A program made the translations under genes and the position numbers. The notes below the pieces were generated by a model. It saw only the letters and a list, made by a program, of their open reading frames with translations, was not told the origin of the DNA and did not search any database. From the IMG/VR virus record IMGVR_UViG_3300045988_060146: a DNA stretch of 57,663 nt; one strand, given 5' to 3'. This document shows positions 1 through 57,663 of this stretch, piece by piece (positions within the stretch are counted from its first letter, which is position 1; the number at the start of each line of letters is the position of its first letter). This DNA is from a virus.

Positions 1-208
1 CAGAAACTATGGCAAGGTTTTTCGTGTGTACGAAAAAGCCGGAAAACTTGGAATCGATTGGAACACAGAAAAAAGCCCATACACCTGCAAGGGTGATGTG
101 TTTGCACCATTTGAAACCTTTGCGCCATCTGTAATATTTGAAAATATTGAAACCGGGGAACTTTTCCACTTCTCAAATATTAAAAATGCAGTTGTTAGAA
201 TAGCATAG
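1..208 (+). CDS. Hypothetical protein, 3' part of the junction-spanning gene that starts at 57547
   Basis: Frame of ORF 26..208 is continuous with the ATG at 57547 through the duplicated 55 nt. Combined product is 89 aa. Confidence 0.6.
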   Translation, partial: RNYGKVFRVYEKAGKLGIDWNTEKSPYTCKGDVFAPFETFAPSVIFENIETGELFHFSNIKNAVVRIA

Positions 209-288
209 CCGAAACGCTCCAAAATCGGAGCGTCCACCGTGGAACGGTCTCCCGGTGCTGATGATGGCAGACCAGAAAGGACGTAAAA

Positions 289-549
289 ATGAGATATTGC
301 GGACGGCAGAAAAACGGAAAAGCGTTGCTATTAACGGACGATGAAATTATAAACAATGCGCTTGAACAGGAAAAAAGCGGAATAAAACCGCATTATGCTT
401 TTTATGATTATAAGAAGCATAAAAAAATAACTCCGGCCGGCTGGCTTGTATGGTCTTTAAGTGATGGCGGTTGTGGTGTAGTTTACCGCCGTAAAGATGG
501 GAAAATGATTATTACAACCGGTTTACAAGGTGATTTTTGTTATTGTTAG
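289..549 (+). CDS. Hypothetical protein (86 aa)
   Basis: ORF with upstream AAAGGA; part of the plus-strand operon. Confidence 0.55.
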   Translation: MRYCGRQKNGKALLLTDDEIINNALEQEKSGIKPHYAFYDYKKHKKITPAGWLVWSLSDGGCGVVYRRKDGKMIITTGLQGDFCYC

Positions 550-560
550 GGGGGCACAAT

Positions 561-653
561 ATGAGAGATTTTATCGAGCTTTTAAAGGCTTTCGGGCTTT
601 TTGTGTCATGCCTTGTTATTGGGTACGGCGGATTGTTTTTATTTTTTTATTAG
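561..653 (+). CDS. Small hydrophobic peptide (30 aa)
   Basis: ATG 7 nt after GGGGGG. Product MRDFIELLKAFGLFVSCLVIGYGGLFLFFY has one TM-like segment. Below the ORF-track cutoff. Confidence 0.35.
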   Translation: MRDFIELLKAFGLFVSCLVIGYGGLFLFFY

Positions 654-666
654 AGAGGTGGACAAA

Positions 667-876
667 ATGAAATACAATGAACCATTAACAAAAGAATATT
701 ATGCAGAGCAAAAACGACTTTGGAACGAAATGAACAGTAGAACTAAAATTAACAACGCGTCAGTATTAACGAGCGAGCAAAGATTTGGAGTTCAAAATCC
801 AATATTGCCAAAAGAAGGATGTCAAATTTTAGCATTAGAAATAGTAAGAATTATGATTGATAAATTAGCAGAATAA
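667..876 (+). CDS. Hypothetical protein (69 aa)
   Basis: ATG preceded by AGAGGTGG; inside track ORF 601..876. Confidence 0.55.
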   Translation: MKYNEPLTKEYYAEQKRLWNEMNSRTKINNASVLTSEQRFGVQNPILPKEGCQILALEIVRIMIDKLAE

Positions 877-910
877 GAGGATATACAACGCGAATTATTA
901 TAAACTCGCG

Positions 911-969
911 AGCTAATAGCGATACAATCTAATTAGGTATTCCAGCCGGTGCAAGTCCGGCTATTAGCT
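911..969 (+). ncRNA. Candidate structured RNA: 7-bp closing helix plus two hairpins (three-way junction)
   Basis: AGCUAAU/AUUAGCU helix encloses GAUAC..GUAUU and AGCCGG-UGCAAGU-CCGGCU hairpins. No family recognised. Confidence 0.3.
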
Positions 970-1281
970 TTATATATAAGGCTTTTCAGGTCTTATATTA
1001 TCAATTTAATGTATTTAATTTATAGGTGCTTTTATACAGTTTTACGGCTGTATATATTGCACTCCGTCCGCGCGTCCGGTAAATAATCGCGCCAAGAGGT
1101 CTTATAAATGCCTTTATATTTATATCAGGCTCAAGAGGTGCAACGCCTGAACAAATAATTGTGCGCCCTTTATAGGTGATTTGCGTTACCACCTAATAAA
1201 AACAGATTAACGCACGACAGACCGCGAAAAGGCCAAAAAGTAACTTGTAAACCATGCACGAATAGAAAAGAGGGTTAATGA

Positions 1282-1551
1282 ATGGATAGCGAACTAACCA
1301 CGCTTGACGCTGTAGAACGTGAAATAAGAGCACGCTACAACGGCAAATATCAAAGCGCGCCGGAATATCAGGCAAGTGAGCGCGCCACACGCAAAGCAAT
1401 CACGGATATTTTTCAGTATGTCGCGAATTTTGGCACATGTGACGATGTTCTAACGCTCATAAGCGGCAAGGAATACCGCCGGACGGCCTTCGATAACTAC
1501 CTAAATCACAAAAACTATATAAGCCCAATAATTAAGGCTTGTTATAGATAG
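1282..1551 (+). CDS. Hypothetical protein (89 aa)
   Basis: ORF with AGAGGG RBS. Confidence 0.55.
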   Translation: MDSELTTLDAVEREIRARYNGKYQSAPEYQASERATRKAITDIFQYVANFGTCDDVLTLISGKEYRRTAFDNYLNHKNYISPIIKACYR

Positions 1552-1561
1552 GGGGCGTATT

Positions 1562-1816
1562 ATGTCTAATTATGAATATCTGGGGAAAAAAGAAATATTT
1601 AAGCGTGTTCAGGCGCTAGGCTATGACATGCCAAAAATAAGCGACTTTAATTATATCAAATACGATTGTATAGAGTGGATGGAATCGCACGAGTTAAAAA
1701 TAACAGTTCAAAGGTCCGGTGAATGGTTGCAAGTCGTAGAGAAGCGCGCGCACGTTCACCCGGTCACGCTATTTTGTGACTATCAAGCCGGGAAATATAT
1801 AACGCGTTATTACTAG
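1562..1816 (+). CDS. Hypothetical protein (84 aa)
   Basis: ORF with GGGGG RBS, closely following the previous gene. Confidence 0.55.
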   Translation: MSNYEYLGKKEIFKRVQALGYDMPKISDFNYIKYDCIEWMESHELKITVQRSGEWLQVVEKRAHVHPVTLFCDYQAGKYITRYY

Positions 1817-1838
1817 GGATATTTTATATCCCTTTTTG
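1816..1838 (+). terminator. Rho-independent terminator of the plus-strand operon
   Basis: GGGATAT-TTT-ATATCCC hairpin followed by TTTTTG. Confidence 0.7.
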
Positions 1839-1912
1839 TTGTGCCAAAAAATCAGGCGTGCAGCTGTCGAGCTGTCGCAAGTTATCCGGCTATGCATCCG
1901 GGCATATGTACA

Positions 1913-1941
1913 TTGACAAATGAGTAAAAATATTCTATGAT
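1913..1941 (+). promoter_or_regulatory. Sigma-A-like promoter with no downstream ORF
   Basis: TTGACA, 17-nt spacer, TATGAT. It faces a 350-nt ORF-free, repeat-containing region. Confidence 0.4.
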
Positions 1942-2299
1942 TTTATGATATACACATTTAAAGCCGTGTATTTGACGTTTTAAGGGTTTTTGAGCGTGCT
2001 AACGTGGATTTTATCAAGCGTGCTAAAATAAGCCACAAAACAAGCCGTTTACAATGTCTAAAAATATAATTATAGCATTGCAAGCCGTCAAGCCGTGGCA
2101 AGTTGTGCCGGGTGCAATATCTAACAAGTCGGGCGCACCAACTCATGGAAAATGTTTGAATTTTCAGAAAACTTTACTCAATTAAAGCACAGTGTGAGTT
2201 CTTTGCAAGTTCTCGACAAGTTTTTGTAAAATTTTGCGAACAGATTTTTGAAATCGAAAAACCCAAAAGGTAGGGGGCACTTTTTTCATCCTAAAATTT

Positions 2300-2443
2300 T
2301 TAGGAATTTGAATTTTGAATTGCCAAAAAATAAATGCTCTTGGCACTGTAGTCGCTCTCTCCTAGTTCTTCAATCAATTTCTGCCGTGTCATTTCCGTAT
2401 TAGTCCGGTGTATGTATTCTAATAGTCTGTCTATTTTATCCAT
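2300..2443 (-). CDS. Hypothetical protein (47 aa)
   Basis: ATG after GGAGCAAAAAT; overlaps the upstream stop codon by 8 nt. Confidence 0.4.
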   Translation of the reverse strand: MDKIDRLLEYIHRTNTEMTRQKLIEELGESDYSAKSIYFLAIQNSNS

Positions 2444-2759
2444 ATTTTTGCTCCAATAAATCAAATATTCTGTCAGCCGTGTATACAATATTCCGTCCGT
2501 ACAAGCTCATAAAGTCTGCGATTATTTCCTCTGTTTCTATGTCAATATCACAGCCGTATGAGAATGAGTACACATGCACCAACTCGTGGCATAGTATCTT
2601 GTCGGCCATGTAATCAGACACATTATCAGCTATCGTTACTGTCTTGGTTGTATTATCAGTCACTCCTAAACTTATTGTGCCGTCTGACCGCCTTAATTCA
2701 CTCGATGTGGGCTTTTTGAATTGTATGTGCCACAATGTATCATTAACTCTTATATCCAT
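2436..2759 (-). CDS. Small putative zinc metallopeptidase (HExxH)
   Basis: 107 aa with a CHELVHV motif in an ImmA/SprT-like context. Confidence 0.5.
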   Translation of the reverse strand: MDIRVNDTLWHIQFKKPTSSELRRSDGTISLGVTDNTTKTVTIADNVSDYMADKILCHELVHVYSFSYGCDIDIETEEIIADFMSLYGRNIVYTADRIFDLLEQKYG

Positions 2760-2811
2760 GCTTATGCCCTCTAAAAATGGCTATGAGCATTACTACCCAT
2801 AGCCTTAATAA

Positions 2812-3465
2812 TTACAGTTTTGACGCAAGATTGCTCATTTTGGTGCGTAAAAGGTTGCGTTCATCGGGCGTCATGTCATTTAAAAGCTCTGATATATCTC
2901 CGCTTAATTCACGGATATACATGTCAAGAGCTTTCATTTTATGCTCTTTGTCCTCTGTAGAAGCTCCTTTGTGCATTTCTTTTGTCTCGGTATAATGTCT
3001 CTTTGCTCTGTCATAATTGCTTTCACTCACATGTGGTGCAATCGGTTCAGAGTAGTACATCTTGCCTCGGCTCTTATCCATGTCACGCATATACTCCATG
3101 TCGTTGTAGTTTACCGGCATGTGATAATATGGTGGCTCTTCATATCCTCTACGTGTTCCACGGCCTTTAGGGGCAAATCTGCCATTTGCATAGCGATATT
3201 GGTCGTAATATCTTCTACCACTTTCTTCGCCATATTCTGCCTTAAGGCTTCTTAGGAGTTCTTTGTCGTACTCTTCTTCCTCTTCATCAGCCTTTTTCAT
3301 AGCCTTGGAAATTATTGAATGATACTCAGCTTCTGCAAGGTCTTTTATCATATCTACGACCTGTCCCATCTCGGAAGTGTCAACATTCTCAACGCCCTTT
3401 TCAAGCTCGTTGACAGCTTTCTCTGTAAGACACTCCTGCATTTTGTGTATTCTTTCAACGTGCAT
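2812..3465 (-). CDS. Hypothetical highly charged, Tyr/Arg-rich protein (217 aa)
   Basis: GGGGGCGAGAGT RBS. Acidic run EEEEEY and Y/R/G-rich centre (RRYYDQYRYANGRF..PPYYHMP). Confidence 0.6.
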   Translation of the reverse strand: MHVERIHKMQECLTEKAVNELEKGVENVDTSEMGQVVDMIKDLAEAEYHSIISKAMKKADEEEEEYDKELLRSLKAEYGEESGRRYYDQYRYANGRFAPKGRGTRRGYEEPPYYHMPVNYNDMEYMRDMDKSRGKMYYSEPIAPHVSESNYDRAKRHYTETKEMHKGASTEDKEHKMKALDMYIRELSGDISELLNDMTPDERNLLRTKMSNLASKL

Positions 3466-3476
3466 ACTCTCGCCCC

Positions 3477-3905
3477 CTAACCAATTCGATTTACTGTGAT
3501 GTTAGCATTTGCAACACTGATAGCCTGTGCAGATGTATTCTTGACAGAAATTGCCTGACAGCATCCGCAAGGAAGCCATACATCTGTTGCCATAGACACA
3601 TTGTTAAATGCTTCAACTGCTGTTGGTGTAGAGATTGCCAGTGTAGATAAGTCCGGCTCGCCCTCGACAGCAATAGCTAATGAAATTGCTCCTGCGGTTC
3701 CGCCTGTAGGAACTGCAATATTTCCGTTAAATTCTATTCTGTACTTTGCTTTGCAAGTGTTGGTAGCGCCTTTAAGGTTAATTAATCCGCTCCCTGTTCT
3801 GTGTGAAATATATCCTTTATTGCATACAGACGTTGGCGCATCTGTAAATAATACATTTCCGTTTACTGCAACTGTCTGTGTTGCAACATTTGAAAATTCA
3901 GCCAT
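3477..3905 (-). CDS. BclA C-terminal/C1q-TNF-like jelly-roll domain protein (142 aa)
   Basis: Pattern V.F....G.I.H..GSG...L...G.Y.I.F.G...., then ..V.N.S......ANA.ITV.RIG, with PCGCC cysteines. Assigned by motif recall only. Confidence 0.45.
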   Translation of the reverse strand: MAEFSNVATQTVAVNGNVLFTDAPTSVCNKGYISHRTGSGLINLKGATNTCKAKYRIEFNGNIAVPTGGTAGAISLAIAVEGEPDLSTLAISTPTAVEAFNNVSMATDVWLPCGCCQAISVKNTSAQAISVANANITVNRIG

Positions 3906-4066
3906 AATAAAATCCTCTCTTTCACAAAATAAGGGCAAACATTATAGTCTGCCCTTGGGTTATAAGTAATACTGCTTAGCAGACATAATCTTGTATTCAA
4001 TTCTTCGAGTGGAAACTCGAAAGAAACTCGAAAGAACTCGATTAAGATACTCAATTATTTAATTGT

Positions 4067-4834
4067 TTAGCATCCGCAACCTGTATTACATCCGCATCCG
4101 TTATAAGCATATCCATAAAGGTTGCTTGCCGGGAATGATGGCACCGGTGTAGGTCTTACTGCATCAATAATCTGATTTGTCTGCGCTGCCATTGTAGTAG
4201 TCAGAAGTGCGTTCTGTCTATCCTGTGAAGCAGCTCTACGTAAATCATTGTTCTCTGCCTGTAAGGTTGCAATCTTGTCGTTTGTCAGGAATTCAAGAAT
4301 GGCTCTTGTTCCTGCCTGCTGGCTGTCAATAATATCTCTTGTATTATTGTTCATTGTGTTCTGCAAAGCACAAGTGTTAGTTGCCATGTTGTAGTTTACA
4401 CCCTGGATGGCTTCTCTCGTCTCGCAGCAACAGTTAGCAATCTGTGACTGTAAAGCGTTGGTATTCTGCATATTAGCAACTGTATCAGCGTTTACCGCCT
4501 GTTGTATGCCGTAGCCGGTCTGCATAATGTTTGTGTTTATGCCGTTAAAGCCTGTGAGCATACTGTTGTTCATAGCATAAAAGCCGTCACAAAGTCCGTT
4601 GGAAATGCCATCTAACTTGCTGATAACCGCCTGATTGTCAAAACCTCTCTGAATTTCGCTTCCGACACCACCATTAGTGCCACCGAAACCACCAAAGCCG
4701 TTACCCCAGCCTCCGAATATCGCAAATACTACGATAAGGAACCAAAGCCATGAGCCGTCATTCCAGTTATTTCCGTTGTTTCCGTCCAAATTCGCCACGA
4801 TAGGTACGCTTGGACAATTTCCTGTGTTGAACAT
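4067..4834 (-). CDS. Membrane-anchored Gly/Asn/Gln-rich protein with a Cys-rich C-terminus (255 aa)
   Basis: GGAGG RBS before MFNTG. TM segment WLWFLIVVFAIFGGWG, then GFGGFGGTNGG, a CCCE motif and the C-terminal tail NGCGCNTGCGC. Confidence 0.6.
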   Translation of the reverse strand: MFNTGNCPSVPIVANLDGNNGNNWNDGSWLWFLIVVFAIFGGWGNGFGGFGGTNGGVGSEIQRGFDNQAVISKLDGISNGLCDGFYAMNNSMLTGFNGINTNIMQTGYGIQQAVNADTVANMQNTNALQSQIANCCCETREAIQGVNYNMATNTCALQNTMNNNTRDIIDSQQAGTRAILEFLTNDKIATLQAENNDLRRAASQDRQNALLTTTMAAQTNQIIDAVRPTPVPSFPASNLYGYAYNGCGCNTGCGC

Positions 4835-4890
4835 CTGTTTTACCTCCAAAATTTATTTCATAAAGAGCCGTGCGCACGTTCTCTCATATG

Positions 4891-5088
4891 CTATATTCCA
4901 AAATTACCTTTAATCTGCTTCATTACATCATCAGGATTAATGCCTTTTTCCTTGCATAGGTTTCTTGCCATTTGTTCAATTCCCTTGCTGTTTCCGCTTT
5001 GAGCCATGCTCATTGCGTTCTTAATCATTGGATTTCCCATTACACGATTATTGCTCATTATCTGTTGCATTATTCCCATTACATTCAT
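4891..5088 (-). CDS. Hypothetical Met/Asn-rich small protein (65 aa)
   Basis: ORF translationally coupled (ATGA overlap) to the upstream gene. Confidence 0.5.
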   Translation of the reverse strand: MNVMGIMQQIMSNNRVMGNPMIKNAMSMAQSGNSKGIEQMARNLCKEKGINPDDVMKQIKGNFGI

Positions 5089-5540
5089 GCTTTTTCACTC
5101 TCCTTACTTTGTGTTCGTGGAGTTTTTCTTTGCGCCCCTAAAGATAATTGCTCAATTTTCTCAGATAGTTCGTTGAGCTTTGCCATAATACCCTCTGTGG
5201 CTTTCTCTGATAGGTCAAATTCAAGTTTTTCCGTGTCACCCGATAAAATGTCTGTCTTACCATTTAGAGCCGGTTTAAAAGTCAATGTGCGTATTGTTCC
5301 GTCAGCATTCCAGCTCTTGGCGTATATCTCTGTTAAATCCTGTTTTGGGAAAAATGCTACACTGCCATCCATTGGCACCTCGTTGGGATTGATAGTCTCA
5401 ACTGCCTGTACTACTCTGCCACTTATTCCTTGTGTCGGCTCGGGCTGCTGGTATCTCTGATAGTTTGCCATTGGGTTGTACTGATATGCTCCATAATTAG
5501 GTGTATAATTCATCATTGGTTGCTGATACGGCATGTTCAT
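5085..5540 (-). CDS. Hypothetical protein with a Q/N/Y/P-rich N-terminus (151 aa)
   Basis: GGAGGAAAACAAAG RBS. N-terminus is MNMPYQQPMMNYTPNYGAYQYNPMANYQRYQQP; C-terminus is coiled-coil-like. Confidence 0.6.
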   Translation of the reverse strand: MNMPYQQPMMNYTPNYGAYQYNPMANYQRYQQPEPTQGISGRVVQAVETINPNEVPMDGSVAFFPKQDLTEIYAKSWNADGTIRTLTFKPALNGKTDILSGDTEKLEFDLSEKATEGIMAKLNELSEKIEQLSLGAQRKTPRTQSKESEKA

Positions 5541-5658
5541 CTTTGTTTTCCTCCAAAACTTCCTCTATCGCTTTAATGACAAGGGATAATGTCATTAGGT
5601 CGATTTTTTGTAACTCACTTTTAGCAAATATTTTTTCTCTCACATCATCGTCAAACAT
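5497..5658 (-). CDS. Hypothetical protein (53 aa)
   Basis: ATG after GGAGATGATGTT. First ORF after the putative attP; below the ORF-track cutoff. Confidence 0.35.
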   Translation of the reverse strand: MFDDDVREKIFAKSELQKIDLMTLSLVIKAIEEVLEENKDEHAVSATNDELYT

Positions 5659-5690
5659 AACATCATCTCCTTATGACTAAATTGTGGCAT

Positions 5691-5723
5691 AAAAAAAGAG
5701 AAGAGCATTTCCATGTTCTTCTC
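5691..5723 (-). terminator. Rho-independent terminator (minus strand)
   Basis: GAGAAGA-12 nt-TCTTCTC hairpin followed on the minus strand by a U7 run. Confidence 0.65.
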
Positions 5724-5761
5724 ATATTTGTGTCATATAATGGCTTTTCTATATACAATTT

Positions 5762-6038
5762 TTACTACACACTTTTTGGGGTGGTTACTACACAGTTACT
5801 ACACACTTTTCGCATTAAAATGCATTAAAATACATAGAATTTTATATTTTTTACGATTTTACGAAAGCTCCGCAGACCCTTTGTTTTCCTAGGATTGCGC
5901 CGTTATTTACGAAATCGTATGGCACTCCTTGATATACATAATAATTTTACCAGTTTTAGTATAAAAATACCCTACGAGCGTTGATTTTTCAACATTCTGT
6001 AAATTGAGAGTGTGTACTACTACACACTTACTACACAC
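5762..6038. promoter_or_regulatory. Putative attP with five direct TTACTACACA arm-type repeats
   Basis: Copies at 5762, 5785, 5796, 6017 (CTACTACACA) and 6028. They flank about 210 bp of non-coding DNA directly 3' of int. Confidence 0.5.
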
Positions 6039-7218
6039 ATTTTCTTCTATATTCTATGATTTTGTTGTCGGTGCTAACGATTTTTTCAATGTCAGCAAAC
6101 GATTTTTCAGGTGTAACATGTGTATACAAGTCCATTGTCATTTTCAGTGTTGCATGACCCAAATATGATTGAACGACTTTCGGCTCTATCCCTGACTCAA
6201 AACATCTTGTCGCAAACGTATGTCTAAACGTGTGACCGCTAAAAAATGGAAATTCATTGTCACTGCTCTTTGTATCATTTATCCGTCTTACAACTGAACG
6301 TATAGAGTCGCTGTATATAACCGAATTAATTGGTGTGTTAAACCTTGTAACAAACAAATATTCGTTTTGCTCCTTGGGTCTGCGTGCTGAAACTATCTTT
6401 TTAAGCTCAAATTGTTTCGTCAGATATTCCTTGCACACACTGTTAATTGGTACGTGTCTGTGACTCTGCTTGGTTTTTGGTGGCTCAACATGAAATGTCT
6501 TGCCTTTATCTTCAAGGTATTTCTGATACACAAGTGTCTTATTAACATCAATATACCCCTCGTCCATATGTATATCTGCAATCGTGAGTGCAAACAGTTC
6601 TCCTGGGCGCAAGCCTGTATTAACTGCCACATTATACATGTTGTCGTAAAATGTACCCTTGCACGCTTCAAAAAACTCGTTCTGTTGCTCTACTGTCAAT
6701 GCAAAAGCATTAACTTCTTTGTCTGCTCTCAGCTTTACACCTTTCGCCGGATTCTTAATCATCAGGTCATCTTCCATAGCTCTACTGAACATGTCATTTA
6801 AAATAACCTTGATTTTGCTCTGTCTCTCATACTTATAGTTATCGTCAGAAGCTTTGTCGATAAGTAACTGCACATCTGACTTGCGAATAGATGTTATTTC
6901 ATGGTTTCCTAAGTATGGTGAAATGTTCTTCTTATATATATGCGTGTACTCCCTAATGGTATTGGGGCGCACTCTCTTTTTCTTGTATACATTCATCCAC
7001 CTGTCAAACCACGCATCAAGGGTAATGCTGTCCCTAACACTTGTGAATTGTTGATTGTCGGTCACTGCTTTACTAAGTTCTTTCCGCAGTTCCGGCAACT
7101 TGCTGTTGTAAATTGTCTTGCTCTTGCCGAACCTATCTTTATATCTGCCCTGATAGAGTCCGTCCTTGCGCTGGGTTATTCCGACTCCCAGCTCTTTTCC
7201 TCTCAAATCCTTTCCCAT
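6031..7218 (-). CDS. int: Tyrosine integrase / site-specific recombinase
   Basis: 395 aa. N-terminal SAM-like domain; catalytic region includes HTFRHTFATRC and LGHATLKMTMDLYTHV. Confidence 0.92.
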   Translation of the reverse strand: MGKDLRGKELGVGITQRKDGLYQGRYKDRFGKSKTIYNSKLPELRKELSKAVTDNQQFTSVRDSITLDAWFDRWMNVYKKKRVRPNTIREYTHIYKKNISPYLGNHEITSIRKSDVQLLIDKASDDNYKYERQSKIKVILNDMFSRAMEDDLMIKNPAKGVKLRADKEVNAFALTVEQQNEFFEACKGTFYDNMYNVAVNTGLRPGELFALTIADIHMDEGYIDVNKTLVYQKYLEDKGKTFHVEPPKTKQSHRHVPINSVCKEYLTKQFELKKIVSARRPKEQNEYLFVTRFNTPINSVIYSDSIRSVVRRINDTKSSDNEFPFFSGHTFRHTFATRCFESGIEPKVVQSYLGHATLKMTMDLYTHVTPEKSFADIEKIVSTDNKIIEYRRKCV

Positions 7219-7306
7219 ACTGATTTATGGCTCCTTTCAAAATCAAAAGCCATTATATGATAATTTCTATATTACTACATAATGGCTTATAATTCAATAT
7301 ATCTAT

Positions 7307-7708
7307 TTATATGCTATCTGTCTTTTCGAGGTATTTTTCAAACTCCTTGCGCTTAACTAATCGCTTGCCTCTTCCGACAAAGAGCACAAAAGGACACGAG
7401 GGATTGTTAAGCATATCATTGATTCTGTTAATTCCGATATTGCTGTATTCCGCAGCTTCATCAATCGTCAGCGTTACTTTTTCCCATATTGGCACTTTGT
7501 TAATCATCGCCTGGCTCCTTTCTATCTTTTCCTTAATGGTTGCCACTCTCCGGGAAGTGGTCGTTTTTGAAATTAATAGTCTCTGTGATACCTCTTCAAG
7601 GCTTTTATCAGCAACTAGCAACTTAAAAACTTCCGCTTCTTCATCGGTAAAATTGGCATTTTTCAAAATTTCTTCAAGTTCCGGCTTAGTAAGTTTTGAA
7701 AACTTCAT
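7307..7708 (-). CDS. xis: Excisionase-family DNA-binding protein with an extra sigma-70 region-4-like HTH
   Basis: C-terminus LTIDEAAEYSNIGINRINDML..GKRLVKRKEFEKYL resembles an excisionase HTH. Adjacent to int; start taken at MKFSKL after GGAGATAGG. Confidence 0.6.
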   Translation of the reverse strand: MKFSKLTKPELEEILKNANFTDEEAEVFKLLVADKSLEEVSQRLLISKTTTSRRVATIKEKIERSQAMINKVPIWEKVTLTIDEAAEYSNIGINRINDMLNNPSCPFVLFVGRGKRLVKRKEFEKYLEKTDSI

Positions 7709-7881
7709 AAGCCTATCTCCTATTCTTCGGTTTTGCTTGTACTGTGTATACAAGTATTTGAGTATCGGCATGAGCTGTTACACGGCTTGTTGTCCTCGTA
7801 TACACATTGTCTTTCAAATGGCTCTATATCACTTATAGTTCTGCTATTCATCTTATCATCACTTCCTCTCTGATAAATTAA

Positions 7882-8037
7882 TTAATCTTTAATATTTTCA
7901 CTACCCCACTGCTCTTGTATCTCATCATCGGTCTTATCTCGTCCGTGGATGTCGTACCACGCAAACGCTACCTCTATCAGCCCGATTAGACCGAATACTA
8001 TGAGGGTGGTGTATACTAATGTTGTTGTGTCGGTCAT
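7882..8037 (-). CDS. Small membrane protein (51 aa)
   Basis: ATG starts 1 nt after the YopX stop codon (TAGCATG). One TM segment, LVYTTLIVFGLIGLIEVAFAW. Confidence 0.4.
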   Translation of the reverse strand: MTDTTTLVYTTLIVFGLIGLIEVAFAWYDIHGRDKTDDEIQEQWGSENIKD

Positions 8038-8038
8038 G

Positions 8039-8437
8039 CTATCCCTCGCTTTCTAATAACTCCGGATTGTCAAAGACGCTTCCGACAACTTCATATTCAG
8101 TATCATATTCAAGCCTGTGCTTATAATATTTTTCGTTAGGAATTGTACATATAATTTCAAAATCTCCGAATGTTATGAGCACATTCCCCTTGCTATTATT
8201 TATTTTTACAATATCATTCTCCCAAATCAGCTTGCCGTTCTTATCTTTTAAGCCTGTGCATCGGCAGATAGTATCTCTGTCCACATCATAAGCACACACA
8301 AGTACCGGTTCATCAGCTTTGCCCTGTAACAAACTTGTAGCAATCTTGCATGTTCCATCTTCACAAGTGATTAGAGAGCCTGTAACCCATTCTCCGCTAT
8401 CAAGTCTCTTGGCCTTAAATAAATATCTATCGTTCAT
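8039..8437 (-). CDS. YopX-family protein
   Basis: Starts MNDRYLFKAKRLDSGEWVTG and ends VGSVFDNPELLE, as is typical of YopX. Confidence 0.75.
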   Translation of the reverse strand: MNDRYLFKAKRLDSGEWVTGSLITCEDGTCKIATSLLQGKADEPVLVCAYDVDRDTICRCTGLKDKNGKLIWENDIVKINNSKGNVLITFGDFEIICTIPNEKYYKHRLEYDTEYEVVGSVFDNPELLESEG

Positions 8438-9073
8438 CTAATTTTCTCCTTTCGGCTTTTTGCACCGCTCAAATTCGATAACCCACACCCAAGGGTTCGC
8501 ATTCCAACCGTAGCAGTCAAGGTCGGATTTCTTGATGGTGGTGGTCCAAAGTTTTTCCCATTCCATCATCATTTCATCACATCGACTGCACTCTTCTTCT
8601 GTCCCATAACAGCACTGCGAACCGCTTTCTTCGTATGTATTAAGACAATCCCAACAATCAGGATAAGCTCCCTCTTTTATCACATCAACCGGCTTCATCT
8701 CCTGCAACCGTTTCACCCTCACATCCGTAACCTTAAGCCAAATACGTGCGGCTTCTTTCGGCATGTGGATGGATGGTTTCCAATGTAAACCTTCTGATAT
8801 CCATGAATTATTATCTGCCTTATACCAAAAAATGTGAGCTGCTGCTTGAATAAATGTTTCTCGGACATAAAGAATATCGCCCGACTGATATGGAGCTTTT
8901 CTGATACACGGCTCATTTTTTCCGTTATACAACATCAGTTCATCTTTAATATATCCAGTCCATTGTGGATTTTCTCCTGACAAGAATTTTACCAGCCGAC
9001 GGGTGCAACTCTTTCTACCTTCCAGAATCGCCCTAACCATTTCTGTATTAAATAAAATCGGTTTAATTGCCAT
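8438..9073 (-). CDS. ASCH-like domain protein
   Basis: N-terminus KPILFNTEMVRAILEGRKSCTRR is typical of phage ASCH proteins. Cys-rich C-terminal half. Confidence 0.5.
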   Translation of the reverse strand: MAIKPILFNTEMVRAILEGRKSCTRRLVKFLSGENPQWTGYIKDELMLYNGKNEPCIRKAPYQSGDILYVRETFIQAAAHIFWYKADNNSWISEGLHWKPSIHMPKEAARIWLKVTDVRVKRLQEMKPVDVIKEGAYPDCWDCLNTYEESGSQCCYGTEEECSRCDEMMMEWEKLWTTTIKKSDLDCYGWNANPWVWVIEFERCKKPKGEN

Positions 9074-9085
9074 CTTCTTTCTCTC

Positions 9086-9481
9086 CTATTCCGTTTCTGA
9101 TTGAAGCCAATCAAGTGTGCATTTTTTACATATTTTTCTAATTTTATTGTTATCGAGTTCACTTTCACTAGCATAAGGGCACTCTTCCAAATCCATAGAA
9201 TCAATGCAACCACTAAATAGTACACTCGCTAATTCTTCATCCGACATATTTCTTATCCTGTCGGCATTGGTCTTTCTGCTATCACATCTGCAACAAGGCT
9301 CATTATCTCTTGAATTGCTGTTGCGCTGGCAGTTACAAGTGCTATTAATACTGCCATTCAATTCAGCTAATTTGTTATAATAGTATCTTATATACTCCTT
9401 GCCATACATATTTACTGTCTTTTCAAACTCGTAAATAGCATTACATTCCGCAAGCTCTTTTATTTGTTTGCTACTACACAT
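9086..9481 (-). CDS. Hypothetical Cys-rich protein (131 aa)
   Basis: ORF in the tightly packed early operon. Confidence 0.55.
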   Translation of the reverse strand: MCSSKQIKELAECNAIYEFEKTVNMYGKEYIRYYYNKLAELNGSINSTCNCQRNSNSRDNEPCCRCDSRKTNADRIRNMSDEELASVLFSGCIDSMDLEECPYASESELDNNKIRKICKKCTLDWLQSETE

Positions 9482-9738
9482 TATTCTCCACCTCTCAATT
9501 CTTTTAAATATTTCTTGTGCTCTTTTCTGAATTTCTTAGAATGTTTTTCAAGAATTTCATAAATGGCAATCTCATTGATTTGTGACTGTCCAAGTGGGTC
9601 TGAGACACACCAGCCGTCCGGTAACAAATACTCAATGATGAAGTGCCGGAATTCGGCATCACTCATGCCAACACCATACATGTTGTCTTTATCTTTTCTT
9701 GCTGAATATTTCTCTTTGAAAAACTCACTAATTGTCAT
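9481..9738 (-). CDS. Hypothetical protein (85 aa), C-terminus LKELRGGE
   Basis: Start MTISEFF after GAGAGGTGGAGA; ATGA overlap with the upstream gene. Confidence 0.55.
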   Translation of the reverse strand: MTISEFFKEKYSARKDKDNMYGVGMSDAEFRHFIIEYLLPDGWCVSDPLGQSQINEIAIYEILEKHSKKFRKEHKKYLKELRGGE

Positions 9739-10070
9739 TCTCCACCTCTCAATTCTTTCAGTTTTGCTTCGGCTTTTTCTTTTGTGGAAAAATACTTGCA
9801 ATTTTCCTTGTCAATATCCTCAATCTCGTATATCGCAAGTTCTCTTATAGGTCTTTTCATAACCATTGCATACTTAGGATTGTTTATATCAACAATGTAA
9901 TACACATATTTGCAAGATAGAATAACAAGTCTGTCCTGTTCTTCTAAATCCTCATATTTGCCTAATTTTTCTATCAGCAAATTCTTATAATCGTAACTAT
10001 TTTCTCCGCACGGCAAACTGTCAGAAGCTCCATGTGTTCCGTCTGAATAAGTCTTTGTTAATCTCTTCAT
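9735..10070 (-). CDS. Hypothetical protein (111 aa), C-terminus LKELRGGE
   Basis: ORF that shares its last 22 nt exactly with the next gene's 3' end. Confidence 0.55.
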   Translation of the reverse strand: MKRLTKTYSDGTHGASDSLPCGENSYDYKNLLIEKLGKYEDLEEQDRLVILSCKYVYYIVDINNPKYAMVMKRPIRELAIYEIEDIDKENCKYFSTKEKAEAKLKELRGGE

Positions 10071-10459
10071 TACTGCTCCTTTTCCGGAAGTTTAGCTAGT
10101 TCGCATACTGTACACATCTGACCACTCCATGATGTTGCTCCATGATTCCAAGCGTAAACTCTTCCATTCTCATATTTCGCAAAATGCCTTTTAACCCACG
10201 AGTGAATACCACTATACGTTGCCAGTATCGGTGTATCAACTGCAACTTTTGACCAGTCAATTGGTGGTTCAACATATTCACTGTTTGCCCATTTTTTTCT
10301 TGCACCTCTGCAATCACCATTACCAAAACTAAATAAACAATTTTTACACGCTAATTTATAGCACGATGTCAGCTCTAACGTTGTTTTGTCAACTGCTATT
10401 TCGCTACCACCACAAGCAATATCCAAAATCTGTTCTGCGAATTTCTCTCTATTTGTCAT
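10070..10459 (-). CDS. Hypothetical Cys-rich protein (129 aa)
   Basis: Start MTNREKF after GGAG; several CxxC-like pairs. Confidence 0.55.
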   Translation of the reverse strand: MTNREKFAEQILDIACGGSEIAVDKTTLELTSCYKLACKNCLFSFGNGDCRGARKKWANSEYVEPPIDWSKVAVDTPILATYSGIHSWVKRHFAKYENGRVYAWNHGATSWSGQMCTVCELAKLPEKEQ

Positions 10460-10613
10460 AGTTTTGTACTCCTTTCCCATAATCCGGCATGTGTTTAAAT
10501 CTCTCATATGTCTTATTATCTCTATGCGTTTCCATGTAGGCTTTCTGCCTATCGTCTCTCATCTGCTTTATGTGAGCATTTTGAGTGCTGTCGTTATCCC
10601 CTGCATAAGTCAT
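10449..10613 (-). CDS. Hypothetical protein (54 aa)
   Basis: TAATG overlap with the upstream stop codon; below the ORF-track cutoff. Confidence 0.3.
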   Translation of the reverse strand: MTYAGDNDSTQNAHIKQMRDDRQKAYMETHRDNKTYERFKHMPDYGKGVQNYDK

Positions 10614-11224
10614 TAATCAATCACCTTTATGTACCTTTCATCAACGTAATTAACTTCATCGGCAAGGCATTGCGCCACCTTTGGTAATGTCAGACCAAAT
10701 TGATTAAATTTATACAATGTATCGATTAAATCTCTAAATTCTCCGATAAATTCTTTAATTTCCTTAACCGACAATTTAAACATCAGCTTAAGTGCCGTAC
10801 ACGCTAAAGTCATGTAGCTGTATGCCGTATCGCTCAAAAGCTGTCTCGTGTCGTTTATCGTGAGTAAATTATTTCTCTGATAAATCCTAATCAACTGCTG
10901 CATTGGGATTAAATTAATCTCTTTCTGCACATCAATGCCGTATCTAACTTTCAAAAGTTCGGCAAGCGTTTCGGTTTTCATTTCTTTTTCGCTCTGTGCC
11001 CTGTCAAGGTACTCATTTATGGTTCTTTCAAGCCTTACAATGCGCTTATTGCCAAATCCATGATGCAAATACAGTACATAGTAGCCTAAGTCCATAAAGT
11101 CTGTGAAAGACCGCCTTACGAGTTTTCTGCGGTTATTACTGCTTTTCAGCGTAATTCTTTCGGATTTTGTCCATGTAAAATCCGGCTCTTTGTGCTTTTT
11201 CTTTGGTTTCAGTTTGTTGCTCAT
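10613..11224 (-). CDS. Hypothetical protein (203 aa)
   Basis: Long ORF. Its first 89 nt overlap the upstream gene out of frame. Confidence 0.55.
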   Translation of the reverse strand: MSNKLKPKKKHKEPDFTWTKSERITLKSSNNRRKLVRRSFTDFMDLGYYVLYLHHGFGNKRIVRLERTINEYLDRAQSEKEMKTETLAELLKVRYGIDVQKEINLIPMQQLIRIYQRNNLLTINDTRQLLSDTAYSYMTLACTALKLMFKLSVKEIKEFIGEFRDLIDTLYKFNQFGLTLPKVAQCLADEVNYVDERYIKVID

Positions 11225-11426
11225 ATTTCTTCATTCTTTCTTCAAGTTCTCGTTTTGCCCTGATAAAACAGGCTTCGGTAGTTTCTTCTGTGACTTTTAC
11301 AAGCTCTTTATCCCGCCACCGGATAGTTATTTTTGCTTCCTTACTATTTGTTTTGTAAATCATTTGCAAGTCATATTTCCTTTGCAGTGGTCGGTAAAAA
11401 TCGTAAAAATCTTTCAAGGCGTCCAT
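11136..11426 (-). CDS. Hypothetical protein (96 aa)
   Basis: Start MDALKDF after AAAGGAG. Confidence 0.5.
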   Translation of the reverse strand: MDALKDFYDFYRPLQRKYDLQMIYKTNSKEAKITIRWRDKELVKVTEETTEACFIRAKRELEERMKKYEQQTETKEKAQRAGFYMDKIRKNYAEKQ

Positions 11427-11594
11427 TGTGGACTCCTTTCTTTTATCTTCTGTCGTGCCAAGTTTGCCTTTTCGCAAGTTGCGTTCTTAACGTTCTGCTG
11501 ATAGTGCATTTCACAGACCTTATATCCGGGCTTTACCGGATTGTCGCAGAAAAAACATAGTCCTTGTTCATATCTGCCGGTTCTTTCAGGCATT

Positions 11595-12044
11595 TTAACG
11601 TGTGCTTCTCATTGTTTCCCGGCAAAATGTACAAGTGGTATGTCCCGGGTCTGCTTTCCTTTTGCGACAGCGTGTGCATATGCCATTTTTCTTGTCTTTT
11701 TCGTATCGTGCTTTTCGCCATACTTTTTGTCGCTCATTGTATTTTTCAACATCAGCAGCACGTATCTTTGACATGGCTTCGGCTGATTTTGCCCTACACT
11801 CAACACAGCTTTTTTCGTCACCATATAGCAAGTTTTTACCACATCTAGGGCAAACACCAACTGCCTGTAATTTTTTATAAAGCTCTCTGCCATATGCTGT
11901 GCGTTTGCTGTTACATGCCGTGCAAACCACACCTTCTCTATCAAGTGGTTTTCCACAAAGCACACAAAGGTTACTGGCTTTTCGTTCTTCATACCTTTGC
12001 CTAGAATATTTGTCTTTTATCATTTTTCGCCAGGAGTAAAACAT
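11595..12044 (-). CDS. Multi-CxxC zinc-finger protein
   Basis: Repeated CVLCGK/CTAC, CPRCGK/CVEC and CTRCRK/CTFC pairs. Preferred over the overlapping alternative frame 11609..11992. Confidence 0.5.
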   Translation of the reverse strand: MFYSWRKMIKDKYSRQRYEERKASNLCVLCGKPLDREGVVCTACNSKRTAYGRELYKKLQAVGVCPRCGKNLLYGDEKSCVECRAKSAEAMSKIRAADVEKYNERQKVWRKARYEKDKKNGICTRCRKRKADPGHTTCTFCRETMRSTR

Positions 12045-12076
12045 GTTTTAATTGGTCGACCAAAACCTCTTACCTC

Positions 12077-12727
12077 CTATCTCTTCATCTGCTCGATACG
12101 TTCTTTAATTTCTTTTGGCATTGGAATGCCTTTAATCGGCTTATTTTGGCTTTTATTATCTTCGAGCGATAATTTTATCGTCTGTTGATTTTTAGAGCCG
12201 ATTTGAGCCAAATACGAGCTTCTATTGACATTTTCAATCAATGCCTTTATATCCTTTGGCATTTTTTGAAATTCCTTTGCCCGATTAACAACTACCCTAT
12301 AAGTTCTCATAAAGTTTGACTGGACTACGTTTTCAATGCTGTTTATGTCCGTCAGCGCCCAGTTCCTAAGATTATCAGGACTCCCGACAGCCTTTTGTAC
12401 GAGCGGTGGTAGCTTATTAAATTCTTCAACTGCACCATAGTAGCCGTTTCGTAGTGCCCTGCTAACAAGGAACCATGCTTCCATTTCGTTAAGCTCCTGT
12501 GGGGATTGAACCTCATGCAGTTTGTTGATTAGCTGTCCGATGCTCGGTGCAAAACCGCTTGTATCGGAATGCACGTAAGCTTTCAATGCTGTAGATATTT
12601 GGCTGTAGTCGTATTCATTTAACATCATATCCCACACATCTACTGTCTCTGATAAATTGCTCGGCTTGTAATTGGGGTAGCAATCACACATTATGCGAAT
12701 GATTTTAATTGTCTCGTCTCTTGTCAT
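12077..12727 (-). CDS. Replicative helicase loader/inhibitor (SPP1 G39P-like)
   Basis: N-terminus ETIKIIRIMCDCYPNYKP...VDVWDMMLNEYDY is typical of G39P-like loaders. Follows the replisome organizer gene. Confidence 0.6.
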   Translation of the reverse strand: MTRDETIKIIRIMCDCYPNYKPSNLSETVDVWDMMLNEYDYSQISTALKAYVHSDTSGFAPSIGQLINKLHEVQSPQELNEMEAWFLVSRALRNGYYGAVEEFNKLPPLVQKAVGSPDNLRNWALTDINSIENVVQSNFMRTYRVVVNRAKEFQKMPKDIKALIENVNRSSYLAQIGSKNQQTIKLSLEDNKSQNKPIKGIPMPKEIKERIEQMKR

Positions 12728-12736
12728 TTCTCTACC

Positions 12737-13522
12737 TCACACATTATCCCAATCAATGGTGCCTTTGTTAGCTGAATGTGGCTCATTGTCCTTTAGTGCA
12801 AACAGCCCTTGCCAACAATGGTCTACTGACTGATTAAGGATTTTAACAGCCAAATCATTATCACCCTTTGAAAGTCTCTCAATAGTGTTCATAGCTCGGT
12901 GTAATGCCATGTCGGTGCATATTGGCTTCTTGATTTTCTTTCGCATTGTCAGATATTCCTGAAAAGCACTCTCTAGCATTGCATCATCAGGGTAGTAAAC
13001 AGTTTTCTTTTTAGATATTGATTTATCAATATCTTTTTCTTTTATATCCTTATCTTTACTATCCTTAACTATACTATTCTTATCTATACTTACCTTACCT
13101 ATACTATCCTGTGGCAGACAAGTGGCAACCACTTGGCAACCATCCGGCAACCCATTGGCAACCACATGGCAACCATCATCAGAAAATGTGTATGCACCAT
13201 TGGATTTTATCTTTAATTTTGCCAATTCTTCCTTAAAATTCGTTGGTGTATACCGGTCTTTTCTCAAAGCGTTTGCCATGCGCCAATGCTTAATTACAAT
13301 CACACCATTATCAAACTGATAAATGTATCTTTTTTCCAATAGTTGCTGTAAATCAGCCACACTTGCGTGAGCTTTGAACATGGAAACTGATACCTGATTG
13401 CAAAATCCGTCATCATCAGCAGACATAGATAAATGCAAATATAAGGCTTGCGCACTTGATGATAAAGCCATGAAATTATCATCATCAGTGACTTTTTTTG
13501 TGAACATTCTACGTTCTGCCAT
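12737..13522 (-). CDS. Phage replisome organizer / replication initiation protein
   Basis: N-terminus MAERRMFTKKVTDDDNFMALSSSAQALYLHLSMSADDDGF matches the replisome-organizer N-terminal domain. Confidence 0.75.
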   Translation of the reverse strand: MAERRMFTKKVTDDDNFMALSSSAQALYLHLSMSADDDGFCNQVSVSMFKAHASVADLQQLLEKRYIYQFDNGVIVIKHWRMANALRKDRYTPTNFKEELAKLKIKSNGAYTFSDDGCHVVANGLPDGCQVVATCLPQDSIGKVSIDKNSIVKDSKDKDIKEKDIDKSISKKKTVYYPDDAMLESAFQEYLTMRKKIKKPICTDMALHRAMNTIERLSKGDNDLAVKILNQSVDHCWQGLFALKDNEPHSANKGTIDWDNV

Positions 13523-13562
13523 TTAATTAATCTCCTATTTTTTCAAGTTCGGTTAATGTATT

Positions 13563-13787
13563 TTAATCTTTTCCCTCGTTGTTTATATTGTTATACCTTT
13601 TTCTCAACGTGTTCTGCACCTTGTTCATACCCTTGAAACCACCGACAATAAAAGCTATTTCTGCTCTATTTTCCGTTGCCTTTGTTTCTGCTTCTATATC
13701 GTGTAGTCCGTATTCAGCCTGAATAATTTCATTTGCAGTAATTCTTTTCAGAATTTCTTCGCATTTCTTCTTGCTTAAAAACTTCAC
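13563..13787 (-). CDS. Hypothetical protein (74 aa)
   Basis: ORF in the operon. Confidence 0.5.
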   Translation of the reverse strand: MKFLSKKKCEEILKRITANEIIQAEYGLHDIEAETKATENRAEIAFIVGGFKGMNKVQNTLRKRYNNINNEGKD

Positions 13788-13812
13788 TCTGTTTTACTCC
13801 TTTCAACAAATT

Positions 13813-13992
13813 TCAGTTTGCCTGTTCAATTTCTACATCAACATCAATATGCAATCTTTTTTTCTTTCCTGTATTAACATCAATACAGGAAACATACCCA
13901 TTTGTACTCTCCAACAAATGTCCTACTTTGTAAATATCACCCTCAAATCTGAACACATCTCCTTTTCTTAAAAATCCTATCTGCGTAATCAT
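13813..13992 (-). CDS. Hypothetical protein (59 aa)
   Basis: ATG after GGAGGTAGATAT; just below the ORF-track cutoff. Confidence 0.4.
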   Translation of the reverse strand: MITQIGFLRKGDVFRFEGDIYKVGHLLESTNGYVSCIDVNTGKKKRLHIDVDVEIEQAN

Positions 13993-14214
13993 ATATCTAC
14001 CTCCATAAATCCTAATTTATCTTTACATCAAATTCTCTTTTGATTTCAGGATATCTACCAAATTAATGTATAGACAATTCCTTTGCCTGTTGTTGTTATA
14101 TCAAGTGTTATCTCGGTAGTGCCTTTTTCTTTTAAGTTTTGGATAAAATTATTTACTTTGCCTGTTCTTTTCTCTTACCAGACTGGCATCCTTTCTAAAT
14201 TTCAGTTTACAACA

Positions 14215-14520
14215 TTAAACACTTTTCTTCTGTAAGTTTGCCACAACTCTGCAACCATAAAGTTCTAACAAATCATGTAAATCAAACTCTTCTAATTCAT
14301 TCTCATCAGCGATTTTATCGCTATGCACAAGAATCTCATCATCCATCTCGGCTGCATGAATTGTCTGCCTAAGAATACTTAACATAGTATCTACTGCATA
14401 CTCAAAACCTTTAAGATTATCTTCGTTCATACCACCTGTAAGAGCGTCTTTCATTTTATTCATCTGTTCCTCTAAAAACTTTGGAACATTACAAGCTATA
14501 AACATCATTTCTTCATTCAT
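14215..14520 (-). CDS. Hypothetical acidic protein (101 aa)
   Basis: Start taken at MNEEMMF. Confidence 0.5.
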   Translation of the reverse strand: MNEEMMFIACNVPKFLEEQMNKMKDALTGGMNEDNLKGFEYAVDTMLSILRQTIHAAEMDDEILVHSDKIADENELEEFDLHDLLELYGCRVVANLQKKSV

Positions 14521-14591
14521 TTTCTTTTTTTCCTTTCTCATAAATACTTGATTTTTTAGGAACTATGGTTCAATAAACAAGCGGTCATGCC

Positions 14592-14782
14592 TTACCTCTC
14601 CACAACGCTGTTTAATTTGCCTAATAACTCATCGTTAATCATCTTAGCAGATATATCAACATGCATATTTGCAATGATTTTTTCAAATTTTCTATCGCTG
14701 CTTCATATCCACACTTATATCCAATGTTGTAACAATTCTCAGTAGTTGATTTTATTTCTTCTAAGTATTGTGATTTATCCAT
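14592..14782 (-). pseudogene. Small ORF interrupted by a -1 frame change at an A6 run
   Basis: MDKSQYLEEIK...ENLKK stops 14 codons after the AAAAAA run (14678..14683). The -1 frame continues IIANMHVDISAKMINDELLGKLNSVVER. Confidence 0.35.
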
Positions 14783-14803
14783 AATTGCCGCCTTTCTTTT
14801 CAT

Positions 14804-15421
14804 TTACTCAACGTCCTTATATGAATCTGCATTAATAAGCTCCATAAATTTATCTAGTTGCTTCTGTGACACCTTATTGCCCTGTTTATCCTCTCTAATC
14901 GTCACAACAAGGTGTTTTTCGATGATATGCGATAATTCCCTTGCGAGGTTCTTTCTACCTTGCTGTACGCCCTGCAGATAGCCCTTAGGCGCTTTTCTCT
15001 CGCCTATTGAACCACTAGCACGATTTTCCCCTTGACCGCCTAAACTGACATTTCTAAGTTGATAACCCTTATCGGCATATAGCTTGATGTAATACTTCTC
15101 TTTTTCGTCAAGCTGACTTTCGGGGAAATTCAGAAATTCAACTCGCCAGCCATAAGGGTTTTTCTCTTTATCGTACAGCTTATGGCGTTTCAAACTAAGG
15201 TCTATGTGCTGTTCATATCCCACAAGGTGGCTTGCCAATCTGCTAAGTGTATGTACCGCCTGTCCGATATAAGCGTACTTAAATCCGTTTTCATCTTCTC
15301 GGAGTAAGAAGTATATTCCACTTTTATCATTTAGTTTTGGATTCAGCTTCAATAGTCGCTTTTTGTTTTCTTGTTCTATTGCCTTGACTCTCGCTATGTT
15401 TTGATAATTCAATGTTTCCAC
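14804..15421 (-). CDS. GIY-YIG nuclease (homing-endonuclease-like), copy 1
   Basis: SGIYFLLRED..YAYIGQA..., then YYIKLYADKGYQLRN. GTG start. Paralogous to 15691..16077. Confidence 0.75.
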   Translation of the reverse strand: METLNYQNIARVKAIEQENKKRLLKLNPKLNDKSGIYFLLREDENGFKYAYIGQAVHTLSRLASHLVGYEQHIDLSLKRHKLYDKEKNPYGWRVEFLNFPESQLDEKEKYYIKLYADKGYQLRNVSLGGQGENRASGSIGERKAPKGYLQGVQQGRKNLARELSHIIEKHLVVTIREDKQGNKVSQKQLDKFMELINADSYKDVE

Positions 15422-15698
15422 CTGCCTTTACTATCTCGATTGCCTTACCATAAGCAATTAGCTGACCTAATTCTTTCGGTTTATCTTTTATAATGTCATC
15501 AAGGATTCTGTTTACAGGGACTTGACTTTTTAATTCTTCCAACTGTCTTACAACCTTGTCAATATCATAGGCTGTCGGCTGATTATTCAGCCATGCTTTA
15601 ACGATACAATTGTTACAGTATTCGCCTTTTTGCAATTTAGGACACAACGCATTGCAATAATTCTTCATTGCTGTGCTTCTGCTTATTAAATCACTCAT
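15327..15698 (-). CDS. Hypothetical protein between the two GIY-YIG genes
   Basis: Start MSDLISR after GGTGGTAAGA. Its 3' end overlaps copy 1 by 95 nt out of frame. Confidence 0.45.
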   Translation of the reverse strand: MSDLISRSTAMKNYCNALCPKLQKGEYCNNCIVKAWLNNQPTAYDIDKVVRQLEELKSQVPVNRILDDIIKDKPKELGQLIAYGKAIEIVKAGGNIELSKHSESQGNRTRKQKATIEAESKTK

Positions 15699-16077
15699 TC
15701 TTACCACCAGCCGTCTTGTTATATCTGCACTGATAACCTCTTTTTGCGTATTCCAAAATCCAATGTTGCTCCATTTCGTCAAGCTTGTCTTTCGGATAGT
15801 ACATAACATTCAATTTCCAACCATAAGGATTGTTTTCGCTATAAAATCCTCTTTTCTTGATTGATAAATCTATGTGCTGATAGCCTGTCAAGTGCGATAT
15901 ACTGCGTTCTAAGCAATCTACGCTCTGACCAATATAAAAGTACGATATTCCGTTTTCATCAGTCCTAGTGTAGAAATAAATGCCACTCTTACGTTTCATA
16001 TCAGGGCAAACATCTAAGATACGCTTTTCGTTCATTTTCTTGATTGCATATATCTTTCTGTAATTAGGTTGTGCCAT
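15691..16077 (-). CDS. GIY-YIG nuclease, copy 2
   Basis: SGIYFYTRTDENGISYFYIGQS..., then WILEYAKRGYQCRYN. Start taken at MAQPNYRK by alignment with copy 1. Confidence 0.75.
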   Translation of the reverse strand: MAQPNYRKIYAIKKMNEKRILDVCPDMKRKSGIYFYTRTDENGISYFYIGQSVDCLERSISHLTGYQHIDLSIKKRGFYSENNPYGWKLNVMYYPKDKLDEMEQHWILEYAKRGYQCRYNKTAGGKNE

Positions 16078-16429
16078 TCTTATCACGCTCCAATAATATA
16101 CATTCAGTTTCAAAGAGTTTTTCAGATATATCTTTTGAATTAACTCTGCTCTCAAATTCTTTGATAAAATCTCTGTATGCCTGTTTTCTAACTTCTCGGT
16201 CGTGCTTGGTACAATCAAGCTCATCGAATGAGATATTGATTTTTCTGATAAAACTGTAACTTGATTTATCAGAATTGATATTCATGTATCTTTCAGTACA
16301 TATTGGTATAATGCCGTTTTTCTGTAGCAGTTCTGTAATCTGAAATACAAACGCTCTTACAACTGCAATATCTTTTTGCTCCGACATATCCTTTGCAATA
16401 TTTGCAAATATTTTATTTGTATAATCCAT
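16064..16429 (-). CDS. Hypothetical protein (121 aa)
   Basis: ORF in the operon. Confidence 0.5.
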   Translation of the reverse strand: MDYTNKIFANIAKDMSEQKDIAVVRAFVFQITELLQKNGIIPICTERYMNINSDKSSYSFIRKINISFDELDCTKHDREVRKQAYRDFIKEFESRVNSKDISEKLFETECILLERDKNGTT

Positions 16430-16482
16430 TATTTTTCCTTTCTAGGACAGCCGTTATTGACTGCCCTATAATCAATCGACTC

Positions 16483-16893
16483 TTAGTTAAATGGTAATTC
16501 CCCGTCAATACCATCAGGAATTGACATAAAGCCATCATCGGGTTTTGGCTGTGGCTCTGCACTGCTGCCACTTGAATTTTTACTGTCGCAAAATTCCAAC
16601 TTAGATATGTTGCAATCGTTAGTGTAGACTGTGTTTCCGTCTCTATTCTTGTAACTGCCTGTAGTCCACTCACCGATAACCGCTATCTTTGAGCCTTTAA
16701 ATACGTGCTTTTCTACTGTTTCAGCAATCTTGCCAAAAGCCACGCAGTTAATGAAATTTGCCTTATCGTCTTTCTTCTTAAAATTCTTGTCAACGGCAAG
16801 TGTAAACCTTGCTATTGCCATTGCATTCTCTCCCTGTGAATATCTAATATCCGGATCTCTAGTTAATCGGCCCATTAATGCTACAAAATTCAT
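16483..16893 (-). CDS. ssb: Single-stranded DNA-binding protein
   Basis: OB-fold N-terminus MNFVALMGRLTRDPDIRY and acidic tail DGIDGELPF. Confidence 0.9.
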   Translation of the reverse strand: MNFVALMGRLTRDPDIRYSQGENAMAIARFTLAVDKNFKKKDDKANFINCVAFGKIAETVEKHVFKGSKIAVIGEWTTGSYKNRDGNTVYTNDCNISKLEFCDSKNSSGSSAEPQPKPDDGFMSIPDGIDGELPFN

Positions 16894-17129
16894 TATTTTT
16901 CCTCACTTTCTATATCAATAATTTCTTTGCATTTAACAATTTCAAAATCTCTATCCCAAGAAGAACAACCGCTTTCAGCCTGTTTTGCTGTTCTGTATGT
17001 TTTAATTGCCGTATCTTTCAATTCATCAACTTTGACAAAATGAAATTCTCTTGATAAACCGCACCATATTTCAGTGCGATTTCGTCTCATAACGGCATAT
17101 CTTGTCCTTTCTATTCTCAAAATGGACAT
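16893..17129 (-). CDS. Hypothetical protein (78 aa)
   Basis: ATGA-coupled ORF. Confidence 0.5.
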   Translation of the reverse strand: MSILRIERTRYAVMRRNRTEIWCGLSREFHFVKVDELKDTAIKTYRTAKQAESGCSSWDRDFEIVKCKEIIDIESEEK

Positions 17130-17870
17130 TCATCCCCTTTCCTTAAAGCCCATTCCTTGTTGCGCTCTGCAACATCCACATTTGCCCCGCAAGCGACTTT
17201 TTTCATCTTCTCGATAAAATTATCTCTATCAGCATTTTCACTTGATAGATGACACATTATGACATTCTGCAAGCTATCTGAATAATTTGCCTTAACAAAA
17301 TCACAAGCCGTGTCAATACTTAAGTGACCTCTGAAAACGTGATTAGCTTTGCCTGTGTTATCCCTGTCAATTAAATCCTTGTCATAATTCACACCTAATA
17401 GAATGTGGTTTATATCTTTGAATTTCCATTTGACAACCTCACAATCGGTTATGTAAAGCATTCTCCCCATTTCCTTGTGCGTAATCAGAAAGCCGTATAT
17501 CGGGCAAGGTTCGCCATTTGCATTTGTGTGCGTCCAACTTCCGTCTATTGTTGTCAGGTCAAATGCCTTAACTTTAAAACCGCCAAATGGTATCGTGTGA
17601 TAACGATGTATGCCCTCGTGTTGTGCGTATTGTATATATGGTGTATAAATTGGTATTCCCATTGATTTAAAATCGTTCAATGACCTTGAATGGTCGTCAA
17701 TAATGCTCGTGTGAAATAAGGCAACCTACTATATTTTTTACATTCCAATCACACATCTTTTTTATGCCTTTAATTCCCATTCCCACATCAAGAATAAGTG
17801 TTTCGTTTTGTGACATAAGAGCGTAAGAATTTCCTTTACTTCCAGTTCCGCAACATTTCAATTTGAGCAT
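17117..17870 (-). pseudogene. Metallo-beta-lactamase-fold hydrolase gene split by a frame disruption inside the HxHxDH motif
   Basis: The 57-aa N-terminal ORF (17697..17870), MLKLKCCGTGSKGNSY...CLISHEHY, stops at a TGA. The +1 frame continues DDHSRSLNDFKSMGIP into ORF 17117..17680. Confidence 0.7.
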
Positions 17871-18457
17871 TACATCACCTCGCTTTCATCTGCAAGTTTC
17901 CAAATATATCCGCCCGCCTGTTTTCTAATGCTGCCTTTATTATTAAAAGGTTCTTTATTGGCTACTTGTAAAATATTTCTCCGACATATTCCTGTCATCC
18001 TACTTGCAACTTCTCCATTTACATATGTAGCGAGTAATACTCCATCCCTAGTGTATTGACATATTTTTCTCGGTTTCTCATATTTGTTATAATTAACAAT
18101 TCCTGTAACCACTTGCGGATGTGTTTTTTCCGTTTCTTTTCTGTGCCTCTTTGGATGAATATATTCCAAATTTGAAACGATATTGTTTTGCTTATTTCCG
18201 TCTTTGTGGTGTACTTGATATCCTCGCGGTCTGTCTCCTATAAAATGTTCTGAAACCAATTGATGTATTGCTATTGACTTCTTTTTGCCAGTTACAGAAT
18301 TTCTTAAAACAATGCGAAGATAATCTCCTGCTGCATTTTGATTTGATAGAATATATCCGCCCTCTGTCTTTTTAAAACTCTTTACTCTTCCGTAATTGGA
18401 AATCTGATATTGCCCCTCAAAGCCTTTTATCCACTTCCATTCTTCTTCCATTCGCAC
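17870..18457 (-). CDS. HNH homing endonuclease (NUMOD4 + HNH_3)
   Basis: WKWIKGFEGQYQISNYGRVKS (NUMOD4) and HHKDGNKQNNIVSNLEYI (HNH). Confidence 0.85.
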   Translation of the reverse strand: MRMEEEWKWIKGFEGQYQISNYGRVKSFKKTEGGYILSNQNAAGDYLRIVLRNSVTGKKKSIAIHQLVSEHFIGDRPRGYQVHHKDGNKQNNIVSNLEYIHPKRHRKETEKTHPQVVTGIVNYNKYEKPRKICQYTRDGVLLATYVNGEVASRMTGICRRNILQVANKEPFNNKGSIRKQAGGYIWKLADESEVM

Positions 18458-18745
18458 TCACACCTCGATTTCATCATCCTGTGGGAACTGAAAAACAATA
18501 TTTCTATGGTAAATTCCATGTGTAAATTCTATGGCTTCATTTATCCATGCTTCCCTCAACATTTCCATAGCCTTAATTGCCTTTGCTTTGGTGGAATATT
18601 CAGCCAACTTTGTGCCATTCGGTGATGATAAATTGTGGCAATAGATATATGCTACTTCTACATCTTCATATTTCCCACTAGCTACAGATAATGAAAAATA
18701 ATCATAAGGAACATCTATTTTTCCGTCCTGTGAAATTACTCTCAT
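18458..18745 (-). CDS. Hypothetical protein (95 aa)
   Basis: Start MRVISQDG, 1 nt after the RecT-like gene's stop codon. Confidence 0.5.
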   Translation of the reverse strand: MRVISQDGKIDVPYDYFSLSVASGKYEDVEVAYIYCHNLSSPNGTKLAEYSTKAKAIKAMEMLREAWINEAIEFTHGIYHRNIVFQFPQDDEIEV

Positions 18746-18746
18746 A

Positions 18747-19820
18747 TCAGTCCTCCTCGCTCTGCATGAATGGCGGAAGCTCCTCTGACTGCTTTCCGGT
18801 TGTGCCTGTTGCCGTGGTGTCAACTACATCTGCCTTATCTTCTATAAACTCAACAGTATTAGCATTTTCGGCAATTTCAGCCTGTGCAACTTGATATACC
18901 TCGTCCATTTCAACCTGTGCCTGTCGTGCCATCGGGTCATAGTTCTTAGGGTATTTCCTTGTCGCATTGTTACACATTTTTCTCTGTATCATGCTCTCCG
19001 GAGTATCAAGCCAAGCACCGCTTATAAAAGGTCTTGCAAGCTCGCATTCGAGCATTTCATCTACTGTCGTACAACCTCTCAAAGCATTAAGAATTTCTTC
19101 TTTTTTAGCTTTAATCTCGCTTTTCTGCTTTGGTGTGGCATCCCATTTATCCTTGCAAATACCAAACGTAACATTTAACAAGTTTTGCTTAACATGAGCT
19201 AAAAGATTTACCTTAACGCTATTTCTGTCTGCTGTTAGATAAGTAATAGTTCCGTCTAACAACTTAACAGGATATACAACTCTTACTGCTTTATCAGACA
19301 ATCCTTTTTCTTCCCACTCCGGCTCTGTAACTGTAAGCCCTTTATGTTTAGGTGGAATATATACATCTCCCTCATGTATCACCCAATACGGATATACCTG
19401 TTTAACATCTTTTCCATAGTTGGCGAGCAAAGAGTCATAGCCTGTGCCCTCAATACCCATTTCAACCTGTTTCTGCCATACATCCTTGTTTGTCTGCGGG
19501 TCAACTCCCACCTTTACATTTCTTAACTGGAAGTAACACTCTCTTGGATATGCACTAGCATTTAACTTAAGGCTTGCGCAACGCTTAACAATGCCTCTTA
19601 AATTGCTTGTATCAAGGTTTCCCATATTAATCTTAGGGTCGCTCTTGACAAGGTTGAAAATGCTTGTCATGGCTTCCATAGCGCACTCTTTTGCGTAATC
19701 GTCCATATCCATTCCAACAGCCTTATAATCATTGATGATAAGTCCTGTCATTGTATTACTCCACTCACTTAATGAGGTGGTAAACGCTTTCTTTTCCGCA
19801 ACTGCTGTATTCTCTGCCAT
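18747..19820 (-). CDS. RecT/Red-beta-like single-strand annealing protein
   Basis: 357 aa. Placed between the SbcC-like ATPase and the MBL/SSB genes. Loose RecT-like core (CASLKLN...YF..R.......IEGTGYDSL...EGD). Not verified by search. Confidence 0.45.
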   Translation of the reverse strand: MAENTAVAEKKAFTTSLSEWSNTMTGLIINDYKAVGMDMDDYAKECAMEAMTSIFNLVKSDPKINMGNLDTSNLRGIVKRCASLKLNASAYPRECYFQLRNVKVGVDPQTNKDVWQKQVEMGIEGTGYDSLLANYGKDVKQVYPYWVIHEGDVYIPPKHKGLTVTEPEWEEKGLSDKAVRVVYPVKLLDGTITYLTADRNSVKVNLLAHVKQNLLNVTFGICKDKWDATPKQKSEIKAKKEEILNALRGCTTVDEMLECELARPFISGAWLDTPESMIQRKMCNNATRKYPKNYDPMARQAQVEMDEVYQVAQAEIAENANTVEFIEDKADVVDTTATGTTGKQSEELPPFMQSEED

Positions 19821-19831
19821 AATTAATCCTC

Positions 19832-19987
19832 CTAAATCTCATTAAAAACCTGAACAGCAAACAGTTCATTAGGTGTCTGCTTGAATAGAACTCCGTCAGA
19901 TATGACTGTATACATATATCCGTCATACTTAAGTTCTACGGTATGTTTCTTACCGCCCATGTAATAATTTCTCTTCTTAATACTCAT
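19832..19987 (-). CDS. Hypothetical protein (51 aa)
   Basis: ATG after GGAGGTATAGCA; below the ORF-track cutoff. Confidence 0.4.
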   Translation of the reverse strand: MSIKKRNYYMGGKKHTVELKYDGYMYTVISDGVLFKQTPNELFAVQVFNEI

Positions 19988-19998
19988 TGCTATACCTC

Positions 19999-20208
19999 CT
20001 ATAATCCAAGTAACTTTTTAATCACTTCTCTTGCTCTCTCGGCTTCGTCTTTCACCTGTTCCTCGCTTTTATCAGCAAGTCTAATTACCATTTTGTACTC
20101 TTCCTCTGAAACTGTCTCTTTAAGCGCACGTAAAACAGTGACCGCCTCTGCCATAACATGGCTTTTTATACCTCTAAATGTAACTTCTCCGTCTTTTGCT
20201 TTAATCAT
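19999..20208 (-). CDS. Hypothetical protein (69 aa)
   Basis: ORF in the operon. Confidence 0.5.
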   Translation of the reverse strand: MIKAKDGEVTFRGIKSHVMAEAVTVLRALKETVSEEEYKMVIRLADKSEEQVKDEAERAREVIKKLLGL

Positions 20209-20753
20209 TTCTGTTCCTCACTTTCTTCAAACTCTTTCAACTGTTCTGCTAACTTCTTACACTCTTCTGCTACATATTCTTCTGTGCGAACTATCGTGCC
20301 GTCAATGCGAAATCTATCTTCACACTCAATCTGCATAGCAAGGCGCTCTCTGTAATTAGGAAATCTCTCATAAGCGAGTTCAAGTTCTTTTGCGTCATCG
20401 CAATGTGCGCAATCAAATCCAAACCACCATAAATCACTTTCTATTGGATAGTTTGAATTTTCTCCGCCATCCGCAAAGGTAATACCGCCGTGGCATTGAA
20501 AATATGCTTCAATTCGTATTCTTTCGTCTTCATCAAGGCAAGCTCCAAGCAAAGGAAAAATACCGCTTATTTTTCGGTCTCCAACATCCGCTTTCTTAAT
20601 TTCAAGATAGTCTGAATACTCTTTACCATATAAAGGGTGGCTTTTAGGAATGCCTACATATCCGCACCTATGCCCCATCACATTGAATGTAACGACACAT
20701 TTATATCCTGCGTGTTCAAACTCTTGTTCTACAACATATCTATCATTCGCCAT
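20205..20753 (-). CDS. Hypothetical protein (182 aa)
   Basis: Start MANDRYV, 1 nt after the ATPase gene's stop codon. Confidence 0.55.
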   Translation of the reverse strand: MANDRYVVEQEFEHAGYKCVVTFNVMGHRCGYVGIPKSHPLYGKEYSDYLEIKKADVGDRKISGIFPLLGACLDEDERIRIEAYFQCHGGITFADGGENSNYPIESDLWWFGFDCAHCDDAKELELAYERFPNYRERLAMQIECEDRFRIDGTIVRTEEYVAEECKKLAEQLKEFEESEEQK

Positions 20754-20754
20754 A

Positions 20755-22731
20755 TCACACCGCCTCAATCACAAGCTCTTTGTCCTGCGTGTGCTTTAAC
20801 AAGATTAGCTGATTATCAATCTGTGGTATTCTCCAATCGTCAACGCTCTCTGTATCATCAATGATAATCGGGAAATTAACGTTTGCCACTTTCTGAAAAG
20901 CTCGGCACACGTCAACCTCAACTAACATTCTTGCACCATGGTTGAGATTTCTTGCATATGCTTCGCCGTTGCAAACAAAGTCGCAGCACTCCTCGGTATC
21001 ACCATTTAAGAGCGGTCTAAACAGCTTTGCTGTGGCAAAATCCAAGTACTTATTGACGTCAGCCTGTAAGAGTTCGTTTCTCTTACGTGTAAACTCTTTC
21101 AGCAAATCAAGTTTTCTCTCCCAATCGGCAATTTCTTGATTGAGGTCGGTTCTCTTTGTTTCAAGGTCAGCTATACTATCGTCTATACGCTTGTTATTTG
21201 CTACACCAAGCTCAATCTTGGTGTTGACTGATGAAACTTGCCTTAACAGTTCGTCTCGCTCGTTTTTAAGCTTTCTGATAAGCTCCGATGTATCATTTTC
21301 ATCTGCAAGAGCTTTCTCTTTTTCCTCGATTTTAGCTTTAAGTGCCTGATACTCACTGTTACCTGTCATATCAACATCATTAGGTGCCATTCCAAGCTCT
21401 TTAGCGATGTTATCACGTTCAAACTTGTCAGCAACAGTATCACGCTTTTCTGCCAGCTCCTTAAGTTCTGCTTCAAGGTCAGCTATTTCTTTCTTCTTAT
21501 CCTCAATAGCCTGTTTAAGTTCCTTGCTATCGTTTGACAGTGCATTTCCCTTATCTTCAAGCTCTTTAAGCTTCTTCAATTTTTTATCACTAAAATCAGT
21601 TCTCAAACTCTCTATTGTATCTTCCGGCAATCTCTGACCGCACATCGGGCAATTAACACTGCTTTCATCAAAGGAAAGTGCCTTTGTTTTTTTCCAGTCA
21701 GCACGTACCTTTTCTAAGTCTCTTGCGCAATCTTCAATCTCCCTTTCGGAGTTTTTAATGCCTATCTTTCCGGTCCTTATCATCGACTCTGTTTTGCGGA
21801 TTGAAACATCGAAGCCGTCAATCTGCAACTGTAGCTCCATGCGTTTTTTCTGATTGTCAGCATTGGCTTTTCTTTCCATATCAGAAAGCTCAAATTTAAG
21901 GTTCATAATGTCCTCTGTAGCTTTCTGCTTACATTCTAAAATCTTGTTATAGTCGGACAGCTTATCTTCAATTTCCTTAAGCTGTGGCTCGTATGTTTTC
22001 TTTTCAAGTTCAAGCTCTGCAAGGTCTGTATACTCATTGGTGGAATGGATTGTATCAATCCTTGTTGAGATTTCGTCTCTTTCCTTAACAAGTCCTTTTG
22101 AGCCATTCCTACCGCCGGTGCCGTTTAGCTTGCCACGACATACTTTTTTGAGCTGGTCTACGTCCCCATCGTCAAACATTGGCTTAAGCTCGGCAAATTG
22201 TGGAAACATATCGCAGATTTCTTCATCAGTATGTGTGCCAAAATAGCTTGCAAGTGCTAATCTCTGCTCTGCCTGTGACTTGTTGAGCAATGTCATGGCA
22301 TTTAAACAGAATGGTAATACTCCAAGCTCTGCCATGTTGTCATTGATGTACTGATTGTAGTCAGCCATCTTGTACGGCACATCATTGATTGAGTAATCAG
22401 TAACACTGCCTGTAATCTCGCCTTTTTTGTTGCGTTTCTGTCTTGTAACCTTTTTCAGAGTCTTTGCTTTTCCGTCAATCTCAAAGGTAACAGCTCTCAC
22501 AATGTCAACATCGTCAATCTCAACTCCGTTTTCATCATGCGGTCTTATGCCTGTAATCTCTCTGTCGTTCTCGTCATGGCAATTCAGCACATCAAGAATA
22601 ATTCTCTTAACTGTCGATTTGCCGACTTCATTTTGACCGGATAACACAGTTTTCATTGAAAAATCTGCGTCTAATGTGTTTTTGCCATAGAATTTACAAA
22701 AATTCTGTGCAAAAATGTGTGTAATCTTCAT
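20755..22731 (-). CDS. SbcC/Rad50-like AAA ATPase with a long coiled coil
   Basis: P-loop GQNEVGKST near the N-terminus, about 400 aa of coiled coil with a CPMCGQ zinc hook-like motif, and IIIDDTES (Walker B) near the C-terminus. Confidence 0.7.
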   Translation of the reverse strand: MKITHIFAQNFCKFYGKNTLDADFSMKTVLSGQNEVGKSTVKRIILDVLNCHDENDREITGIRPHDENGVEIDDVDIVRAVTFEIDGKAKTLKKVTRQKRNKKGEITGSVTDYSINDVPYKMADYNQYINDNMAELGVLPFCLNAMTLLNKSQAEQRLALASYFGTHTDEEICDMFPQFAELKPMFDDGDVDQLKKVCRGKLNGTGGRNGSKGLVKERDEISTRIDTIHSTNEYTDLAELELEKKTYEPQLKEIEDKLSDYNKILECKQKATEDIMNLKFELSDMERKANADNQKKRMELQLQIDGFDVSIRKTESMIRTGKIGIKNSEREIEDCARDLEKVRADWKKTKALSFDESSVNCPMCGQRLPEDTIESLRTDFSDKKLKKLKELEDKGNALSNDSKELKQAIEDKKKEIADLEAELKELAEKRDTVADKFERDNIAKELGMAPNDVDMTGNSEYQALKAKIEEKEKALADENDTSELIRKLKNERDELLRQVSSVNTKIELGVANNKRIDDSIADLETKRTDLNQEIADWERKLDLLKEFTRKRNELLQADVNKYLDFATAKLFRPLLNGDTEECCDFVCNGEAYARNLNHGARMLVEVDVCRAFQKVANVNFPIIIDDTESVDDWRIPQIDNQLILLKHTQDKELVIEAV

Positions 22732-22747
22732 TGTGTTTCCTCTCTTT

Positions 22748-22951
22748 CTATTTGTTTATGGTTTTTAGAATCAAATTTCCGTGTAGGCTTGATTTTTTCA
22801 CTACTCTTAAGTATGAGTCCGACTCTGATACAAAAAGCCACTCACTAGCCACGTAATGAGCCTTGTTGAGCAATAGCTTCTGCTCTCTTGTTAATGGCTT
22901 CAATCGGTATCTCGTATCGCCTAGCCTAATTCGTCTTACATTGTCGCTCAT
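22748..22951 (-). CDS. Hypothetical protein (67 aa)
   Basis: ORF in the operon. Confidence 0.45.
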   Translation of the reverse strand: MSDNVRRIRLGDTRYRLKPLTREQKLLLNKAHYVASEWLFVSESDSYLRVVKKSSLHGNLILKTINK

Positions 22952-23117
22952 TCAGTTTCTCCATTTCTTTGTCTAGCAACGCTTGAAAGTCAAATGATTT
23001 GTCTTTGTGCCGTTTAGCTCGATATAATTCTTGTAGGTAATCGTTAACACTCTGACGCTTCAATTGGCTACCAATCGCAGTAGATGTCAAGATTTCCATT
23101 TCCGCTACCCTCGTCAT
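22926..23117 (-). CDS. Hypothetical protein (63 aa)
   Basis: Start MTRVAEME; the start choice is uncertain. Confidence 0.35.
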   Translation of the reverse strand: MTRVAEMEILTSTAIGSQLKRQSVNDYLQELYRAKRHKDKSFDFQALLDKEMEKLNERQCKTN

Positions 23118-23571
23118 ATACAATCCCTTGTATGCCAATAGGAGTATCAACTACAGTTCCGTGTGGTAAATCGTCACTTGCAATTACAACGTATTCGTTT
23201 TCATCAACTACAAGCCCATGCTCGTTTAGATGTCTGCCCGGAATATTTAGACCGCCTCCAGGTAACACTCTCTGTGAGTACCACGTATAAGTGTAATTGC
23301 CGTATCGGACTCGCCCTAGCTTCTTAAACCGGCTACAACTGTATTTCTTACGGCAAGTCGGAACTGTTGGCTCTTCATATGCCTGCTCAACTACAACCGG
23401 CTCATTCTGAATTACTGTTGGCTCAACCTTTCCAAGCATTACGCTATTTAAATAGGAAGAAACTCCGGCTGTCAGTTCAACTTTGCTATCTGCTTTCGTT
23501 GCTATTGGCTTTAAGGTCATAGTTCCAATTATTGAAATTGATAACATCAATATCAGGCTTCTTTTTCTCAT
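23068..23571 (-). CDS. Secreted 3D-domain (RlpA/MltA-like) protein
   Basis: Signal peptide MRKRSLILMLSISIIGTMTL. C-terminus IASDDLPHGTVVDTPIGIQGIVYDEGSGNGNLDIY carries the 3D-domain aspartates. Confidence 0.55.
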   Translation of the reverse strand: MRKRSLILMLSISIIGTMTLKPIATKADSKVELTAGVSSYLNSVMLGKVEPTVIQNEPVVVEQAYEEPTVPTCRKKYSCSRFKKLGRVRYGNYTYTWYSQRVLPGGGLNIPGRHLNEHGLVVDENEYVVIASDDLPHGTVVDTPIGIQGIVYDEGSGNGNLDIYCDW

Positions 23572-23767
23572 GCGGTTCGCCCTCCTCTATGAGACATATT
23601 GCAATCAGTATCAGCCAAAATACTGTTACGATTGCTCCGACGATAATACTTGCTGTCTTAATTCCGTATGCCACAGACAGCCCAAGAAAAAACGCAAATG
23701 CTAATGCTCCGAAAATCGAATAGCCACAACCGGTGTAAAACTTCTCTTTTAAAGTTCTTTTTCTCAT
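23486..23767 (-). CDS. Membrane protein (93 aa, 2 TM)
   Basis: Hydrophobic segments IFGALAFAFFLGLSVAYGI and IIVGAIVTVFWLILIAICLI. The 3' end overlaps the next gene by 86 nt. Confidence 0.5.
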   Translation of the reverse strand: MRKRTLKEKFYTGCGYSIFGALAFAFFLGLSVAYGIKTASIIVGAIVTVFWLILIAICLIEEGEPHEKKKPDIDVINFNNWNYDLKANSNESR

Positions 23768-23779
23768 ACAATCACCTCA

Positions 23780-24499
23780 CTATGCAAAACTCTGTTGAGC
23801 GTTTGCATCCTGAATAAGCTCATCAAGATACTTAGGCACGACATAGCAATCAATAAACTCGTGCACATCGTCTATATACTTTCTCTTGATACTCTTATAA
23901 GTAGATACACAACCATACTCACGCTTTAACTGTGTCCATATATCAGAGAATGTCTTATGTCTGATACTGTTATCCCTGTATGCTTCGCTCTGCTTGCCAC
24001 CAAGAATATTTACAACTCTGCGCTTAACGTGCTGTTGTATCTCATCAATATCGCAACTGTAAAGTGGTACATTTTCCTTAAGCTCGCTCACATCATCTTT
24101 GATGTCGTTTACTTTCTGCTCTAATTCTGTATAGCCCTGCGCCAAAAGCTGTATCTGACCGCCTGTTGTCTTTGGCATACCATAACTGCCTGTTTTTCTG
24201 ATTGACGGAAGTACCTCATCCATTACCCACCGCTCAAATCTCTCTGCACTAGGCAATTTTGATTTCATAATAAGTCGGTATAAATCTCCCTCATTTATGT
24301 ATGACATAGACTGCACTCCACTAGATGTAGGGGTGTCGCGTTTCACGACTCCCTTGCAATGCCTAGAAACTGCATCTCTCGGTGACGCATACCCAAGTGC
24401 GGTTGCCACATCTGTTGCTACAAAATATGGCTTTCCGTCAATTTCTATCATTCGGACTTCTCCAAACTCTTCATTATTGAAAATTTGTAAATCGTTCAT
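23780..24499 (-). CDS. Antirepressor (Bro-N domain plus KilAC/ORF6C-like C-terminus)
   Basis: N-terminus LQIFNNEEFGEVRMIEIDGKPYFVATDVATALGY is a Bro-N/AntA signature. Confidence 0.8.
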   Translation of the reverse strand: MNDLQIFNNEEFGEVRMIEIDGKPYFVATDVATALGYASPRDAVSRHCKGVVKRDTPTSSGVQSMSYINEGDLYRLIMKSKLPSAERFERWVMDEVLPSIRKTGSYGMPKTTGGQIQLLAQGYTELEQKVNDIKDDVSELKENVPLYSCDIDEIQQHVKRRVVNILGGKQSEAYRDNSIRHKTFSDIWTQLKREYGCVSTYKSIKRKYIDDVHEFIDCYVVPKYLDELIQDANAQQSFA

Positions 24500-24511
24500 G
24501 TTTTCTCCTTT

Positions 24512-24721
24512 CTACTCGATAAAATAAGAAACTTCTACGCCAAAATAATTAGCAATCTTAATTAGCTTGTCTGTTTTTGGCATTGATTTTCCTGACTTCC
24601 AATCCGAAAAAGTACTCCGTGCCATTCCAAGCTCTTCCGACAGTTTGTAAAACGAAACGTTTCTAGCTTTTATGAGCGTGTCAAGTTTTTTAAAACTCGC
24701 CTGTCGTTTTTTCTTATTCAA
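24512..24721 (-). CDS. XRE-family HTH regulator (Cro-like), 69 aa
   Basis: TTG start after AAGGAGATGGG. HTH VSFYKLSEELGMARSTFSDWKSGKSMP. Confidence 0.7.
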   Translation of the reverse strand: MNKKKRQASFKKLDTLIKARNVSFYKLSEELGMARSTFSDWKSGKSMPKTDKLIKIANYFGVEVSYFIE

Positions 24722-24737
24722 TTTCCCATCTCCTTTC

Positions 24738-24766
24738 TTGACAATAGTTAGGAAATCCGTTACAAT
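24738..24766 (+). promoter_or_regulatory. Sigma-A promoter with an operator-like AGGAAATCCGTTA in the spacer
   Basis: TTGACA, 17 nt, TACAAT. The 13-mer is identical to the one in the promoter at 25796. Confidence 0.55.
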
Positions 24767-25096
24767 AAAAAGCGCCATATTAGGCAAAATACGCTAGGAG
24801 GTAAAAACCTTGAAAGCAATTTTGATTTTGCCTGTTCCATATTTGCGAGGTCGCATTTAAAATGTAGCAATCGGTGTAGCGCATTTTGGACAGTAAAGCT
24901 CGGCAAAAAATCATGGCTGGCATGTCGGCAATATGCCGTGCTACGCTAGATACTCCTCTCAATCCGTCAGCTAATGGCGATTAAACTGCTGAACTTAAAC
25001 TGCATAAGTGACGGAACATTTAAAGAAGCATTGTGTAGTACCAATGCGTTGAAAGACTTCAAAATGTATATGGTATAAAAAATATTGGAGGTCACT

Positions 25097-25462
25097 ATGC
25101 AATACAAACCAAATTACCCAAATATGGATAAATTATTTCCGCAACACAAAATTCCTAAAATTGAATCACCTACATATGAAAAAGACAAATCTCCATACGA
25201 GCTTTTAGAAAGTCAGTCTGCTTATCTCGAAAAGACAAGCAAGGAACTTCACGATATGGCTCAATCCGCTAAATCTCAAGCTGATTCCGCAAAAGAGATT
25301 GCTGAAAGTTCTAAAACGCAAGCTGATATTGCATTGGAAACATCGGGCAAGGCAGATGTTAAAGGTTGGATTTCTGTGGCTGTTTCTATCATCTGTGCTT
25401 TAATGGAATTTGCTGTACATCATTCAGAAATAATTGATTTTGTCAAAGCTTTGGCAAAATAA
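25097..25462 (+). CDS. Membrane-anchored coiled-coil protein (121 aa)
   Basis: GGAGG RBS. Repetitive SAKSQADSAKEIAESSKTQADIALE, then TM segment GWISVAVSIICALMEFAV. Confidence 0.55.
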   Translation: MQYKPNYPNMDKLFPQHKIPKIESPTYEKDKSPYELLESQSAYLEKTSKELHDMAQSAKSQADSAKEIAESSKTQADIALETSGKADVKGWISVAVSIICALMEFAVHHSEIIDFVKALAK

Positions 25463-25513
25463 AATGGCAAAAAATCTGAAACAGCAAAACAAATATTGAA
25501 AGCACTAATGCTA

Positions 25514-25535
25514 CATCTGAAACAGATGGTTTTTT
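25514..25535 (+). terminator. Rho-independent terminator
   Basis: CATCTG-AAA-CAGATG hairpin followed by GTTTTTT. Confidence 0.6.
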
Positions 25536-25554
25536 CATTTTTGCTCCTTTCTTT

Positions 25555-25767
25555 CTAATCCACGAAACTTTCAACCGGTTCATCAAGATAGCTTGCAATT
25601 TTAATCATGGTGTCTAATTTTGGCTTGCTTTTATCTCTCTTCCAATCTGAAAGCAACATAGGTGAAAAGTTCAAGTCTGTTGCTACTCGGTATGATGTGA
25701 TACCCTTTTTCTTCAAAATTTGCTCAAATCTCGAATATGATTGAGCATATTTCTTAGAATTATTCAT
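25555..25767 (-). CDS. XRE-family HTH regulator (Cro-like), 70 aa
   Basis: HTH ITSYRVATDLNFSPMLLSDWKRDKSKP. Divergent from the repressor gene. Confidence 0.75.
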   Translation of the reverse strand: MNNSKKYAQSYSRFEQILKKKGITSYRVATDLNFSPMLLSDWKRDKSKPKLDTMIKIASYLDEPVESFVD

Positions 25768-25795
25768 TTTTTACGCTCCTTTCCTTAAAAATATA

Positions 25796-25824
25796 TTGAT
25801 TTTATTAAGGAAATCCGTTATAAT
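25796..25824 (+). promoter_or_regulatory. Repressor-operon promoter with shared operator motif
   Basis: TTGATT, 17 nt, TATAAT. The spacer contains AGGAAATCCGTTA. TTAAGGAA/TTCCTTAA half-sites recur 4 times in 25781..25884. Confidence 0.6.
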
Positions 25825-25966
25825 GAAACTTACCAAGACAACAAAATAACAAAATTAAAACCTAGGTTTTAAGGCTTTCCTTAATCTAGGTCTAGTATAT
25901 TATGGTTTTCTTTAATTGTCAAGCATTATTTTAAAGTTTTCCATAATAATTTATGAGGGGTTTTTT

Positions 25967-26317
25967 ATGTATGAACATTATCAGAAATTACTAGACGAAA
26001 AAGGCTTGAAAAATGCCGATGTTTCAAGAGCTACAGGCATTTCAAACATGACTCTATCTGATTGGAAAAGAGGAAAGAGCGAGCCAAAAACTAAAAATAT
26101 GCAGAAAATTGCCGATTTTTTAGGAACTACCTTATCATATCTAGTTACAGGTGAAGAAAGTAACCCTATATTTGAACAAGCAAATACAGATTATGACCTT
26201 TCAAATATAGACAGTAAGCTCAAGGACTATGTATTTAAGTTATCTAAATTGTCGGATAAAGAGCTGGAAAGTATTATGAATTTAATAGATGTAATGTATG
26301 AAAAATACTCAAAATAA
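25967..26317 (+). CDS. XRE-family repressor (CI-like), 116 aa
   Basis: HTH LKNADVSRATGISNMTLSDWKRGKSEP plus a C-terminal extension. No S24 peptidase domain. Confidence 0.7.
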   Translation: MYEHYQKLLDEKGLKNADVSRATGISNMTLSDWKRGKSEPKTKNMQKIADFLGTTLSYLVTGEESNPIFEQANTDYDLSNIDSKLKDYVFKLSKLSDKELESIMNLIDVMYEKYSK

Positions 26318-26348
26318 ATTAAATTAATAAGAAAGGTGGTATTTTATT

Positions 26349-26576
26349 ATGAGTAAAACTGTTAAATGTCCTAAATTTGGTTGTGATGGTGTTGGCATAC
26401 CTGTTGATACCAAGAAAAAATTCTCGTTCGGTAAAGCGCTTGTTGGCAACACAGTAGGTGGTCTCTTCGGACCTGTCGGTGCCGTTGTCGGCGCTGCTAC
26501 CGGAATTAAAGGCAAGAGCGGCAAAACAAAGTTTGTGTGTTCAAAGTGTGGTAATGTTTGGGAAAAGAAAATATAA
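26349..26576 (+). CDS. Split zinc-ribbon protein with a central glycine-zipper segment (75 aa)
   Basis: CPKFGC ... GNTVGGLFGPVGAVVGAATGIKG ... CSKCG. Co-transcribed with the repressor. Confidence 0.6.
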   Translation: MSKTVKCPKFGCDGVGIPVDTKKKFSFGKALVGNTVGGLFGPVGAVVGAATGIKGKSGKTKFVCSKCGNVWEKKI

Positions 26577-26582
26577 CCACAA

Positions 26583-26611
26583 GGCAGAGTTTTTACTCTG
26601 CCTCTATTTTT
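26583..26611. terminator. Bidirectional rho-independent terminator
   Basis: GGCAGAG-TTTTTA-CTCTGCC hairpin followed by TCTATTTTT. Confidence 0.7.
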
Positions 26612-26697
26612 CCTTTAATAAATACATACAAGTACAATAACAGGTCTTTATCTTCCAAGCCCTCAATCATTTTAATTATTTCTTCTTTATATTCCAT
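26593..26697 (-). CDS. 34-aa ORF downstream of the SOS-box promoter
   Basis: GGAGGTGG RBS 7 nt before the ATG. Product MEYKEEIIKMIEGLEDKDLLLYLYVFIKGKIEAE. Ends in the terminator hairpin. Confidence 0.4.
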   Translation of the reverse strand: MEYKEEIIKMIEGLEDKDLLLYLYVFIKGKIEAE

Positions 26698-26720
26698 ACA
26701 ATGCCACCTCCGATACATCA

Positions 26721-26749
26721 ATTATAGAACATTTGTTCTTAAATATCAA
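26721..26749 (-). promoter_or_regulatory. Sigma-A promoter with an embedded LexA (Cheo) box
   Basis: Minus strand reads TTGATA, 17 nt, TATAAT. The spacer contains AGAACAAATGTTCT (GAAC-N4-GTTC) abutting the -10 box. Confidence 0.6.
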
Positions 26750-26899
26750 TATTAGGACGGCAGAAAAATCCACCGCCCTACCGAAACTTGAAGAGTTCTC
26801 TTGTTTGAGAACGTCATTACTGTAGCACTTTAAAGTGTTTTATTATGTCGAATATTGACAACATGGATTGTTTTGTAACCCTATTCCTGTAAAATAATC

Positions 26900-26926
26900 G
26901 AGAGGGCTTATGCCCTCTCTTTTTAT
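26900..26926. terminator. Strong hairpin terminator
   Basis: GAGAGGGC-TTAT-GCCCTCTC followed by TTTTTAT. Confidence 0.7.
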
Positions 26927-26950
26927 GCACAAAATCCTATTTGTGATAGT

Positions 26951-27280
26951 CTGCTAAACCAGAGTTTAGGTAATTTAAAGACAGAGTTTAATAAATCAAA
27001 TAGCATAAAAATTAAAGTTGGCACCGCAGTAAGAACAGCGACAAAGGGTGGAAATTCGTTTGTGTTATTTACCTTAGAAGAAGTCGAAAAAATGTTTGAG
27101 TTAGAAAGTCTCGCTACTAATAATATTGCTATATTAATAAGTAATGGTGATGGATCGGCTTTTCCTTGTCACTTAGAAGGTGTAACTGTATTAAATAATA
27201 AATGGCATGTAGTTTTTAAAGATATAATACAAATGAATATGAGTTGTAGAGTTCAATATGTAATATTTTATTGGAAATAA
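26951..27280 (+). other. Start-less alternative tail-fibre C-terminal cassette (silent in this orientation)
   Basis: Frame is open from 26879 with no ATG or RBS and runs through the terminator at 26900. In-frame LLNQSL junction. Stop codon lies 3 nt from the fibre gene's stop. Confidence 0.45.
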
Positions 27281-27283
27281 TAA

Positions 27284-28864
27284 TTATGTAGTAACGTATT
27301 CACCACTCATAATAATTGCGTACTTACCTGTTCCACCCTGATTTACTATATAACCATTTGAATCACTGTAGCATGGAACATAAGAGCCAGTACCTTTAAA
27401 TGCTGAAAAAGCATGGCAAGTTGTTTGTTTCATAGGATATTTGTTAATTTTAACTCTCCATGCCCCATCATTAGAATTTGCTATTTTACATCGTATTACA
27501 AAATAGACAAGTTTTCCTATCTTATAAACTTCCAAATAAAAGGCATTGCTGCTTTCTAAAGCAATTGAACCAGAAAAAGTTACATAATTAGTTGGTATAG
27601 TCGAAGTATAATAATCAATATCTAAACTTCGGTTTAATTCATCATATTTGTCATTTAAAATCTTGCCTTGACTCGCGTCTAATGCGCTTCCAGTGGTAGA
27701 AGTCGTGAGGTTATTCACCAAATCTTTAAAGGCAAAGCTTTTCAAATCAGCGAACCACTTCTTAATTTTTCCGAAGCCGACCGACACTTTTTCACCAGAA
27801 ACAAGGTTTGCTCTAGTTGTTGTAGCGGCAAAAGTAACTGTTGTATCGCTTATATTTCCACCTTCTGCAACCGCTCCGATATTGGCAGGAGTTATGTTTA
27901 CATTTCCTCTGCGATAATATGCTTCTTTTGCACCTTTTACTCCTGTTACCGGTGTGCCGGCAAGCACATCCCAATATCTATCAACAGTTAAATATACGTT
28001 ACTTCCGGCAGGAATTATATTACCAGCCCCCTCTTTAAAATCAGTGGTTGTGGTAAACTGGTCGGTTATATTGTACATATCACCAGAATTAGCATCCGCT
28101 GTGCTCGGTAAGTCGGCAAAGTTGATTGTTCCAAGAGGTCTTAATGCTCCGCTGAAGCTCTCAGATATTTCTTTAACTTGTTCTGCGTACTTTTGCGCTT
28201 CCGACTCGCTCTTTGCAGAGTTAGTCTCACTTGTCTTAGCATTGGTTTCAGAAGCCTTGGCTTTTGTTTCACTTGTCTTAGCGTTACTTGCAAAAGTTGA
28301 CGCGCTAGTAGCAGAAGCCTTGGCATTAGTTTCACTGTTTTTTGCGTTAGCTGCGCTTGTAGATGCATTAGTCTCTGATTTCTTGGCATTAGTTTCACTG
28401 GTCTTAGAATTTGTTTCACTCGCTTTAGCGTTACTTGCAGAGGTAGACGCACTGGTCTCACTTGCTTTAGCTTTTGTTTCACTCGCTTTAGCATTGGTTT
28501 CACTATTCCTTGCTTTTGTGGCCGAGTTTGACGCGTTGGTTTCACTGGTCTTTGCGTTGGTCTCGCTAGTTTTAGCATTACTTGCAGAGGTGGATGATTC
28601 TTGAGCTTTGCTTGTGGCAAGTTCTGCTGATTTTTGAGCTTGTGATACAGATTGAGCCATGCCGTCAAGATAGCTCTGAATAAGTCTTTGAATTTCAGTG
28701 TCAAAATCCTCAACAGTTCCCATCCGCTTAACTATTCCGGGTGCGAAACACATCCATATCTGCTGTTTTTTCGTGTCGGAGTCGGTCGATACCGCCCATT
28801 CTCCAGCTTTCATTTTTAAGGGGTCAAACTCCGCGTATGCCCCTCGTCTCATTTGAATTGCCAT
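27284..28864 (-). CDS. Tail fibre / receptor-binding protein
   Basis: N-terminus MAIQMRRGAYAEFDPLKMKAGEWAVSTDS (HylP/Mtd-N-like), heptad SETNAK repeat stalk and a globular C-terminus. Last gene of the tail module. Confidence 0.75.
   Translation of the reverse strand: MAIQMRRGAYAEFDPLKMKAGEWAVSTDSDTKKQQIWMCFAPGIVKRMGTVEDFDTEIQRLIQSYLDGMAQSVSQAQKSAELATSKAQESSTSASNAKTSETNAKTSETNASNSATKARNSETNAKASETKAKASETSASTSASNAKASETNSKTSETNAKKSETNASTSAANAKNSETNAKASATSASTFASNAKTSETKAKASETNAKTSETNSAKSESEAQKYAEQVKEISESFSGALRPLGTINFADLPSTADANSGDMYNITDQFTTTTDFKEGAGNIIPAGSNVYLTVDRYWDVLAGTPVTGVKGAKEAYYRRGNVNITPANIGAVAEGGNISDTTVTFAATTTRANLVSGEKVSVGFGKIKKWFADLKSFAFKDLVNNLTTSTTGSALDASQGKILNDKYDELNRSLDIDYYTSTIPTNYVTFSGSIALESSNAFYLEVYKIGKLVYFVIRCKIANSNDGAWRVKINKYPMKQTTCHAFSAFKGTGSYVPCYSDSNGYIVNQGGTGKYAIIMSGEYVTT
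28187..28645 (-). repeat. Coding tandem repeat, 21-nt (7-aa) periodicity
   Basis: About 20 units of (K/A)xSETNA, for example NAKTSETNAKTSETNASNS... Confidence 0.85.
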
Positions 28865-28867
28865 AAG

Positions 28868-31477
28868 CTATACCTCGCTTTCGTCAATGCCTAATTTCTG
28901 ACACAATCTTGAAAACTTATCTTCCAGTTCATCTGTGTGTTTTTGCATCTTATCAATCTTCTGCTCGTCTCCGGCAAGTCTTAAGATTAGGAATTGCTCA
29001 TAGTTCATGCCATAGTACAGTGTATCATCATCCGATGTTGCTTTATTTTGGAAAATCATATCAAGATTTTCATCGACATGTCCTTTATCTTTAAGATTCT
29101 CGATTATATCCTGCGCCATTGCTCCAAAATATAACGGCTTGTCTGAATATCCTCGTCTGTTAAGATTGTATTGGAATAAATCAACCGAGCCTACTGCATC
29201 AATATAATCTTGATTAATTGCTTTAATATTCTTTTTTAAGTGTTTATCTGACGAACTCCATACCCAAGTAGTATCAACTTGGAAACTTAAGGCACTGCCA
29301 TTCCAACCGCAATGGTATGTATGCCCTGTTGCGTCACCACACATTGCATATCCTCTATCGGTTTCTCTGAATTTATCAGAGCCTATCTCTTGAGCATACA
29401 TTGTCTGTGCACCTATAGAGCCTGTGGCTCCGTAAATGGTAATCAAGTTCTCATCATTTTTGACAATTCGCAATACCGCACCATTCATCCAAAGCTCATA
29501 ATTGTTTCCTGAATTGTCAGTGGCCGTTAAATCAATCGTTGAATTACTTAAATTTCCGTTCAGTGCAATACTCCCACCGGACATATTAAGATTTGAAGCG
29601 GTTACTTTTCCATCACTATCAACTGCAAACACTCCATTTCCAATATCAATTGTTCCGCCAACAATATTCTTGCCGGTAATTGTTGTTCCTGTGATGTCCT
29701 CCGCGTCAACTGAACCGGCCTTAACATCAAGTGCATTTACATAGCTTGTAGTCACTGTGTCTTTGGTTATTTGAGTGACTTTAGCAGTAGCTTCAGCCAC
29801 ATTATCCCAAGCAATTTTCACACTGCTATCAAGTGCAATGCCTTTATTATCCAGCGTTACAAGTGTCTTTCCGTTTGCGTCTTTGACATACTGCTTGCCG
29901 TTTGTGTTATTCTCACCGCCTAAAGTGAGCGTGCCACCATGCGCCCAGTCAAAATTAATGCCAATAGCAGACATAATATTGAAAATAGCGTTTCCGTCTT
30001 TATCAATTCCGGCATTCCACGTTTTACCATAGTCACTTGATACAGCCATGCCATTAGCCGTCATTTTCCACTGTATGTTGCTCGAATTAAGGTCGGCTTT
30101 ATTGTGCATGATGTAAATAATCGAGCCATCCTCTTGCTTCTGCTCGGTCTTAAAAAGTCCGAGTGATTGTGACATTAGCTGTGTCAGTAATTGCATTTGC
30201 TTGTCATATGCACTTAGTTGTGCCTGTGCAACTTTCCTAGCTTGTACGACAGCCTTTGTCTCATTACTGAATTTATCAGCACTATTTCTTGAAGCATTTT
30301 CAGCGTCGCACGAAATTTTTGTGCCACTTCCAACTGTAAATGTTCGGTTAGAAATAAAACAGCTATAGGTATTCTGCTTGCGGTCTGTCACAAGTGCTAC
30401 ATCTCCGCTCTCAATCAGTGGGTTTGACAAGAGTGTAGCATCAAGGGGTCTGAACCTCATGCCACCGATTTTTTTGAATATATAGTTTGCAACTGTCTGT
30501 GCCTTGTCTGCCGGAATGAAGGGATTGTCAGAGATTGAGACTACATATCCCTCTTTTCCGGCAAGTGCATTAACATCTTTTGCCTTATCCTCTTTTGAGG
30601 TTACAGTTACCTTTACCCCGGTGATAACAACATCATCAGTCGCAACATTCAAGTCTTTTTGCGTGTAAATATTGTGGTAATTTCTCGCCTCCGTGAATGT
30701 TCCACCATCAGCAATATCTCCACTTGAATAGTCGGTAAAATTTCCACCATCAACACTATCTCCGTCAGAGTATGGTGTAGTTTTTGTGCTAAAAGTTCCA
30801 CCATTGTAATTTTGGCTCCCAAACTGGCTCATATCATACCAGCCGATAAGCAATTCGCCATCATGACCGCACTTGCCCCATAATCCACTCAACTGCAAAA
30901 TATAGGCTATTACTTGTCCATATGTGAGCTTTTGATTATCACTCGGTATCTCGTTAATCACGTAATCAGAGTTATCAAATCTCGCCATAGTAAAAGGTAC
31001 ATCACACTTAATACAAGCGTCTCTGACTACCTCATACGTTGTCGTAGGGTAGCTTAAATTGCTATCATACTCACGATTGAAATTATTAATATTGTCAAGA
31101 CAAGTAAGCGTTATAAGCGAGCCGTCATAGCTTGTCTCGCTGACTCTATACTCACCGATTTTTAGTTTTTCACTTGTGCCATCAGAAAAGCTTTTTGAAA
31201 CATATGCTGTTACTCTTGCCTTGTCAAAATCATACTTGCTGTAATCTTCATAAATATTATTCAGCTTAATTTTCAGTTTTCCGGCAATCAAAGCCCCGAT
31301 TGTGAAAGTGCCATTGCTTGATGTTGAGTCATTAATTTCGAAGCCATTCGCCCACAGCTCACTATCACTAATAGGGATTTTTTCGCCACTTGCCGTAACT
31401 ATGTCAGCAAAACAATTTACATTTATATCATTATCGAGCATTACTGCTCTTTGCCATTTAGCCGATACGTTAAGCAT
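28868..31477 (-). CDS. Tail tip/tail-associated protein with a C-terminal S74 intramolecular chaperone domain
   Basis: 869 aa. C-terminus SSDKHLKKNIKAI...LFQYNLN...YFGAMAQDI is typical of the S74 auto-processing domain. Confidence 0.75.
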   Translation of the reverse strand: MLNVSAKWQRAVMLDNDINVNCFADIVTASGEKIPISDSELWANGFEINDSTSSNGTFTIGALIAGKLKIKLNNIYEDYSKYDFDKARVTAYVSKSFSDGTSEKLKIGEYRVSETSYDGSLITLTCLDNINNFNREYDSNLSYPTTTYEVVRDACIKCDVPFTMARFDNSDYVINEIPSDNQKLTYGQVIAYILQLSGLWGKCGHDGELLIGWYDMSQFGSQNYNGGTFSTKTTPYSDGDSVDGGNFTDYSSGDIADGGTFTEARNYHNIYTQKDLNVATDDVVITGVKVTVTSKEDKAKDVNALAGKEGYVVSISDNPFIPADKAQTVANYIFKKIGGMRFRPLDATLLSNPLIESGDVALVTDRKQNTYSCFISNRTFTVGSGTKISCDAENASRNSADKFSNETKAVVQARKVAQAQLSAYDKQMQLLTQLMSQSLGLFKTEQKQEDGSIIYIMHNKADLNSSNIQWKMTANGMAVSSDYGKTWNAGIDKDGNAIFNIMSAIGINFDWAHGGTLTLGGENNTNGKQYVKDANGKTLVTLDNKGIALDSSVKIAWDNVAEATAKVTQITKDTVTTSYVNALDVKAGSVDAEDITGTTITGKNIVGGTIDIGNGVFAVDSDGKVTASNLNMSGGSIALNGNLSNSTIDLTATDNSGNNYELWMNGAVLRIVKNDENLITIYGATGSIGAQTMYAQEIGSDKFRETDRGYAMCGDATGHTYHCGWNGSALSFQVDTTWVWSSSDKHLKKNIKAINQDYIDAVGSVDLFQYNLNRRGYSDKPLYFGAMAQDIIENLKDKGHVDENLDMIFQNKATSDDDTLYYGMNYEQFLILRLAGDEQKIDKMQKHTDELEDKFSRLCQKLGIDESEV

Positions 31478-31489
31478 TAAATCACCGCC

Positions 31490-31846
31490 TTATACTTCTA
31501 TGAGGTCAAAACTCAACGTCTCATACCTCTTATTGTTGACAATCCATATCTTGATAGGCGCGCTTCTGTCACCTACATAAAATGTGCGTGTTTCGTCAGT
31601 GCCGCTCATAGCGTCAGGATATGCTACCGATATATATTCCGGATTTACCATTTGAAGTATCTTTGCTGTCCTAGCCTTGTCTGTACCATTCCACGACAAT
31701 TTAATTTGTCGTTTCTGTGCTATTCTATTCTTGTGCATTTTGCCGTCTTGTGTACGTCCACTATCGCTTGCAGACACATCAATCAAGCCCCATTCAAAGC
31801 TTGACGGAGTAGGTAATTCCACTCCGTCTACTAACATCATTGCCAT
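31490..31846 (-). CDS. Small tail protein (distal-tail-protein position)
   Basis: 118 aa, between the tape measure and tail tip genes. Function assigned by position only. Confidence 0.4.
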   Translation of the reverse strand: MAMMLVDGVELPTPSSFEWGLIDVSASDSGRTQDGKMHKNRIAQKRQIKLSWNGTDKARTAKILQMVNPEYISVAYPDAMSGTDETRTFYVGDRSAPIKIWIVNNKRYETLSFDLIEV

Positions 31847-31888
31847 ATTGTTACCTCGTAAAAAGACACCCACATAGGTGTGAGTGTC

Positions 31889-34800
31889 TTAGCCAAATTC
31901 ATTTGCTACAATATATCGTTGTCCGTGCTTTGCCTTGCCTACCTGTGTCATGCGATAGAGTGTTTCACTGTCGCACTTAAACACATTTTCAATGATAGGC
32001 GCAGAGCTTCCACCGACATTAGAGTTCATCATTACTTGTGCCATGCCCTCCATGACAGCCTGTTTAATTCCCTCGGTGATTTGTTGGTTGTTTGCAACTA
32101 CATTTTTGCCGTTTGAGAATTTGCCGACTAACTCATTGTGATTGATGAAAGCCATGCCGTCCTCTCCCCTTGGGAAAATTCCGCCGCTGGCAAGCCTTGG
32201 AATATGTACTTTCGGAACTAACGATACTCCGTTCCAATTTGCACCAGCCACCTTAGCAGCCATAGAAACAACTTTGTTAAATCCTCTTAATAAAGAGTTA
32301 ATTCCACTGACAACAAAATTAACCCCATTCTCTATTTTTGAAATAACGTAGTTCATAGCCCCTGTGACACCGCCTCTTATTGAACTCCACACATAATTAA
32401 ACGCGTTTGTAATTCCATTTTTCATAATATTAAAGCAGTTTGTAATAGGCGAAATAACATTGCCATTAAACCAACCCGCCACGCTTTGCCAAGTAGATAT
32501 AACAAAGTTCTTTGCTACGCTAAGTGCCGATGTTATGCCAGCTTTCAACATATTAAAGAAGTTTGAAATCGGTTGTATTACTGTACCGCTAAACCAACTT
32601 GCCACCCCTTGCCACGTTGAAAAGACAAAATCTTTTGCTGTCTGTATCGTTGTCTGTATAAGCGTTTTTAAAAAATTAAACAGATTTGAAATTGGAGTAA
32701 TTACATTATTATTAAACCAGCTTGAAGCTACTATCCAAATTGCTTGAATTATTATCCAAACACCTTGAAAAATCTGTTGTGCTCGTGTAGCAAAACCTTT
32801 GAAAAATCCGACTATCGGCTCAATTACTGTGGAACTGAACCATTTCGAAGCTCCTTGCCACACAGTTACTATGTCTTTCCATAGAGAACCGAAAAAGCCA
32901 CTTATGGTTTTCCACATATCTTTAAAAAATGAAACTACAGGCTCAATGACATTTCCATTGAACCATTCGCCAACTGTTGAAAACAGTTCGCAAATTGTGT
33001 TCCAATTATCTTTTACCACAACAACAATCGTTGCGACTGCCGCCACTATTGCTCCAACAATTACCGCCGGCAATGCTGCCACACCAGCTAATATTGCTCC
33101 GATTGTGGCCAATGCAACACCTATTACCATTAGAATTTCATTTATCCAACTAAATCCGTCTTTTAACATTTTGACAAAATTTACAATAGATAAAATCGTT
33201 CCGGCTATTGCTGAAAAAGCAGAACCGATTGTTGCTAATAGGTCTGCTGCCCCTGTTCCGAATGCGGCCGTTATTGCATCACCCAAACTTAAACCACTGA
33301 ATAGTCCTTCTATAAGTAGCCCGAGGTTTGTTGACAATGAGGCAAAAATCGTTTTAAATGCTTGCATTATTGCTGTTCCAATACCAGCTCCCTCTACAAG
33401 CTCAAATCCAATTTTTGAAGCTATTGCCTGTGCTATCGCTTTTGATAATGATTTTCCAATAAAAGCAAGTGCCACTGAACCCAATTTTAACGAAATTATC
33501 TTTTTTATCAGCAATGTTCCAACTATTATCTCAACAGTTTTAATGTCCAAATTGCTTAAAAAGTCCGTAATGCCTTTGAGTACATCTTTCCACGACACAT
33601 TTTTAATTGCCGTGGTTAGCATGGTGTATATTCCTTGTACCCATGCGTTAATAGTTTTTGCCAGTAACGCAAAATCAAAATTCTTAAAGAATCCATTAAT
33701 GCCGTTAGCAATTGACAAGCCAAAATTAGTCCAGTCGAATGTTGTACCGAATGAATTGAGGAAATGCAAAGCTGTGTTCAGTGAACCGGCTATTGTTGCG
33801 CCCAAATCGTAAAAGAGTCTTGGGCTGATTAAGCCATTGAGGAAATCTGCAAGTCCTTTTCCAAAATTGTCGGCTTTCCGATAAATTTTCTTCCAATCAA
33901 TGCTCTCCATAGCACTCGCAAGAGCGTCACCGATGTACTTTCCGAGGGAGTATAAATCTTTGATTGATGATTTGTATTTTTCGAGCAATCCATCAGTCTT
34001 TTTCAGCGAGCTATCAACACCACTGCCAGCTCCGCCACCGCCTGAACCGCCACTGCCCGAACCCCCACCACTGCCACTATCGCTGTTATCGTCAAGTGCG
34101 TGTATCTCATCTATGCTAAGCAGTGTCTTTTTCAGTTTTTGGGCTTTCTTATTAGAACTATCAGCATTATCGCCAATATCGCCAACTCCGTCAGCTATGT
34201 CCTCCATGCCGTCAACAGTAGCACCGCCACCGCTTATCTCGATAGTCCATCCGAAGATTGCTCCGAGTGCGTCAGCTACAGTTCTTGTAAAGCTGATAAC
34301 CTTGAGCATTACTTTACTTAAGGCTTGAACAAACGGCTTTAGAGCATTGATTATTACGCTACCTATGATACTGCCCCATGCTTGGAGCTCTTGCTTAAGG
34401 ACTCTTACACTGTTAGCCCAAGTGTTGGCGGTCTTAGCAAAATCGCCTTGCGCAGCTTGCGTATTTGCCATGACATAATTATATCTTAGCAACACCTTTT
34501 CGGCTTGCGTCATTGACTTGATATTTGCGTCAAGTCCGTTTTTCATAGCCCACTCTGAAAGCGTGGCCTGTGTTAAATCAAGTCCGTATCTCCTTAATGG
34601 TGCGATTGTTCCCGAAAAAATGGATTGTAAGCTCTTTGCAACATCAGCTTGGTCTACATCGTAGAATGAAGCCATATCACCAGCTAATCTTGTAAGATTA
34701 AGCGACATATCAGCCATACTGTCTGTAGTCTTGTATAGCGTGTTATTTTGGCTCATAAGAGCTTTATTTGCCACTGCCGTACCATTCGCCACTTGCTGTG

Positions 34801-35662
34801 ATGTAATGCCTACAGAAGTACCCAGTGCTTGGAATCGGCTTGATATTTGCTTAACCGTCAGTTCAGACATTCCGAAGTCTTGAATTGATGTTTTTGTAAA
34901 ATCATCAACTTTGCTTGCCATGTCACCAAACGTGGTATCTACTACGTTTTGAACCTCGGTTAGTTGGCTTGCTAAATCAACTGCACTGCCTATTTTTCCT
35001 ACAGCTCGCATAACCATCCAATAAGTTGCATAAAACTTACCGATAGTTGAAGCTAAGCCCCTGAATCCACTTCTTGTACTCTTAATTGACTTAGTTGTGT
35101 TTGAAAAGCCTGTTATGAGCGACCTACTAGCCGAACCGACTTTTGAGCCTTGCTGTGACAGATTAGCAAGTGCATTAGTCATTTGAATAATGTTGTTGCT
35201 GACTCTCGGTGCGTTAGATAATGTTGTCATTACCTCTTTTAAGGCACTACCAAGGTTTCTTATGTTATCCGCAGCATAACCGGCTGATTTTGAACCGAGC
35301 TTTGAGATTGAAGCCGTTAGCTGTGTAATCTCTGCTGATTGCTTTGAGATATTCGCAAAGCCCGACAATTCTGTTGCCATGCTCTTTAAGGCACTTGCCG
35401 AGCTGACAAGTCTTGCAGTATCAAGGTTGCCGAGTTTCTCCATGTTAGTTGCAATCTTGCTAAAGGTACGAGTGTCAATACTGCTCACGCTTCTGAGTGA
35501 TGTTGCAAGTTGTGACATTCCACTCGCAAAATTGCTTATGCTTGCACCATTGAGGGAATTGAGAGTGTCTCCAAGGCCTCGCAACTTATCTTGTAAATTG
35601 CCTATGGCTCTAGTCGCTTGTTGCGCGTCCGACTTGATTTGAAGCTCAATGCTCTCTGCCAT
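31889..35662 (-). CDS. Tape measure protein
   Basis: 1257 aa. Helical, with hydrophobic Gly/Ala-rich segments and repeated W..V..WF.G.VI.PI motifs. Downstream of the chaperone genes. Confidence 0.9.
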   Translation of the reverse strand: MAESIELQIKSDAQQATRAIGNLQDKLRGLGDTLNSLNGASISNFASGMSQLATSLRSVSSIDTRTFSKIATNMEKLGNLDTARLVSSASALKSMATELSGFANISKQSAEITQLTASISKLGSKSAGYAADNIRNLGSALKEVMTTLSNAPRVSNNIIQMTNALANLSQQGSKVGSASRSLITGFSNTTKSIKSTRSGFRGLASTIGKFYATYWMVMRAVGKIGSAVDLASQLTEVQNVVDTTFGDMASKVDDFTKTSIQDFGMSELTVKQISSRFQALGTSVGITSQQVANGTAVANKALMSQNNTLYKTTDSMADMSLNLTRLAGDMASFYDVDQADVAKSLQSIFSGTIAPLRRYGLDLTQATLSEWAMKNGLDANIKSMTQAEKVLLRYNYVMANTQAAQGDFAKTANTWANSVRVLKQELQAWGSIIGSVIINALKPFVQALSKVMLKVISFTRTVADALGAIFGWTIEISGGGATVDGMEDIADGVGDIGDNADSSNKKAQKLKKTLLSIDEIHALDDNSDSGSGGGSGSGGSGGGGAGSGVDSSLKKTDGLLEKYKSSIKDLYSLGKYIGDALASAMESIDWKKIYRKADNFGKGLADFLNGLISPRLFYDLGATIAGSLNTALHFLNSFGTTFDWTNFGLSIANGINGFFKNFDFALLAKTINAWVQGIYTMLTTAIKNVSWKDVLKGITDFLSNLDIKTVEIIVGTLLIKKIISLKLGSVALAFIGKSLSKAIAQAIASKIGFELVEGAGIGTAIMQAFKTIFASLSTNLGLLIEGLFSGLSLGDAITAAFGTGAADLLATIGSAFSAIAGTILSIVNFVKMLKDGFSWINEILMVIGVALATIGAILAGVAALPAVIVGAIVAAVATIVVVVKDNWNTICELFSTVGEWFNGNVIEPVVSFFKDMWKTISGFFGSLWKDIVTVWQGASKWFSSTVIEPIVGFFKGFATRAQQIFQGVWIIIQAIWIVASSWFNNNVITPISNLFNFLKTLIQTTIQTAKDFVFSTWQGVASWFSGTVIQPISNFFNMLKAGITSALSVAKNFVISTWQSVAGWFNGNVISPITNCFNIMKNGITNAFNYVWSSIRGGVTGAMNYVISKIENGVNFVVSGINSLLRGFNKVVSMAAKVAGANWNGVSLVPKVHIPRLASGGIFPRGEDGMAFINHNELVGKFSNGKNVVANNQQITEGIKQAVMEGMAQVMMNSNVGGSSAPIIENVFKCDSETLYRMTQVGKAKHGQRYIVANEFG

Positions 35663-35680
35663 TTTCTCACCTCCCTGTAA

Positions 35681-35708
35681 TAAAAAAGAGCTACCCTAAA
35701 GTAGCTCT
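35681..35708 (-). terminator. Strong rho-independent terminator between the endolysin and tape measure genes
   Basis: AGAGCTAC-6 nt-GTAGCTCT (8 bp) followed on the minus strand by UUUUUUA. Confidence 0.7.
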
Positions 35709-35715
35709 CATGTAT

Positions 35716-36747
35716 TTAGTCTTTGAGCAGATAGTATGTTGTAATTAATCCAACATAACCATCTTGCTTAAGACCTCTATTCTTTTGAAATACCATGACA
35801 CATTTAGTGAGATAGTCACTCCACTCTTTGTAATCAGTATCAAGTTTGTAAAAATGGTACTTGTCATGCAGAGTTTTTCTCAGCCACTTAATGGCTGTCG
35901 GGCAGTTATGCCTCTGACCGCTCCACAAATTGTGATTTTTAGCAAATCTCTGTGAATTGGCTCCAAACTTGCCATCTTCTTTAAGCTCGTTTGTGTCAAA
36001 TCCGATGTTCATGGCATGTTGCCATTTTCTTACATCATCATTATTGAGGTAATATTCCTCATTGCCTTTCCAAGTGTTATTCTTTACTGGAGTTGCTGTC
36101 GGTGCCGAACTATTTTCTATTCCGTCACCCTTGTCAAGCTCAACATAGAGTAAGTTAGCGTCAGTACTGTTATTCAGACCGCTACAAGTAAACGCACTTG
36201 AATACTGCCAGCCATACAGAGAATGTTGAATAACAGGCTTCTTTGCGCTATTAGGCTCATCACCAATAGACATTCCCTTAGTTGATGGATAGCGTGCAAT
36301 CCAAAATGGACAATTAATCTGATTTGCGTATGGTGCAATGTACTGATTATAAAAGCTAAGCCCTGTGTATACACCAAAGTTAAGCCCAGCACTCTTGATA
36401 ACACTCTGATATGTGTTGATAATATCAATAAGTGTCTGTCCAAGTCCTTGCTGGCACTTATCTTCAACATCTAACCAAACAAAGGTTTTCCGTCCGTTAA
36501 GTGTCTGAATGACCTTATTTGCGTCTGTCTTTGCTTTCTCTACTGTTGTAGCGTATGAGTAGTTGTAAACACCTTGTATTGGCATTCCTACATCAGTACA
36601 GCCTTTCCAGTTTTGCTCAAAGGTTTTATCCGGATTAAGGTCTTTGCGGATTATTTTTAGGATTGCAAATTGCACTCCGGCCCACTTAACCTTGCTCCAA
36701 TCAATATTTCCTTGATATGACGATACGTCAATTCCTTTATATGCCAT
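35716..36747 (-). CDS. Endolysin: GH25 muramidase plus C-terminal PG_binding_1 repeats
   Basis: MAYKGIDVSSYQGNIDWSKVK..VQFAILK (GH25). C-terminus FQKNRGLKQDGYVGLITTYYLL (PG-binding). Confidence 0.88.
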   Translation of the reverse strand: MAYKGIDVSSYQGNIDWSKVKWAGVQFAILKIIRKDLNPDKTFEQNWKGCTDVGMPIQGVYNYSYATTVEKAKTDANKVIQTLNGRKTFVWLDVEDKCQQGLGQTLIDIINTYQSVIKSAGLNFGVYTGLSFYNQYIAPYANQINCPFWIARYPSTKGMSIGDEPNSAKKPVIQHSLYGWQYSSAFTCSGLNNSTDANLLYVELDKGDGIENSSAPTATPVKNNTWKGNEEYYLNNDDVRKWQHAMNIGFDTNELKEDGKFGANSQRFAKNHNLWSGQRHNCPTAIKWLRKTLHDKYHFYKLDTDYKEWSDYLTKCVMVFQKNRGLKQDGYVGLITTYYLLKD

Positions 36748-36759
36748 ATTTTCACCTCA

Positions 36760-37137
36760 TTAATCAGGACTTTCAGGTAATCCTGATTGTCTTAATGCGT
36801 TAATTCGTTGCTTCATCTCATAAACGGCAATTTCCTCATTAGACTCCTTGTATTTAGGCTCGTTATCTTTTGAGTATTGCTCGCTTAATGATTTTTCAAT
36901 GTATTTCGCTCTTGCTTTGTTGTTATTTAAAGCTCTGTCAATTGCTGTAAGAGTTGCGCTCAATCCGTATGTGCCCCACCAAGCCCACATGTTGGAGTCA
37001 GCTTCTTTTTGTTCAAGCATATAAGCCTTTGAATAAGGCTCTAAATCAGCCGGACAAGACATATCTATGTCCTCAACGCTAAATCCATAGCCTTTAGTTG
37101 CTAAAAGCCAATATGGGCGGATTTCGTTACAATACAC
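36760..37137 (-). CDS. Tail assembly chaperone, -1 frame (gpT-like) segment
   Basis: The frame is open upstream to the slip site at 37212..37218 and lacks a good start codon of its own. Confidence 0.5.
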   Translation of the reverse strand: MYCNEIRPYWLLATKGYGFSVEDIDMSCPADLEPYSKAYMLEQKEADSNMWAWWGTYGLSATLTAIDRALNNNKARAKYIEKSLSEQYSKDNEPKYKESNEEIAVYEMKQRINALRQSGLPESPD

Positions 37138-37154
37138 TTCCCATGTAAGCTCTT

Positions 37155-37559
37155 TTACTTCTTGATTGGTTTCTTCTTGGCTGTCTGTACCTCTTTCGCC
37201 AACATCTTGGATAAAAAACTGTTTTTCTCCATTTCCGCAGACAAGTCATTATAGAGTGATTGTAAATCTCCGCCCTCTTCATTCTCCGGGTCAAGGTAAT
37301 CGTCAAGTAAATCGTATACCTTTACAAGCTGTTTCTCTTTTGCTTCTTTATTGTCAAAATCAAAGCCAAATTCGTCAGCGTGGAATTTTTGTAAACCTAC
37401 GAGCAAAAACTCCGGCAGAAACTCAAGCATGTTGTCAATGACTTCAAGCCCCTCACCCTGTTGCTCCATTCCTACGAGTCTTGGAATAATTTTATTTTTA
37501 ACTACCGGTGCATATCCGAATTTAACTGTATACTCTTTTCCATTTAATTTAATTTTCAT
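37155..37559 (-). CDS. Tail assembly chaperone (gpG-like)
   Basis: 134 aa, acidic, immediately after the major tail gene. Confidence 0.55.
   Translation of the reverse strand: MKIKLNGKEYTVKFGYAPVVKNKIIPRLVGMEQQGEGLEVIDNMLEFLPEFLLVGLQKFHADEFGFDFDNKEAKEKQLVKVYDLLDDYLDPENEEGGDLQSLYNDLSAEMEKNSFLSKMLAKEVQTAKKKPIKK
37212..37218 (-). promoter_or_regulatory. -1 programmed frameshift slippery heptamer T_TTT_TTA
   Basis: AGT TTT TTA in the 0 frame. A -1 slip reads through into ORF 36760..37137. Confidence 0.5.
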
Positions 37560-37596
37560 TTTATCTTTCCCTTTCTCCCTAATTTATATAGGGAAA

Positions 37597-37618
37597 GAGG
37601 CAGTATTAAAACTGCCTC
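37597..37618 (-). terminator. Hairpin after the major tail gene (possible partial terminator)
   Basis: GAGGCAG-8 nt-CTGCCTC followed on the minus strand by UUUCCC. Confidence 0.4.
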
Positions 37619-37702
37619 AATTACCTTACTATATTGTATCTTCAAGTTCGCTGTCAGCCGTGCTATCATCATAGCCAACCGCTACGGCTTTTTCCGATTG
37701 GC

Positions 37703-38203
37703 TCACCCTTTTTTTGTGAGTGTGATTGATGTAGGATAGCCTTGGTCATCCTCTGTTACCGCAACCTCGTAGTTATCCTCAATCCACTTAGGTACTGTCT
37801 GAACTGATACAGTCGCAGTTCCTGTTAAGTGGTCATCGGAAGCCTCACCTGGGGCGAATGATTCTTGTCCGATAAAAGCACAGATACCCTCTGAACCTTT
37901 TCCGTCTGTACCATAGAGAATGATAAAATCGAGCTTCTTACCCTCGTTAGTTACCATCTCGTCTTTGTACTTCTTCTCGAAAGCTCCCTCAACTTCCATG
38001 GAGCCGGCTGAACGTCTGCCCATTTCCTGTGTTTCTACTAAATCTTCAAGAGTTGAAGTATCTACCATGTTCTGTGAACCGAATGGTGAGGGAATTGATT
38101 TTGCCCTTATTAAGAGCTTGTAAGTTCCAGCCCAGTAATCGCCACTTGTGGCGGATGCGGTTGGTGTCTTGTAAGCAATTCTACTTTTTAAACCTGTTGC
38201 CAT
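37703..38203 (-). CDS. Major tail protein
   Basis: 166 aa. Position upstream of the chaperone pair; strong RBS. Confidence 0.6.
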   Translation of the reverse strand: MATGLKSRIAYKTPTASATSGDYWAGTYKLLIRAKSIPSPFGSQNMVDTSTLEDLVETQEMGRRSAGSMEVEGAFEKKYKDEMVTNEGKKLDFIILYGTDGKGSEGICAFIGQESFAPGEASDDHLTGTATVSVQTVPKWIEDNYEVAVTEDDQGYPTSITLTKKG

Positions 38204-38251
38204 TTTTGTTACCTCCTAATTTTTCATAAAAAAATAAGAGCCAAAAGGCTC

Positions 38252-38668
38252 TTATAATCTATCATTCCAGTCGAATGACCGCCTAGCACGTAATGTTGCT
38301 GTCCATAATTTGCCGTTCTTCCTAGCGAATGGGATTGTTGTCAGCTTGAATGACATAGCTTTGTATTCATTAGCCACTGTCTGCGCCACATTCAAAGCTT
38401 CTGAACGGCTTTTATTCGTTGTAACAATTACTTGTGCCGTAAATAACACTGTATTTATTCTTTCACACTCTAAATCCTCATTCTGTTCAATAGGTTCGAG
38501 TGCTTGAACTAGCACTGTCGGGAAACTAGCCGCTGCACTGTCCGACTGTTCCTCTTGCGTGAATTTTAGCTTGGGATATTTAGTTTTCAATTTTTTCTCA
38601 CATCGTGTTTTCACAATCGCATATGTGAGATTTTCAAGGTCATAAACCCATTGATTTTGACTCGCCAC
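38252..38668 (-). CDS. Tail completion/terminator-position protein
   Basis: 138 aa. Function assigned by position only. Confidence 0.4.
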   Translation of the reverse strand: MASQNQWVYDLENLTYAIVKTRCEKKLKTKYPKLKFTQEEQSDSAAASFPTVLVQALEPIEQNEDLECERINTVLFTAQVIVTTNKSRSEALNVAQTVANEYKAMSFKLTTIPFARKNGKLWTATLRARRSFDWNDRL

Positions 38669-38679
38669 TTTATCTCACC

Positions 38680-39213
38680 TCAACTAAAATTTTTCCGTGC
38701 CGTTCTCATAATGTCATTTTCCATTTTTAAAAATGCACGATACATCGGCATTGTAGGTGTAATGCCGTATGAATGGTGTAATTCTCCGCTTTCGTCTCTC
38801 CAATACCAACCCTCACTATCGAATGCGTGTGTCTGTCCCGGGAAAGTGCCCTGACCGCCCCTTGCGTCATTGAAATGTGGTTTAGCTTTCCAGCCTGAGC
38901 CGTATTCAGCCATAAGCAAAGGCGATACATCAACTGTTTTAAGTCCATCTGCCGTCTGCCATGTACTTTGTATCTGCCCTGTTTCGGTAGCAAGCACAAT
39001 AGCCGTACAGCCGTTTGTTGTATCTTTAATTTCGTAACTAAATGTAATATAGTGCCCAAAATTGCCTGTATTTGCTCGTGCTACGGCTATACCATTACTA
39101 GCAAGTTCTCCGACAAACGCTATGCACTTGTCCTGTAAGCGGTCTTTGTATCTTTCAAGCTTGTCTATCGCATCTTGTATAGATTTTTCTGTCAGGGAAA
39201 CGTCAATCTTCAT
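38680..39213 (-). CDS. Head-tail joining protein (HK97 gp10-like position)
   Basis: 177 aa. Position, plus an N-terminal helical segment KSIQDAIDKLERYKDRL. Confidence 0.4.
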   Translation of the reverse strand: MKIDVSLTEKSIQDAIDKLERYKDRLQDKCIAFVGELASNGIAVARANTGNFGHYITFSYEIKDTTNGCTAIVLATETGQIQSTWQTADGLKTVDVSPLLMAEYGSGWKAKPHFNDARGGQGTFPGQTHAFDSEGWYWRDESGELHHSYGITPTMPMYRAFLKMENDIMRTARKNFS

Positions 39214-39215
39214 AA

Positions 39216-39641
39216 TTACACTTCTTTCACAACTGCTTTCAACATGTATTTAACTGAGTAGAGAGAGGGTTTTACTCCTACTATTGTAAAGTCTGCGGAA
39301 GTCGAATCAACTAATCCGTTTTCATCCTTTGTAGGCTCGCTATCAAGCCAAATAACGTCACCTTTTTTAAAAGGGTATTCTCCTCTGTCTGTTAGCAAAA
39401 CAGCATCAAAATCAGCCGTATTAAAGCCATATTCCTTGTTCTGCGCTTCTCCTCCGTCAAACGATATATTTGCCCGAAAATCAACAGGCTCTGAAAAGCC
39501 TGTTTCTTCATGGGTGTAATATATCTTCTCTCCGTCCTCTGTCTCATAAAACTTTAGATTTCCGTCCTCGTCTTTTTCATAGACTGTGACAGTTTGACCT
39601 TGAAGCGCGTATTTCATGGCCTGCTTATTGATGTCAAGCAT
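39216..39641 (-). CDS. Head closure/adaptor-position protein
   Basis: 141 aa. Function assigned by position only. Confidence 0.4.
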   Translation of the reverse strand: MLDINKQAMKYALQGQTVTVYEKDEDGNLKFYETEDGEKIYYTHEETGFSEPVDFRANISFDGGEAQNKEYGFNTADFDAVLLTDRGEYPFKKGDVIWLDSEPTKDENGLVDSTSADFTIVGVKPSLYSVKYMLKAVVKEV

Positions 39642-39903
39642 TTTTCTTTATCTGCTTGTAAATCTGATTAACACCGGTACTTGCCATGCCCGACACAATG
39701 CCAACTGCTATTGCGTCAAGAATGTTGTCCGCCGGATAACCGGGAATTACAAACATTCCAACAATACCGAGTACTCCACCGGCTACACCTACGATAATAG
39801 GAATAATATTATCTTTAACCTGTGGTATCTGCTTTGAAGCATATCCGATTAAATAAGTAATTACCATAATGGCAACTACTGTAGGTACTTGTGTAAAGTC
39901 CAT
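39634..39903 (-). CDS. Holin (Listeria Hol118-like)
   Basis: 89 aa with 3 hydrophobic segments and a charged tail: ...KQIPQVKDNIIPIIVGVAGGVLGIV...GIVSGMASTGVNQIYKQIKKN. Confidence 0.7.
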   Translation of the reverse strand: MDFTQVPTVVAIMVITYLIGYASKQIPQVKDNIIPIIVGVAGGVLGIVGMFVIPGYPADNILDAIAVGIVSGMASTGVNQIYKQIKKNA

Positions 39904-40274
39904 CAGTTTTTACCTCCTTTGCCTAAATGGATTTCCTCAATCTCATTTTTCATTTTTGTTACCATACCATTACCACCGAGTGCGTGGTATGCGTCATACA
40001 TCTCGCAAAAATTCTGATACGCATACGAGGGAATTTCGCCAAGCTTCATGTACTTATCATGGTATTCGATAAGCTGTACTCGTAAAAGTAGCATTGTACC
40101 TTTTCCGTTTGCTTGTCGTAGCTTCTTTTCCTCTTCAATGCGTTCATTTCTTTCTTTTGTGTCTATTGCTTTTTGCTTTTTCTGCTCTTGTAAAAGCCAA
40201 ACAATATAACCCAAAAGTGCTGTCAGGACAATTGGCAAGGCAATAATGTATGTCTGATAGATTAAATTATTCAT
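39903..40274 (-). CDS. N-terminally anchored membrane protein (possible holin partner)
   Basis: TM segment IIALPIVLTALLGYIVWLL followed by a charged helix. TGATG-coupled to the holin gene. Confidence 0.45.
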   Translation of the reverse strand: MNNLIYQTYIIALPIVLTALLGYIVWLLQEQKKQKAIDTKERNERIEEEKKLRQANGKGTMLLLRVQLIEYHDKYMKLGEIPSYAYQNFCEMYDAYHALGGNGMVTKMKNEIEEIHLGKGGKN

Positions 40275-40414
40275 CTTACAGCCTTTCGTCTTTGGTAATT
40301 GGCACACCGCCCACCACCACTTAATGTGTACCGCCTGCTACCACTTTACCGACATCAGTAAAATGGTAACGCACAATCTTCTTATCTTTTTATATAATGC
40401 CCTATAGGCAAGAT

Positions 40415-40792
40415 TTATAGCACTTTGACAAAAGGGAAAACTCCGACAAACAGCTTATCTCTGTCTTTCCATGTACGGCTCACACCGCCCTCGCTTAATG
40501 CGCTCATGTAGTTTTCACCGGCTTGTGAATGGTCGTAGACAGCAAGATTGATAACGACATTCTCAAACTGCTTTAAATCGGCAGTTATATCATCATCAGT
40601 GAAAGTGTCCGGATAGCACCTTTTTGCTTTTACATCTTCCGTGGCTTGTTTAATGAGCTGTTCAATGAGTGGGTTATCTTCCTTTTTATCGAACACAACC
40701 ACATCAGATGTTGTATCATCATCGTTTGTGACAGTTTCGATATGAAATTGTTTGAGTCTGATTTTGACTTGCTCTAATGTGGTGTATTCCAT
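40415..40792 (-). CDS. Head-tail connector (gp6-like)
   Basis: MEYTTLEQVKIRLKQ...IEQLIKQATEDVK matches the Phage_connect_1 pattern. Confidence 0.6.
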   Translation of the reverse strand: MEYTTLEQVKIRLKQFHIETVTNDDDTTSDVVVFDKKEDNPLIEQLIKQATEDVKAKRCYPDTFTDDDITADLKQFENVVINLAVYDHSQAGENYMSALSEGGVSRTWKDRDKLFVGVFPFVKVL

Positions 40793-40802
40793 GCTAAGCT
40801 CC

Positions 40803-41054
40803 TTATAATCCAAACTTTTCAATTAACATTTTCTTCAAGTCGCTGCCATTTATTTCTGTGGCATTTTCAATACCATTTTCGCTCGCAAGCTTCTTTAGGT
40901 CTGCTGTTGACATTCTGTTAATTTCCGTCTTTGTGTATGGTGTTTCAGGTGGGTCTATAAAATCAGAAGGCACCGAATTGCTATTGCTTTCCGGCACCTC
41001 ATCTCCGACTTTATACCACACTCCATCATGCTTTATAGAGTGCGTTGCTATCAT
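40803..41054 (-). CDS. Small protein with a HeH/SAP-like C-terminus
   Basis: TADLKKLASENGIE...GSDLKKMLIEKFGL. Confidence 0.45.
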   Translation of the reverse strand: MIATHSIKHDGVWYKVGDEVPESNSNSVPSDFIDPPETPYTKTEINRMSTADLKKLASENGIENATEINGSDLKKMLIEKFGL

Positions 41055-41059
41055 AAGCC

Positions 41060-42154
41060 CTAATCCTCCTTAACTTTGAGAACCATAACGCTATCCATAC
41101 CCTCAAATGTAGGTAATCCAATCATAGATACGATACAGTGAGTATTGATAGGATGGTTTGTAGCGTATGTGTATACAGATACACCGGTCTCAACAAGTGA
41201 GAGGTTTCCGTCTGTGATACTTCCGCTTCTTTCCTCTGGTGTCTTACCGAATGTGTAATCGCCAAGGAATACTCCGGCAGACTGTGCAGATACAATGCCT
41301 GTTGGTACAAAGTACTGTGTCTGTCCTGTCTCATCAACATAGAGCTTGTCGTAAACTTCAATCTCAATGCCATAGCCTTTCAGATAATCAACAACCTGTC
41401 CTTGCTGTAATCTGATACCGCCATTGTAAGCAGTGATACCGAGTACCTGTTTCTTTGTATCTTCTGCGTTAAGTACCATTTCCCATGTCTCTGTGTTCAT
41501 GGTAAAACGAGTGAGAGAATATCCTGTTGCCTTTGAAAACTCTCTCTTTGCCCTAATAAGGTCGTCAAGTGGTGTGGCTGTAGCCGACTTGTCCCATGCG
41601 CTTGTGCCTGTAAAAGTCTTGTAATGGCTTGCTGTATGCTCTGATTTCTCGTTATCTGAAAGGTAATCAATGTAATATGGCTTTTTGTCAATAGTTACCT
41701 TTATTCTTGGAACACCATCTGTAGGTGCAAGTAACTGCCAAATCTGTCTCTCCGGCACAACTAATGCGCCCTCGATAAGGTTCATTGGTTTCTTTGAGAT
41801 TTCACGTAATACATTATTGGCAAGGCTAGAGTTTTCAGAAGTTCTGTAATTGTCATACTCCTGTTCCTCTTTCTCCGTTACCATATAAGACTCACGATAA
41901 AATGGCATTGAGTTCTGAATGTCAGAGAAACCTCCAACATCTCTTAACTCTGCCTGTGCATCAAAGTTTGAAGCTTTGAGTGATACCGGCAGTCCGTTCT
42001 TGCCCTTGATAAATCTAAGGTCGAGCGAGTCCTGTTTACGTGTTCCAAATTTTTGTCTGCCAAGATAAGGGGCAGTTCCTAATGTTTTCTGATAATTGTT
42101 CCACATTACACCGAGGCTTCTCGCTGTAAATGCTTCTGCTAATGGTAATGCCAT
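41060..42154 (-). CDS. Major capsid protein (lambda gpE-like family)
   Basis: 364 aa, after the scaffold and a small decoration-like gene. Family assigned by recall. Confidence 0.8.
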   Translation of the reverse strand: MALPLAEAFTARSLGVMWNNYQKTLGTAPYLGRQKFGTRKQDSLDLRFIKGKNGLPVSLKASNFDAQAELRDVGGFSDIQNSMPFYRESYMVTEKEEQEYDNYRTSENSSLANNVLREISKKPMNLIEGALVVPERQIWQLLAPTDGVPRIKVTIDKKPYYIDYLSDNEKSEHTASHYKTFTGTSAWDKSATATPLDDLIRAKREFSKATGYSLTRFTMNTETWEMVLNAEDTKKQVLGITAYNGGIRLQQGQVVDYLKGYGIEIEVYDKLYVDETGQTQYFVPTGIVSAQSAGVFLGDYTFGKTPEERSGSITDGNLSLVETGVSVYTYATNHPINTHCIVSMIGLPTFEGMDSVMVLKVKED

Positions 42155-42170
42155 GTTCTTCTACCTCCTT

Positions 42171-42521
42171 TTAGACCTGACTTGCTACAATCTTTGGCGC
42201 ACCATAGAAAGTAACTCTAGGTGTTGCAGTTCTAGCTTCATCTGCGATTGAAAGTGACTTAACTTTCTCCCAATCAATAGTTCCCTGATATACATATGTT
42301 CCAGGTGCGTCACCCATTGTTACATCTACATCGTGTAACAGATAACCCTTACACTCTGCGTCATTGCTTGGGAATGGTGTACCGGCTGGTACAATCTTCA
42401 TTCCGTTTGTGTCTGCGCTTGTTACCATAGTCTGTGGTACAAGGCACGCTGCACCCTCATAAGGGAAAAATTTTAAAATTCCTTTACCCTGTGTAAAGTC
42501 TCTTACGATTGGCTTTCCCAT
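42171..42521 (-). CDS. Possible head decoration protein
   Basis: 116 aa, directly upstream of the capsid gene. Confidence 0.4.
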   Translation of the reverse strand: MGKPIVRDFTQGKGILKFFPYEGAACLVPQTMVTSADTNGMKIVPAGTPFPSNDAECKGYLLHDVDVTMGDAPGTYVYQGTIDWEKVKSLSIADEARTATPRVTFYGAPKIVASQV

Positions 42522-42537
42522 CGTTCTACCTCCTGTT

Positions 42538-43092
42538 TTAAATTACATAGCTGTTTTGACTTTCAGCACTTGCAACTGTACCGAATGAGATTTGTTCTGC
42601 ATTGGCTACATCTGCTGGCTTTGAGTCGGGTTCATTATTGTTACCGCCATTGTTTGGATTAGGAGTATTGTTGAGAGCATTTTTCTCATACTCCGCTATC
42701 GCATTGGCTTTCATGTCGGAAATAATCTTGCCAAGTGATGTTGTGTCAAAAGAGCCGTCCTCTTTTACTACTGTCTTTGCCTGTTCTGCAGTAATGCCAA
42801 AATCAGACATTGCGCTCTCTCGTAAATCTCTGACAGCATTATCTTTCTGTAGCTTGGCAATCTGCTGATTGGCTGTCTCTAAGGCTTTATTTGCCTTTTC
42901 AAGCTCCGTCATGTTGCCCGACTGTAGCTCATCAAGCTGTGTCTGTAGCTCGTCAGCTTTGTCGGCTTTAGCCTTATACTGATTGGTTTTCTCTTTCTCT
43001 CTTGCCATTTCCTCACCGCTCTTGTTGAGCAGATTTGTTATCTGCTCATCCGTTGCGTCCGGAAAAAGCTTCAAAACATCATTTCTTGTCAT
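42538..43092 (-). CDS. Scaffolding protein
   Basis: 184 aa. Coiled coil (QLDELQSGNMTELEKANKALETANQQIAKLQ) and an Asn/Gly-rich linker. Confidence 0.7.
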   Translation of the reverse strand: MTRNDVLKLFPDATDEQITNLLNKSGEEMAREKEKTNQYKAKADKADELQTQLDELQSGNMTELEKANKALETANQQIAKLQKDNAVRDLRESAMSDFGITAEQAKTVVKEDGSFDTTSLGKIISDMKANAIAEYEKNALNNTPNPNNGGNNNEPDSKPADVANAEQISFGTVASAESQNSYVI

Positions 43093-43225
43093 TTCAATTA
43101 CCTCCGTAACTCACGCTTTTGTTATCGCTGGTCGCACCAGCCGAGTTTTTCTGTTGTTTAACGCACAACTGCAAATTTTTTGTATAATAAAAAGCAACCT
43201 ATAAGTTTTCCTTACAAGTTGCTCA

Positions 43226-43852
43226 TTATTTGTAATATTTAAGACTGCATCTACACCCTGCTATTTCTTTTACTTGTGCCCCTAAAGAGTGGTCTTTGGG
43301 AAACATCATCAGTGAATTTCCAACTTCAAACGGCTCAAAAATATCAATCCTCTTTCTGTCAACATTCGCATGTGTAGGTCTGACATGTGAATCCTCTTTT
43401 GAGCGCCACTCTTTTGTTTTGTAACCTTGTTTCACCATATCAGTTTGCAATCTGTAATTGCCGACTGCATTAGCTTCATTCGCAGCTACATTTTTTGCTC
43501 GCTTTTGCGAAGTAAAATACTCTACTTCAGTATTTTGTGTGGTAGCGTCAACTACCTCATTCACAATGTACCTGGCATAATCCGTAATATATGAGGGTGT
43601 CCTCTTGACCTTACAATACTGTGTGGCAATGCTCTCATATCTGATGATAAATTCTTTGGTGATAGTTGTTATCTCTGTTTCTTCCTTGCCGGATAACAAG
43701 GCAAATAGCATAACAAAGATTTTTTCAAACTTTTCAGCAAGCTTTTTTCTATCTTCCTTTTCCTTGTCAGATAAATCCATCTCACCAAAATATGTGTCAT
43801 AATCTATGTCTTGTATTTCATTTTTGTTAAGTGCGTGGATTTCGTCTGCCAT
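43226..43852 (-). CDS. Head morphogenesis protein (SPP1 gp7 family)
   Basis: WRSKEDSHVRPTHANVDRK...FPKDHSLGAQVKEIAGCRCS. Confidence 0.85.
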   Translation of the reverse strand: MADEIHALNKNEIQDIDYDTYFGEMDLSDKEKEDRKKLAEKFEKIFVMLFALLSGKEETEITTITKEFIIRYESIATQYCKVKRTPSYITDYARYIVNEVVDATTQNTEVEYFTSQKRAKNVAANEANAVGNYRLQTDMVKQGYKTKEWRSKEDSHVRPTHANVDRKRIDIFEPFEVGNSLMMFPKDHSLGAQVKEIAGCRCSLKYYK

Positions 43853-43881
43853 ATCAAGCTCCAAAATAAATTGATAGCCAA

Positions 43882-45324
43882 TTATTCATCGGCTGTCTTT
43901 CCATTGTTATTATTGTTAGGTGTAGCTGTTGTCGGCTGTTCTTCCGGGAATAGCATTTCCATGCGCTTAGCGCTTTCAAGTGTGACTTGTTCAGGGTCAC
44001 TAAACATGTCAATCGTCTTGACAGCTCTTTTGTAATTGATACCGCACCTAAGTAATATTTCAAGCACTTCTGCTTTAACAAGCATGTTATCTAGCTTATT
44101 ATGATTAATGTGTATCTCAACATCACTAGGCATAAGCGTAAAGCCCTTATTAATTCTCAGCCTGTTAAGAATAAGCCTAAGTGCCATTCTCTCTGATTTC
44201 TTAAGGATAGGCTCATTAATAGCCGTTCTAAGTCCGGCATCGTAATGTCCGTTTCTCAATTCTACGGCAGAACCGGTGTCACCGCCTGTGTTGCCCTGAC
44301 GATTTGCGAGACCTTGAATACTTAAAAATCTTTCAAAAAGGTCAGTGAAAACTACTTGCCCCTCTGTCTGATTAAGTTCGCTTGTCATTACATCAACATC
44401 AGCCTTGTTGTCTGAACCATTGTTAGATTTAACCACCAATGCTCCCTCTTGTCGCATTTTTCTGAATGTATCTATATCAATCTCGCAATTAACAAACTTC
44501 ACCCATGCAGACACAAATTGCTCGACTCCATTGATTCTGTCCGATGTAAGCACGTTAATAGCGTCTGTAATCGCAATAGTCATTTCAATGTCAGATAATC
44601 GTCTTGCATTGTTTGGATATTCAATCACCGGAATTGCTCTGTTGCCGTTTATTCCACTTGCATAAATCTTGTCGTTGCGAATATCAAACCACTCATTATC
44701 AGTGAACACATAATATATGTTCGCTCCGTTCTCATCCTCTCCGATTTGACAAGAGAATGCCGGACGGCCGTTTGAGTAGTATACTACGAACGTATACATT
44801 GGATTTTCAGACGATAAATAAAAATCGCTTTCATCGAGCAACTGTCCTTGTCCGTCATCATTGCCGATGAATCTGTAGCCGGTACCGCATATGCTTCTCC
44901 AACGATGTATGTCTATATCACACTCCTGTTTGCTCTCTGAATCCATTGTGATATTAAGCTGTGTGATTTCCTCCGACTTGTGGTTATCAGTGCCACGCAG
45001 CACATATTGGATTGGCTCGGCACACATCTCTGCGGTCTTGCGCTCAACAAGCTCATATGCAAGATTTACAGCAATCTTGTTATTGATTTCCGGGCGGTTC
45101 ACTTTTTGCCGATACAAAATTGGTTGGTCGCCACGATAGTATCTGTCAAGATACTCAATCTCAATAGCGTTTTGCTCGTGAATCACAAGTGCTTTATTCA
45201 GTTCTTCGATTATGTTGTTTTTTGTGATTTGCCTTTTACGTGTGAAAATAACTTGTCTGCCGTAATTATTCTGACAGACAGCCGAAAAAGGTCTTACATT
45301 TTTATGAGCATATCTATACATCAA
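43882..45324 (-). CDS. Portal protein (SPP1 gp6-like)
   Basis: 480 aa. Placed between terL and the gp7-like gene. Confidence 0.85.
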   Translation of the reverse strand: MMYRYAHKNVRPFSAVCQNNYGRQVIFTRKRQITKNNIIEELNKALVIHEQNAIEIEYLDRYYRGDQPILYRQKVNRPEINNKIAVNLAYELVERKTAEMCAEPIQYVLRGTDNHKSEEITQLNITMDSESKQECDIDIHRWRSICGTGYRFIGNDDGQGQLLDESDFYLSSENPMYTFVVYYSNGRPAFSCQIGEDENGANIYYVFTDNEWFDIRNDKIYASGINGNRAIPVIEYPNNARRLSDIEMTIAITDAINVLTSDRINGVEQFVSAWVKFVNCEIDIDTFRKMRQEGALVVKSNNGSDNKADVDVMTSELNQTEGQVVFTDLFERFLSIQGLANRQGNTGGDTGSAVELRNGHYDAGLRTAINEPILKKSERMALRLILNRLRINKGFTLMPSDVEIHINHNKLDNMLVKAEVLEILLRCGINYKRAVKTIDMFSDPEQVTLESAKRMEMLFPEEQPTTATPNNNNNGKTADE

Positions 45325-45536
45325 TAAAACCTCATGCCACTTGCAGAAGTTCTCTGTGGAACCTCTTTTATCTCAAATTCTTGTATGCCAGCCCAAAACC
45401 ATATCCATTTACGGCAGTGCGTACACATTACCTTGTGGTGCTTCTTATCGCTTTTATTTACCCACGTTAATAGCTTTCCGCAACGAGGGCACATTACACT
45501 TCGTTTTCCTGTTGGTACAATATTCTGATTATTCAT
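45321..45536 (-). CDS. Zinc-ribbon protein (71 aa)
   Basis: CPRCGK ... CTHCRK. Confidence 0.5.
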   Translation of the reverse strand: MNNQNIVPTGKRSVMCPRCGKLLTWVNKSDKKHHKVMCTHCRKWIWFWAGIQEFEIKEVPQRTSASGMRFY

Positions 45537-45670
45537 GTCACCCTCGATTCACTAAAAATGGCGCCCACAATCTGTGAGTGCCATTTCTAAAAGAGATTTT
45601 ACGCAATGAACGAATTACATTTTTTTCATCTTACACATTATCACATTCTAAGCGAACCGAACGAACAAAC

Positions 45671-46105
45671 TTACATTTTCTTAAAGAATCTTTCAAACTC
45701 CATTCTTACACTATCTGCTGTGGCTTTACCGCCAAGCGCATATGCTGTCTGCAACCATGATTTATTTTCCAAAAATCTAAAATTGATTATTCTTCTCATT
45801 CTACTATCATCAAGGCTTGCTATAAATTCTTCTACATCGTTTGTCTTTTCAAGCAAATCATCTTGTAAAAGCTGTAACGTAGTCATTCTTGAATAAAGTA
45901 GTGTACGCTTGCGTCCGTATTCAGGATAAGGTACACCCTCGATTTTGAAGTGCTGTGTGCCGCCCATACCGCCCGACACAGTATCAATCACGCTTTCTCC
46001 GCTTTCTATCTTTTCAAGGTCGTCTTGCAATTTAGCAATTTTCTTTCTGACCTCTTTGATTTCCTCTTGCAAATCTGAATACTGTGATAAAACTTCCTTT
46101 GTCAT
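45671..46105 (-). CDS. Sigma-70 region-4-like HTH protein (DUF1492-like)
   Basis: N-terminal coiled coil. C-terminus RMRRIINFRFLENKSWLQTAYALGGKATADSVRMEFERF. Confidence 0.45.
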   Translation of the reverse strand: MTKEVLSQYSDLQEEIKEVRKKIAKLQDDLEKIESGESVIDTVSGGMGGTQHFKIEGVPYPEYGRKRTLLYSRMTTLQLLQDDLLEKTNDVEEFIASLDDSRMRRIINFRFLENKSWLQTAYALGGKATADSVRMEFERFFKKM

Positions 46106-47874
46106 TAATAAAGTCCTCCTCTGAATGGATTGTGTACTGCTTCAACCTTTGCTATTCGCTTTTCTCTAAAAATCATATCGCACAACTGTGCTGTAGAATC
46201 CACACCATCATCATGTTTCATTTTGCCCTCATATGTGCAAGAAAGAACGTTTTGAAAATATTTTTTGTATTCCTTAGTTTGTCTTTCAAGTTTTATGAAA
46301 TGCAGTTTTCTTATATCCGGCGCATGATTTTTAATTCTGTCCATTTTTGCAGTTTTATTATCTGCCGGGTCATGGCTTGTCAATATTGGGTAGCAATCTT
46401 TCTTCCATATTTTCTCGCACTCCAAACGATAGGCAGATGTTGTTTTTGTTTCCTCAAAATGTACCTCTGCTGTTTTATTCGGGAATTTATCTAAGTGACT
46501 TTCCATTCTGCTTGTTACTTCGGGAATTGTTATATCCTTATCACCATCGTTATATACAACATCTACGATATAGTATTCCTTTTCAATCTCATAGCAAATC
46601 GGCATTGATACAAAGTCTCCACCGCCATATGCCGGGTCGTTTGCCGAAAAAATTCTATCAGGTCTTATTCCCTCAATTTCTGCCGGGTCAAAAAAGTTCA
46701 TGTTATCAATATTGAACATCTGACCTTTTCTTTCTATCGGCTCTTGCTGATATTGGGCGAACCATGAAGCCATATCGTCATTATCTTCAAATGAAGCCAT
46801 TCTGCGCTTATAATCTAATGTGGAATATCCTAATTTGTAGGGATAATCAAAATTGCTCTCATTGTTTTCATTGAGCGCCGGAATTATAACCTCCCTATGA
46901 CGTATGTTTTTATATTCAGGATTGTTTGCAAGCAATTCTAATCTTCGTCCTTGAACATCTTTTGGCGCCCATCTCGTGCCTATTCCTAGCAACTTTGCTT
47001 TGCCCGGCTTAATTCTCGGCATAAAGTTATTATCAAACTTTCCCCAAACTGTAGCTTGTCTGTCTTCGCTTAATGCTTCATCAATACCACTAAATAAATC
47101 GTCATATACTCCCAAGCCATCACAGTCACATGCTCCGTTCAGTGTTCCGTATATAGAGCGCATGGTAAATGTTGGGTATGTTTTTTTACGCAAGAAGTCT
47201 ATCGTAAGGTCTTTTCCGTCTGTGATAGCTCTTTTCTCTACAATTTTAGGGTAAATATCTTTGTATGTGTACGTTGGGTCGTTTACCATTTCTAACGTAC
47301 CATCGTAAAATCCTCCAGTTATTTTGTCGGAATATGCCGAATATAGATTTGACCTCTCAGGTCTGTTTGAGCCAAACCACAAATTACCCATTTTAACGAT
47401 TTGAGTCTTTCCGATACGTCCAGGGCAGAATACCATGCCCTCATCAAGTTTGTCATCGTACAAATCTTGAATGAGCTGTGCGACTTTGCTTAACGGATTT
47501 CTTCTTGGCAAATAAAATCTTTCCCATGGTGGACGATTTTTTTCCATGTAAATCATAAAGCTCTCAAACTTATAGTGAGCTTCCATCAGGAATAAATCAA
47601 AATAGTGATTAACTAAGTCATATGGTGTAGTCTCATGCTTGAAATGGTAATAATCCAAATCCCAAATCGTACCACCTGTTTTAGCCGTGCAGAAATCCTC
47701 TATAAGCTCTTTTGCCCTCTTAGTGAGTTGTAGTCCATACTCAATATCTTTCTCGCCATTTATGGCTACACTGCAAGCGTCTACATAGGCATTAATTACT
47801 TGCTCGTCTATTCCTTTATCCTTTATGTAGTTTTCATATCCGTTTACTGTGGAAATAAGGCTCTGACTAGCCAT
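46105..47874 (-). CDS. terL: Terminase large subunit
   Basis: 589 aa. Walker A-like CPGRIGKTQ and a C-terminal nuclease region. Lies upstream of the portal gene. Confidence 0.9.
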   Translation of the reverse strand: MASQSLISTVNGYENYIKDKGIDEQVINAYVDACSVAINGEKDIEYGLQLTKRAKELIEDFCTAKTGGTIWDLDYYHFKHETTPYDLVNHYFDLFLMEAHYKFESFMIYMEKNRPPWERFYLPRRNPLSKVAQLIQDLYDDKLDEGMVFCPGRIGKTQIVKMGNLWFGSNRPERSNLYSAYSDKITGGFYDGTLEMVNDPTYTYKDIYPKIVEKRAITDGKDLTIDFLRKKTYPTFTMRSIYGTLNGACDCDGLGVYDDLFSGIDEALSEDRQATVWGKFDNNFMPRIKPGKAKLLGIGTRWAPKDVQGRRLELLANNPEYKNIRHREVIIPALNENNESNFDYPYKLGYSTLDYKRRMASFEDNDDMASWFAQYQQEPIERKGQMFNIDNMNFFDPAEIEGIRPDRIFSANDPAYGGGDFVSMPICYEIEKEYYIVDVVYNDGDKDITIPEVTSRMESHLDKFPNKTAEVHFEETKTTSAYRLECEKIWKKDCYPILTSHDPADNKTAKMDRIKNHAPDIRKLHFIKLERQTKEYKKYFQNVLSCTYEGKMKHDDGVDSTAQLCDMIFREKRIAKVEAVHNPFRGGLY

Positions 47875-47942
47875 AAGAAAAGCACCTCCACTTTTAAAAG
47901 CAAAGGTGCTTATAGACCTCTGCCTATAACTGTTTTAGGGTA

Positions 47943-47976
47943 GCGACTACAATCAATCTGTAGCCGGTAATATTTT
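47943..47976 (-). repeat. Intergenic hairpin element, copy A
   Basis: About 80% identical to 48415..48447. Minus strand reads GGCUACA-GAUUGAU-UGUAGUC. Confidence 0.5.
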
Positions 47977-47977
47977 G

Positions 47978-48364
47978 TTAGAATGCTGGCATTGCTTCAT
48001 TGCAAGCTGGAAATAACTTCTGCAAAAGTGCATTATAATTATCAATTACATGTCTTCCCGAAACTATGTATGTTTTAATGCCATATCTTTGTGCTGTATC
48101 TCTTTCAATATAACAGCTATTCCAATCATATGCTTCATCAATTCCAATGAATACATCAGCCTGTGCCAGCTTTTTAAGGCTTTCACCTAGATACCATACA
48201 GCTTCTTTGCTGTCTTTAGGTGGGTTATCCTCAATGTAGCTGTCGATAAGCTCTAATTCCTCGCCCTCGTATATCTCAGCAATCTTTTTCATCTTCTGAA
48301 TACTTGCTTTGATTTCTTCCTCTGTTCTGCCTTTCATCGGCACACTTACAAATAATTTTTTCAT
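47978..48364 (-). CDS. DUF4406 / nucleoside 2-deoxyribosyltransferase-like protein
   Basis: MKKLFVSVPMKGRT... then ADVFIGIDEAYDWNSCYIERDTAQRYGI. Assigned by motif recall only. Confidence 0.4.
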   Translation of the reverse strand: MKKLFVSVPMKGRTEEEIKASIQKMKKIAEIYEGEELELIDSYIEDNPPKDSKEAVWYLGESLKKLAQADVFIGIDEAYDWNSCYIERDTAQRYGIKTYIVSGRHVIDNYNALLQKLFPACNEAMPAF

Positions 48365-48414
48365 TTCTTTCTGTCTCCTTTTATATTTTATCAACTTTTA
48401 TCTTTCTAAGGTCA

Positions 48415-48447
48415 GCAACTACAATTAGTCCGTAGTCGGTAAAATTT
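48415..48447 (-). repeat. Intergenic hairpin element, copy B
   Basis: Minus strand reads CGACUAC-9 nt-GUAGUUG. Same flanks as copy A (AAAAUnUUACCG...). Confidence 0.5.
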
Positions 48448-48810
48448 TTATTTGCCAATTCCTACAGTTCCTAAGTATTCAACACTGTCTTTTGAAGTAT
48501 AGACAATGACTTTATCGCTGTGAACTATATTAGGTTTTTCTGTGACTTCGATTTTGTTCTCATTCTCTACAAAAATAAATTCAACGCTTCCCTTGTAGGT
48601 TGTCAGTTGTCCATTTATGCAAACTGTAATTATCTCATAGTTGTCAGCAGGGGTACTTGAAGCTGTACTTTGGTATCTAGCATAAATCCCACTTTGTATC
48701 TCTTCTATTTCACATTCGTATTTTTCGGTTTTATTAGCCCAATTCAAAAATAATATCAGTGCAACAACAAGAACAATAATGGGAATAATGGTTTTAAAAA
48801 ATTTTTTCAT
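48448..48810 (-). CDS. N-terminally anchored small protein (120 aa)
   Basis: Start MKKFFKTIIPIIVLVVALILFL. Confidence 0.45.
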   Translation of the reverse strand: MKKFFKTIIPIIVLVVALILFLNWANKTEKYECEIEEIQSGIYARYQSTASSTPADNYEIITVCINGQLTTYKGSVEFIFVENENKIEVTEKPNIVHSDKVIVYTSKDSVEYLGTVGIGK

Positions 48811-48847
48811 AAAATCTCTTTTCTGCTGATAATCAGCTATTATTATT

Positions 48848-49030
48848 TTAGCTGTAATAAACCATTTTGTGGCACAAAGGACATTCACACTTCCAGTTAT
48901 CGCCCTCTCGTTGGTCGCCACAGTATATATATTCTTCTTCAATCGCTTCAAAAATCGTCCAACAATTCTTGCATTTAAATCTTAGTGGTTTTTTGGCTAT
49001 GTTCAAATCGCCCTTTTTAATTATTTTCAT
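48848..49030 (-). CDS. Zinc-ribbon protein (60 aa)
   Basis: CKNC ... CPLC. GAGGGGAAG RBS. Confidence 0.45.
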   Translation of the reverse strand: MKIIKKGDLNIAKKPLRFKCKNCWTIFEAIEEEYIYCGDQREGDNWKCECPLCHKMVYYS

Positions 49031-49034
49031 AATA

Positions 49035-49307
49035 TCACTTCTTCCCCTCACTATTCGCTAATGACTTTGTTTTCTCTAGGATTTTCATTGCTAATGCTCT
49101 TGAAAATTCATAATTATTTTTCGGGTATCTGCCTAGAATTGATTTTGCATACTCATTGACTGCATCGACTGAAATATCAATGCCAATAGTCATATCATGA
49201 AATTCGGATGTTTCTATAGGCTTGCCATTTCTACCACTTATTTCGTGTGATTGTGCTTCTCTAAATGCCTCACGCTCTATTGATTTAATTACTTCTGCCA
49301 TGCTCAT
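49035..49307 (-). CDS. Hypothetical protein (90 aa)
   Basis: ORF in a packed array. Confidence 0.45.
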   Translation of the reverse strand: MSMAEVIKSIEREAFREAQSHEISGRNGKPIETSEFHDMTIGIDISVDAVNEYAKSILGRYPKNNYEFSRALAMKILEKTKSLANSEGKK

Positions 49308-49518
49308 TATAATAAACCTTAAATCCTTTATCTCTGAATTTTGCTATATCCTTATCAAGCTCGTTTTTGCTCTCATACTTGTTGTTCAGCATGATTGCGA
49401 CATCATCTTTCTTTACCGCATATATGCCAAATGGTACATATTTGCTCGCTGTCGCTAACAGAATTGCAAATTGAGCTATATTCATTTCATAAACGTTGTC
49501 ACCCATGTTAACTGTCAT
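49285..49518 (-). CDS. Hypothetical protein (77 aa)
   Basis: ORF in a packed array. Confidence 0.45.
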   Translation of the reverse strand: MTVNMGDNVYEMNIAQFAILLATASKYVPFGIYAVKKDDVAIMLNNKYESKNELDKDIAKFRDKGFKVYYNEHGRSN

Positions 49519-49531
49519 TTCTCATGCCCCC

Positions 49532-49810
49532 CTAATCATTCCTAGCGGCTCTGCACACACGAGTATTGCATTTCCTTGAATATCTAATACGCATTACAGA
49601 ATCATGTACAAGGTCTGGCATATACCCTCTTTCTAAAATAGTTTTCGATATTCCTCTTGCCTGCTTGATACTATTGAGTAATGGCATGTTTAAATCTTTT
49701 CTAAAGTGCTTAAAGTACGAAAAGAACCATTCTCTTTGTGCATATTTTATATTGTGCCTTATTCTGCTATCTAATTGCAGACAATGAAGCATTTCTTTAA
49801 TTTTGAACAT
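49532..49810 (-). CDS. Hypothetical basic protein (92 aa)
   Basis: ORF in a packed array. Confidence 0.4.
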   Translation of the reverse strand: MFKIKEMLHCLQLDSRIRHNIKYAQREWFFSYFKHFRKDLNMPLLNSIKQARGISKTILERGYMPDLVHDSVMRIRYSRKCNTRVCRAARND

Positions 49811-50018
49811 TTCTCATAAACTCCTCAAAATCTCTCCTACACTTAGGACATAATTCAAAACTTTTGCTTTCTCTTTGCGTTTTTCTCTTATAAATAACTC
49901 CGCAGATACCAAGGCTGTATGATTGCTTTTCTACCTCAATATTTGCAACAGCACTATAGTTGTACTCGATTTCAACACCGCACCTGTCGCAAGTGTGCCA
50001 TTCTTTTTGATGTTTCAT
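49797..50018 (-). CDS. Zinc-ribbon protein (73 aa)
   Basis: CDRCG ... CPKC. Confidence 0.5.
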   Translation of the reverse strand: MKHQKEWHTCDRCGVEIEYNYSAVANIEVEKQSYSLGICGVIYKRKTQRESKSFELCPKCRRDFEEFMRNVQN

Positions 50019-50030
50019 AAAATCCCTCGC

Positions 50031-50231
50031 TTACAAATCAAGTTTATTCAAATAATCTGTTCCACTATTTTCAAGTGCCTTGCTAATGCCGTTAATCATA
50101 TTAGCCATTGTCTGTTCGACTCCCTTTATCTTTTCAACACTTCCACCGCATTGTAATGATAAATATCTTTTCTGCCAAGCGCTTGCATTTACAACTATAT
50201 TATTGTGGACATCTTTCTGTGTAACCATCAT
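50031..50231 (-). CDS. Hypothetical protein (66 aa)
   Basis: Start MMVTQKD after AAAGGCGGTGGA. Confidence 0.4.
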   Translation of the reverse strand: MMVTQKDVHNNIVVNASAWQKRYLSLQCGGSVEKIKGVEQTMANMINGISKALENSGTDYLNKLDL

Positions 50232-50242
50232 TCCACCGCCTT

Positions 50243-50590
50243 TTAAACCAACCCTAGCATACACAAAATATCAAGTTCCGATATTTCCTCTGCACCCTCT
50301 CTTGTGTGCATAAGGATTTCTTTAAGCCTTTCATTTTCTGCATTGCTATACTTATCTTTGCTGTACGCTTCTGAAAAACAATAATATTTACAATATCCGT
50401 AGCCTGCACCAAGCATGGTGCCGTGAACGCTCTTTCCGACAATATCGTAATATTTTGGCACTTTTAAAATATTGTGTTTTTCATCTAGGGTACATTCCCT
50501 TTGCTCTGCTTTTAACTTTGATTGAAAATATTTCAAAACACTTTGTATATCCTGTTCTGATTTTGAAATATATAAAATAGTTTCTTTCAT
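50243..50590 (-). CDS. Hypothetical protein (115 aa)
   Basis: ORF in a packed array. Confidence 0.5.
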   Translation of the reverse strand: MKETILYISKSEQDIQSVLKYFQSKLKAEQRECTLDEKHNILKVPKYYDIVGKSVHGTMLGAGYGYCKYYCFSEAYSKDKYSNAENERLKEILMHTREGAEEISELDILCMLGLV

Positions 50591-50701
50591 TCTTTCACCA
50601 ACTTTCTACCGCAGATAGGGCAAAATTTTATATCTTCGATTTCAATTCCAGACATAAAAGGGTCACTACATCCGAAAAATAAATGAAATGCATTTTCAAA
50701 T

Positions 50702-51127
50702 TCAACAATTCTCTTTGTTGTGCTTACAATACACAAGCAAATGCTCCGCAATCTGCTCTAAATCGTCAATAGAATAGATATCTCCTTTTACTACATTACA
50801 TCCAATAAATACTTTCTCAACGTTACTCGTTTTTCTTGAATATGTTGCATTTATAAGCATATTTGCTGTTTCGAGTGCGTCAAATGGTAGTTTTACAAGT
50901 CTGTCGGTTTCAAAACTGCACTTTTCTTCTAATTCGTGTTTAAGTTGTGTAATATGGTCTTTAGATTCTTTTAACTCTTTTCTTAAATCCTCAATTTCCT
51001 CGCGCTTCTTTTGCATTGCAATTTCATAATCGTCAAATGAAACATATTCTCCATTTGCATAAGCAATTCTATCTTCAAACATCACTTTTCCGTCTTTGAA
51101 TGTATATCTTTTAACTGTATATGCCAT
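50702..51127 (-). CDS. Hypothetical coiled-coil protein (141 aa)
   Basis: ORF in a packed array. Confidence 0.5.
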   Translation of the reverse strand: MAYTVKRYTFKDGKVMFEDRIAYANGEYVSFDDYEIAMQKKREEIEDLRKELKESKDHITQLKHELEEKCSFETDRLVKLPFDALETANMLINATYSRKTSNVEKVFIGCNVVKGDIYSIDDLEQIAEHLLVYCKHNKENC

Positions 51128-51129
51128 AA

Positions 51130-51399
51130 TTACACCTCAATCAAAGTAAATTTTCGTTTTTTAACAATTTTGTCTCCGTGAAGCATTCCATCTATGTCTC
51201 TGCCACACCCCATATTGATTGTGTTTACCTCACATTTGCCTAAATACACTTGATATTCTTCCCCAGCAATAGAGATAGTTCCAAGCGCATTTTCAAAGCT
51301 TGCATTAAAGTCACTGTAGTTATAAGGTGTACCACAATAAGGGCATTTATCAAGTTTTCTGTCAATCGGTGCACCACAATTCACACAACTTGCAATCAT
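51130..51399 (-). CDS. Zinc-ribbon protein (89 aa)
   Basis: CVNCGAP...CPYCG. Confidence 0.5.
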   Translation of the reverse strand: MIASCVNCGAPIDRKLDKCPYCGTPYNYSDFNASFENALGTISIAGEEYQVYLGKCEVNTINMGCGRDIDGMLHGDKIVKKRKFTLIEV

Positions 51400-51402
51400 C
51401 GG

Positions 51403-51597
51403 TTATTTCTCCTTTGCCTTAAACAAAGTGTCAGGAAATGGAATGCCTAAAAAATGCATATTTGCGTACTTCCTAAATGTTGGCACACTCATACCGGCAA
51501 TCTTCGCTGCTTCCGCCTGTGAACATCTGCCATATGCGTATTCCATCAATCCCTCTCGGAATGAATCAATATTTCGTGTCTTAACTCCTTTTGCCAT
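51403..51597 (-). CDS. Small HTH DNA-binding protein (64 aa)
   Basis: CSQAEAAKIAGMSVPTFRKY. Confidence 0.5.
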   Translation of the reverse strand: MAKGVKTRNIDSFREGLMEYAYGRCSQAEAAKIAGMSVPTFRKYANMHFLGIPFPDTLFKAKEK

Positions 51598-51611
51598 ATT
51601 TATACCTCCGT

Positions 51612-52544
51612 TTAGTACTCTATAATGCCTTGTGCCAACTGTAGCAGATAGTCGCTTTTAGCAAAATGTGTTATCGAGTAGTTAGTCTGTTTTCTATGTG
51701 TTCGTCTGAAATGCTCGTTAACCATTCTATCAAGCCCTGTAAGCCCCGTTTCGTCTGCTAGGTAAACATCTGTCCACTCAAAGTGATTATGCTCCGTATC
51801 GGTCACATTAGAAAGCGACAGGCATACATTAGTCAGTGTCTTATCAGTCAAGATTGGATGAACCTTACAAAAATAATTTTCGTACAGGCACATGTATCTG
51901 TGAAATGAGCTTTTAACTGTTCTTCTGATTGTCTCGTTTTCAATACTGTTGTCACAGATTTCAAAGAATCTATAGAGCATATCATCTTTCTTTGCTTGCA
52001 TATCCTGTCGGGTGACTCTTGCCGTCTGTTCCTGAAGAACAGATGTATGTACCTCTCCTATAGTTTCACTTATATTATCTTTTATATTATCTATATTATT
52101 ATTATGAGTATCAACTTTTTGAACACCCTCGTTCAAGTTTTTTGAACACCCATTATATTTTTTTGAACAGGTGTTCAATTTTTTTGAACTCCGTTCAGCT
52201 TTTTCTTTTTCCTTTCGGATTTGCTTTCTTAATTTTATTTTTTTCAATTCCTCATCATCGGGTTTGACTGCACTATAATTGCAAAATTTTACTCCGTTGA
52301 TAGTTTTCTCCGTCTTTTTAATGAAACCATCATCAGCTAATTTGTTAAGAAGATTAAAGGCTGTGGTTCTTGAACAATTCAGCCACTCTGCAACATAATT
52401 TAGACTTCCCTTAAATTCGCTCTCATCGTCTTGTGAAAAGCCATACACTAGTGCATAGGCAATTAATTCATTTCCTGTAAGCCCTAATTCCTTTACCATA
52501 AACCCTTGAATTGCTATAAAATTTTCATTTTTAATTTTTGCCAT
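51612..52544 (-). CDS. Winged-helix DNA-binding protein (310 aa)
   Basis: N-terminus LTGNELIAYALVYGFSQD...LNYVAEWLNCSRTTAFNLLNKLADDGFI. Confidence 0.55.
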   Translation of the reverse strand: MAKIKNENFIAIQGFMVKELGLTGNELIAYALVYGFSQDDESEFKGSLNYVAEWLNCSRTTAFNLLNKLADDGFIKKTEKTINGVKFCNYSAVKPDDEELKKIKLRKQIRKEKEKAERSSKKLNTCSKKYNGCSKNLNEGVQKVDTHNNNIDNIKDNISETIGEVHTSVLQEQTARVTRQDMQAKKDDMLYRFFEICDNSIENETIRRTVKSSFHRYMCLYENYFCKVHPILTDKTLTNVCLSLSNVTDTEHNHFEWTDVYLADETGLTGLDRMVNEHFRRTHRKQTNYSITHFAKSDYLLQLAQGIIEY

Positions 52545-52670
52545 TTTATTTACCTCCTACGAAAGATAATAAGAGCGTGCCGCCTTATTCGCTCAACTCT
52601 ACGATTAGTAATAACAACAAACAGGCAGTCGTAGTTCTGCTTTTCGGTAGCTAACCTAGTTTGTTGTAAT

Positions 52671-52750
52671 CGGATAGACAGGAATCGAACCTGTGGCTCC
52701 CTCAATTACTGCTGTTGCAGTGGTTGTTCTTCCAACTGAACTACTATCCG
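52671..52750 (-). ncRNA. tRNA-like element lacking a normal anticodon loop
   Basis: Perfect acceptor (CGGAUAG/CUAUCCG), D arm (GUUC..GAAC) and T arm (ACAGG-UUCGAUU-CCUGU). The middle 30 nt fold as ACUGC-AACA-GCAGU. Confidence 0.5.
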
Positions 52751-52961
52751 AAAAGGCAAGATACACTCCATCAAAAGGCTCATCAAAACACATTACAGAA
52801 TTTTGAAGTGTCTCACCCCATTGCTTTCAGTCGCGCGTACCTACTAGCAACTTGTTTTTGTGTGTTTTCTTTTATTTTTCCGAAACTGCTATATTGCAGG
52901 CCTCCGTCAGCATTACGCAACCGCTATTCAAGATATAACAGCTCGCACTAAACCGACATAT

Positions 52962-53110
52962 GATTGATGTGGTGTGGATTTGAACCACACATAAAGCGTG
53001 CACTCTTTACGTTGGAGGGAATCGAACCCATAGGCATAACCCAAATGTTTTTAATCCATATGCCTGTCTCCTGACCATTCGCTACTTACCCTTTTGTATA
53101 CACATCAATA
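52962..53110 (-). ncRNA. Composite tRNA-like element with two T-arm motifs
   Basis: A 9-bp terminal helix (53101..53109 pairs with 52963..52971) stacks on GUGUGG-UUCAAAU-CCACAC. There is also a variable-arm-like hairpin and an internal GGG-UUCGAUU-CCC. Confidence 0.35.
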
Positions 53111-53130
53111 GTCGGTGTCCCCCGACTAGC

Positions 53131-53216
53131 GCAGATACAAGGACTCGAACCTTGATAACGATTTTACTCGTTAGAGAGATTAGCAATCTCCTGTGATACC
53201 ATTACACCATATCTGC
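53131..53216 (-). tRNA. tRNA-Ser (anticodon GCU), type II
   Basis: Hand-folded cloverleaf: acceptor GCAGAUA/UAUCUGC, anticodon loop UUGCUAA, long variable arm AACGA..UCGUU, T arm CAAGG-UUCGAGU-CCUUG. Confidence 0.85.
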
Positions 53217-53377
53217 AAGCGAGTGTTTTTTTTACTTGGTTTCCACTCACCCAAGGATTTTTTAGTCAGCCGCAAGCGGCTCAATCCAGTTCCCTGTACT
53301 AAGTTTATCCGGAATATTAATTAGTACCTGCATTTCTCTAATAAACGCACTCGGAGTGTACTGGCAATAACGCCAAT

Positions 53378-53449
53378 CGGCAAGGTTGGGAATCGAACCC
53401 ACGACCAATCAGCTAATAGCCGACTGCTCTACCACTGAGCTACATGCCG
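53378..53449 (-). tRNA. Aberrant tRNA, anticodon loop CUAUUAG (AUU); possible pseudo-tRNA
   Basis: Good D arm and T loop. However, there is a U-U mismatch in the acceptor, a G-A mismatch in the T stem, one extra nt before the 3' acceptor strand, and A34. Confidence 0.45.
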
Positions 53450-53694
53450 TTAAACAGAACCAACCTGATAGCTCTGCTTAAGCAAAAAATACGAAAAATT
53501 TCATTAAAGGGAAGAACCCTTAATTGCAGAAATGATACTATGCAACAGTTAGTCGGCACCTTTAGACAGGGACATGCGTTATGATTTTCTGTTGTTTATT
53601 GGTAGAGTGTTGCCCAGCTGTTTACCCGACTTGTATCTCACGCAACACCTTGTAGCTGCTACCATATCTTACGCTATATTTTATTTCTGCAAGC

Positions 53695-53766
53695 TGGCTT
53701 GATAGGACTCGAACCTACAACTACTTGATTAACAGTCAAGCGTTCTACCCGTTGAACTACAAGCCA
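53695..53766 (-). tRNA. tRNA-Asn (anticodon GUU)
   Basis: Acceptor UGGCUUG/CAAGCCA, D arm GUUC..GAAC, anticodon arm CUUGA-CUGUUAA-UCAAG, T arm GUAGG-UUCGAGU-CCUAU. Confidence 0.9.
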
Positions 53767-54118
53767 ATAATGAGGGTGAAGTCTAAGGAGTGGCAACACC
53801 CTCCGGAGATATAAATTTGTATGTGCTGTAGGAAAAGAACTAACGAAACCTACAGCAAAGGACATGTGAGGAATTGCACCTCACCTAAGACTCATATGAT
53901 TTGAGTTGCCCTAGTTTAACAATTAATTAAAGGGGGTATATATGTCTACTCTGCCTGTTACAGATGTCTTTGCGACAGGTTGGTTTTCACGCTCGTGCAT
54001 TGTGGGATTATGCACGATTAAACCCTCACGAGCCTTGTGACGGCTCTTAACAGCTTTCCACTATGAGGGTGAAAGGAACTACTAAGTCCAATGTCGGGGA
54101 ACCAAGTAAACCCCGAAC

Positions 54119-54189
54119 AGGGCATGTTGGATTTGAACCAACGAATGCGGGAATCAAAATCCCGTGCCTTACTGCTTGGCGAATGCCCT
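54119..54189 (-). tRNA. tRNA-Gln (anticodon UUG)
   Basis: Acceptor AGGGCAU/AUGCCCU, anticodon arm CGGGA-UUUUGAU-UCCCG, T arm GUUGG-UUCAAAU-CCAAC. Resembles E. coli tRNA-Gln. Confidence 0.88.
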
Positions 54190-54193
54190 ATAT

Positions 54194-54352
54194 TTACTGC
54201 CACATGAAAGCTATGGCAAGTATCTGACCGAACATTACAGCAATGCCAATGAGCCTTGTGCTAACTGCCACTTTTCCGTTTAATGTGGCGTTTGCCATTC
54301 CAAAAGCAATTAATGCTAGCCATACTGTTGTTGCAATTTTTAATACAAACAT
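54194..54352 (-). CDS. Small two-TM membrane protein (52 aa)
   Basis: GAGGTG RBS. Product MFVLKIATTVWLALIAFGMANATLNGKVAVSTRLIGIAVMFGQILAIAFMWQ. Below the ORF-track cutoff. Confidence 0.4.
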   Translation of the reverse strand: MFVLKIATTVWLALIAFGMANATLNGKVAVSTRLIGIAVMFGQILAIAFMWQ

Positions 54353-54369
54353 GATTTACACCTCAAAAT

Positions 54370-54819
54370 CTAATTATCTTCATTTTCTTTCAATACTGAC
54401 TCGGCTATGCACGCAAGAACTAAAAACACTATTGAAACAGCCATTGAGCATCGGTCAGAAAAGAGTATTCCATAAAACATGCAGAATAAAATTATCCATG
54501 TATACAGGCCCTTAAGAAACATTGGCATGAATTTATAAACAATCTTGTCGAAAATCTTCCATCTGCGCTTAGATTTAAGCTCGCAAGCCTTAACTGTGTA
54601 CCATGCTGCTTTACTCATGTCCTCAGTTACAGAACCTTTATGCCCGGCACGATATTCATACTTGTATGCAGTAATCTCACACCATTTAGCCACATCCTTA
54701 AGTCCGTAAATGTCAATCATTTCATCAATGCACTCTTTACGATTAGGCAAATTATAGTGGCTAGGGTGATTTATCATTTCGGAATTAATTTTGTTAGACT
54801 CAAATCCTGTTAATTTCAT
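54370..54819 (-). CDS. DUF3310-family protein fused to a C-terminal membrane domain
   Basis: INHPSHYN...ECIDEM...WCEITAYKYEYRAGHK...DMSKAAWY, then 2 TM segments. Confidence 0.6.
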   Translation of the reverse strand: MKLTGFESNKINSEMINHPSHYNLPNRKECIDEMIDIYGLKDVAKWCEITAYKYEYRAGHKGSVTEDMSKAAWYTVKACELKSKRRWKIFDKIVYKFMPMFLKGLYTWIILFCMFYGILFSDRCSMAVSIVFLVLACIAESVLKENEDN

Positions 54820-55090
54820 AGCTGTTAGCTCCTTTACTGTTATATATTATATATAACTAATATTTTATCGTAGTTGTATGTATATATATTATTATTGTGT
54901 ATGTTGTTTAATTAATATATAACTTATGTTATAATAATAAATACTGCTTGGTGCGATTGAGGTATGGGTAAAGGCCTTTTTGTCTTGGCGGATATTTTGG
55001 GGGCTAAGTGGGGCGGTTTTTCACTTTTCATATACACCCCTAGGGCACCCAATGCGTGCGCCGTTCAGCTCTCAAACATCAAGCATTTTA

Positions 55091-55115
55091 AATTGTATCT
55101 ATTGCATATACAATT
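55091..55115. repeat. 25-bp palindromic element, copy 1
   Basis: AATTGTATCTATTGCATATACAATT with 8-bp arms AATTGTAT/ATACAATT. Confidence 0.6.
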
Positions 55116-55209
55116 CATCTATACCCTTTCAACTCTTCGCTAAACAACTGTTTTGTGCATAGTTGCAATAATTCGACAGCCCTCAAAGCCTTATAAATCA
55201 AGGGATTAG

Positions 55210-55234
55210 AATTGTATGTATTGTATATACAATT
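55210..55234. repeat. 25-bp palindromic element, copy 2 (overlaps the terS stop codon)
   Basis: AATTGTATGTATTGTATATACAATT; 23/25 identical to copy 1. Confidence 0.6.
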
Positions 55235-55859
55235 ACTTGGCATTATCAACCATGTTATCGCCTGTTAATGCTTTAATATTCTGACTATTTGCACCGCCTA
55301 ACTGTGGTAATTCGTTGGCGCTTAATGCTCGCGCTTGCTGTCTGCTATCGCTTGTGTATGGTGAAGCCCAGCCGTAACGCCTGTTGAGTATTGCAATTAC
55401 TCCCACAGGATTCTTTGCTCCGGTCACGAGCTTATTGGACAAACTTTCTTCCTGATATTTTCTCAGTTTTTCCAAAATTTCCGATGCGGTCGAGCTTAGC
55501 GTATTCTTCCCCCAATCATAAATAGTACTATCAGGAATACCAGTTAATGAACTAAAACCCAATATACTGACCTCTTTATCATATTTCATGCACATATCAT
55601 AGATATATATATCTAATACATACATTACTAATTCAAAATTATAACTATTATAATTACTCTCTTTAAATACTTTATTGTTTGTATTATAGTTATCTTTAGA
55701 TTTAAAATAATTACTATCAAATAACTTTTTTTGAATATAATACAAAGCACTATTCCATACGCTTTGAGACTCTTTTTTTATATCCTCAATCTTATTTACT
55801 TCACAAAATTCATTTAGATAAAATAATAAATCATTTTCATAAATCTCAATATCTGACAT
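55233..55859 (-). CDS. terS: Terminase small subunit (GP3_package-like)
   Basis: HTH ILGFSSLTGIPDSTIYDWGKN, then KLVTGAKNPVGVIAILNRRYGW (compare the ..iFLLKNnFGW motif). Start MSDIEIY after GGGGGATG. Confidence 0.65.
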   Translation of the reverse strand: MSDIEIYENDLLFYLNEFCEVNKIEDIKKESQSVWNSALYYIQKKLFDSNYFKSKDNYNTNNKVFKESNYNSYNFELVMYVLDIYIYDMCMKYDKEVSILGFSSLTGIPDSTIYDWGKNTLSSTASEILEKLRKYQEESLSNKLVTGAKNPVGVIAILNRRYGWASPYTSDSRQQARALSANELPQLGGANSQNIKALTGDNMVDNAK

Positions 55860-55962
55860 GTAACACATCCCCCAAAAAGCCAAAATAAAAAGCCCACACC
55901 GCTTGGAGTAATTCCAAACAGTACGGGCAACCGGCTTCCGCTTATTAATTAAATTTAAATTA

Positions 55963-55991
55963 ATAATAATCAAATATACTTATTTTGTCAA
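55963..55991 (-). promoter_or_regulatory. Sigma-A-like promoter upstream of terS
   Basis: Minus strand reads TTGACA, 17 nt, TATTAT in an AT-rich block. Confidence 0.5.
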
Positions 55992-56070
55992 TACATAGAG
56001 CTATTGGACATATAACAATAACTGTATTGATTAATATATACCACATCACACATATATATTAATTATATAT

Positions 56071-56099
56071 AAAATAAAAAGCCGGTCATAAAAACCGAC
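56071..56099 (-). terminator. Rho-independent terminator (minus strand)
   Basis: GUCGG-9 nt-CCGGC followed by UUUUUAUUUU. Confidence 0.55.
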
Positions 56100-56244
56100 T
56101 TAAAAAAGCGCTTGCTATTGTGCCAAACTGTGGTAAAATAAGAATGTCTTTACAGGCGGATGGGCTTGTAAAAGGGGCTGTTTACCAATTCCGAACAGCC
56201 ACGGATTGAAAAAATAATATTTTAAATAATGCTTTTTCAAGCAT

Positions 56245-56271
56245 TAAAAAAGAGGGGCTTTAATCCCCTCT
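56245..56271 (-). terminator. Rho-independent terminator overlapping the stop codon of 56260..56559
   Basis: AGAGGGG-7 nt-CCCCUCU followed by UUUUUAAUG. Confidence 0.65.
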
Positions 56272-56559
56272 TTTGTCGTTTTTACCGGCTCCATAGCAAT
56301 TATAAAATGCTTCTGTTAAAGCCCCCAATTGCTCCGGCGTTAGCTCTTCTTTTAGCTCATCCGGTATCCACTTATAAGAGCTGCTGAAGCTGTCGGCACA
56401 AGTACCGATTTTACAAGCCTCTTTAACTTTTTGCAACTTGTACATTTCTCCGAGTTCTTCCGTGGTTATATCTCCACTTTTAACAGCTTTTCTGCCCTCT
56501 GCAGTTAATATCTCCATAGCCTTGTTTTTTGCTACGGTTCCAATTCCTTTTATTCTCAT
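56260..56559 (-). CDS. Hypothetical protein (99 aa)
   Basis: GGAGGTATAAAGAAT RBS. Confidence 0.5.
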   Translation of the reverse strand: MRIKGIGTVAKNKAMEILTAEGRKAVKSGDITTEELGEMYKLQKVKEACKIGTCADSFSSSYKWIPDELKEELTPEQLGALTEAFYNCYGAGKNDKRGD

Positions 56560-56578
56560 ATTCTTTATACCTCCAATT

Positions 56579-56752
56579 TTAAAAATCTACTTGACTACCT
56601 TCTAGAATTTCATCGTTGATTAAATCCCACTTTGCAAAGTAGCCAGTTTTTCCTTGGCTTGTTAGCTCTTTAACTCTTTTGTTTACTTCTTTTTTGGTGC
56701 TGTAAATTTCTTCATTGTTACCGGAGATAACAATATAATCATAGCTTTTCAC
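56579..56752 (-). CDS. Hypothetical protein (57 aa, GTG start)
   Basis: GAGGTGGGAAAAA before the GTG. Product VKSYDYIVISGNNEEIYSTKKEV... Below the ORF-track cutoff. Confidence 0.4.
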   Translation of the reverse strand: MKSYDYIVISGNNEEIYSTKKEVNKRVKELTSQGKTGYFAKWDLINDEILEGSQVDF

Positions 56753-56844
56753 TTTTTCCCACCTCGCTAGTTAAACTGTTTCTTTGCTACGACATTATAT
56801 TAACATATTAAATACATAAATGCAATACATAATTGCAATAATTT

Positions 56845-57066
56845 TTAAAATGGGCACTCATTGTTATTGTTATTGTTTTCCAGCTCGTCCAGCTTCTCCA
56901 ATACTAATTGGTTTACAAATCCGTTAATTGTCAGCCCCTGTGCTTGTATTCGGTCTTTTGTGCCTTTTGGCAAAGTAACGCTTATTCTGTCGTAGCTCTC
57001 TCTTATTCTGTCGTTCTGCTTTTGTATACGCTTCTTGTAATTTTCTATTATTTTTTTCTCATCCAT
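56845..57066 (-). CDS. Ribbon-helix-helix (Arc/CopG-like) DNA-binding protein
   Basis: DRISVTLPKGTKDRIQAQGLTINGFVNQLVLEKL. Divergent from the plus-strand promoter. Confidence 0.5.
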   Translation of the reverse strand: MDEKKIIENYKKRIQKQNDRIRESYDRISVTLPKGTKDRIQAQGLTINGFVNQLVLEKLDELENNNNNNECPF

Positions 57067-57250
57067 TTTTCACGCCTCATTATATAAATTAATAATATCA
57101 ATAATCACTGGCAATAATACTATAAATAATATTGCTATACATAAATATATAATAATTAAATTATTATGTCAATAACAATCCATTACATAATATAAATAAT
57201 AATAGTTATTTCTTATTATATGCATTAATCCATTTATTATTGATTTTATT

Positions 57251-57266
57251 ATTACATTAATGTAAT
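57251..57266. promoter_or_regulatory. Perfect 16-bp palindrome ATTACATTAATGTAAT (operator candidate)
   Basis: Shares ATTACAT with the exact 10-mers CATTACATAA at 57181 and 57304. Confidence 0.45.
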
Positions 57267-57299
57267 TAATTTTTATTGCAATATTTTTTAATTTATGTA

Positions 57300-57328
57300 T
57301 TGACATTACATAAATGCAGTGATATTAT
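57300..57328 (+). promoter_or_regulatory. Sigma-A promoter (extended -10) of the junction-crossing plus-strand operon
   Basis: TTGACA, 17 nt, TATTAT with TG at -15/-14. CATTACATAA overlaps the -35 box and spacer. Confidence 0.6.
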
Positions 57329-57389
57329 AATGTCAAGCCGAAAGGCAAGGAACAAAATAACATTTTATTAAATATGGAGGTGCTTTTAT

Positions 57390-57530
57390 ATGGAAAGAAT
57401 CAAAGAGTTAGAAAATGAATTAACAAAAGTTTGCGGCACTCACGAAAATGATTGCTCCAAGTGCCCAAAACAAAAAGAATGTGAAGAATATTGTAAATTG
57501 GCGCAGATTTACGAAATAGTAAACAGATAA
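57390..57530 (+). CDS. Small Cys-rich protein (46 aa)
   Basis: GGAGGTG RBS. Product MERIKELENELTKVCGTHENDCSKCPKQKECEEYCKLAQIYEIVNR. Confidence 0.45.
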   Translation: MERIKELENELTKVCGTHENDCSKCPKQKECEEYCKLAQIYEIVNR

Positions 57531-57546
57531 GAAAGAGGGTCTAAAT

Positions 57547-57663
57547 ATGAAAACAAACGATACAATCAAAGTACATTTATACGATTTGCACAATAAGGAG
57601 ATACAAACCAGAAACTATGGCAAGGTTTTTCGTGTGTACGAAAAAGCCGGAAAACTTGGAATC
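57547..57663 (+). CDS. Hypothetical protein, 5' part of the junction-spanning gene (continues at nt 56..208)
   Basis: AGAGGG RBS and ATG at 57547. The frame is continuous across the circular junction. Confidence 0.6.
   Translation, partial: MKTNDTIKVHLYDLHNKEIQTRNYGKVFRVYEKAGKLGI
57609..57663 (+). repeat. 55-nt terminal duplication of nt 1-55 (circular-contig overlap)
   Basis: Read directly: cagaaactatggcaaggtttttcgtgtgtacgaaaaagccggaaaacttggaatc occurs at both ends. Confidence 0.95.

Follow-up and report, generated by a model that had tools for sequence, protein, structure and literature searches.

Phage morons are autonomous accessory genes flanked by a promoter and a terminator, such as HK97 gp15 and lambda bor and lom, and they comprise one or two genes. 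In the conjugative element Tn916, a small σ-r4-like helix-turn-helix (HTH) gene, orf7, is located upstream of xis-int. TNF/C1q-like knobs terminate the long collagen-like or coiled-coil stalks of fibers, and the same fold is found in gut-phage metagenome entries annotated as "BclA protein". In the exosporium of the Bacillus cereus group, the ExsF/BxpB-BclA system (and F-Anchor) is chromosomally encoded, and the clefts of the ExsF trimer bind Pro-rich leader peptides (PMC12357932). The locus described here lies in a 57,663-nt stretch of viral DNA (the window), which ends in a 55-bp terminal repeat and is therefore considered the complete circular genome of a gut phage. Past the attachment site, from position 5658 to 2300, the ORF list of the window contains eight co-oriented minus-strand ORFs. 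We interpret this cassette as a mobile, self-contained, moron-type accessory operon circulating among gut and rumen Clostridia phages, which would condition the envelope of vegetative cells and not the spore surface; this reading is tentative, with a probability of about 0.4.

The genes listed in a preliminary description of the sequence are all present on the minus strand at the positions given there, and ORF calls and dN/dS identify them as genuine; that list did not include the 53-aa ORF at 5497–5658 (g53). Across 2–20 distinct gap-free variants per ORF, drawn from relatives, all eight ORFs gave dN/dS values of 0.035–0.15 (the integrase gave 0.054) and contained no internal stops, so every cassette ORF is under purifying selection. 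The motifs quoted in the preliminary description were all found, and its claim of biased composition proved real but moderate, at 2–5-fold over the rest of the phage proteome.

A structural assignment was obtained for g142 (3477–3905), which carries PCGCC at residue 112 and invariant HRxGSG and GCC motifs. Its AlphaFold2 model (pLDDT 87.8, pTM 0.82) bore out the earlier assignment of this 142-aa protein to the BclA-C/C1q-TNF jelly rolls: the best PDB matches in Foldseek were F-BclA-CTD, ExsF, BxpB, ExsFA, and BclA (entries 9h38, 9h3d, 8d02, 7r1m, and 1wck; E ~1e-7), and as a stand-alone protein of ~140 aa it superposes on this group with TM scores of 0.66–0.77. Matches in BFVD were stand-alone phage proteins of 130–145 aa from uncultured Siphoviridae, Myoviridae, and Podoviridae (TM up to 0.86). 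The family comprises 929 clusters at 50% identity and, among the members listed, all are stand-alone. In contrast to stalked fiber knobs, g142 has no stalk or attachment domain.

With spore-surface proteins as the closest structural matches, the cassette could be cargo for lysogenic conversion, its products adding exosporium-, coat-, or appendage-like material to the host spore in sporulating lysogens. The Cys-, Gly-, and Tyr-rich partners of g142 point the same way, and the cassette proteins have no signal peptides, which fits assembly in the mother cell. Many of the hosts belong to the Lachnospiraceae or Oscillospiraceae, and the host gene flanking one locus is spoIVA. However, the spore-surface resemblance that emerged from Foldseek did not extend to sequence: Pfam, NCBIfam, and PDB sequence and profile searches linked no cassette protein to BclA_C, ExsF, Ena, YjcZ, or coat families. 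Among viral proteins the TNF-like fold is a generic one, and the cassette has no collagen-like partner of the kind found in the exosporium system. It is also phage-borne in Clostridia, whereas the exosporium genes are chromosomal in Bacillus, and the cassette family occurs in phage and prophage contexts, not in chromosomal sporulation loci.

The 5' boundary of the cassette bears on the same question. An intrinsic terminator on the minus strand (5691–5723; hairpin GAGAAGAACATGGAAATGCTCTTCTC followed by T7) is predicted to insulate the cassette from upstream transcription. It is immediately followed by a predicted extended −10 promoter (5674–5689, minus strand), consisting of TG at 5689–5688, the hexamer CACAAT at 5686–5681, and a start-site-like CA at 5675–5674, with a GGAG ribosome-binding site downstream at 5670–5667. 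An equivalent strong hairpin and T-run precedes the cassette in most loci, with differing stem sequences, and the consensus TGn(T/G)A(T/A)AAT-N5-CA could be aligned at the cassette 5' edge, behind the terminator, in 38 of 46 loci. The extended −10 accompanied 74% of cassette-upstream terminators vs. 15% of 439 other hairpin-plus-T sites used as a control, and the start-site-like CA accompanied 56% vs. 1%. Judged by consensus match only, the promoter appears to be of the housekeeping (σA) type. In the window, no cassette gene is preceded by a σK, σE, σG, or σF consensus, and a full (two-element) sporulation-sigma consensus occurred in at most 1 of ~60 related loci. Two further terminator-like hairpins on the minus strand appear in the hairpin listing, one between g255 and g142 (3931–3956) and one downstream of g217 (2779–2804).

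The cassette has a fixed gene order, with a small HTH gene followed by g151, g65, g255, g142, and g217 and, optionally, small peptidases. Of 63 loci in Clostridia genomes, ~56 show this arrangement, as do at least 563 viral contigs; Butyrivibrio virus Ceridwen and the lineage represented by locus L065 have the same order. Ceridwen, which carries the complete cassette after its endolysin gene, has been observed only in the lytic cycle and lacks integration genes, and its host genus, Butyrivibrio, forms no spores. Thousands of Clostridia phages share this self-promoted cassette, among them a lytic phage whose host is a non-spore-former, which makes a spore-coating role unlikely. The exosporium, spore-coat, and appendage reading put forward in the preliminary description finds neither a sequence link nor a sporulation-type promoter, and we regard deposition on spores as improbable; the occurrence of the cassette within head operons argues further against it.

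The position of the cassette varies: it may adjoin the integrase gene, follow the endolysin gene, or lie between MuF and scaffold/capsid genes. It occupies a prophage end in the window phage and in eight or more other loci, an arrangement that would suit cargo for the lysogen's spore, as would its moron architecture, but the end position is not general, since other phages carry the cassette in head operons or after endolysin. The description as a cargo-like block did hold: the cassette has its own terminator and promoter boundary, the capsid, portal, MuF, GH25 endolysin, and holin genes are located elsewhere in the window, and one natural relative (L073) has lost the cassette cleanly, retaining the promoter, by a deletion that ends at position 2327 within the last ORF. 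Like morons, then, the cassette combines a predicted promoter with an insulating terminator, occurs at differing sites in otherwise unrelated phages (including between structural genes), is dispensable in at least one natural variant, and lies here at a prophage end. Unlike morons, it comprises five to eight genes plus a dedicated HTH gene, is kept almost universally within lineages (~37 of 38 in the window lineage and 58 of 58 loci in the L065 lineage), and occurs in an apparently virulent phage.

One alternative is a virion-associated or morphogenesis accessory module that is expressed with the late genes and whose products are incorporated in the particle or attached to it: g142 trimers might decorate the head or a fiber, with g255, g151, and g217 as possible internal or ejection proteins. 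In several lineages the cassette is flanked by MuF/minor-capsid genes on one side and scaffold/capsid genes on the other, or it separates the head genes from the tail genes. TNF/C1q-like knobs are frequent on phage and giant-virus fibers (BFVD matches; 8ke9), and g217 gave a weak match to a head-scaffold PHROG (phrog_233, E 0.002). The very high retention within lineages and the presence in a lytic phage are also in line with this role, as is the insertion of homing endonucleases, typical for core phage genes: HNH/AP2-type ORFs interrupt the g255–g142 junction, an insertion hot spot, in four loci (L016, L020, L041, and L235). Nevertheless, the terminator and predicted promoter precede the cassette even within head operons, it has no fixed place relative to structural genes (the window copy follows early genes and int, ~20 kb from the nearest virion gene), and it is found with different capsid types. 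Given also the natural deletion variant and the stalkless g142, whose listed family representatives stand alone, a virion role is considered unlikely.

In the window phage, the block adjoins attP, as had been proposed. The site (5762–6038, no strand assigned) is defined by five integrase arm-type repeats GTGTGTAGTAA, two at 6038–6017 and three at 5806–5762, and by the point at which integrated relatives diverge; 0.9 matches were expected, and five were reached in 0 of 100 shuffles. In four integrated relatives (L084, L078, L102, and L096), similarity to the window ends at ~5881–5861 and is followed by a host glgC-like ORF, placing the crossover region at ~5935–5861. The adjacent minus-strand genes encode a Tn916-type tyrosine integrase (6031–7218; Pfam Phage_integrase, 4e-27, with Phage_int_SAM_3 and Integrase_DNA) and an HTH-Xis fusion (7307–7771; Tn916-Xis, 3e-26, with GerE/Sigma70_r4 matches on the N-terminal half). 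Residues ~22–86 of the fusion form a σ70 region-4/LuxR-type HTH, a family that is normally directly upstream of the cassette (at least 23 loci), and residues ~88–154 form a Tn916-type excisionase. Insertion of a Tn916-type Xis-Int-attP module has separated the HTH gene from the cassette promoter. In a lysogen, the cassette is consequently left by itself at the end of the prophage away from int, where its terminator shields it from host read-through; only the circular form joins it to xis-int. The window phage shares Xis, Int, and arm-type repeats with Tn916, and its HTH lies upstream, as orf7 does; it differs in that the HTH is fused to Xis and in that the downstream genes, set behind a terminator, are those of a phage accessory cassette rather than conjugation genes.

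The candidate membrane anchor is g255 (4067–4834, with the ORF extending to 4849; phrog_16490, 9e-49), from a family of at least 7993 clusters at 90% identity. Its N-terminus is short and acidic and is followed by a single hydrophobic helix, a stretch rich in Gly and aromatic residues, and a long helix; C-terminal to these are an invariant CCC, the Pro-rich motif RPxPxP(A/S)(Y/F), and a tail rich in Cys. GFGGFGG is located at residue 46, CCCE at 135, and NGCGCNTGCGC at 245. Relative to the other phage proteins, Asn and Cys are each 2.3-fold enriched. All 62 aligned members have the hydrophobic segment, with K+R averaging 0.45 before and 2.0 after it, and in the tail P230 is invariant and P232 nearly so. 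Because the AlphaFold2 model was unusable (pLDDT 45), topology and coiled coil were assigned from sequence rules alone. The Pro-rich aromatic motif is reminiscent of the leader peptides that bind ExsF clefts, and docking is proposed by analogy; the exosporium-leader model of NCBIfam did not match g255.

In the window lineage the first gene of the cassette is the acidic g53 (dN/dS 0.15 over 19 variants), which outside close relatives is found in only three loci. The product of g151 (5085–5540; phrog_21718; dN/dS 0.07) has a Pro/Gln/Tyr-rich N-terminus (Pro 2.8-fold and Gln 2.3-fold enriched), a small conserved β-rich core, and a C-terminal helix; its family, represented in 56 of 63 loci, invariably precedes g255, and Pfam and PDB searches gave no match. 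The 65-aa g65 (4891–5088; dN/dS 0.04) is Met/Asn/Gln-rich, with Met 5.3-fold enriched, and homologs occupy the same slot in L003, L013, L055, and Ceridwen. Always directly 3' of g142, and likewise in 56 of 63 loci, g217 (2812–3465; dN/dS 0.04) has helical ends and a Tyr/Arg/Gly/Asp/Ser-rich low-complexity core of variable length (Tyr and Arg 1.8-fold enriched), with no match in a PDB search. The optional g107 (2436–2759) is a small metallopeptidase-like protein in which the reported HExxH is HELVH at residue 58; it matched phrog_1233 (6e-13) and phrog_13742 ("peptidase", 5e-6), and Pfam matches to DUF6782, M78, and SprT-like families were all subthreshold. It follows g217 in nine loci and is present in two copies in L055 and L041. 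The terminal ORF (g62/g47, 2300–2488; dN/dS 0.14) encodes 62 aa from 2488 or 47 aa from the ATG at 2443.

A predicted membrane protein with a long helix, accompanied by small peptidases, might instead tune holin/endolysin action or envelope breakdown late in infection. Such a lysis or egress accessory is suggested by gene neighborhood: the cassette directly follows holin and endolysin genes in many phages and the endolysin gene in Ceridwen, its upstream neighbors include Amidase_3, PG_binding_1, M15, M23, and lysozyme genes, and a holin homolog is 3–7 kb away in L019, L028, L029, and L033. It is nonetheless far from lysis genes in the window and in L065-type phages, its own promoter behind a terminator speaks against coupling to late timing, and no similarity was found to known holins, antiholins, spanins, or XhlA/BhlA. 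We regard this role as improbable.

Returning to the vegetative-cell accessory operon, the cassette probably builds a membrane-tethered complex around an ExsF-like trimer. Host RNA polymerase would transcribe it in any vegetative cell, both early in infection and in lysogens, with possible tuning by the HTH protein. According to the sequence rules, g255 would be held in the membrane by its one hydrophobic helix, with the acidic N-terminus outside and ~200 residues in the cytoplasm, where its Pro-rich motif may dock in the intersubunit clefts of the g142 trimer, as exosporium leaders do in ExsF. The Tyr/Gln/Pro-rich g151, Met/Asn-rich g65, and Tyr/Arg-rich g217 could form a low-complexity matrix around this anchor, and the HExxH peptidase may trim a cassette component. 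No defense-system model matched, and PADLOC gave only a weak coiled-coil match to ZorA. Exclusion or defense cargo usually turns over far more than this cassette, whose high retention counts against such a function. Its placement in head operons, like the recurrent invasion by homing endonucleases, would be explained equally well if it acted in the lytic cycle itself. Our best guess is that the cassette conditions the membrane or envelope of the infected or lysogenic cell, where it may, for example, block genome entry by other phages.

The cassette occupies 5658 to 2300 of a genome in which nearly all genes lie on the minus strand. The window sequence carries a 55-bp direct repeat at its ends and therefore represents a complete circular phage genome. 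The first ORF, g53 (5497–5658), encodes an acidic 53-aa protein missing from the preliminary description. It is followed by g151 (5085–5540), with a Pro/Gln/Tyr-rich N terminus; the Met/Asn-rich g65 (4891–5088); g255 (4067–4834), a membrane-type protein rich in Gly, Asn, Gln, and Cys; g142 (3477–3905), a jelly-roll candidate; the Tyr/Arg/acid-rich g217 (2812–3465); g107 (2436–2759), an HExxH protein; and a small terminal ORF, g47 or g62 (2300–2443 or 2300–2488), all on the minus strand. The protein motifs quoted previously were all found, and the composition biases proved real but of moderate size (2–5x). For each gene, comparison with 2–20 distinct gap-free variants taken from related contigs gave a dN/dS of 0.035 to 0.15 with zero internal stops, so all eight ORFs are real protein-coding genes; the integrase gave 0.054 in the same comparison. 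The portal, MuF, Phage_cap_E capsid protein, GH25 endolysin, and holin of this phage are encoded outside the cassette. Elsewhere in the window, a five-tRNA cluster (52669–54190, minus strand) contains Leu-CAA, Ser-GCT, Asn-ATT, Asn-GTT, and Gln-TTG, among which the ATT anticodon is unusual. A Type II hammerhead ribozyme (RF02276; 207–276, plus strand; 58 bits versus a gathering score of 37, E 3e-10) adjoins a small plus-strand gene block on its upstream side, and the ~70–80 nt at the ribozyme are the sole part of that neighborhood kept in the distant relatives L146, L147, and L187.

Ahead of the cassette, most loci have a strong hairpin (dG −10 to −23) and a run of 5–9 T residues, with stem sequences that are unrelated between loci. 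The T-run is followed by TGn(T/G)A(T/A)AAT, a CA six to seven bases further on, a ribosome-binding site, and the first gene, an arrangement that could be aligned in 38 of 46 loci. All 439 other hairpin-plus-T-run sites in the same loci served as the control. A −10-like element was present at 74% of the cassette-upstream sites versus 15% of the others, the TG extension at 60% versus 5%, and the CA at 56% versus 1%. The window boundary consists of the hairpin (5723–5698), T7 (5697–5691), TGcCACAAT (5689–5681), CA (5675–5674), GGAG (5670–5667), and the ATG at 5658, all on the minus strand. Based on these sequence features, the cassette edge is a predicted terminator abutting a housekeeping-type extended −10 promoter, which is the architecture of phage morons; like them, the cassette has its own putative promoter and, in most loci, a flanking terminator. 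A gene for a sigma-r4/LuxR-type helix-turn-helix (HTH) protein of ~70 aa lies upstream of the cassette in 23 loci, and the terminator stem might also serve this HTH protein as an operator. Further terminator-like hairpins occur in the window at 3956–3931 and 2804–2779; no clear terminator was found there after the last cassette ORF, and an Rfam search of window positions 1–9000 placed neither a riboswitch nor any other known RNA at the cassette boundary.

A profile scan of the genome collection with g142 identified 59 loci, mainly in Lachnospiraceae, Oscillospiraceae, Ruminococcus, Acutalibacter, and other Clostridia. These loci and four from metagenomes (63 in total) were surveyed for gene order using iterated HMMs. 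The order g151-(g65)-g255-g142-g217 was found in ~56 of the 63, with the HExxH gene following the cassette in nine of those. Members of the g142 family occur in at least 563 IMG/VR contigs, and the cassette resides mainly in Lachnospiraceae and Oscillospiraceae phages of the human and animal gut. The cassette is not confined to prophage ends; three placements recur. In the first, represented by an abundant ~45-kb gut phage lineage, it is flanked by portal/MuF-type minor capsid genes on one side and by scaffold and capsid genes on the other, and it was present in 58 of 58 loci examined from this lineage; in L055 and L041, it sits between head and tail genes. In the second placement, tail-fiber and lysis genes precede the cassette, and after it come an integrase or resolvase on the opposite strand, early genes, or host DNA. 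The third is that of the window, where a Xis-Int-attP module separates a Xis-fused HTH from the cassette. A 54-kb IMG/VR contig (L073) joins window position 5647 to 2327, so that 5646–2328 is precisely absent; the whole cassette is lost, and the terminator, promoter, and first g53 codons are kept. The cassette is retained in ~37 further relatives of the window phage whose contigs span this part of the genome. The deletion and the high retention indicate that the cassette is not strictly essential yet strongly retained, and within lineages it is almost never lost. Morons are likewise present, absent, or differently placed among related phages. The cassette resembles them in architecture and is unusually large, regulated, and well retained for an operon of the moron type.

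Several other features of these loci were recorded. ORFs for HNH/AP2-type homing endonucleases repeatedly interrupt the cassette, at the g65/g255 junction (L013), the g255/g142 junction (L016, L020, L041, and L235), and the g142/g217 junction (Butyrivibrio virus Ceridwen, L064; 20449–21312), as well as in other loci; close relatives of the window phage have ~1–1.8-kb insertions at the same junctions. The metagenome loci L001 and L004 contain an 8-kb prophage remnant (~1300–9450 of L001) beside a host MatE gene, reduced to MuF, or a portal fragment, and an intact cassette; two different internal deletions are seen at one host site. A fuller copy, L003, abuts three serine recombinase genes and shares ~99% identity with the remnant. 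With this degree of identity the deletions may be recent, and the remnants were given no weight as evidence of domestication.

The head-operon placements and the high retention would favor a virion-associated role for the cassette proteins, which we consider unlikely. An alternative capsid or embedded small virus, suggested by the jelly roll and by the scaffold-like and membrane proteins, was rejected because the phage has a Phage_cap_E capsid, portal, and MuF, and the cassette contains no replication or packaging gene. A lysis cassette was also considered, as no lysis genes follow the tail fiber in the window, and was rejected on finding the GH25 endolysin (35716–36747) and Hol44-type holin (39634–39903) in the virion operon; an accessory role in lysis is very unlikely. 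These window lysis genes (35716–36747 and 39634–40307, minus strand) are arranged as follows: the gene for the endolysin, which has a PG_binding_1 domain, is bordered by the tail chaperone genes on one side and the tape-measure gene on the other, and the holin and a second membrane ORF are among the head-tail connector genes.

The preliminary description had placed a putative attP next to the cassette. Upstream of the cassette on the same strand are genes for an excisionase and a tyrosine integrase, both of the Tn916 type. Two groups of GTGTGTAGTAA repeats, five copies in total, lie in the 372-bp gap between int and g53; 0 of 100 shuffles reached this number. Of 80 IMG/VR contigs with the same integrase, many extend beyond int, but their similarity to the window ends at ~5881–5861, and they then enter a host ORF starting MAKELVAMLLAGGQGSRLYALT, which we take to be the N terminus of glucose-1-phosphate adenylyltransferase. 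The repeats and the point where integrated relatives diverge establish that the attP is real, and in the lysogen the cassette is located at the prophage end opposite int. Its portrayal as prophage-end cargo holds for this phage, in position and in moron architecture, but the position is not general. In the circular form of the window phage, as in Tn916, the HTH::xis fusion, int, attP, and cassette are contiguous and co-directional. The excisionase ORF (7307–7771, minus strand) is a fusion of the sigma-r4/LuxR-type HTH usually found ahead of the cassette (residues ~22–86) to a Tn916-type Xis (~88–154), which suggests that Xis-Int-attP was inserted between a regulatory HTH and its operon. In four close relatives (L150, L153, L155, and L170), int and attP (window 7187–5760) are swapped for an unrelated ~1.4-kb segment, and similarity to the window resumes at ~5760, just before the cassette terminator and promoter. 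The integration module is thus exchanged independently of the cassette.

The cassette was initially interpreted as a block of spore-surface proteins, in part from the likeness of g142 to the BclA C-terminal/C1q-TNF jelly roll. The fold assignment was supported. The AF2 model of g142 is all-beta and confident (pLDDT 87.8, pTM 0.82) and has the TNF-like jelly roll of this superfamily (Pfam BclA_C, PF18573). The top PDB matches in Foldseek were F-BclA-CTD (9h38), ExsF (9h3d), BxpB (8d02), ExsFA (7r1m), and BclA (1wck), with E ~1e-7 to 6e-6 and TM 0.66–0.77. The values for 9h38, 1wck, 3twi, and 2r6q were E 1e-7 to 8e-6 and TM 0.66–0.70, and 9h3d, 8d02, 7r1m, and 7r5i had the top TM of all PDB matches listed (TMq 0.71–0.77); lower matches included eukaryotic TNF-family ligands and one cyanophage fiber domain. 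At the sequence level, g142 matched no Pfam family at E ≤ 1, including the BclA_C model; searches of PDB sequences and profiles yielded no BclA or C1q chain, the profile search giving only spurious tau matches, and the NCBIfam search gave no link to a spore family. The kinship of g142, as modeled, to spore proteins is at the level of the fold only. An exosporium leader and collagen-like GXY stalk are absent from g142, which is 142 aa long with its first strand starting at residue 2. Members of the g142 family (945 clusters at 90% identity, 929 at 50%) stand alone and measure ~140 aa; the HRxGSG and GCC motifs are invariant among them, and the 150 best representatives (90–196 aa) were matched over almost their whole length. 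In being a stand-alone TNF-like protein, g142 corresponds to ExsF and BxpB (~150–170 aa). The best matches in the viral structure library were similarly small proteins from uncultured gut phages (TM up to 0.86), and folds of this type are frequent there at the tips of phage and giant-virus fibers. The fold alone is therefore no pointer to spores.

Ceridwen is the only cultured phage with the cassette. Its gene order is endolysin, small HTH gene, terminator, 125-aa ORF, g151, g65, g255, g142, an inserted HNH gene, g217, and a 108-aa ORF. Only lytic growth of Ceridwen was observed, integration genes were not found, and the phage was judged virulent (PMC7372960). Butyrivibrio has been described as a genus that does not form spores (PMC6249431), and a relative shows dramatic loss of sporulation genes. 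Because the cassette is carried by a lytic phage of a non-spore-former, spore decoration cannot be its general function. B. subtilis consensus patterns for sigma-K, -E, -G, and -F gave no full two-element match upstream of cassette genes in the window, and a full match in at most one of the 56–63 loci per gene family. The sigma-E −10 octamer by itself, CATACANT, has a single match in the window, within g107 at ~2727; in 3 of 57 loci it lies upstream of g255. At this consensus level, neither the extended −10 promoter nor the Ceridwen host points to the sporulation-specific (mother-cell) expression of ExsF and BxpB. With no spore-family sequence match, a putative housekeeping-type promoter, and the cassette present in Ceridwen, a spore, exosporium, or appendage role is very unlikely.

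No cassette family had a match in Pfam, NCBIfam, PADLOC, or PDB sequences, and the families are entries of unknown function in PHROGs. Pfam scans of family members returned scattered sub-threshold matches only (e.g., Baculo_PEP_C in 2 of 29 g255 members), and profile searches of PDB sequences with g255, g151, g217, and g142 gave nothing credible. All 62 g255 members compared keep the hydrophobic helix, whose N-terminal flank is acidic and free of K and R; further features of the protein are a long helix, as predicted, an invariant CCC, the conserved Pro-rich motif RPxPxP(A/S)(Y/F), and a Cys-rich tail. The g255 family contains at least ~8000 clusters at 90% identity, and AF2 on a 33-sequence alignment gave a pLDDT of 45. 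A resemblance of g255 to influenza HA2 was weak (E 0.01–0.7), driven by a Gly-rich hydrophobic stretch and a Gln/Asn-rich helix, and was discarded. Low-complexity stretches are found in g151 (Tyr/Gln/Pro-rich) and g217 (Tyr/Arg/Gly-rich). The Pfam models of endospore appendage subunits, DUF3992 (Ena) and DUF4183 (F-ENA), were not matched by any cassette protein. In NCBIfam, g255 did not match the exosporium-leader model, and neither it nor its L003 homologue matched YjcZ, a family of tiny Gly-rich transmembrane sporulation proteins, at E ≤ 1, leaving a likeness to YjcZ in composition only. The sole match to defense-system models in PADLOC-DB was a weak one, between the g255 helix and the ZorA tail (E 0.0013). 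By sequence membership, the cassette thus stands apart from BclA_C, ExsF, Ena, YjcZ, and known defense systems, and its context is not sporulation. The g107 protein carries HELVH; its Pfam matches (DUF6782, E 0.002; M78, the ImmA/IrrE family, 0.05; SprT-like, 0.06) all fall under the curated cut-offs, and its PHROG matches were phrog_1233 (6e-13) and phrog_13742, "peptidase" (5e-6).

Collectively, these comparisons show a widely shared accessory operon that, judging from its sequence, is probably autonomous and has a conserved putative housekeeping-type promoter. The g255 protein is predicted to be membrane-anchored, with most of the chain on the cytoplasmic side. In the exosporium, a Pro-rich leader peptide is bound in the clefts of the ExsF trimer (PMC12357932). 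By analogy, the Pro-rich tail of g255 may dock into a putative g142 trimer, and in this one protein contact the cassette may work like the ExsF-BclA anchor. The low-complexity proteins would form a matrix around the g255 anchor, and the complex would act in vegetative infected or lysogenic cells. The leading guess for its function is membrane conditioning, for example against the entry of other phages, with a probability of about 0.4. A bolder and unlikely reading is an unrecognized five-gene, self-promoted system of gut Clostridia phages in which a membrane-anchored coiled-coil protein would show its Pro-rich tail to an ExsF-like TNF-fold trimer and, with Tyr/Arg/Gln-rich low-complexity partners, assemble a lattice or condensate in the cell cortex, beneath the host membrane. 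Such a subcellular structure, made by the phage, would apply the docking logic of the Bacillus exosporium in vegetative cells, and it might be a source or sibling of that spore-surface machinery in evolution.

The cassette is widespread, and all its proteins are without functional annotation. Literature searches on BclA, ExsF, or exosporium modules carried by phages turned up no account of it. It is marked by a recognizable boundary, the predicted terminator and extended −10 promoter, and by a dedicated HTH gene. It is present in a cultured phage, Ceridwen, whose host is Butyrivibrio fibrisolvens DSM 3071, which makes the function of the cassette directly testable. Its interest, which is moderate, lies in this wide distribution and experimental tractability and not in a link to spores. 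If the ExsF-like docking is true, an anchoring principle of the exosporium is used outside spores. Should the cassette serve in exclusion or envelope conditioning, it would represent a major unrecognized factor in phage-phage competition in the gut.

Follow-up and report, generated by a model that had tools for sequence, protein, structure and literature searches.

A 34-codon gene under a LexA-type box as a candidate antirepressor beside a repressor without a cleavage domain in a temperate phage of probable Lachnospiraceae

In the AimX-AimC-AimL 'extended arbitrium' module of the Bacillus phages phi106, phiW23, BMBtp14, Wbeta and Waukesha92 (bioRxiv 10.1101/2025.11.23.689978; PDB 9iaq, 9sf2), AimX, a protein of 29-80 aa, has a gene that follows a terminator and a LexA site and is convergent with that of a short HTH repressor, and the protein binds the C-terminal oligomerisation domain of this repressor. 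The effector is the ORF and not an antisense RNA, and AimX proteins are reported to be highly divergent among themselves (bioRxiv 10.1101/2025.11.23.689978). LexA-controlled antirepressors have also been described in Gram-negative phages, i.e. GfoA and GfhA of Gifsy-1/3, Tum of Fels-2/186 and AntC of N15 (PMC3121763), and Sar of SPbeta/phi3T is likewise a LexA-controlled antirepressor (bioRxiv 10.1101/2025.11.27.690993). Metagenomes are the only source of information on most gut Firmicute prophages, and how those with uncleavable repressors sense DNA damage is largely unexplained. The locus analysed here is a concrete, testable candidate: a member of a small-protein family, easily missed because of its small size, is encoded under a textbook LexA box beside a repressor.

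The window, i.e. the whole stretch of 57,663 nucleotides analysed, is from a temperate phage of ~57.6 kb whose genome is complete and assembled as a circle. Its host family is probably Lachnospiraceae, as suggested by two Lachnospiraceae MAG matches in a profile search with the repressor. The exact promoter pattern had no match in GTDB genomes, and the cluster names of relatives read 'Caudoviricetes sp.' only. Megablast of positions 24000-29000 against GenBank phages gave no match, and the terminase reaches no more than 36% identity to any protein of these phages. The features of the locus are:

25555..25767, minus strand: 70-aa Cro-like HTH gene (Pfam HTH_3), divergent from the repressor gene
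25967..26317, plus strand: 116-aa XRE-type repressor (Pfam, AF2), the proposed target of the peptide
26349..26576, plus strand: 75-aa zinc-ribbon/glycine-zipper protein (PHROG 3845, 6837, 24502), co-oriented with the repressor
26582..26603, between the convergent units: hairpin terminator, strong on the plus strand and weaker on the minus strand
26593..26697, minus strand: 34-aa protein-coding gene, the candidate antirepressor (coding signature, family, AF2)
26704..26711, minus strand: ribosome-binding site GGAGGTGG, 6 nt 5' of the ATG, read directly from the sequence
26721..26749, minus strand: sigma-A-type promoter TTGATA-17 nt-TATAAT, matching at 11 of 12 positions
26726..26739, palindromic: putative LexA (Cheo) box AGAACAAATGTTCT, exact GAAC-N4-GTTC with its core at 26738-26727
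26753..26780, minus strand: hairpin H3 with a 12-bp stem and a UUUU loop, directly 5' of the -35 box
26795..26812, minus strand: hairpin H2, GTTCTC-loop-GAGAAC, with constant stems and varying loops
26846..26852, minus strand: TTCGACA motif at the upstream edge of the conserved block

A sequence-only reading of this DNA had proposed that a near-consensus minus-strand promoter with a full GAAC-N4-GTTC box in its spacer drives a 34-aa ORF preceded by a ribosome-binding site, and each of these elements is indeed in place. The -35 box TTGATA (26749-26744) and the -10 box TATAAT (26726-26721) are separated by 17 nt, and a promoter scan ranks this site as the top-scoring promoter-like site within 25400-27400. 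The box sits in the spacer and abuts the -10 box such that the latter begins with the final T of AGAACAAATGTTCT. The window contains three exact GAAC-N4-GTTC sites against 0.46 expected, a number reached in 1 of 100 shuffles; because sites with one mismatch are not enriched in a window-wide scan (12 versus 15.8 expected), the case for LexA rests on position and conservation and not on genome-wide counts. A GAAC-N4-GTTC site at 52165 is part of iteron-like GTGTTCAAAAA repeats and was rejected as a promoter LexA box. The switch region between the repressor and cro-like genes (25768-25966) holds promoter-like sites and has no GAAC-N4-GTTC, even with one mismatch.

The clostridial LexA operator has been reported as GAAC-N4-GTT[CT] (PMC4234289); the half-sites of the box equal this Firmicute/clostridial operator exactly, the operator being one from other Clostridia that is assumed for the probable Lachnospiraceae host. 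Among close relatives, collected by a pattern internal to the small ORF, the box is retained in 119 of ~121, which says little because the whole region is ~95% identical within this close family. The comparison across subfamilies is more informative: the GAAC and GTTC half-sites are fixed and still fused to TATAAT while the -35 box and flanks vary, and the GTTC-TATAAT fusion is found with other central bases in at least eight distant peptide subfamilies (central 4 nt AAAT, TTAT, TGAT, CTAT, ATAC, ACAC or ATAT across subfamilies). The -10 box is almost invariant among relatives and the -35 box varies (TTGATA, TTGACG, TTGCCG, TTGGCG). GAAC-N4-GTT[CT] is present at the promoter in 26 of 31 peptide groups and within 170 nt upstream of 167 of 191 family genes, compared to 0.026 expected per window. 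In the abundant P0095-type subfamily, which belongs to the same phage lineage, the left half-site is degraded (AAGC-ATAT-GTTC), and a few family members are without any box. Partner repressors of at least four DNA-binding-domain types are accompanied by the same box, and since the box is constant while these domains change, it is likely read by a host factor and not by a phage factor. From these patterns we infer that LexA would bind the box and that the small gene would be inducible by DNA damage.

The small ORF starts with the ATG at 26697, ends with the stop codon at 26595-26593 and encodes MEYKEEIIKMIEGLEDKDLLLYLYVFIKGKIEAE. Codon position 3 takes 18 of the 26 substitution events, dN/dS is ~0.11, compared to 0.60 and 3.4 for the other reading frames, and the ORF is disrupted in none of 45 DNA variants. 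The small ORF is a real gene under purifying selection at the protein level. A 42-aa ORF with a TTG start (26721) cannot be the product because its start lies within the -10 box, and the 41-aa gene calls of public data are caller artefacts. The protein family comprises 324 clusters with lengths of 34-60 aa, or of 34-121 aa when counted together with the 35 representatives at E<=1e-3, and is recognisable at 40-50% identity; searches of Pfam, PHROG and NCBIfam gave no match, and tblastn of two family peptides against GenBank phages gave none either. The small ORF defines a previously unannotated and unnamed protein family. The AF2 model of the peptide (pLDDT 95) predicts a two-helix hairpin with helices 3-12 and 17-33. 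A LexA-regulated type I toxin such as TisB or DinQ was considered and rejected: the peptide is acidic and amphipathic, AF2 predicts a helical hairpin of the soluble type, and the hydrophobic run of only ~9 residues is too short for a membrane toxin.

The CI-like repressor had been proposed to be without an S24 autocleavage domain, and Pfam finds HTH_3-type domains only (HTH_3/HTH_19/HTH_26) and no S24 domain. Its AF2 model (mean pLDDT 87) comprises an HTH domain (residues 1-61), a linker and a C-terminal two-helix hairpin (83-115). The C-terminal ~35 aa hardly vary between immunity types, and a C-terminal motif is common to all partner repressors. The small gene is tail-to-tail with the repressor operon, and the gene order is conserved in almost every group examined: a small ORF convergent with an XRE repressor of 113-129 aa without S24, followed by a divergent cro-like gene. 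The two most divergent singleton groups are without the convergent small-ORF/repressor arrangement. In many other subfamilies the small ORF runs up to, or into, the 3' end of the repressor gene. The Zn-ribbon gene is missing between small ORF and repressor in most other subfamilies; it is an optional insert rather than a fixed component of the module, and its product was for this reason rejected as the partner of the peptide. Upstream of the small gene are a tail-fibre gene (27284-28864) and ~520 nt in which the sole ORF, of 72 aa, has no match. The early operon also includes, downstream of cro, a classical Bro-N/ORF6C 'antirepressor' gene (23780-24499).

The two convergent units are separated by a 10-bp hairpin that contains the stop codon of the small ORF. 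The sequence-only reading had taken it for a shared bidirectional terminator, and this stands for one direction: it is scored as a terminator on the plus strand, and on the minus strand there is only a hairpin followed by an interrupted U-tract, UUGUGGUUAUAUUUUC. Because of this interruption termination of the small transcript may be leaky. On the other side of the small gene, the conserved upstream block as a whole has a fold z-score of -4.3. Variants of H3 replace its G.U pair by A-U or G-C and its TTTT loop by AAAA, and in some relatives another hairpin with a T-tract replaces H3, which probably acts as a terminator, insulating the LexA promoter against upstream transcription. In H2 the length and sequence of the loop vary among 99 unique sequences while the stems are constant. 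TTCGACA recurs 5' of the small gene in four independent peptide subfamilies, and upstream of it the relatives are mosaic; a sigma-A promoter beginning at this motif was not adopted, since at least 21 nt separate it from any -10-like hexamer. No Rfam family matches the region (ORF and conserved upstream block) at the gathering threshold, and matches at E<=5 are at chance level only.

At the sequence level, the peptide follows the C-terminal helical hairpin of the repressor and not its DNA-binding domain. Between peptide and the C-terminal 38 aa of the repressor the Mantel r is 0.93 (partial r = 0.84), compared to a partial r of -0.15 with the N-terminal HTH, and peptides are 91% identical where HTH domains differ but C-termini are similar, and 55% identical in the reverse case. 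This co-variation is explicable by linkage alone because the peptide gene adjoins the 3' end of the repressor operon, where recombination breakpoints may fall. The idea that the peptide is a SinI-like sequence paralogue of the repressor C-terminus (LEDKDL versus LSDKEL) is unsupported by alignments of the peptide with its own repressor: BLASTP gives no alignment, Smith-Waterman a score of 24 versus 25 +/- 4.6 in shuffles (p ~0.5) and hhalign P = 0.024 with 2% probability. According to the models, the two have only their fold class in common: both are two-helix hairpins, with helices of similar length. We infer from these comparisons that the peptide may contact the repressor and that the C-terminal hairpin may be the site.

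Combining the gene order with the promoter structure, we suggest that the most likely role of the 34-aa gene is to activate the dormant virus upon DNA damage, because its promoter contains a LexA box and because it is tail-to-tail with a repressor without a self-cleavage domain. The proposal of a LexA-controlled small antirepressor beside a non-cleavable repressor is supported by purifying selection, by the conservation of both the box/-10 fusion and the gene order, and by the AimX-AimC-AimL precedent. The best reading, which we hold to be reasonably probable, is a LexA-derepressed helical-hairpin antirepressor that blocks oligomerisation of the repressor. In this model the locus would constitute the SOS-sensing arm of the phage lysogeny switch: (i) in the lysogen, host LexA would occupy the GAAC-N4-GTTC box overlapping the -10 box and keep the small promoter shut, (ii) H3 directly upstream would shield this promoter from read-through, (iii) DNA damage would cause LexA self-cleavage, the small promoter would fire and the 34-aa protein would be made, (iv) this two-helix hairpin would bind the C-terminal helical hairpin, i.e. 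the putative oligomerisation domain, of the 116-aa XRE repressor, and (v) repressor oligomers would be broken and operators released, and the cro-side early operon would start.

Alternatively, the effector could be convergent transcription or an antisense RNA, with read-through into the Zn-ribbon and repressor genes lowering the repressor by polymerase collision or RNA pairing and with the peptide being secondary. The minus-strand hairpin with its interrupted U-tract, which is not scored as a terminator on that strand, would allow this, and antisense transcription is unavoidable in those many other subfamilies in which the small ORF abuts or overlaps the repressor 3' end without an intervening terminator. 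In the window, however, the 10-bp hairpin and a 228-nt gene part the ORF from the repressor, selection on the amino acids is strong and the family is still recognisable at 40-50% identity. Moreover, in phi106 and phiW23 a stop-codon mutant abolished the effect of AimX, whereas recoding of the antisense overlap (phi106) did not (bioRxiv 10.1101/2025.11.23.689978). Given the hairpin terminator between the units and the selection on protein sequence, we consider antisense or convergent interference unlikely as the effector and favour the antirepressor. The antisense and peptide mechanisms could coexist.

Two further explanations concern the target of the peptide and the identity of the box. That the small protein, although under LexA control, has a target other than the repressor, be it cell division, the Zn-ribbon/glycine-zipper neighbour or, as for GIL01 gp7, host LexA or RecA, with the position beside the repressor as a convenient insertion site, would be in keeping with the small proteins commonly found in SOS regulons and with linkage as the source of the co-variation. 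Yet the repressor is the one conserved neighbour across phage backbones while the Zn-ribbon gene is usually missing; a host target predicts one conserved peptide, whereas the many subfamilies change with the repressor C-terminus; and an acidic, amphipathic peptide has too short a hydrophobic stretch for a membrane toxin. We regard this explanation as distinctly unlikely. The palindrome could also be the operator of a phage-encoded regulator, or a mere part of a conserved promoter, with the gene outside SOS control. Against the exact correspondence of the half-sites to the Firmicute/clostridial LexA operator, and their persistence while the central bases, -35 box, flanks and type of repressor DNA-binding domain change, this explanation has in its favour the ~95% identity over the whole region in the close family, the lack of enrichment of one-mismatch sites in the genome and the degraded boxes of some subfamilies. 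Palindromes in the switch region, e.g. AAAACCTAGGTTTT, are unlike the LexA box, and we consider this explanation very improbable.

If it encodes a LexA-controlled antirepressor, the locus would provide a sequence signature for predicting SOS-inducible prophages in Lachnospiraceae, extend the antirepressor logic of Bacillus arbitrium phages to arbitrium-less gut phages and offer naturally matched peptide/repressor pairs for studying specificity and cross-talk among co-resident prophages. In the most far-reaching version, a large family of cognate-specific 'decoy hairpin' antirepressors would set SOS inducibility in many Lachnospiraceae/Clostridia gut prophages and the upstream block (TTCGACA, H2 and the terminator-like H3) would be a second regulatory input, e.g. 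factor-dependent antitermination or a binding site in the role that AimR has for aimX, such that the promoter would integrate DNA damage and another signal; we regard this as a long shot.

How does this locus compare to known systems? Lysogeny control in GIL01, also a Firmicute phage, relies on the LexA of the host together with a small protein of the phage, as it would here, but what LexA represses there is directly the lytic promoter, with gp7 as co-repressor (PMC4551915). Direct LexA control of this type, also entertained in the sequence-only reading, does not fit here because a CI/Cro-type switch is present and the switch region is without a LexA box, the sole well-placed box being on the small-ORF promoter. 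Sar-SroF of SPbeta/phi3T shares with this locus the Firmicute phage, the LexA box 5' of a small antirepressor (a candidate here), the non-cleavable repressor and, in our model, SOS induction and cognate specificity; SroF, however, is an integrase-fold repressor whose monomers bind DNA, and Sar is a DNA mimic, whereas the repressor here belongs to the XRE HTH type and has a helical C-terminal domain. The antirepressors of Gifsy, Fels-2/186 and N15 follow the same principle of an uncleavable repressor with SOS sensed via a LexA-repressed separate antirepressor gene, but the LexA operator there is CTGT-N8-ACAG, and the proteins are larger (186 Tum has ~146 aa) and unrelated in sequence, and their genes do not lie convergently to that of the repressor. 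SinI-SinR of Bacillus subtilis (PDB 1b0n) resembles the interaction proposed here in that a small two-helix protein acts on an XRE HTH repressor via its C-terminal helical domain; SinI is homologous to the SinR C-terminal domain, whereas the peptide-repressor similarity here is not significant, and SinI is without LexA control.

A close parallel that has been characterised experimentally is the AimX-AimC-AimL module. No sequence homology of the peptide or the repressor C-terminal domain to AimX, AimC or SinI/SinR was detected: the peptide profile, compared to the PDB up to E<=10, matched no chain of AimX, Foldseek with the peptide gave no AimX match and the profile of the repressor C-terminal domain alone matched neither 9sf2 nor 9iaq. 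The full repressor profile matches 9sf2_A (E = 1.7e-5, residues 6-107) and 9iaq_A (E = 5.8e-5). Foldseek places the predicted repressor structure near the AimC structures (E ~1e-3, TM ~0.46), and the best full-length matches of the model include SinR-SinI (1b0n), AimC (9iaq) and the phi106 repressor-AimX complex (9sf2). The two loci differ in that there is no AimR receptor or AimP propeptide upstream here, but a tail-fibre gene and a non-coding block (the AimR model gave only a sub-threshold match to the cro-like HTH, 18.5 bits versus a cut-off of 70), in that ORF and repressor are separated in the window by an additional Zn-ribbon gene and by a hairpin terminator, and in the host clade, gut Clostridia here and Bacillus there. 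They are alike in the succession of terminator, LexA site, helical small ORF, convergent short HTH repressor and divergent cro-like gene, in a repressor (80-140 aa there) without cleavage domain that combines an HTH, a linker and a C-terminal helical oligomerisation domain, which in our repressor is putative, and in a small protein that varies in step with the repressor. A LexA-controlled antirepressor is a known strategy, and here it would be built from a previously unnamed protein family.

The 34-aa ORF (26593-26697, minus strand) is a gene. A word-index search returned 45 homologue clusters with 85-97% identity, nearly all called as 34 aa. Across 45 distinct alleles of the ORF, third codon positions account for 18 of the 26 substitution events and neither start-codon loss nor a gained stop was observed, and dN/dS is ~0.11 in the annotated frame, whereas the other two frames give 0.60 and 3.4. 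Searching 1.84 billion representatives with a profile added 33 more distant small proteins, and a second search from the alignment of these distant proteins gave 324 clusters. The family consensus is M[DE]YK..II.MI..IED...L.YL[YH].FIK followed by GKI.AE or LFLEKWG, and AF2 on the family alignment yields a two-helix hairpin (helices 3-12 and 17-33, pLDDT 95). Searches of family members against Pfam, NCBIfam and PHROG gave no match (none meaningful in PHROG). Some family members, the L082-type proteins P0081, P0082 and P0089 (73-121 aa), were called as two small-protein units in tandem duplication or fusion. The family was recovered only from metagenomic and MAG data, with NCBI assemblies also listed for some clusters.

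The first 55 nt of the window recur at its end (1-55 and 57609-57663), which identifies the window as the circularly assembled, complete genome of a ~57.6-kb phage with a G+C content of 38.6%. GenBank phages contained nothing similar to this phage or to the family peptides, and the repressor profile matched two Lachnospiraceae MAGs among GTDB species representatives. The features referred to here are the following:

207-276, plus strand: type II hammerhead ribozyme
6031-7218: tyrosine integrase
14215-14541, minus strand: acidic 108-aa ORF
14560-14571: second exact Cheo-type box, GAACTATGGTTC (GAACCATAGTTC on the minus strand)
24963-25115, plus strand: FuFi-1 RNA in the lysogeny region (Rfam RF02986, 93.8 bits)
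25555-25767, minus strand: divergent Cro-like gene
25967-26317, plus strand: XRE repressor
26349-26576, plus strand: 75-aa Zn-ribbon protein whose split zinc ribbon (CPxxGC ... CSKCG) flanks a hydrophobic glycine-zipper stretch
26780-26753, minus strand: hairpin H3, 12-bp stem
26812-26795, minus strand: hairpin H2, constant stems and variable loop
27284-28864, minus strand: tail fibre
52110-52200, minus strand: iteron-like GTGTTCAAAAA repeats inside ORF 51612-52544 (weak HTH_36 match)
52602-52666, minus strand: int-alpA RNA, adjoining tRNA-Leu
52669-54190, minus strand: five tRNA genes, including tRNA-Asn with an ATT anticodon

Immediately after the tail-fibre genes comes the lysogeny module, and tail genes lie just upstream of the small ORF; the sole ORF in the ~520 nt between tail fibre and small ORF is an unmatched one of 72 aa. 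An HTH gene and a Bro-N/ORF6C gene lie past the Cro-like gene, and the FuFi-1 RNA overlaps the phrog_32192 gene (25085-25462) at its start. The switch region (25768-25966) holds a perfect 14-bp palindrome, AAAACCTAGGTTTT, and promoter-like sites that face each other (plus strand 25796-25824, minus strand 25922-25894), and the two switch transcripts would therefore overlap, a layout similar to the P2/186-type arrangement with its transcriptional interference.

The near-consensus promoter proposed for the small ORF in the sequence-only reading (TTGATA 26749-26744, a 17-nt spacer, TATAAT 26726-26721) is present, as are the Cheo box AGAACAAATGTTCT at the spacer end (26739-26726), the final T of which also begins the -10 box, the RBS GGAGGTGG (26711-26704, 6 nt 5' of the ATG at 26697) and the encoded peptide, MEYKEEIIKMIEGLEDKDLLLYLYVFIKGKIEAE, ending at 26593. 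This promoter ranked top in a scan of 25400-27400, with 11 of 12 positions matched. A 42-aa version with a TTG start cannot be the product because that start lies within the -10 box. The same reading had called a bidirectional terminator at the hairpin 26582-26603: its plus-strand half was borne out, whereas the minus strand was not called; on that strand the hairpin contains the stop codon of the small ORF and is followed by an interrupted U-tract. The window-type 5' UTR, just ATCG with the RBS immediately after, is unlike that of most other subfamilies (L200, L170, L173, L142, L190 and L144), in which it spans 40-60 nt and opens with a conserved ATCGCTAC ~6-7 nt past TATAAT.

IMG/VR loci were retrieved using a 20-mer internal to the ORF, and the sample is therefore unbiased as to promoter. 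The box is retained in 119 of ~121 close-family copies, which carries little weight because the region is ~95% identical; the exception, L060, has GAAC-N4-GTTT on the other strand. Other subfamilies, retrieved with back-translated ORF patterns, have diverged promoter flanks, yet the half-sites persist, fused to the -10 box, in these forms:

CGAAC[TTAT/TGAT/CTAT]GTTCTATAAT
[CA]GAACA[TC]ACGTTCTATAAT
AGAACACACGTTCTATAAT
CGAACATACGTTCTATAAT
CGAACAAATGTTCTATAAT
AGAACATATGTTCTATAAC
AGAACATACGTTCTATAAT

Using the Clostridia LexA operator definition, GAAC-N4-GTT[CT] (PMC4234289), a box lies within 170 nt upstream of 167 of 191 family genes, or in 26 of 31 peptide groups, against a chance expectation of 0.026 per 170-nt upstream window. 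The exceptions are P0095, an abundant peptide type of the same phage lineage (AAGC-ATAT-GTTC), and a few singletons. Box conservation exceeds what relatedness explains.

The window contains three exact GAAC-N4-GTTC sites (0.46 expected), with no excess when one mismatch is allowed (12 versus 15.8 expected). The two exact sites away from the small ORF differ in kind from its promoter box. One falls within the GTGTTCAAAAA repeats, possibly a replication origin located in an initiator gene; the other (14560-14571) has a weak promoter-like context (TTGTTT-16-TAAAAA) upstream of ORF 14215-14541, which could be a second phage gene under LexA control.

Upstream of the promoter, conservation among relatives starts at TTCGACA (26852-26846), which recurs upstream of the small-ORF gene in four independent peptide subfamilies. 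Beyond it the genomes are mosaic, with a tail fibre, a DGR reverse transcriptase plus XkdX, or DUF4352. Between the module and the tail genes, many close relatives (L001, L005-L007, L010, L012, L132, L134, L135) carry the DGR, an RVT_1 reverse transcriptase adjoining a 422-aa tail protein and XkdX; the window does not. The conserved non-coding block 26795-26852 (minus strand) includes the palindrome CACTTTAAAGTG, in place of which ~10 relatives have unrelated sequence. In H3 a G.U pair varies to A-U or G-C and the loop TTTT to AAAA, and some relatives have instead a different hairpin followed by GTTTTGTATT; we read H3 as a predicted terminator that would insulate the LexA promoter.

Convergent to the small ORF, in the window and in almost every group examined, lies a partner XRE repressor of 113-129 aa that has no S24 domain, in agreement with the earlier description of a repressor lacking it. 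Frequently the two genes meet end to end or share a few bases, and beyond the repressor come a cro-like gene in divergent orientation and an antirepressor-annotated Bro/KilAC gene; the convergent order is absent in the two most divergent singleton groups. The window's Zn-ribbon gene, which appears to be co-transcribed with the repressor, is an optional insert and optional cargo in relatives; its product matches the C-termini of larger proteins (PHROGs 3845, 6837 and 24502) and possibly serves exclusion or defence. Within the window's own lineage a variant cassette exchanges peptide (P0095 type, ~50% identity), repressor and cro together.

Combining these data, we favor, with some reserve, a model in which LexA keeps the small-ORF promoter shut and DNA damage leads to production of the 34-aa hairpin protein, a candidate antirepressor that would bind the C-terminal hairpin of the repressor, block its oligomerisation and thereby release the early promoter. 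In the AF2 model of the repressor, a low-confidence linker joins a five-helix HTH (1-61) to a two-helix hairpin (83-93, 97-115), and all partner repressors share the C-terminal motif [YF]K[LF]S.L[SD]..[DE]K..I..[LM]ID.ML. The two immunity types with the window-type peptide have repressors that are 53% identical overall and differ in the HTH half, while their final ~35 residues are near-invariant. Peptide distance follows repressor C-terminus distance (Mantel r = 0.93, partial r = 0.84); after controlling for the C-terminus, no correlation with the N-terminal HTH remains (partial r = -0.15). Physical linkage could also yield this correlation because the peptide gene adjoins the 3' end of the repressor operon, and action of the peptide on a different target is an alternative that we hold to be quite improbable.

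Alternatively, the effector could be antisense or convergent interference with the repressor operon, which is plausible where the two genes overlap; however, selection acts at the protein level and the window has a hairpin terminator, and we regard this alternative as unlikely. It is very doubtful that the palindrome is bound by a regulator other than LexA. The DNA-binding domain of the partner repressors is of at least four types with the box unchanged, which points to recognition by a host factor whose specificity is constant, as opposed to a phage repressor.

The strategy proposed here, a LexA-controlled antirepressor for a non-cleavable repressor, is already known from Gifsy and 186 Tum (PMC3121763) and from Sar (10.1101/2025.11.27.690993). 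What is new is the unannotated protein family and its setting: the candidate antirepressor family is widespread in phages of gut Clostridia and would work without arbitrium. In AimX-AimC-AimL, the extended arbitrium module of Bacillus phages such as phi106, the aimX promoter answers to both AimR and LexA with the same antirepressor logic, and the mechanism favored here was demonstrated for AimX/AimC by two-hybrid, SEC-MALS and EMSA and by stop-codon and recoding mutants (10.1101/2025.11.23.689978). In Foldseek searches with the repressor model, the best full-length matches included 1b0n (SinR-SinI), 9iaq (AimC) and 9sf2 (phi106 repressor-AimX complex); neither a profile restricted to the C-terminal domain nor the peptide profile matched any of the three, and the likeness to SinR-SinI/AimC is therefore architectural, homology not being demonstrable. 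In phi106 the aimP terminator precedes the LexA site (10.1101/2025.11.23.689978), and H3 would be its counterpart in the window. The published architecture of AimX-AimC-AimL matches that of this locus, save that the AimR receptor and AimP peptide are absent here.

What the first reader, a model, noticed from the sequence alone, without database searches (positions are those of the whole stretch)
26951..27640. Start-less alternative fibre C-terminus bounded by in-frame inverted repeats: candidate invertible host-range cassette
The fibre gene (27284..28864, minus) is followed tail-to-tail, with 3 nt between the stop codons, by a plus-strand frame open from 26879 to 27280. That frame has no ATG or RBS, and its 5' end runs through a strong terminator hairpin (26900..26926), so it cannot be expressed where it sits. 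A 15-nt imperfect inverted repeat, TAAACC-RR-AGTTTAG, lies at 26955..26969 and, as its reverse complement, at 27622..27636 (13/15 identical). In both ORFs it is read in the same codon phase: LNQSL in the silent frame and LNRSL in the fibre. Inverting the roughly 680 bp between the repeats would replace the last 112 aa of the fibre with a different 103-aa C-terminus. The layout and the AAACC..GTTT core recall the Mu G and P1 C segments (gix/cix sites). Two caveats apply: no serine invertase is encoded (only the tyrosine integrase), and the two central bases differ (AG versus GA). It could therefore be a decayed switch, or one dependent on a host recombinase or the integrase.
Basis: partly seen in the sequence, partly recalled or inferred. 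Interest (0 to 1): 0.8.

Follow-up and report, generated by a model that had tools for sequence, protein, structure and literature searches.

The report
Orphan shufflon cassette swapping phage fibre tip
The silent reading frame behind this gut-phage tail-fibre gene is a real spare receptor-binding tip, bounded by the crossover sites of a tyrosine-recombinase shufflon whose enzyme is carried by a different prophage of the same bacterium (Agathobacter rectalis).

Summary
The fibre gene (27284..28864, minus) lies tail-to-tail with a start-less plus-strand frame, and a 13/15 inverted repeat sits in the same codon phase (LNQSL / LNRSL). The repeat alone is at chance level: 5 such pairs observed against 5.0 expected. 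Comparative data validate it. The silent frame is the expressed C-terminus of the same fibre in more than 120 relatives. Relatives with matching flanks carry the 654-bp segment in the opposite orientation. The core CCAGAGTTTA is the crossover site at every cassette junction of a multi-cassette shufflon in another A. rectalis prophage lineage. There it sits beside a 348-aa Xer-like tyrosine recombinase, and inversions are seen between samples. The window's phage lineage holds at least 8 different two-cassette segments between the same two sites. Five of the eight match shufflon segments end to end at 92-99.9% identity. The window is a complete circular genome with no invertase, only its integrase. 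I conclude it is an orphan shufflon segment, not a Gin/Cin-type switch, and probably static unless the recombinase is supplied in trans. Four independent assemblies are 100% identical and in one orientation. It is a new variant of a known kind (Rin and R64 shufflons).

The parts
27623..28864 (-). Constant part of the tail-fibre gene (aa 1-414), ending ...KYDELNRSL
   Evidence: ORF. PHROG tail-fibre families and PF22337 hit. It is 98-99% identical to the constant part of fibres that carry other C-termini.
27622..27635 (-). Constant-side crossover site AAACCGAAGTTTAG (core CCGAAGTTTA at 27632..27623). It has two substitutions relative to the family core CCAGAGTTTA.
   Evidence: Colinear homology with L007 ends here. 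The same variant site is joined to the GNLKT cassette in L058 and to the SFKVK cassette in L062.
27287..27622 (-). Expressed C-terminal cassette, called DIDYY here (112 aa), followed by the stop at 27284-86. It is a head domain like that of a receptor-binding protein.
   Evidence: It is 95-97% identical to shufflon cassettes in L001 and P0203. AlphaFold gives pLDDT 89. The top Foldseek hits are the Det7 tailspike C-terminus, the TP901-1 RBP head and the reovirus sigma1 head (E = 2e-3, probability 1.0, TM 0.5-0.63).
26969..27280 (+). Silent, start-less alternative C-terminal cassette, called GNLKT here (103 aa plus stop)
   Evidence: 24 homologues found. It is 99% identical to the L001 cassette. 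It is the expressed C-terminus of more than 120 fibres with this same constant part. There is no stop in 103 codons, with P = 0.001 for this composition. pLDDT is 81, with weak similarity to the beta-sandwich at tailspike C-termini.
26956..26969 (+). Outer crossover site AAACCAGAGTTTAG (core CCAGAGTTTA at 26959-26968), a perfect match to the family core
   Evidence: It is the only exact copy of the core in the genome. Homology with L001 (98.2%) begins at 26959.
26871..26955 (.). Outer flank containing a bidirectional terminator hairpin (26900-26919). It is conserved in related phages that carry a two-cassette segment and absent from relatives that have lost the second cassette.
   Evidence: The flank pattern retrieved 15 more loci.

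Best explanation
Window 26956-27635 is a two-cassette invertible segment (654 bp between cores) of a tyrosine-recombinase shufflon family that circulates among temperate phages of Agathobacter rectalis.

The fibre has a constant part that ends in LN(R/Q)SL. This is encoded by the 10-bp crossover core CC(AG/GA)AGTTTA. After it comes one of two alternative receptor-binding tips lying tail-to-tail. At present the DIDYY head, which resembles the TP901-1 RBP head, is fused and expressed. The GNLKT domain is promoterless and start-less, and points at the fibre's stop codon. A conservative crossover between the two inverted cores would fuse GNLKT in frame and silence DIDYY.

This phage encodes no invertase, so the locus is an orphan. 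It is static on its own. It is flipped, or has its whole segment replaced, only when the 348-aa Xer-like recombinase of a co-resident prophage of the other lineage (the lineage of locus L001) acts on it in trans.

Shown here:
- the anatomy of the locus;
- the identity of the silent frame as a fibre tip that is in use;
- the identity of the sites with shufflon sites that lie next to the recombinase;
- inversions between samples in the recombinase-bearing lineage;
- both orientations, and at least 8 segment types, at the same two sites in this phage's lineage;
- end-to-end sharing of segments between the two lineages;
- absence of an invertase from the complete genome.

Inferred:
- action of the recombinase in trans;
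- a crossover within AGTTTA;
- a change in host range.
For: - Silent frame as fibre tip. It is homologous to the C-termini of called proteins, and homology starts exactly at LNQSL. A chimeric 'flipped' query finds more than 120 fibres of about 420 aa at 82-92% identity and 100% coverage.
- Recombinase-bearing relatives. L001-L003, L012 and L016 have a constant gene, many tail-to-tail cassettes and an adjacent 348-aa recombinase carrying PF13495 and PF00589. CCAGAGTTTA sits at every junction. Segments are inverted in L001 versus L002, and in L001 versus L003. One constant flank is joined to 5 different cassettes.
- Opposite orientation. L058 has a constant part 99.2% identical (including CCGAAG) and the same hairpin and outer flank, but the opposite orientation. 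L013-L015 are also flipped. P0209 is the reciprocal joint.
- Segment sharing. 17 loci of this lineage carry 8 segment types between the same sites. Five of the eight types match L001-type shufflon segments from site to site at 92.6-99.85%.
- Same host. The recombinase cluster and the fibre relatives are both named Agathobacter rectalis.
- No invertase. The window has a 55-nt terminal overlap, so it is a complete circle. tblastn with the recombinase and with Hin, plus Pfam on 30 ORFs, finds only the Tn916-type integrase and Xis. There is no recombinase homologue in 227 kb of lineage loci.
Against: - No read-level evidence of inversion exists for this genome.
- Three further independent assemblies carry the identical 851 bp in the same orientation as the window.
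- One segment type (DNTKK/SFKVK) has the same orientation in all 6 loci, so flipping in place is at best infrequent.
- Where both orientations occur, the alleles differ (85% nt between the window and L058). Independent acquisitions could therefore explain the orientations without in-situ flipping.
- Most relatives (about 35 of 41 IMG/VR loci) have lost the second cassette.
- The constant-side site differs from the core at two positions.
- Co-residence of the two prophages in one cell was not demonstrated.
Confidence: 0.72

Rival explanations
1. Fossil switch. The segment was acquired or inverted in the past by a shufflon recombinase. It is now permanently locked, because the genome has no invertase and the constant-side core carries two substitutions. 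On this view the silent cassette is a decaying remnant.
For: - Identical sequence and orientation in 4 assemblies.
- Most relatives have deleted the silent cassette and keep only 10-11 nt of it.
- In L014 and L015 the outer site is degenerate.
- No recombinase is present in cis.
Against: - The silent frame is intact (P = 0.001 by chance) and 99% identical to a copy resident in a shufflon.
- The outer site is perfect.
- The CCGAAG constant-side site is joined to three different cassettes in genomes with near-identical constant parts. At least two exchanges therefore happened after that substitution arose.
Confidence: 0.2
2. The inversion is catalysed by the phage's own Tn916-type integrase (6031..7218) or by a chromosomal host recombinase. 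The recombinase of the other prophage lineage is not involved.
For: The integrase is the only recombinase in the genome. Master invertases that act in trans are known in other gut bacteria, as cited in PMC6109161.
Against: The identical 10-bp core flanks every cassette directly beside the 348-aa recombinase in the other lineage. The first site lies 12-15 nt after that recombinase's stop codon. Whole segments are shared with that lineage. The integrase is only 33% identical to the recombinase over 76 aa.
Confidence: 0.06
3. A Gin/Cin/Hin-type serine-invertase switch (G or C segment with gix/cix sites).
For: The layout is similar: tail-to-tail alternative fibre ends. The sites have an AAACC..GTTT look.
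Against: tblastn with Hin finds nothing, and no Resolvase domain turns up in 30 ORFs. In relatives the site is associated with a tyrosine recombinase. The central dinucleotides are incompatible for a 2-bp staggered exchange.
Confidence: 0.01
4. Chance inverted repeat beside an unrelated small gene, the 72-aa GTG ORF at 27062..27280.
For: The repeat is at chance level on its own. Gene callers annotate the 72-aa ORF (P0017).
Against: Homology extends upstream of the GTG as far as the site in all relatives. The full domain is the C-terminus of more than 120 fibres. Breakpoints coincide with the sites.
Confidence: 0.01

Closest known systems
Rin shufflon of Bifidobacterium prophages (Mavrich et al. 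2018, PMC6109161)
   Same: It is encoded by temperate gut phages. A constant N-terminal part of the receptor-binding protein is joined to several alternative C-terminal cassettes. A short (11-bp) asymmetric crossover repeat lies upstream of each cassette. The adjacent tyrosine recombinase is armless and Xer-like. The cassettes resemble the TP901-1 RBP head (compare).
   Different: The host phylum differs (Firmicutes / Lachnospiraceae). The core sequence differs (CCAGAGTTTA versus TTCCCTAACCC). The cassettes are arranged as tail-to-tail pairs. The shufflon of the L001-type lineage spans the recombinase and two neighbouring genes (one with a weak CmpB match, possibly lysis-related). The window's phage has only two sites and no recombinase. 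Homology of the recombinase to Rin was not tested.
Orphan ~500-bp invertible locus of bifidophages 689b-1 and Bb423phi2 (same paper, PMC6109161)
   Same: A small start-less gene and the 3' end of its neighbour are inverted between two related phages at a short repeat. No recombinase flanks the locus, and the authors proposed an invertase supplied in trans.
   Different: In the present case the likely donor of the recombinase can be named. The same sites and the same segments are found beside it in another prophage lineage of the same host species.
R64 / IncI1 plasmid shufflon (Rci recombinase, sfx sites, PilV); from my own knowledge
   Same: A tyrosine recombinase acts on segments that each carry two partial ORFs tail-to-tail. 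Each partial ORF can be fused to one constant N-terminal region. The conserved core has a non-conserved arm on one side.
   Different: The target there is a conjugative-pilus adhesin, not a phage fibre, and the 19-bp sfx site is unrelated in sequence. In R64 the recombinase is always in cis.
Mu G segment / P1 C segment / p15B Min (serine invertases Gin, Cin, Min)
   Same: The outcome is the same: inversion swaps the C-terminus of a tail fibre and thereby the host range.
   Different: Those systems use a different enzyme family, a 26-bp site with a 2-bp crossover, and a Fis/enhancer requirement. None of these was found here.

Membership tests
Tyrosine-recombinase shufflon (Rin / R64 type) | One constant N-terminal coding region that can be fused in frame to alternative start-less C-terminal cassettes | tested here: met
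   The window has the constant part at 27623-28864 with the DIDYY cassette fused and the GNLKT cassette silent. The same constant part is fused to GNLKT in more than 120 proteins, and to other cassettes in L060-L073.
Tyrosine-recombinase shufflon (Rin / R64 type) | The same short crossover repeat at every cassette junction, in inverted orientation around each segment | tested here: met
   CCAGAGTTTA occurs at 37 distinct junction sequences and CCGAAGTTTA at 2 more, 39 in all across the loci. The window has one perfect copy (26959-68) and one copy with 2 substitutions (27623-32), in inverted orientation.
Tyrosine-recombinase shufflon (Rin / R64 type) | A dedicated armless tyrosine recombinase encoded next to the cassettes | tested here: not met
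   It is present in L001-L003, L012 and L016 (348 aa, PF13495 plus PF00589, Xer-like). It is absent from the complete circular window and from 227 kb of same-lineage loci. The window is therefore an orphan segment of such a system, not a complete shufflon.
Tyrosine-recombinase shufflon (Rin / R64 type) | Inversions observed with breakpoints at the repeats | tested here: met
   L001 versus L002 and L001 versus L003. Window versus L058, L013-L015 and P0209. L060 versus L063. All of these are comparisons between samples, not within one population.
Tyrosine-recombinase shufflon (Rin / R64 type) | Inversion within a clonal population of this genome (phase variation) | not testable with these tools
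   No reads are available. Four assemblies have the same orientation.
Serine-invertase fibre switch (Gin / Cin / Min) | An adjacent serine recombinase of the resolvase/invertase family | tested here: not met
   tblastn with Hin finds no hit at E <= 1. No Resolvase domain was found in the 30 ORFs scanned.
Serine-invertase fibre switch (Gin / Cin / Min) | Paired 26-bp sites with an identical central dinucleotide for a 2-bp staggered exchange | tested here: not met
   The central bases are AG versus GA. Conservation across relatives covers an asymmetric 10-bp core, not a 26-bp dyad.
Receptor-binding head domains of phage fibres | A fold similar to solved RBP or fibre tips, for both alternative C-termini | tested here: inconclusive
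   The DIDYY domain matches the TP901-1 RBP head, the Det7 tailspike C-terminus and the reovirus sigma1 head (E = 2e-3, probability 1.0, TM 0.5-0.63). The GNLKT domain gives only weak matches to tailspike C-terminal domains (E = 0.04, TM 0.4-0.46). No Pfam or PHROG family hits the silent GNLKT frame. The fibre's hits (PF22337, PHROG tail-fibre families) end at residues 411 and 343, so none covers the DIDYY cassette (aa 415-526) either.

The most novel reading that the evidence does not exclude
A distributed shufflon. One A. rectalis prophage lineage encodes the invertase and a pool of at least 10 tail-to-tail tip-cassette segments. At least one unrelated phage lineage (this window's) keeps only a two-site docking locus at the end of its own fibre gene. 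Other constant regions, beginning MAVSEKK... and MAKYLD..., may do the same. When the phages share a cell, the recombinase flips or swaps whole segments between genomes. This would be natural recombinase-mediated cassette exchange, and it would let receptor-binding tips spread horizontally between phages that share no flanking homology.
Probability: 0.5. Interest if true: 0.8.

Novelty: new variant of a known kind. Interest (0 to 1): 0.66.

Why it matters
Agathobacter rectalis is one of the most abundant human gut bacteria, and its phages are almost uncharacterised. Neither phage lineage has a close relative among deposited phage genomes.

Shufflons driven by tyrosine recombinases have so far been described for phages only in Bifidobacterium and Eggerthella prophages. 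Here the same logic appears in Lachnospiraceae phages, with a twist. The cassettes and their crossover site are shared by several unrelated fibre genes in different phages, and most of the carriers lack the enzyme.

If the recombinase works in trans, host-range determinants would move between co-resident prophages by site-specific cassette exchange. That route of phage evolution is distinct from homologous recombination and from diversity-generating retroelements. It is directly testable with one recombinase gene and a 0.8-kb substrate. The 10-bp core also gives a simple search key for such loci in metagenomes.

Tried and rejected
- megablast of 26300-29000 and tblastn of the silent frame against 50,697 deposited phage genomes found nothing.
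- Pfam and PHROGs have no family for the silent frame.
- A scan of GTDB species-representative genomes with the GNLKT alignment found nothing.
- A test of the repeat's significance on its own showed it to be at chance level.
- The pattern AAACCRRAGTTTAG occurs only at the two sites. It was derived from those sites, so I give it no weight.
- In some searches my 'GNLKT' protein query was translated one base out of frame (start 26970 instead of 26969). The coordinates of those hits are valid, but their percent identities, and the GNLKT dN/dS values, are not. One search repeats the analysis in the correct frame.
- Literature searches for this system in A. rectalis or Lachnospiraceae phages found nothing specific.
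- I did not attempt a systematic test of co-occurrence of the two prophages in the same samples, because the look-up tool lists too few places per protein.
Full report
**1. The observation**

- The fibre ORF is 27284..28864 on the minus strand, 526 aa.
- A plus-strand frame is open from 26879 to 27280.
- Three nucleotides lie between the two stop codons.
- TAAACCAGAGTTTAG lies at 26955-69, and its 13/15 inverted copy lies at 27622-36.
- Both copies are read in the same phase, as LNQSL and LNRSL.
- The hairpin (26900-26919 plus a T-run) scores as terminator-like on both strands.

Two details need correction. The frame has an in-frame GTG at 27062, giving a 72-aa ORF that gene callers annotate in relatives. 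The repeat on its own is not significant. In 26500-29000 there are 5 inverted 15-mer pairs with at most 2 mismatches, and random Markov-1 sequences give 5.0 on average. The repeat finder ranks it eighth of 81. If it is meaningful, the evidence has to come from elsewhere.

**2. The silent frame is a real fibre tip**

The frame has no Pfam or PHROG family and no match in deposited phage genomes. In the large protein collection it has 24 homologues at 55-94% identity.
- Some are about 110-aa calls that begin MY(N/S)QSL...
- Others are proteins of 179-198 aa with proper N-termini that read ...GYAADATTVAALNQSL|GNLKT....
- In every case homology begins exactly at LNQSL.

I then built the product predicted by inversion: fibre residues 225-414 plus the 103 silent residues. 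This query finds more than 120 fibres of about 420 aa at 82-92% identity over 100% of its length, one of them named Agathobacter rectalis. The alignment shows a constant part that is nearly identical through KY(D/G)ELN(R/Q)SL, followed by the GNLKT domain. The 'flipped' fibre is thus the common form in nature.

The frame has no stop in 103 codons (P = 0.001 for this composition) and is 99% identical to a copy in another phage.

Structure prediction gives the following.
- The expressed DIDYY tip is a confident beta-domain (pLDDT 89). It resembles the TP901-1 receptor-binding head, the Det7 tailspike C-terminus and the reovirus sigma1 head (E = 2e-3, probability 1.0, TM 0.5-0.63).
- The GNLKT tip (pLDDT 81) gives only weak matches to tailspike C-terminal beta-sandwiches.

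**3. The repeat is a shufflon crossover site**

The closest copies of the silent frame lie in a different prophage, represented by loci L001-L003. That prophage has:
- a 190-aa gene with a constant N-terminus ending AALNQSL;
- many small tail-to-tail ORF pairs;
- an adjacent 348-aa tyrosine recombinase (PF13495 plus PF00589, Xer-like, below every NCBIfam cut-off).

The core CCAGAGTTTA sits at every cassette junction, on both strands. Between samples, segments are inverted with breakpoints in the core. Segment 5695-6357 is flipped in L001 versus L002, and segment 3826-4513 in L001 versus L003. In L016 the DIDYY/GNLKT pair sits beside the recombinase, whereas in L001 it sits beside the integrase, on the far side of two genes. 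One of those genes has a weak PF06541 (ABC_trans_CmpB) match and may be lysis-related; its function was not tested.

Across all loci the core occurs in 39 distinct junction sequences. The constant flank of the 190-aa gene is joined to five different cassettes. Flank-side triplets stay with the flank, and the base after GTTTA stays with the cassette, so the crossover lies within CCAGAGTTTA.

The recombinase cluster includes WP_306785012.1, 'tyrosine-type recombinase/integrase [Agathobacter rectalis]', which is found on 163 contigs including a 3.76-Mb genome. It has at most 30-37% identity to anything in deposited phage genomes.

**4. The window's own lineage**

The common relatives (L007-L010) are syntenic with the window: tape measure, DUF6711 protein, 845-aa tail protein, fibre, then the 75-aa zinc-ribbon gene and the repressor. 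They have one tip only. blastn against L007 shows three blocks:
- window 28295->27619 is colinear with L007 (93%);
- window 26955..27294 is the inverted counterpart of the L007 fibre tip (90%);
- window 26870->26302 is colinear again (96%).

These relatives keep 10-11 nt of the 3' end of the DIDYY cassette after their stop codon. They look like deletion derivatives locked on GNLKT.

Other relatives keep two cassettes in the opposite orientation to the window.
- L014 and L015 have a constant part 98.5% identical.
- L013 is also flipped.
- L058 is the clearest case. Its constant part is 99.2% identical at the DNA level, including the CCGAAG variant. It has the same hairpin and outer flank with a perfect core. 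It has GNLKT fused and DIDYY silent.
- P0209 (32 member sequences) is the reciprocal joint: outer flank QNPICYSLLNQSL followed by DIDYY.

Searching for the outer flank plus core retrieved 15 more loci. Between the same outer site and the same fibre constant part they carry 8 different two-cassette segments. Two of these are seen in both orientations. Five of the eight types match shufflon segments of the recombinase-bearing lineage end to end:

| Locus of this lineage | Matching shufflon segment | Identity |
|---|---|---|
| window | L003 | 98.3% |
| L058 | L011 | 99.85% |
| L063 | L012 | 99.7% |
| L060 | L012 (same pair as L063, opposite orientation) | 92.6% |
| L069 | L012 | 94.9% |
| L070 | L016 | 98.5% |

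The other three segment types found no match among the seven loci searched. The flanks outside the 10-14-bp sites are unrelated between the two lineages. Site-specific exchange is therefore the simplest explanation, not homologous recombination.

**5. No enzyme in cis**

The window has an exact 55-nt terminal overlap, so it is a complete circular genome of about 57.6 kb. tblastn with the 348-aa recombinase and with Hin, and Pfam scans of 30 ORFs, find only the Tn916-type integrase (6031..7218) and Xis (7307..7771). No homologue of the recombinase occurs in 227 kb of same-lineage loci.

**6. Is the switch live?**

Evidence for a live switch:
- the silent frame is intact;
- the outer core is perfect and is the only copy in the genome;
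- the CCGAAG constant-side site is joined to DIDYY (window), GNLKT (L058) and SFKVK (L062) in genomes with near-identical constant parts.

The third point implies exchanges after that substitution arose, and a crossover in the shared AGTTTA.

Evidence against:
- three further independent assemblies have the identical 851 bp in the window's orientation;
- one segment type has a single orientation in six loci;
- most relatives have lost the second cassette.

I conclude that the locus is static by itself and changes only when the recombinase is supplied. The most plausible supplier is a co-resident prophage of the other lineage in the same host species. This last step is an inference.

**7. Comparison with known systems**

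The closest known system is the Rin shufflon of Bifidobacterium prophages. It has a tyrosine invertase, an 11-bp rix repeat and tips resembling the TP901-1 RBP. The same paper describes an orphan invertible locus in two bifidophages and proposes an invertase acting in trans (PMC6109161). The R64 Rci/sfx shufflon shares the tail-to-tail segment design (my own knowledge). Programmed inversions in tail-fibre genes are a recognised class (PMC9881135). The Mu G / P1 C analogy holds for the outcome only.

I found no description of this system in A. rectalis or Lachnospiraceae phages.

**8. Verdict**

The window contains an orphan segment of a tyrosine-recombinase shufflon. The new element is that one cassette pool and one crossover site are shared by several unrelated fibre genes in different phages, most of which lack the recombinase.

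Noticed in passing
window 28200-28600 (minus-strand fibre gene): The fibre shaft contains about 13 or more copies of a 21-nt (7-aa, SETNAKx) tandem repeat. Copy number varies among otherwise near-identical fibres, which are 420, 441, 489, 526 (the window) and 631 aa long. Fibre length is therefore a second variable feature.
   Followed up: partly
window 1-55 and 57609-57663: There is an exact 55-nt terminal direct overlap. The contig is thus a circularly closed assembly, that is, a complete phage genome.
   Followed up: yes
L007 6264-6274 and about 35 IMG/VR loci (L017-L057): Single-tip relatives keep 10-15 nt of the 3' end of the DIDYY cassette (TACTACATAA...) just after their fibre stop codon. 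This suggests they arose by deletion of the silent cassette, the outer site and the hairpin.
   Followed up: partly
L005 6222-6256; proteins P0006, P0015, P0016, P0019-P0022: A second constant region (MAVSEKKVTGKFYRIWS...) carries two or three tandem near-copies of the site, read as LNQSVTELNQSL or LNQSVTTLNQSVTDLNQSL. In L005 it is followed by a truncated 142-aa recombinase and no further cassettes, an apparently locked derivative.
   Followed up: no
proteins P0004 and P0210: A third, very short constant region (MAKYLD(F/L)TGLKYFITKRIGKTDISKIGDGTCTGAIS(A/T)LNQSL) is found fused to GNLKT in one protein and to DIDYY in another, the latter named Agathobacter sp. The same cassettes therefore serve at least four different constant regions.
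   Followed up: no
L001 1795-6357; L016 4125-9391: In the recombinase-bearing prophage the crossover sites lie on both sides of the recombinase gene and of two neighbouring genes (253 aa, no family hit, and 147 aa with a weak PF06541/CmpB match, possibly lysis-related). The DIDYY/GNLKT pair occupies different positions in L001 and L016. Some inversions must therefore flip the recombinase and those genes themselves.
   Followed up: partly
window 26969-27277 compared with L005, L007, L013, L015, L016, L058: dN/dS between GNLKT alleles is 0.9-2.5, against 0.26-0.54 for DIDYY alleles. This could mean diversifying selection on the GNLKT tip or relaxed constraint on silent copies. Comparisons between expressed copies only were not run.
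   Followed up: partly
window 27040-27064: A Shine-Dalgarno-like AAGGGTGG lies 9 nt upstream of the in-frame GTG at 27062. A truncated 72-aa product of the silent cassette is conceivable. The same bases encode the conserved TKGGN, so this may be incidental.
   Followed up: no
window 24500-27284 and 2436-5540: The fibre gene is followed directly by the immunity region (zinc-ribbon gene, HTH repressor, Cro-like gene, Bro-N/ORF6C anti-repressor) rather than by a lysis cassette. No holin or endolysin was recognised in the ORFs scanned. ORFs 2436-5540 next to the integrase hit only PHROGs of unknown function, apart from a weaker second match (5.3e-06) of ORF 2439-2759 to a PHROG annotated 'peptidase'.
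   Followed up: partly
window 17870-18457 (minus): A NUMOD4 plus HNH_3 homing-endonuclease-like ORF lies inside the replication/recombination module, next to the RecT-like gene at 18747-19820.
   Followed up: no
L001 2482-2458 compared with window 27622-27600: The DIDYY cassette exists in a short form, where the site is followed directly by GATATTGATTAT (window, L016, P0203, P0211). It also exists in a long form with 8-10 extra codons ((K/SGL)KTN(I/V)DNLG) that end in an internal AATTTAG resembling the right half of the site. The short form may have arisen by a crossover at this pseudo-site.
   Followed up: no
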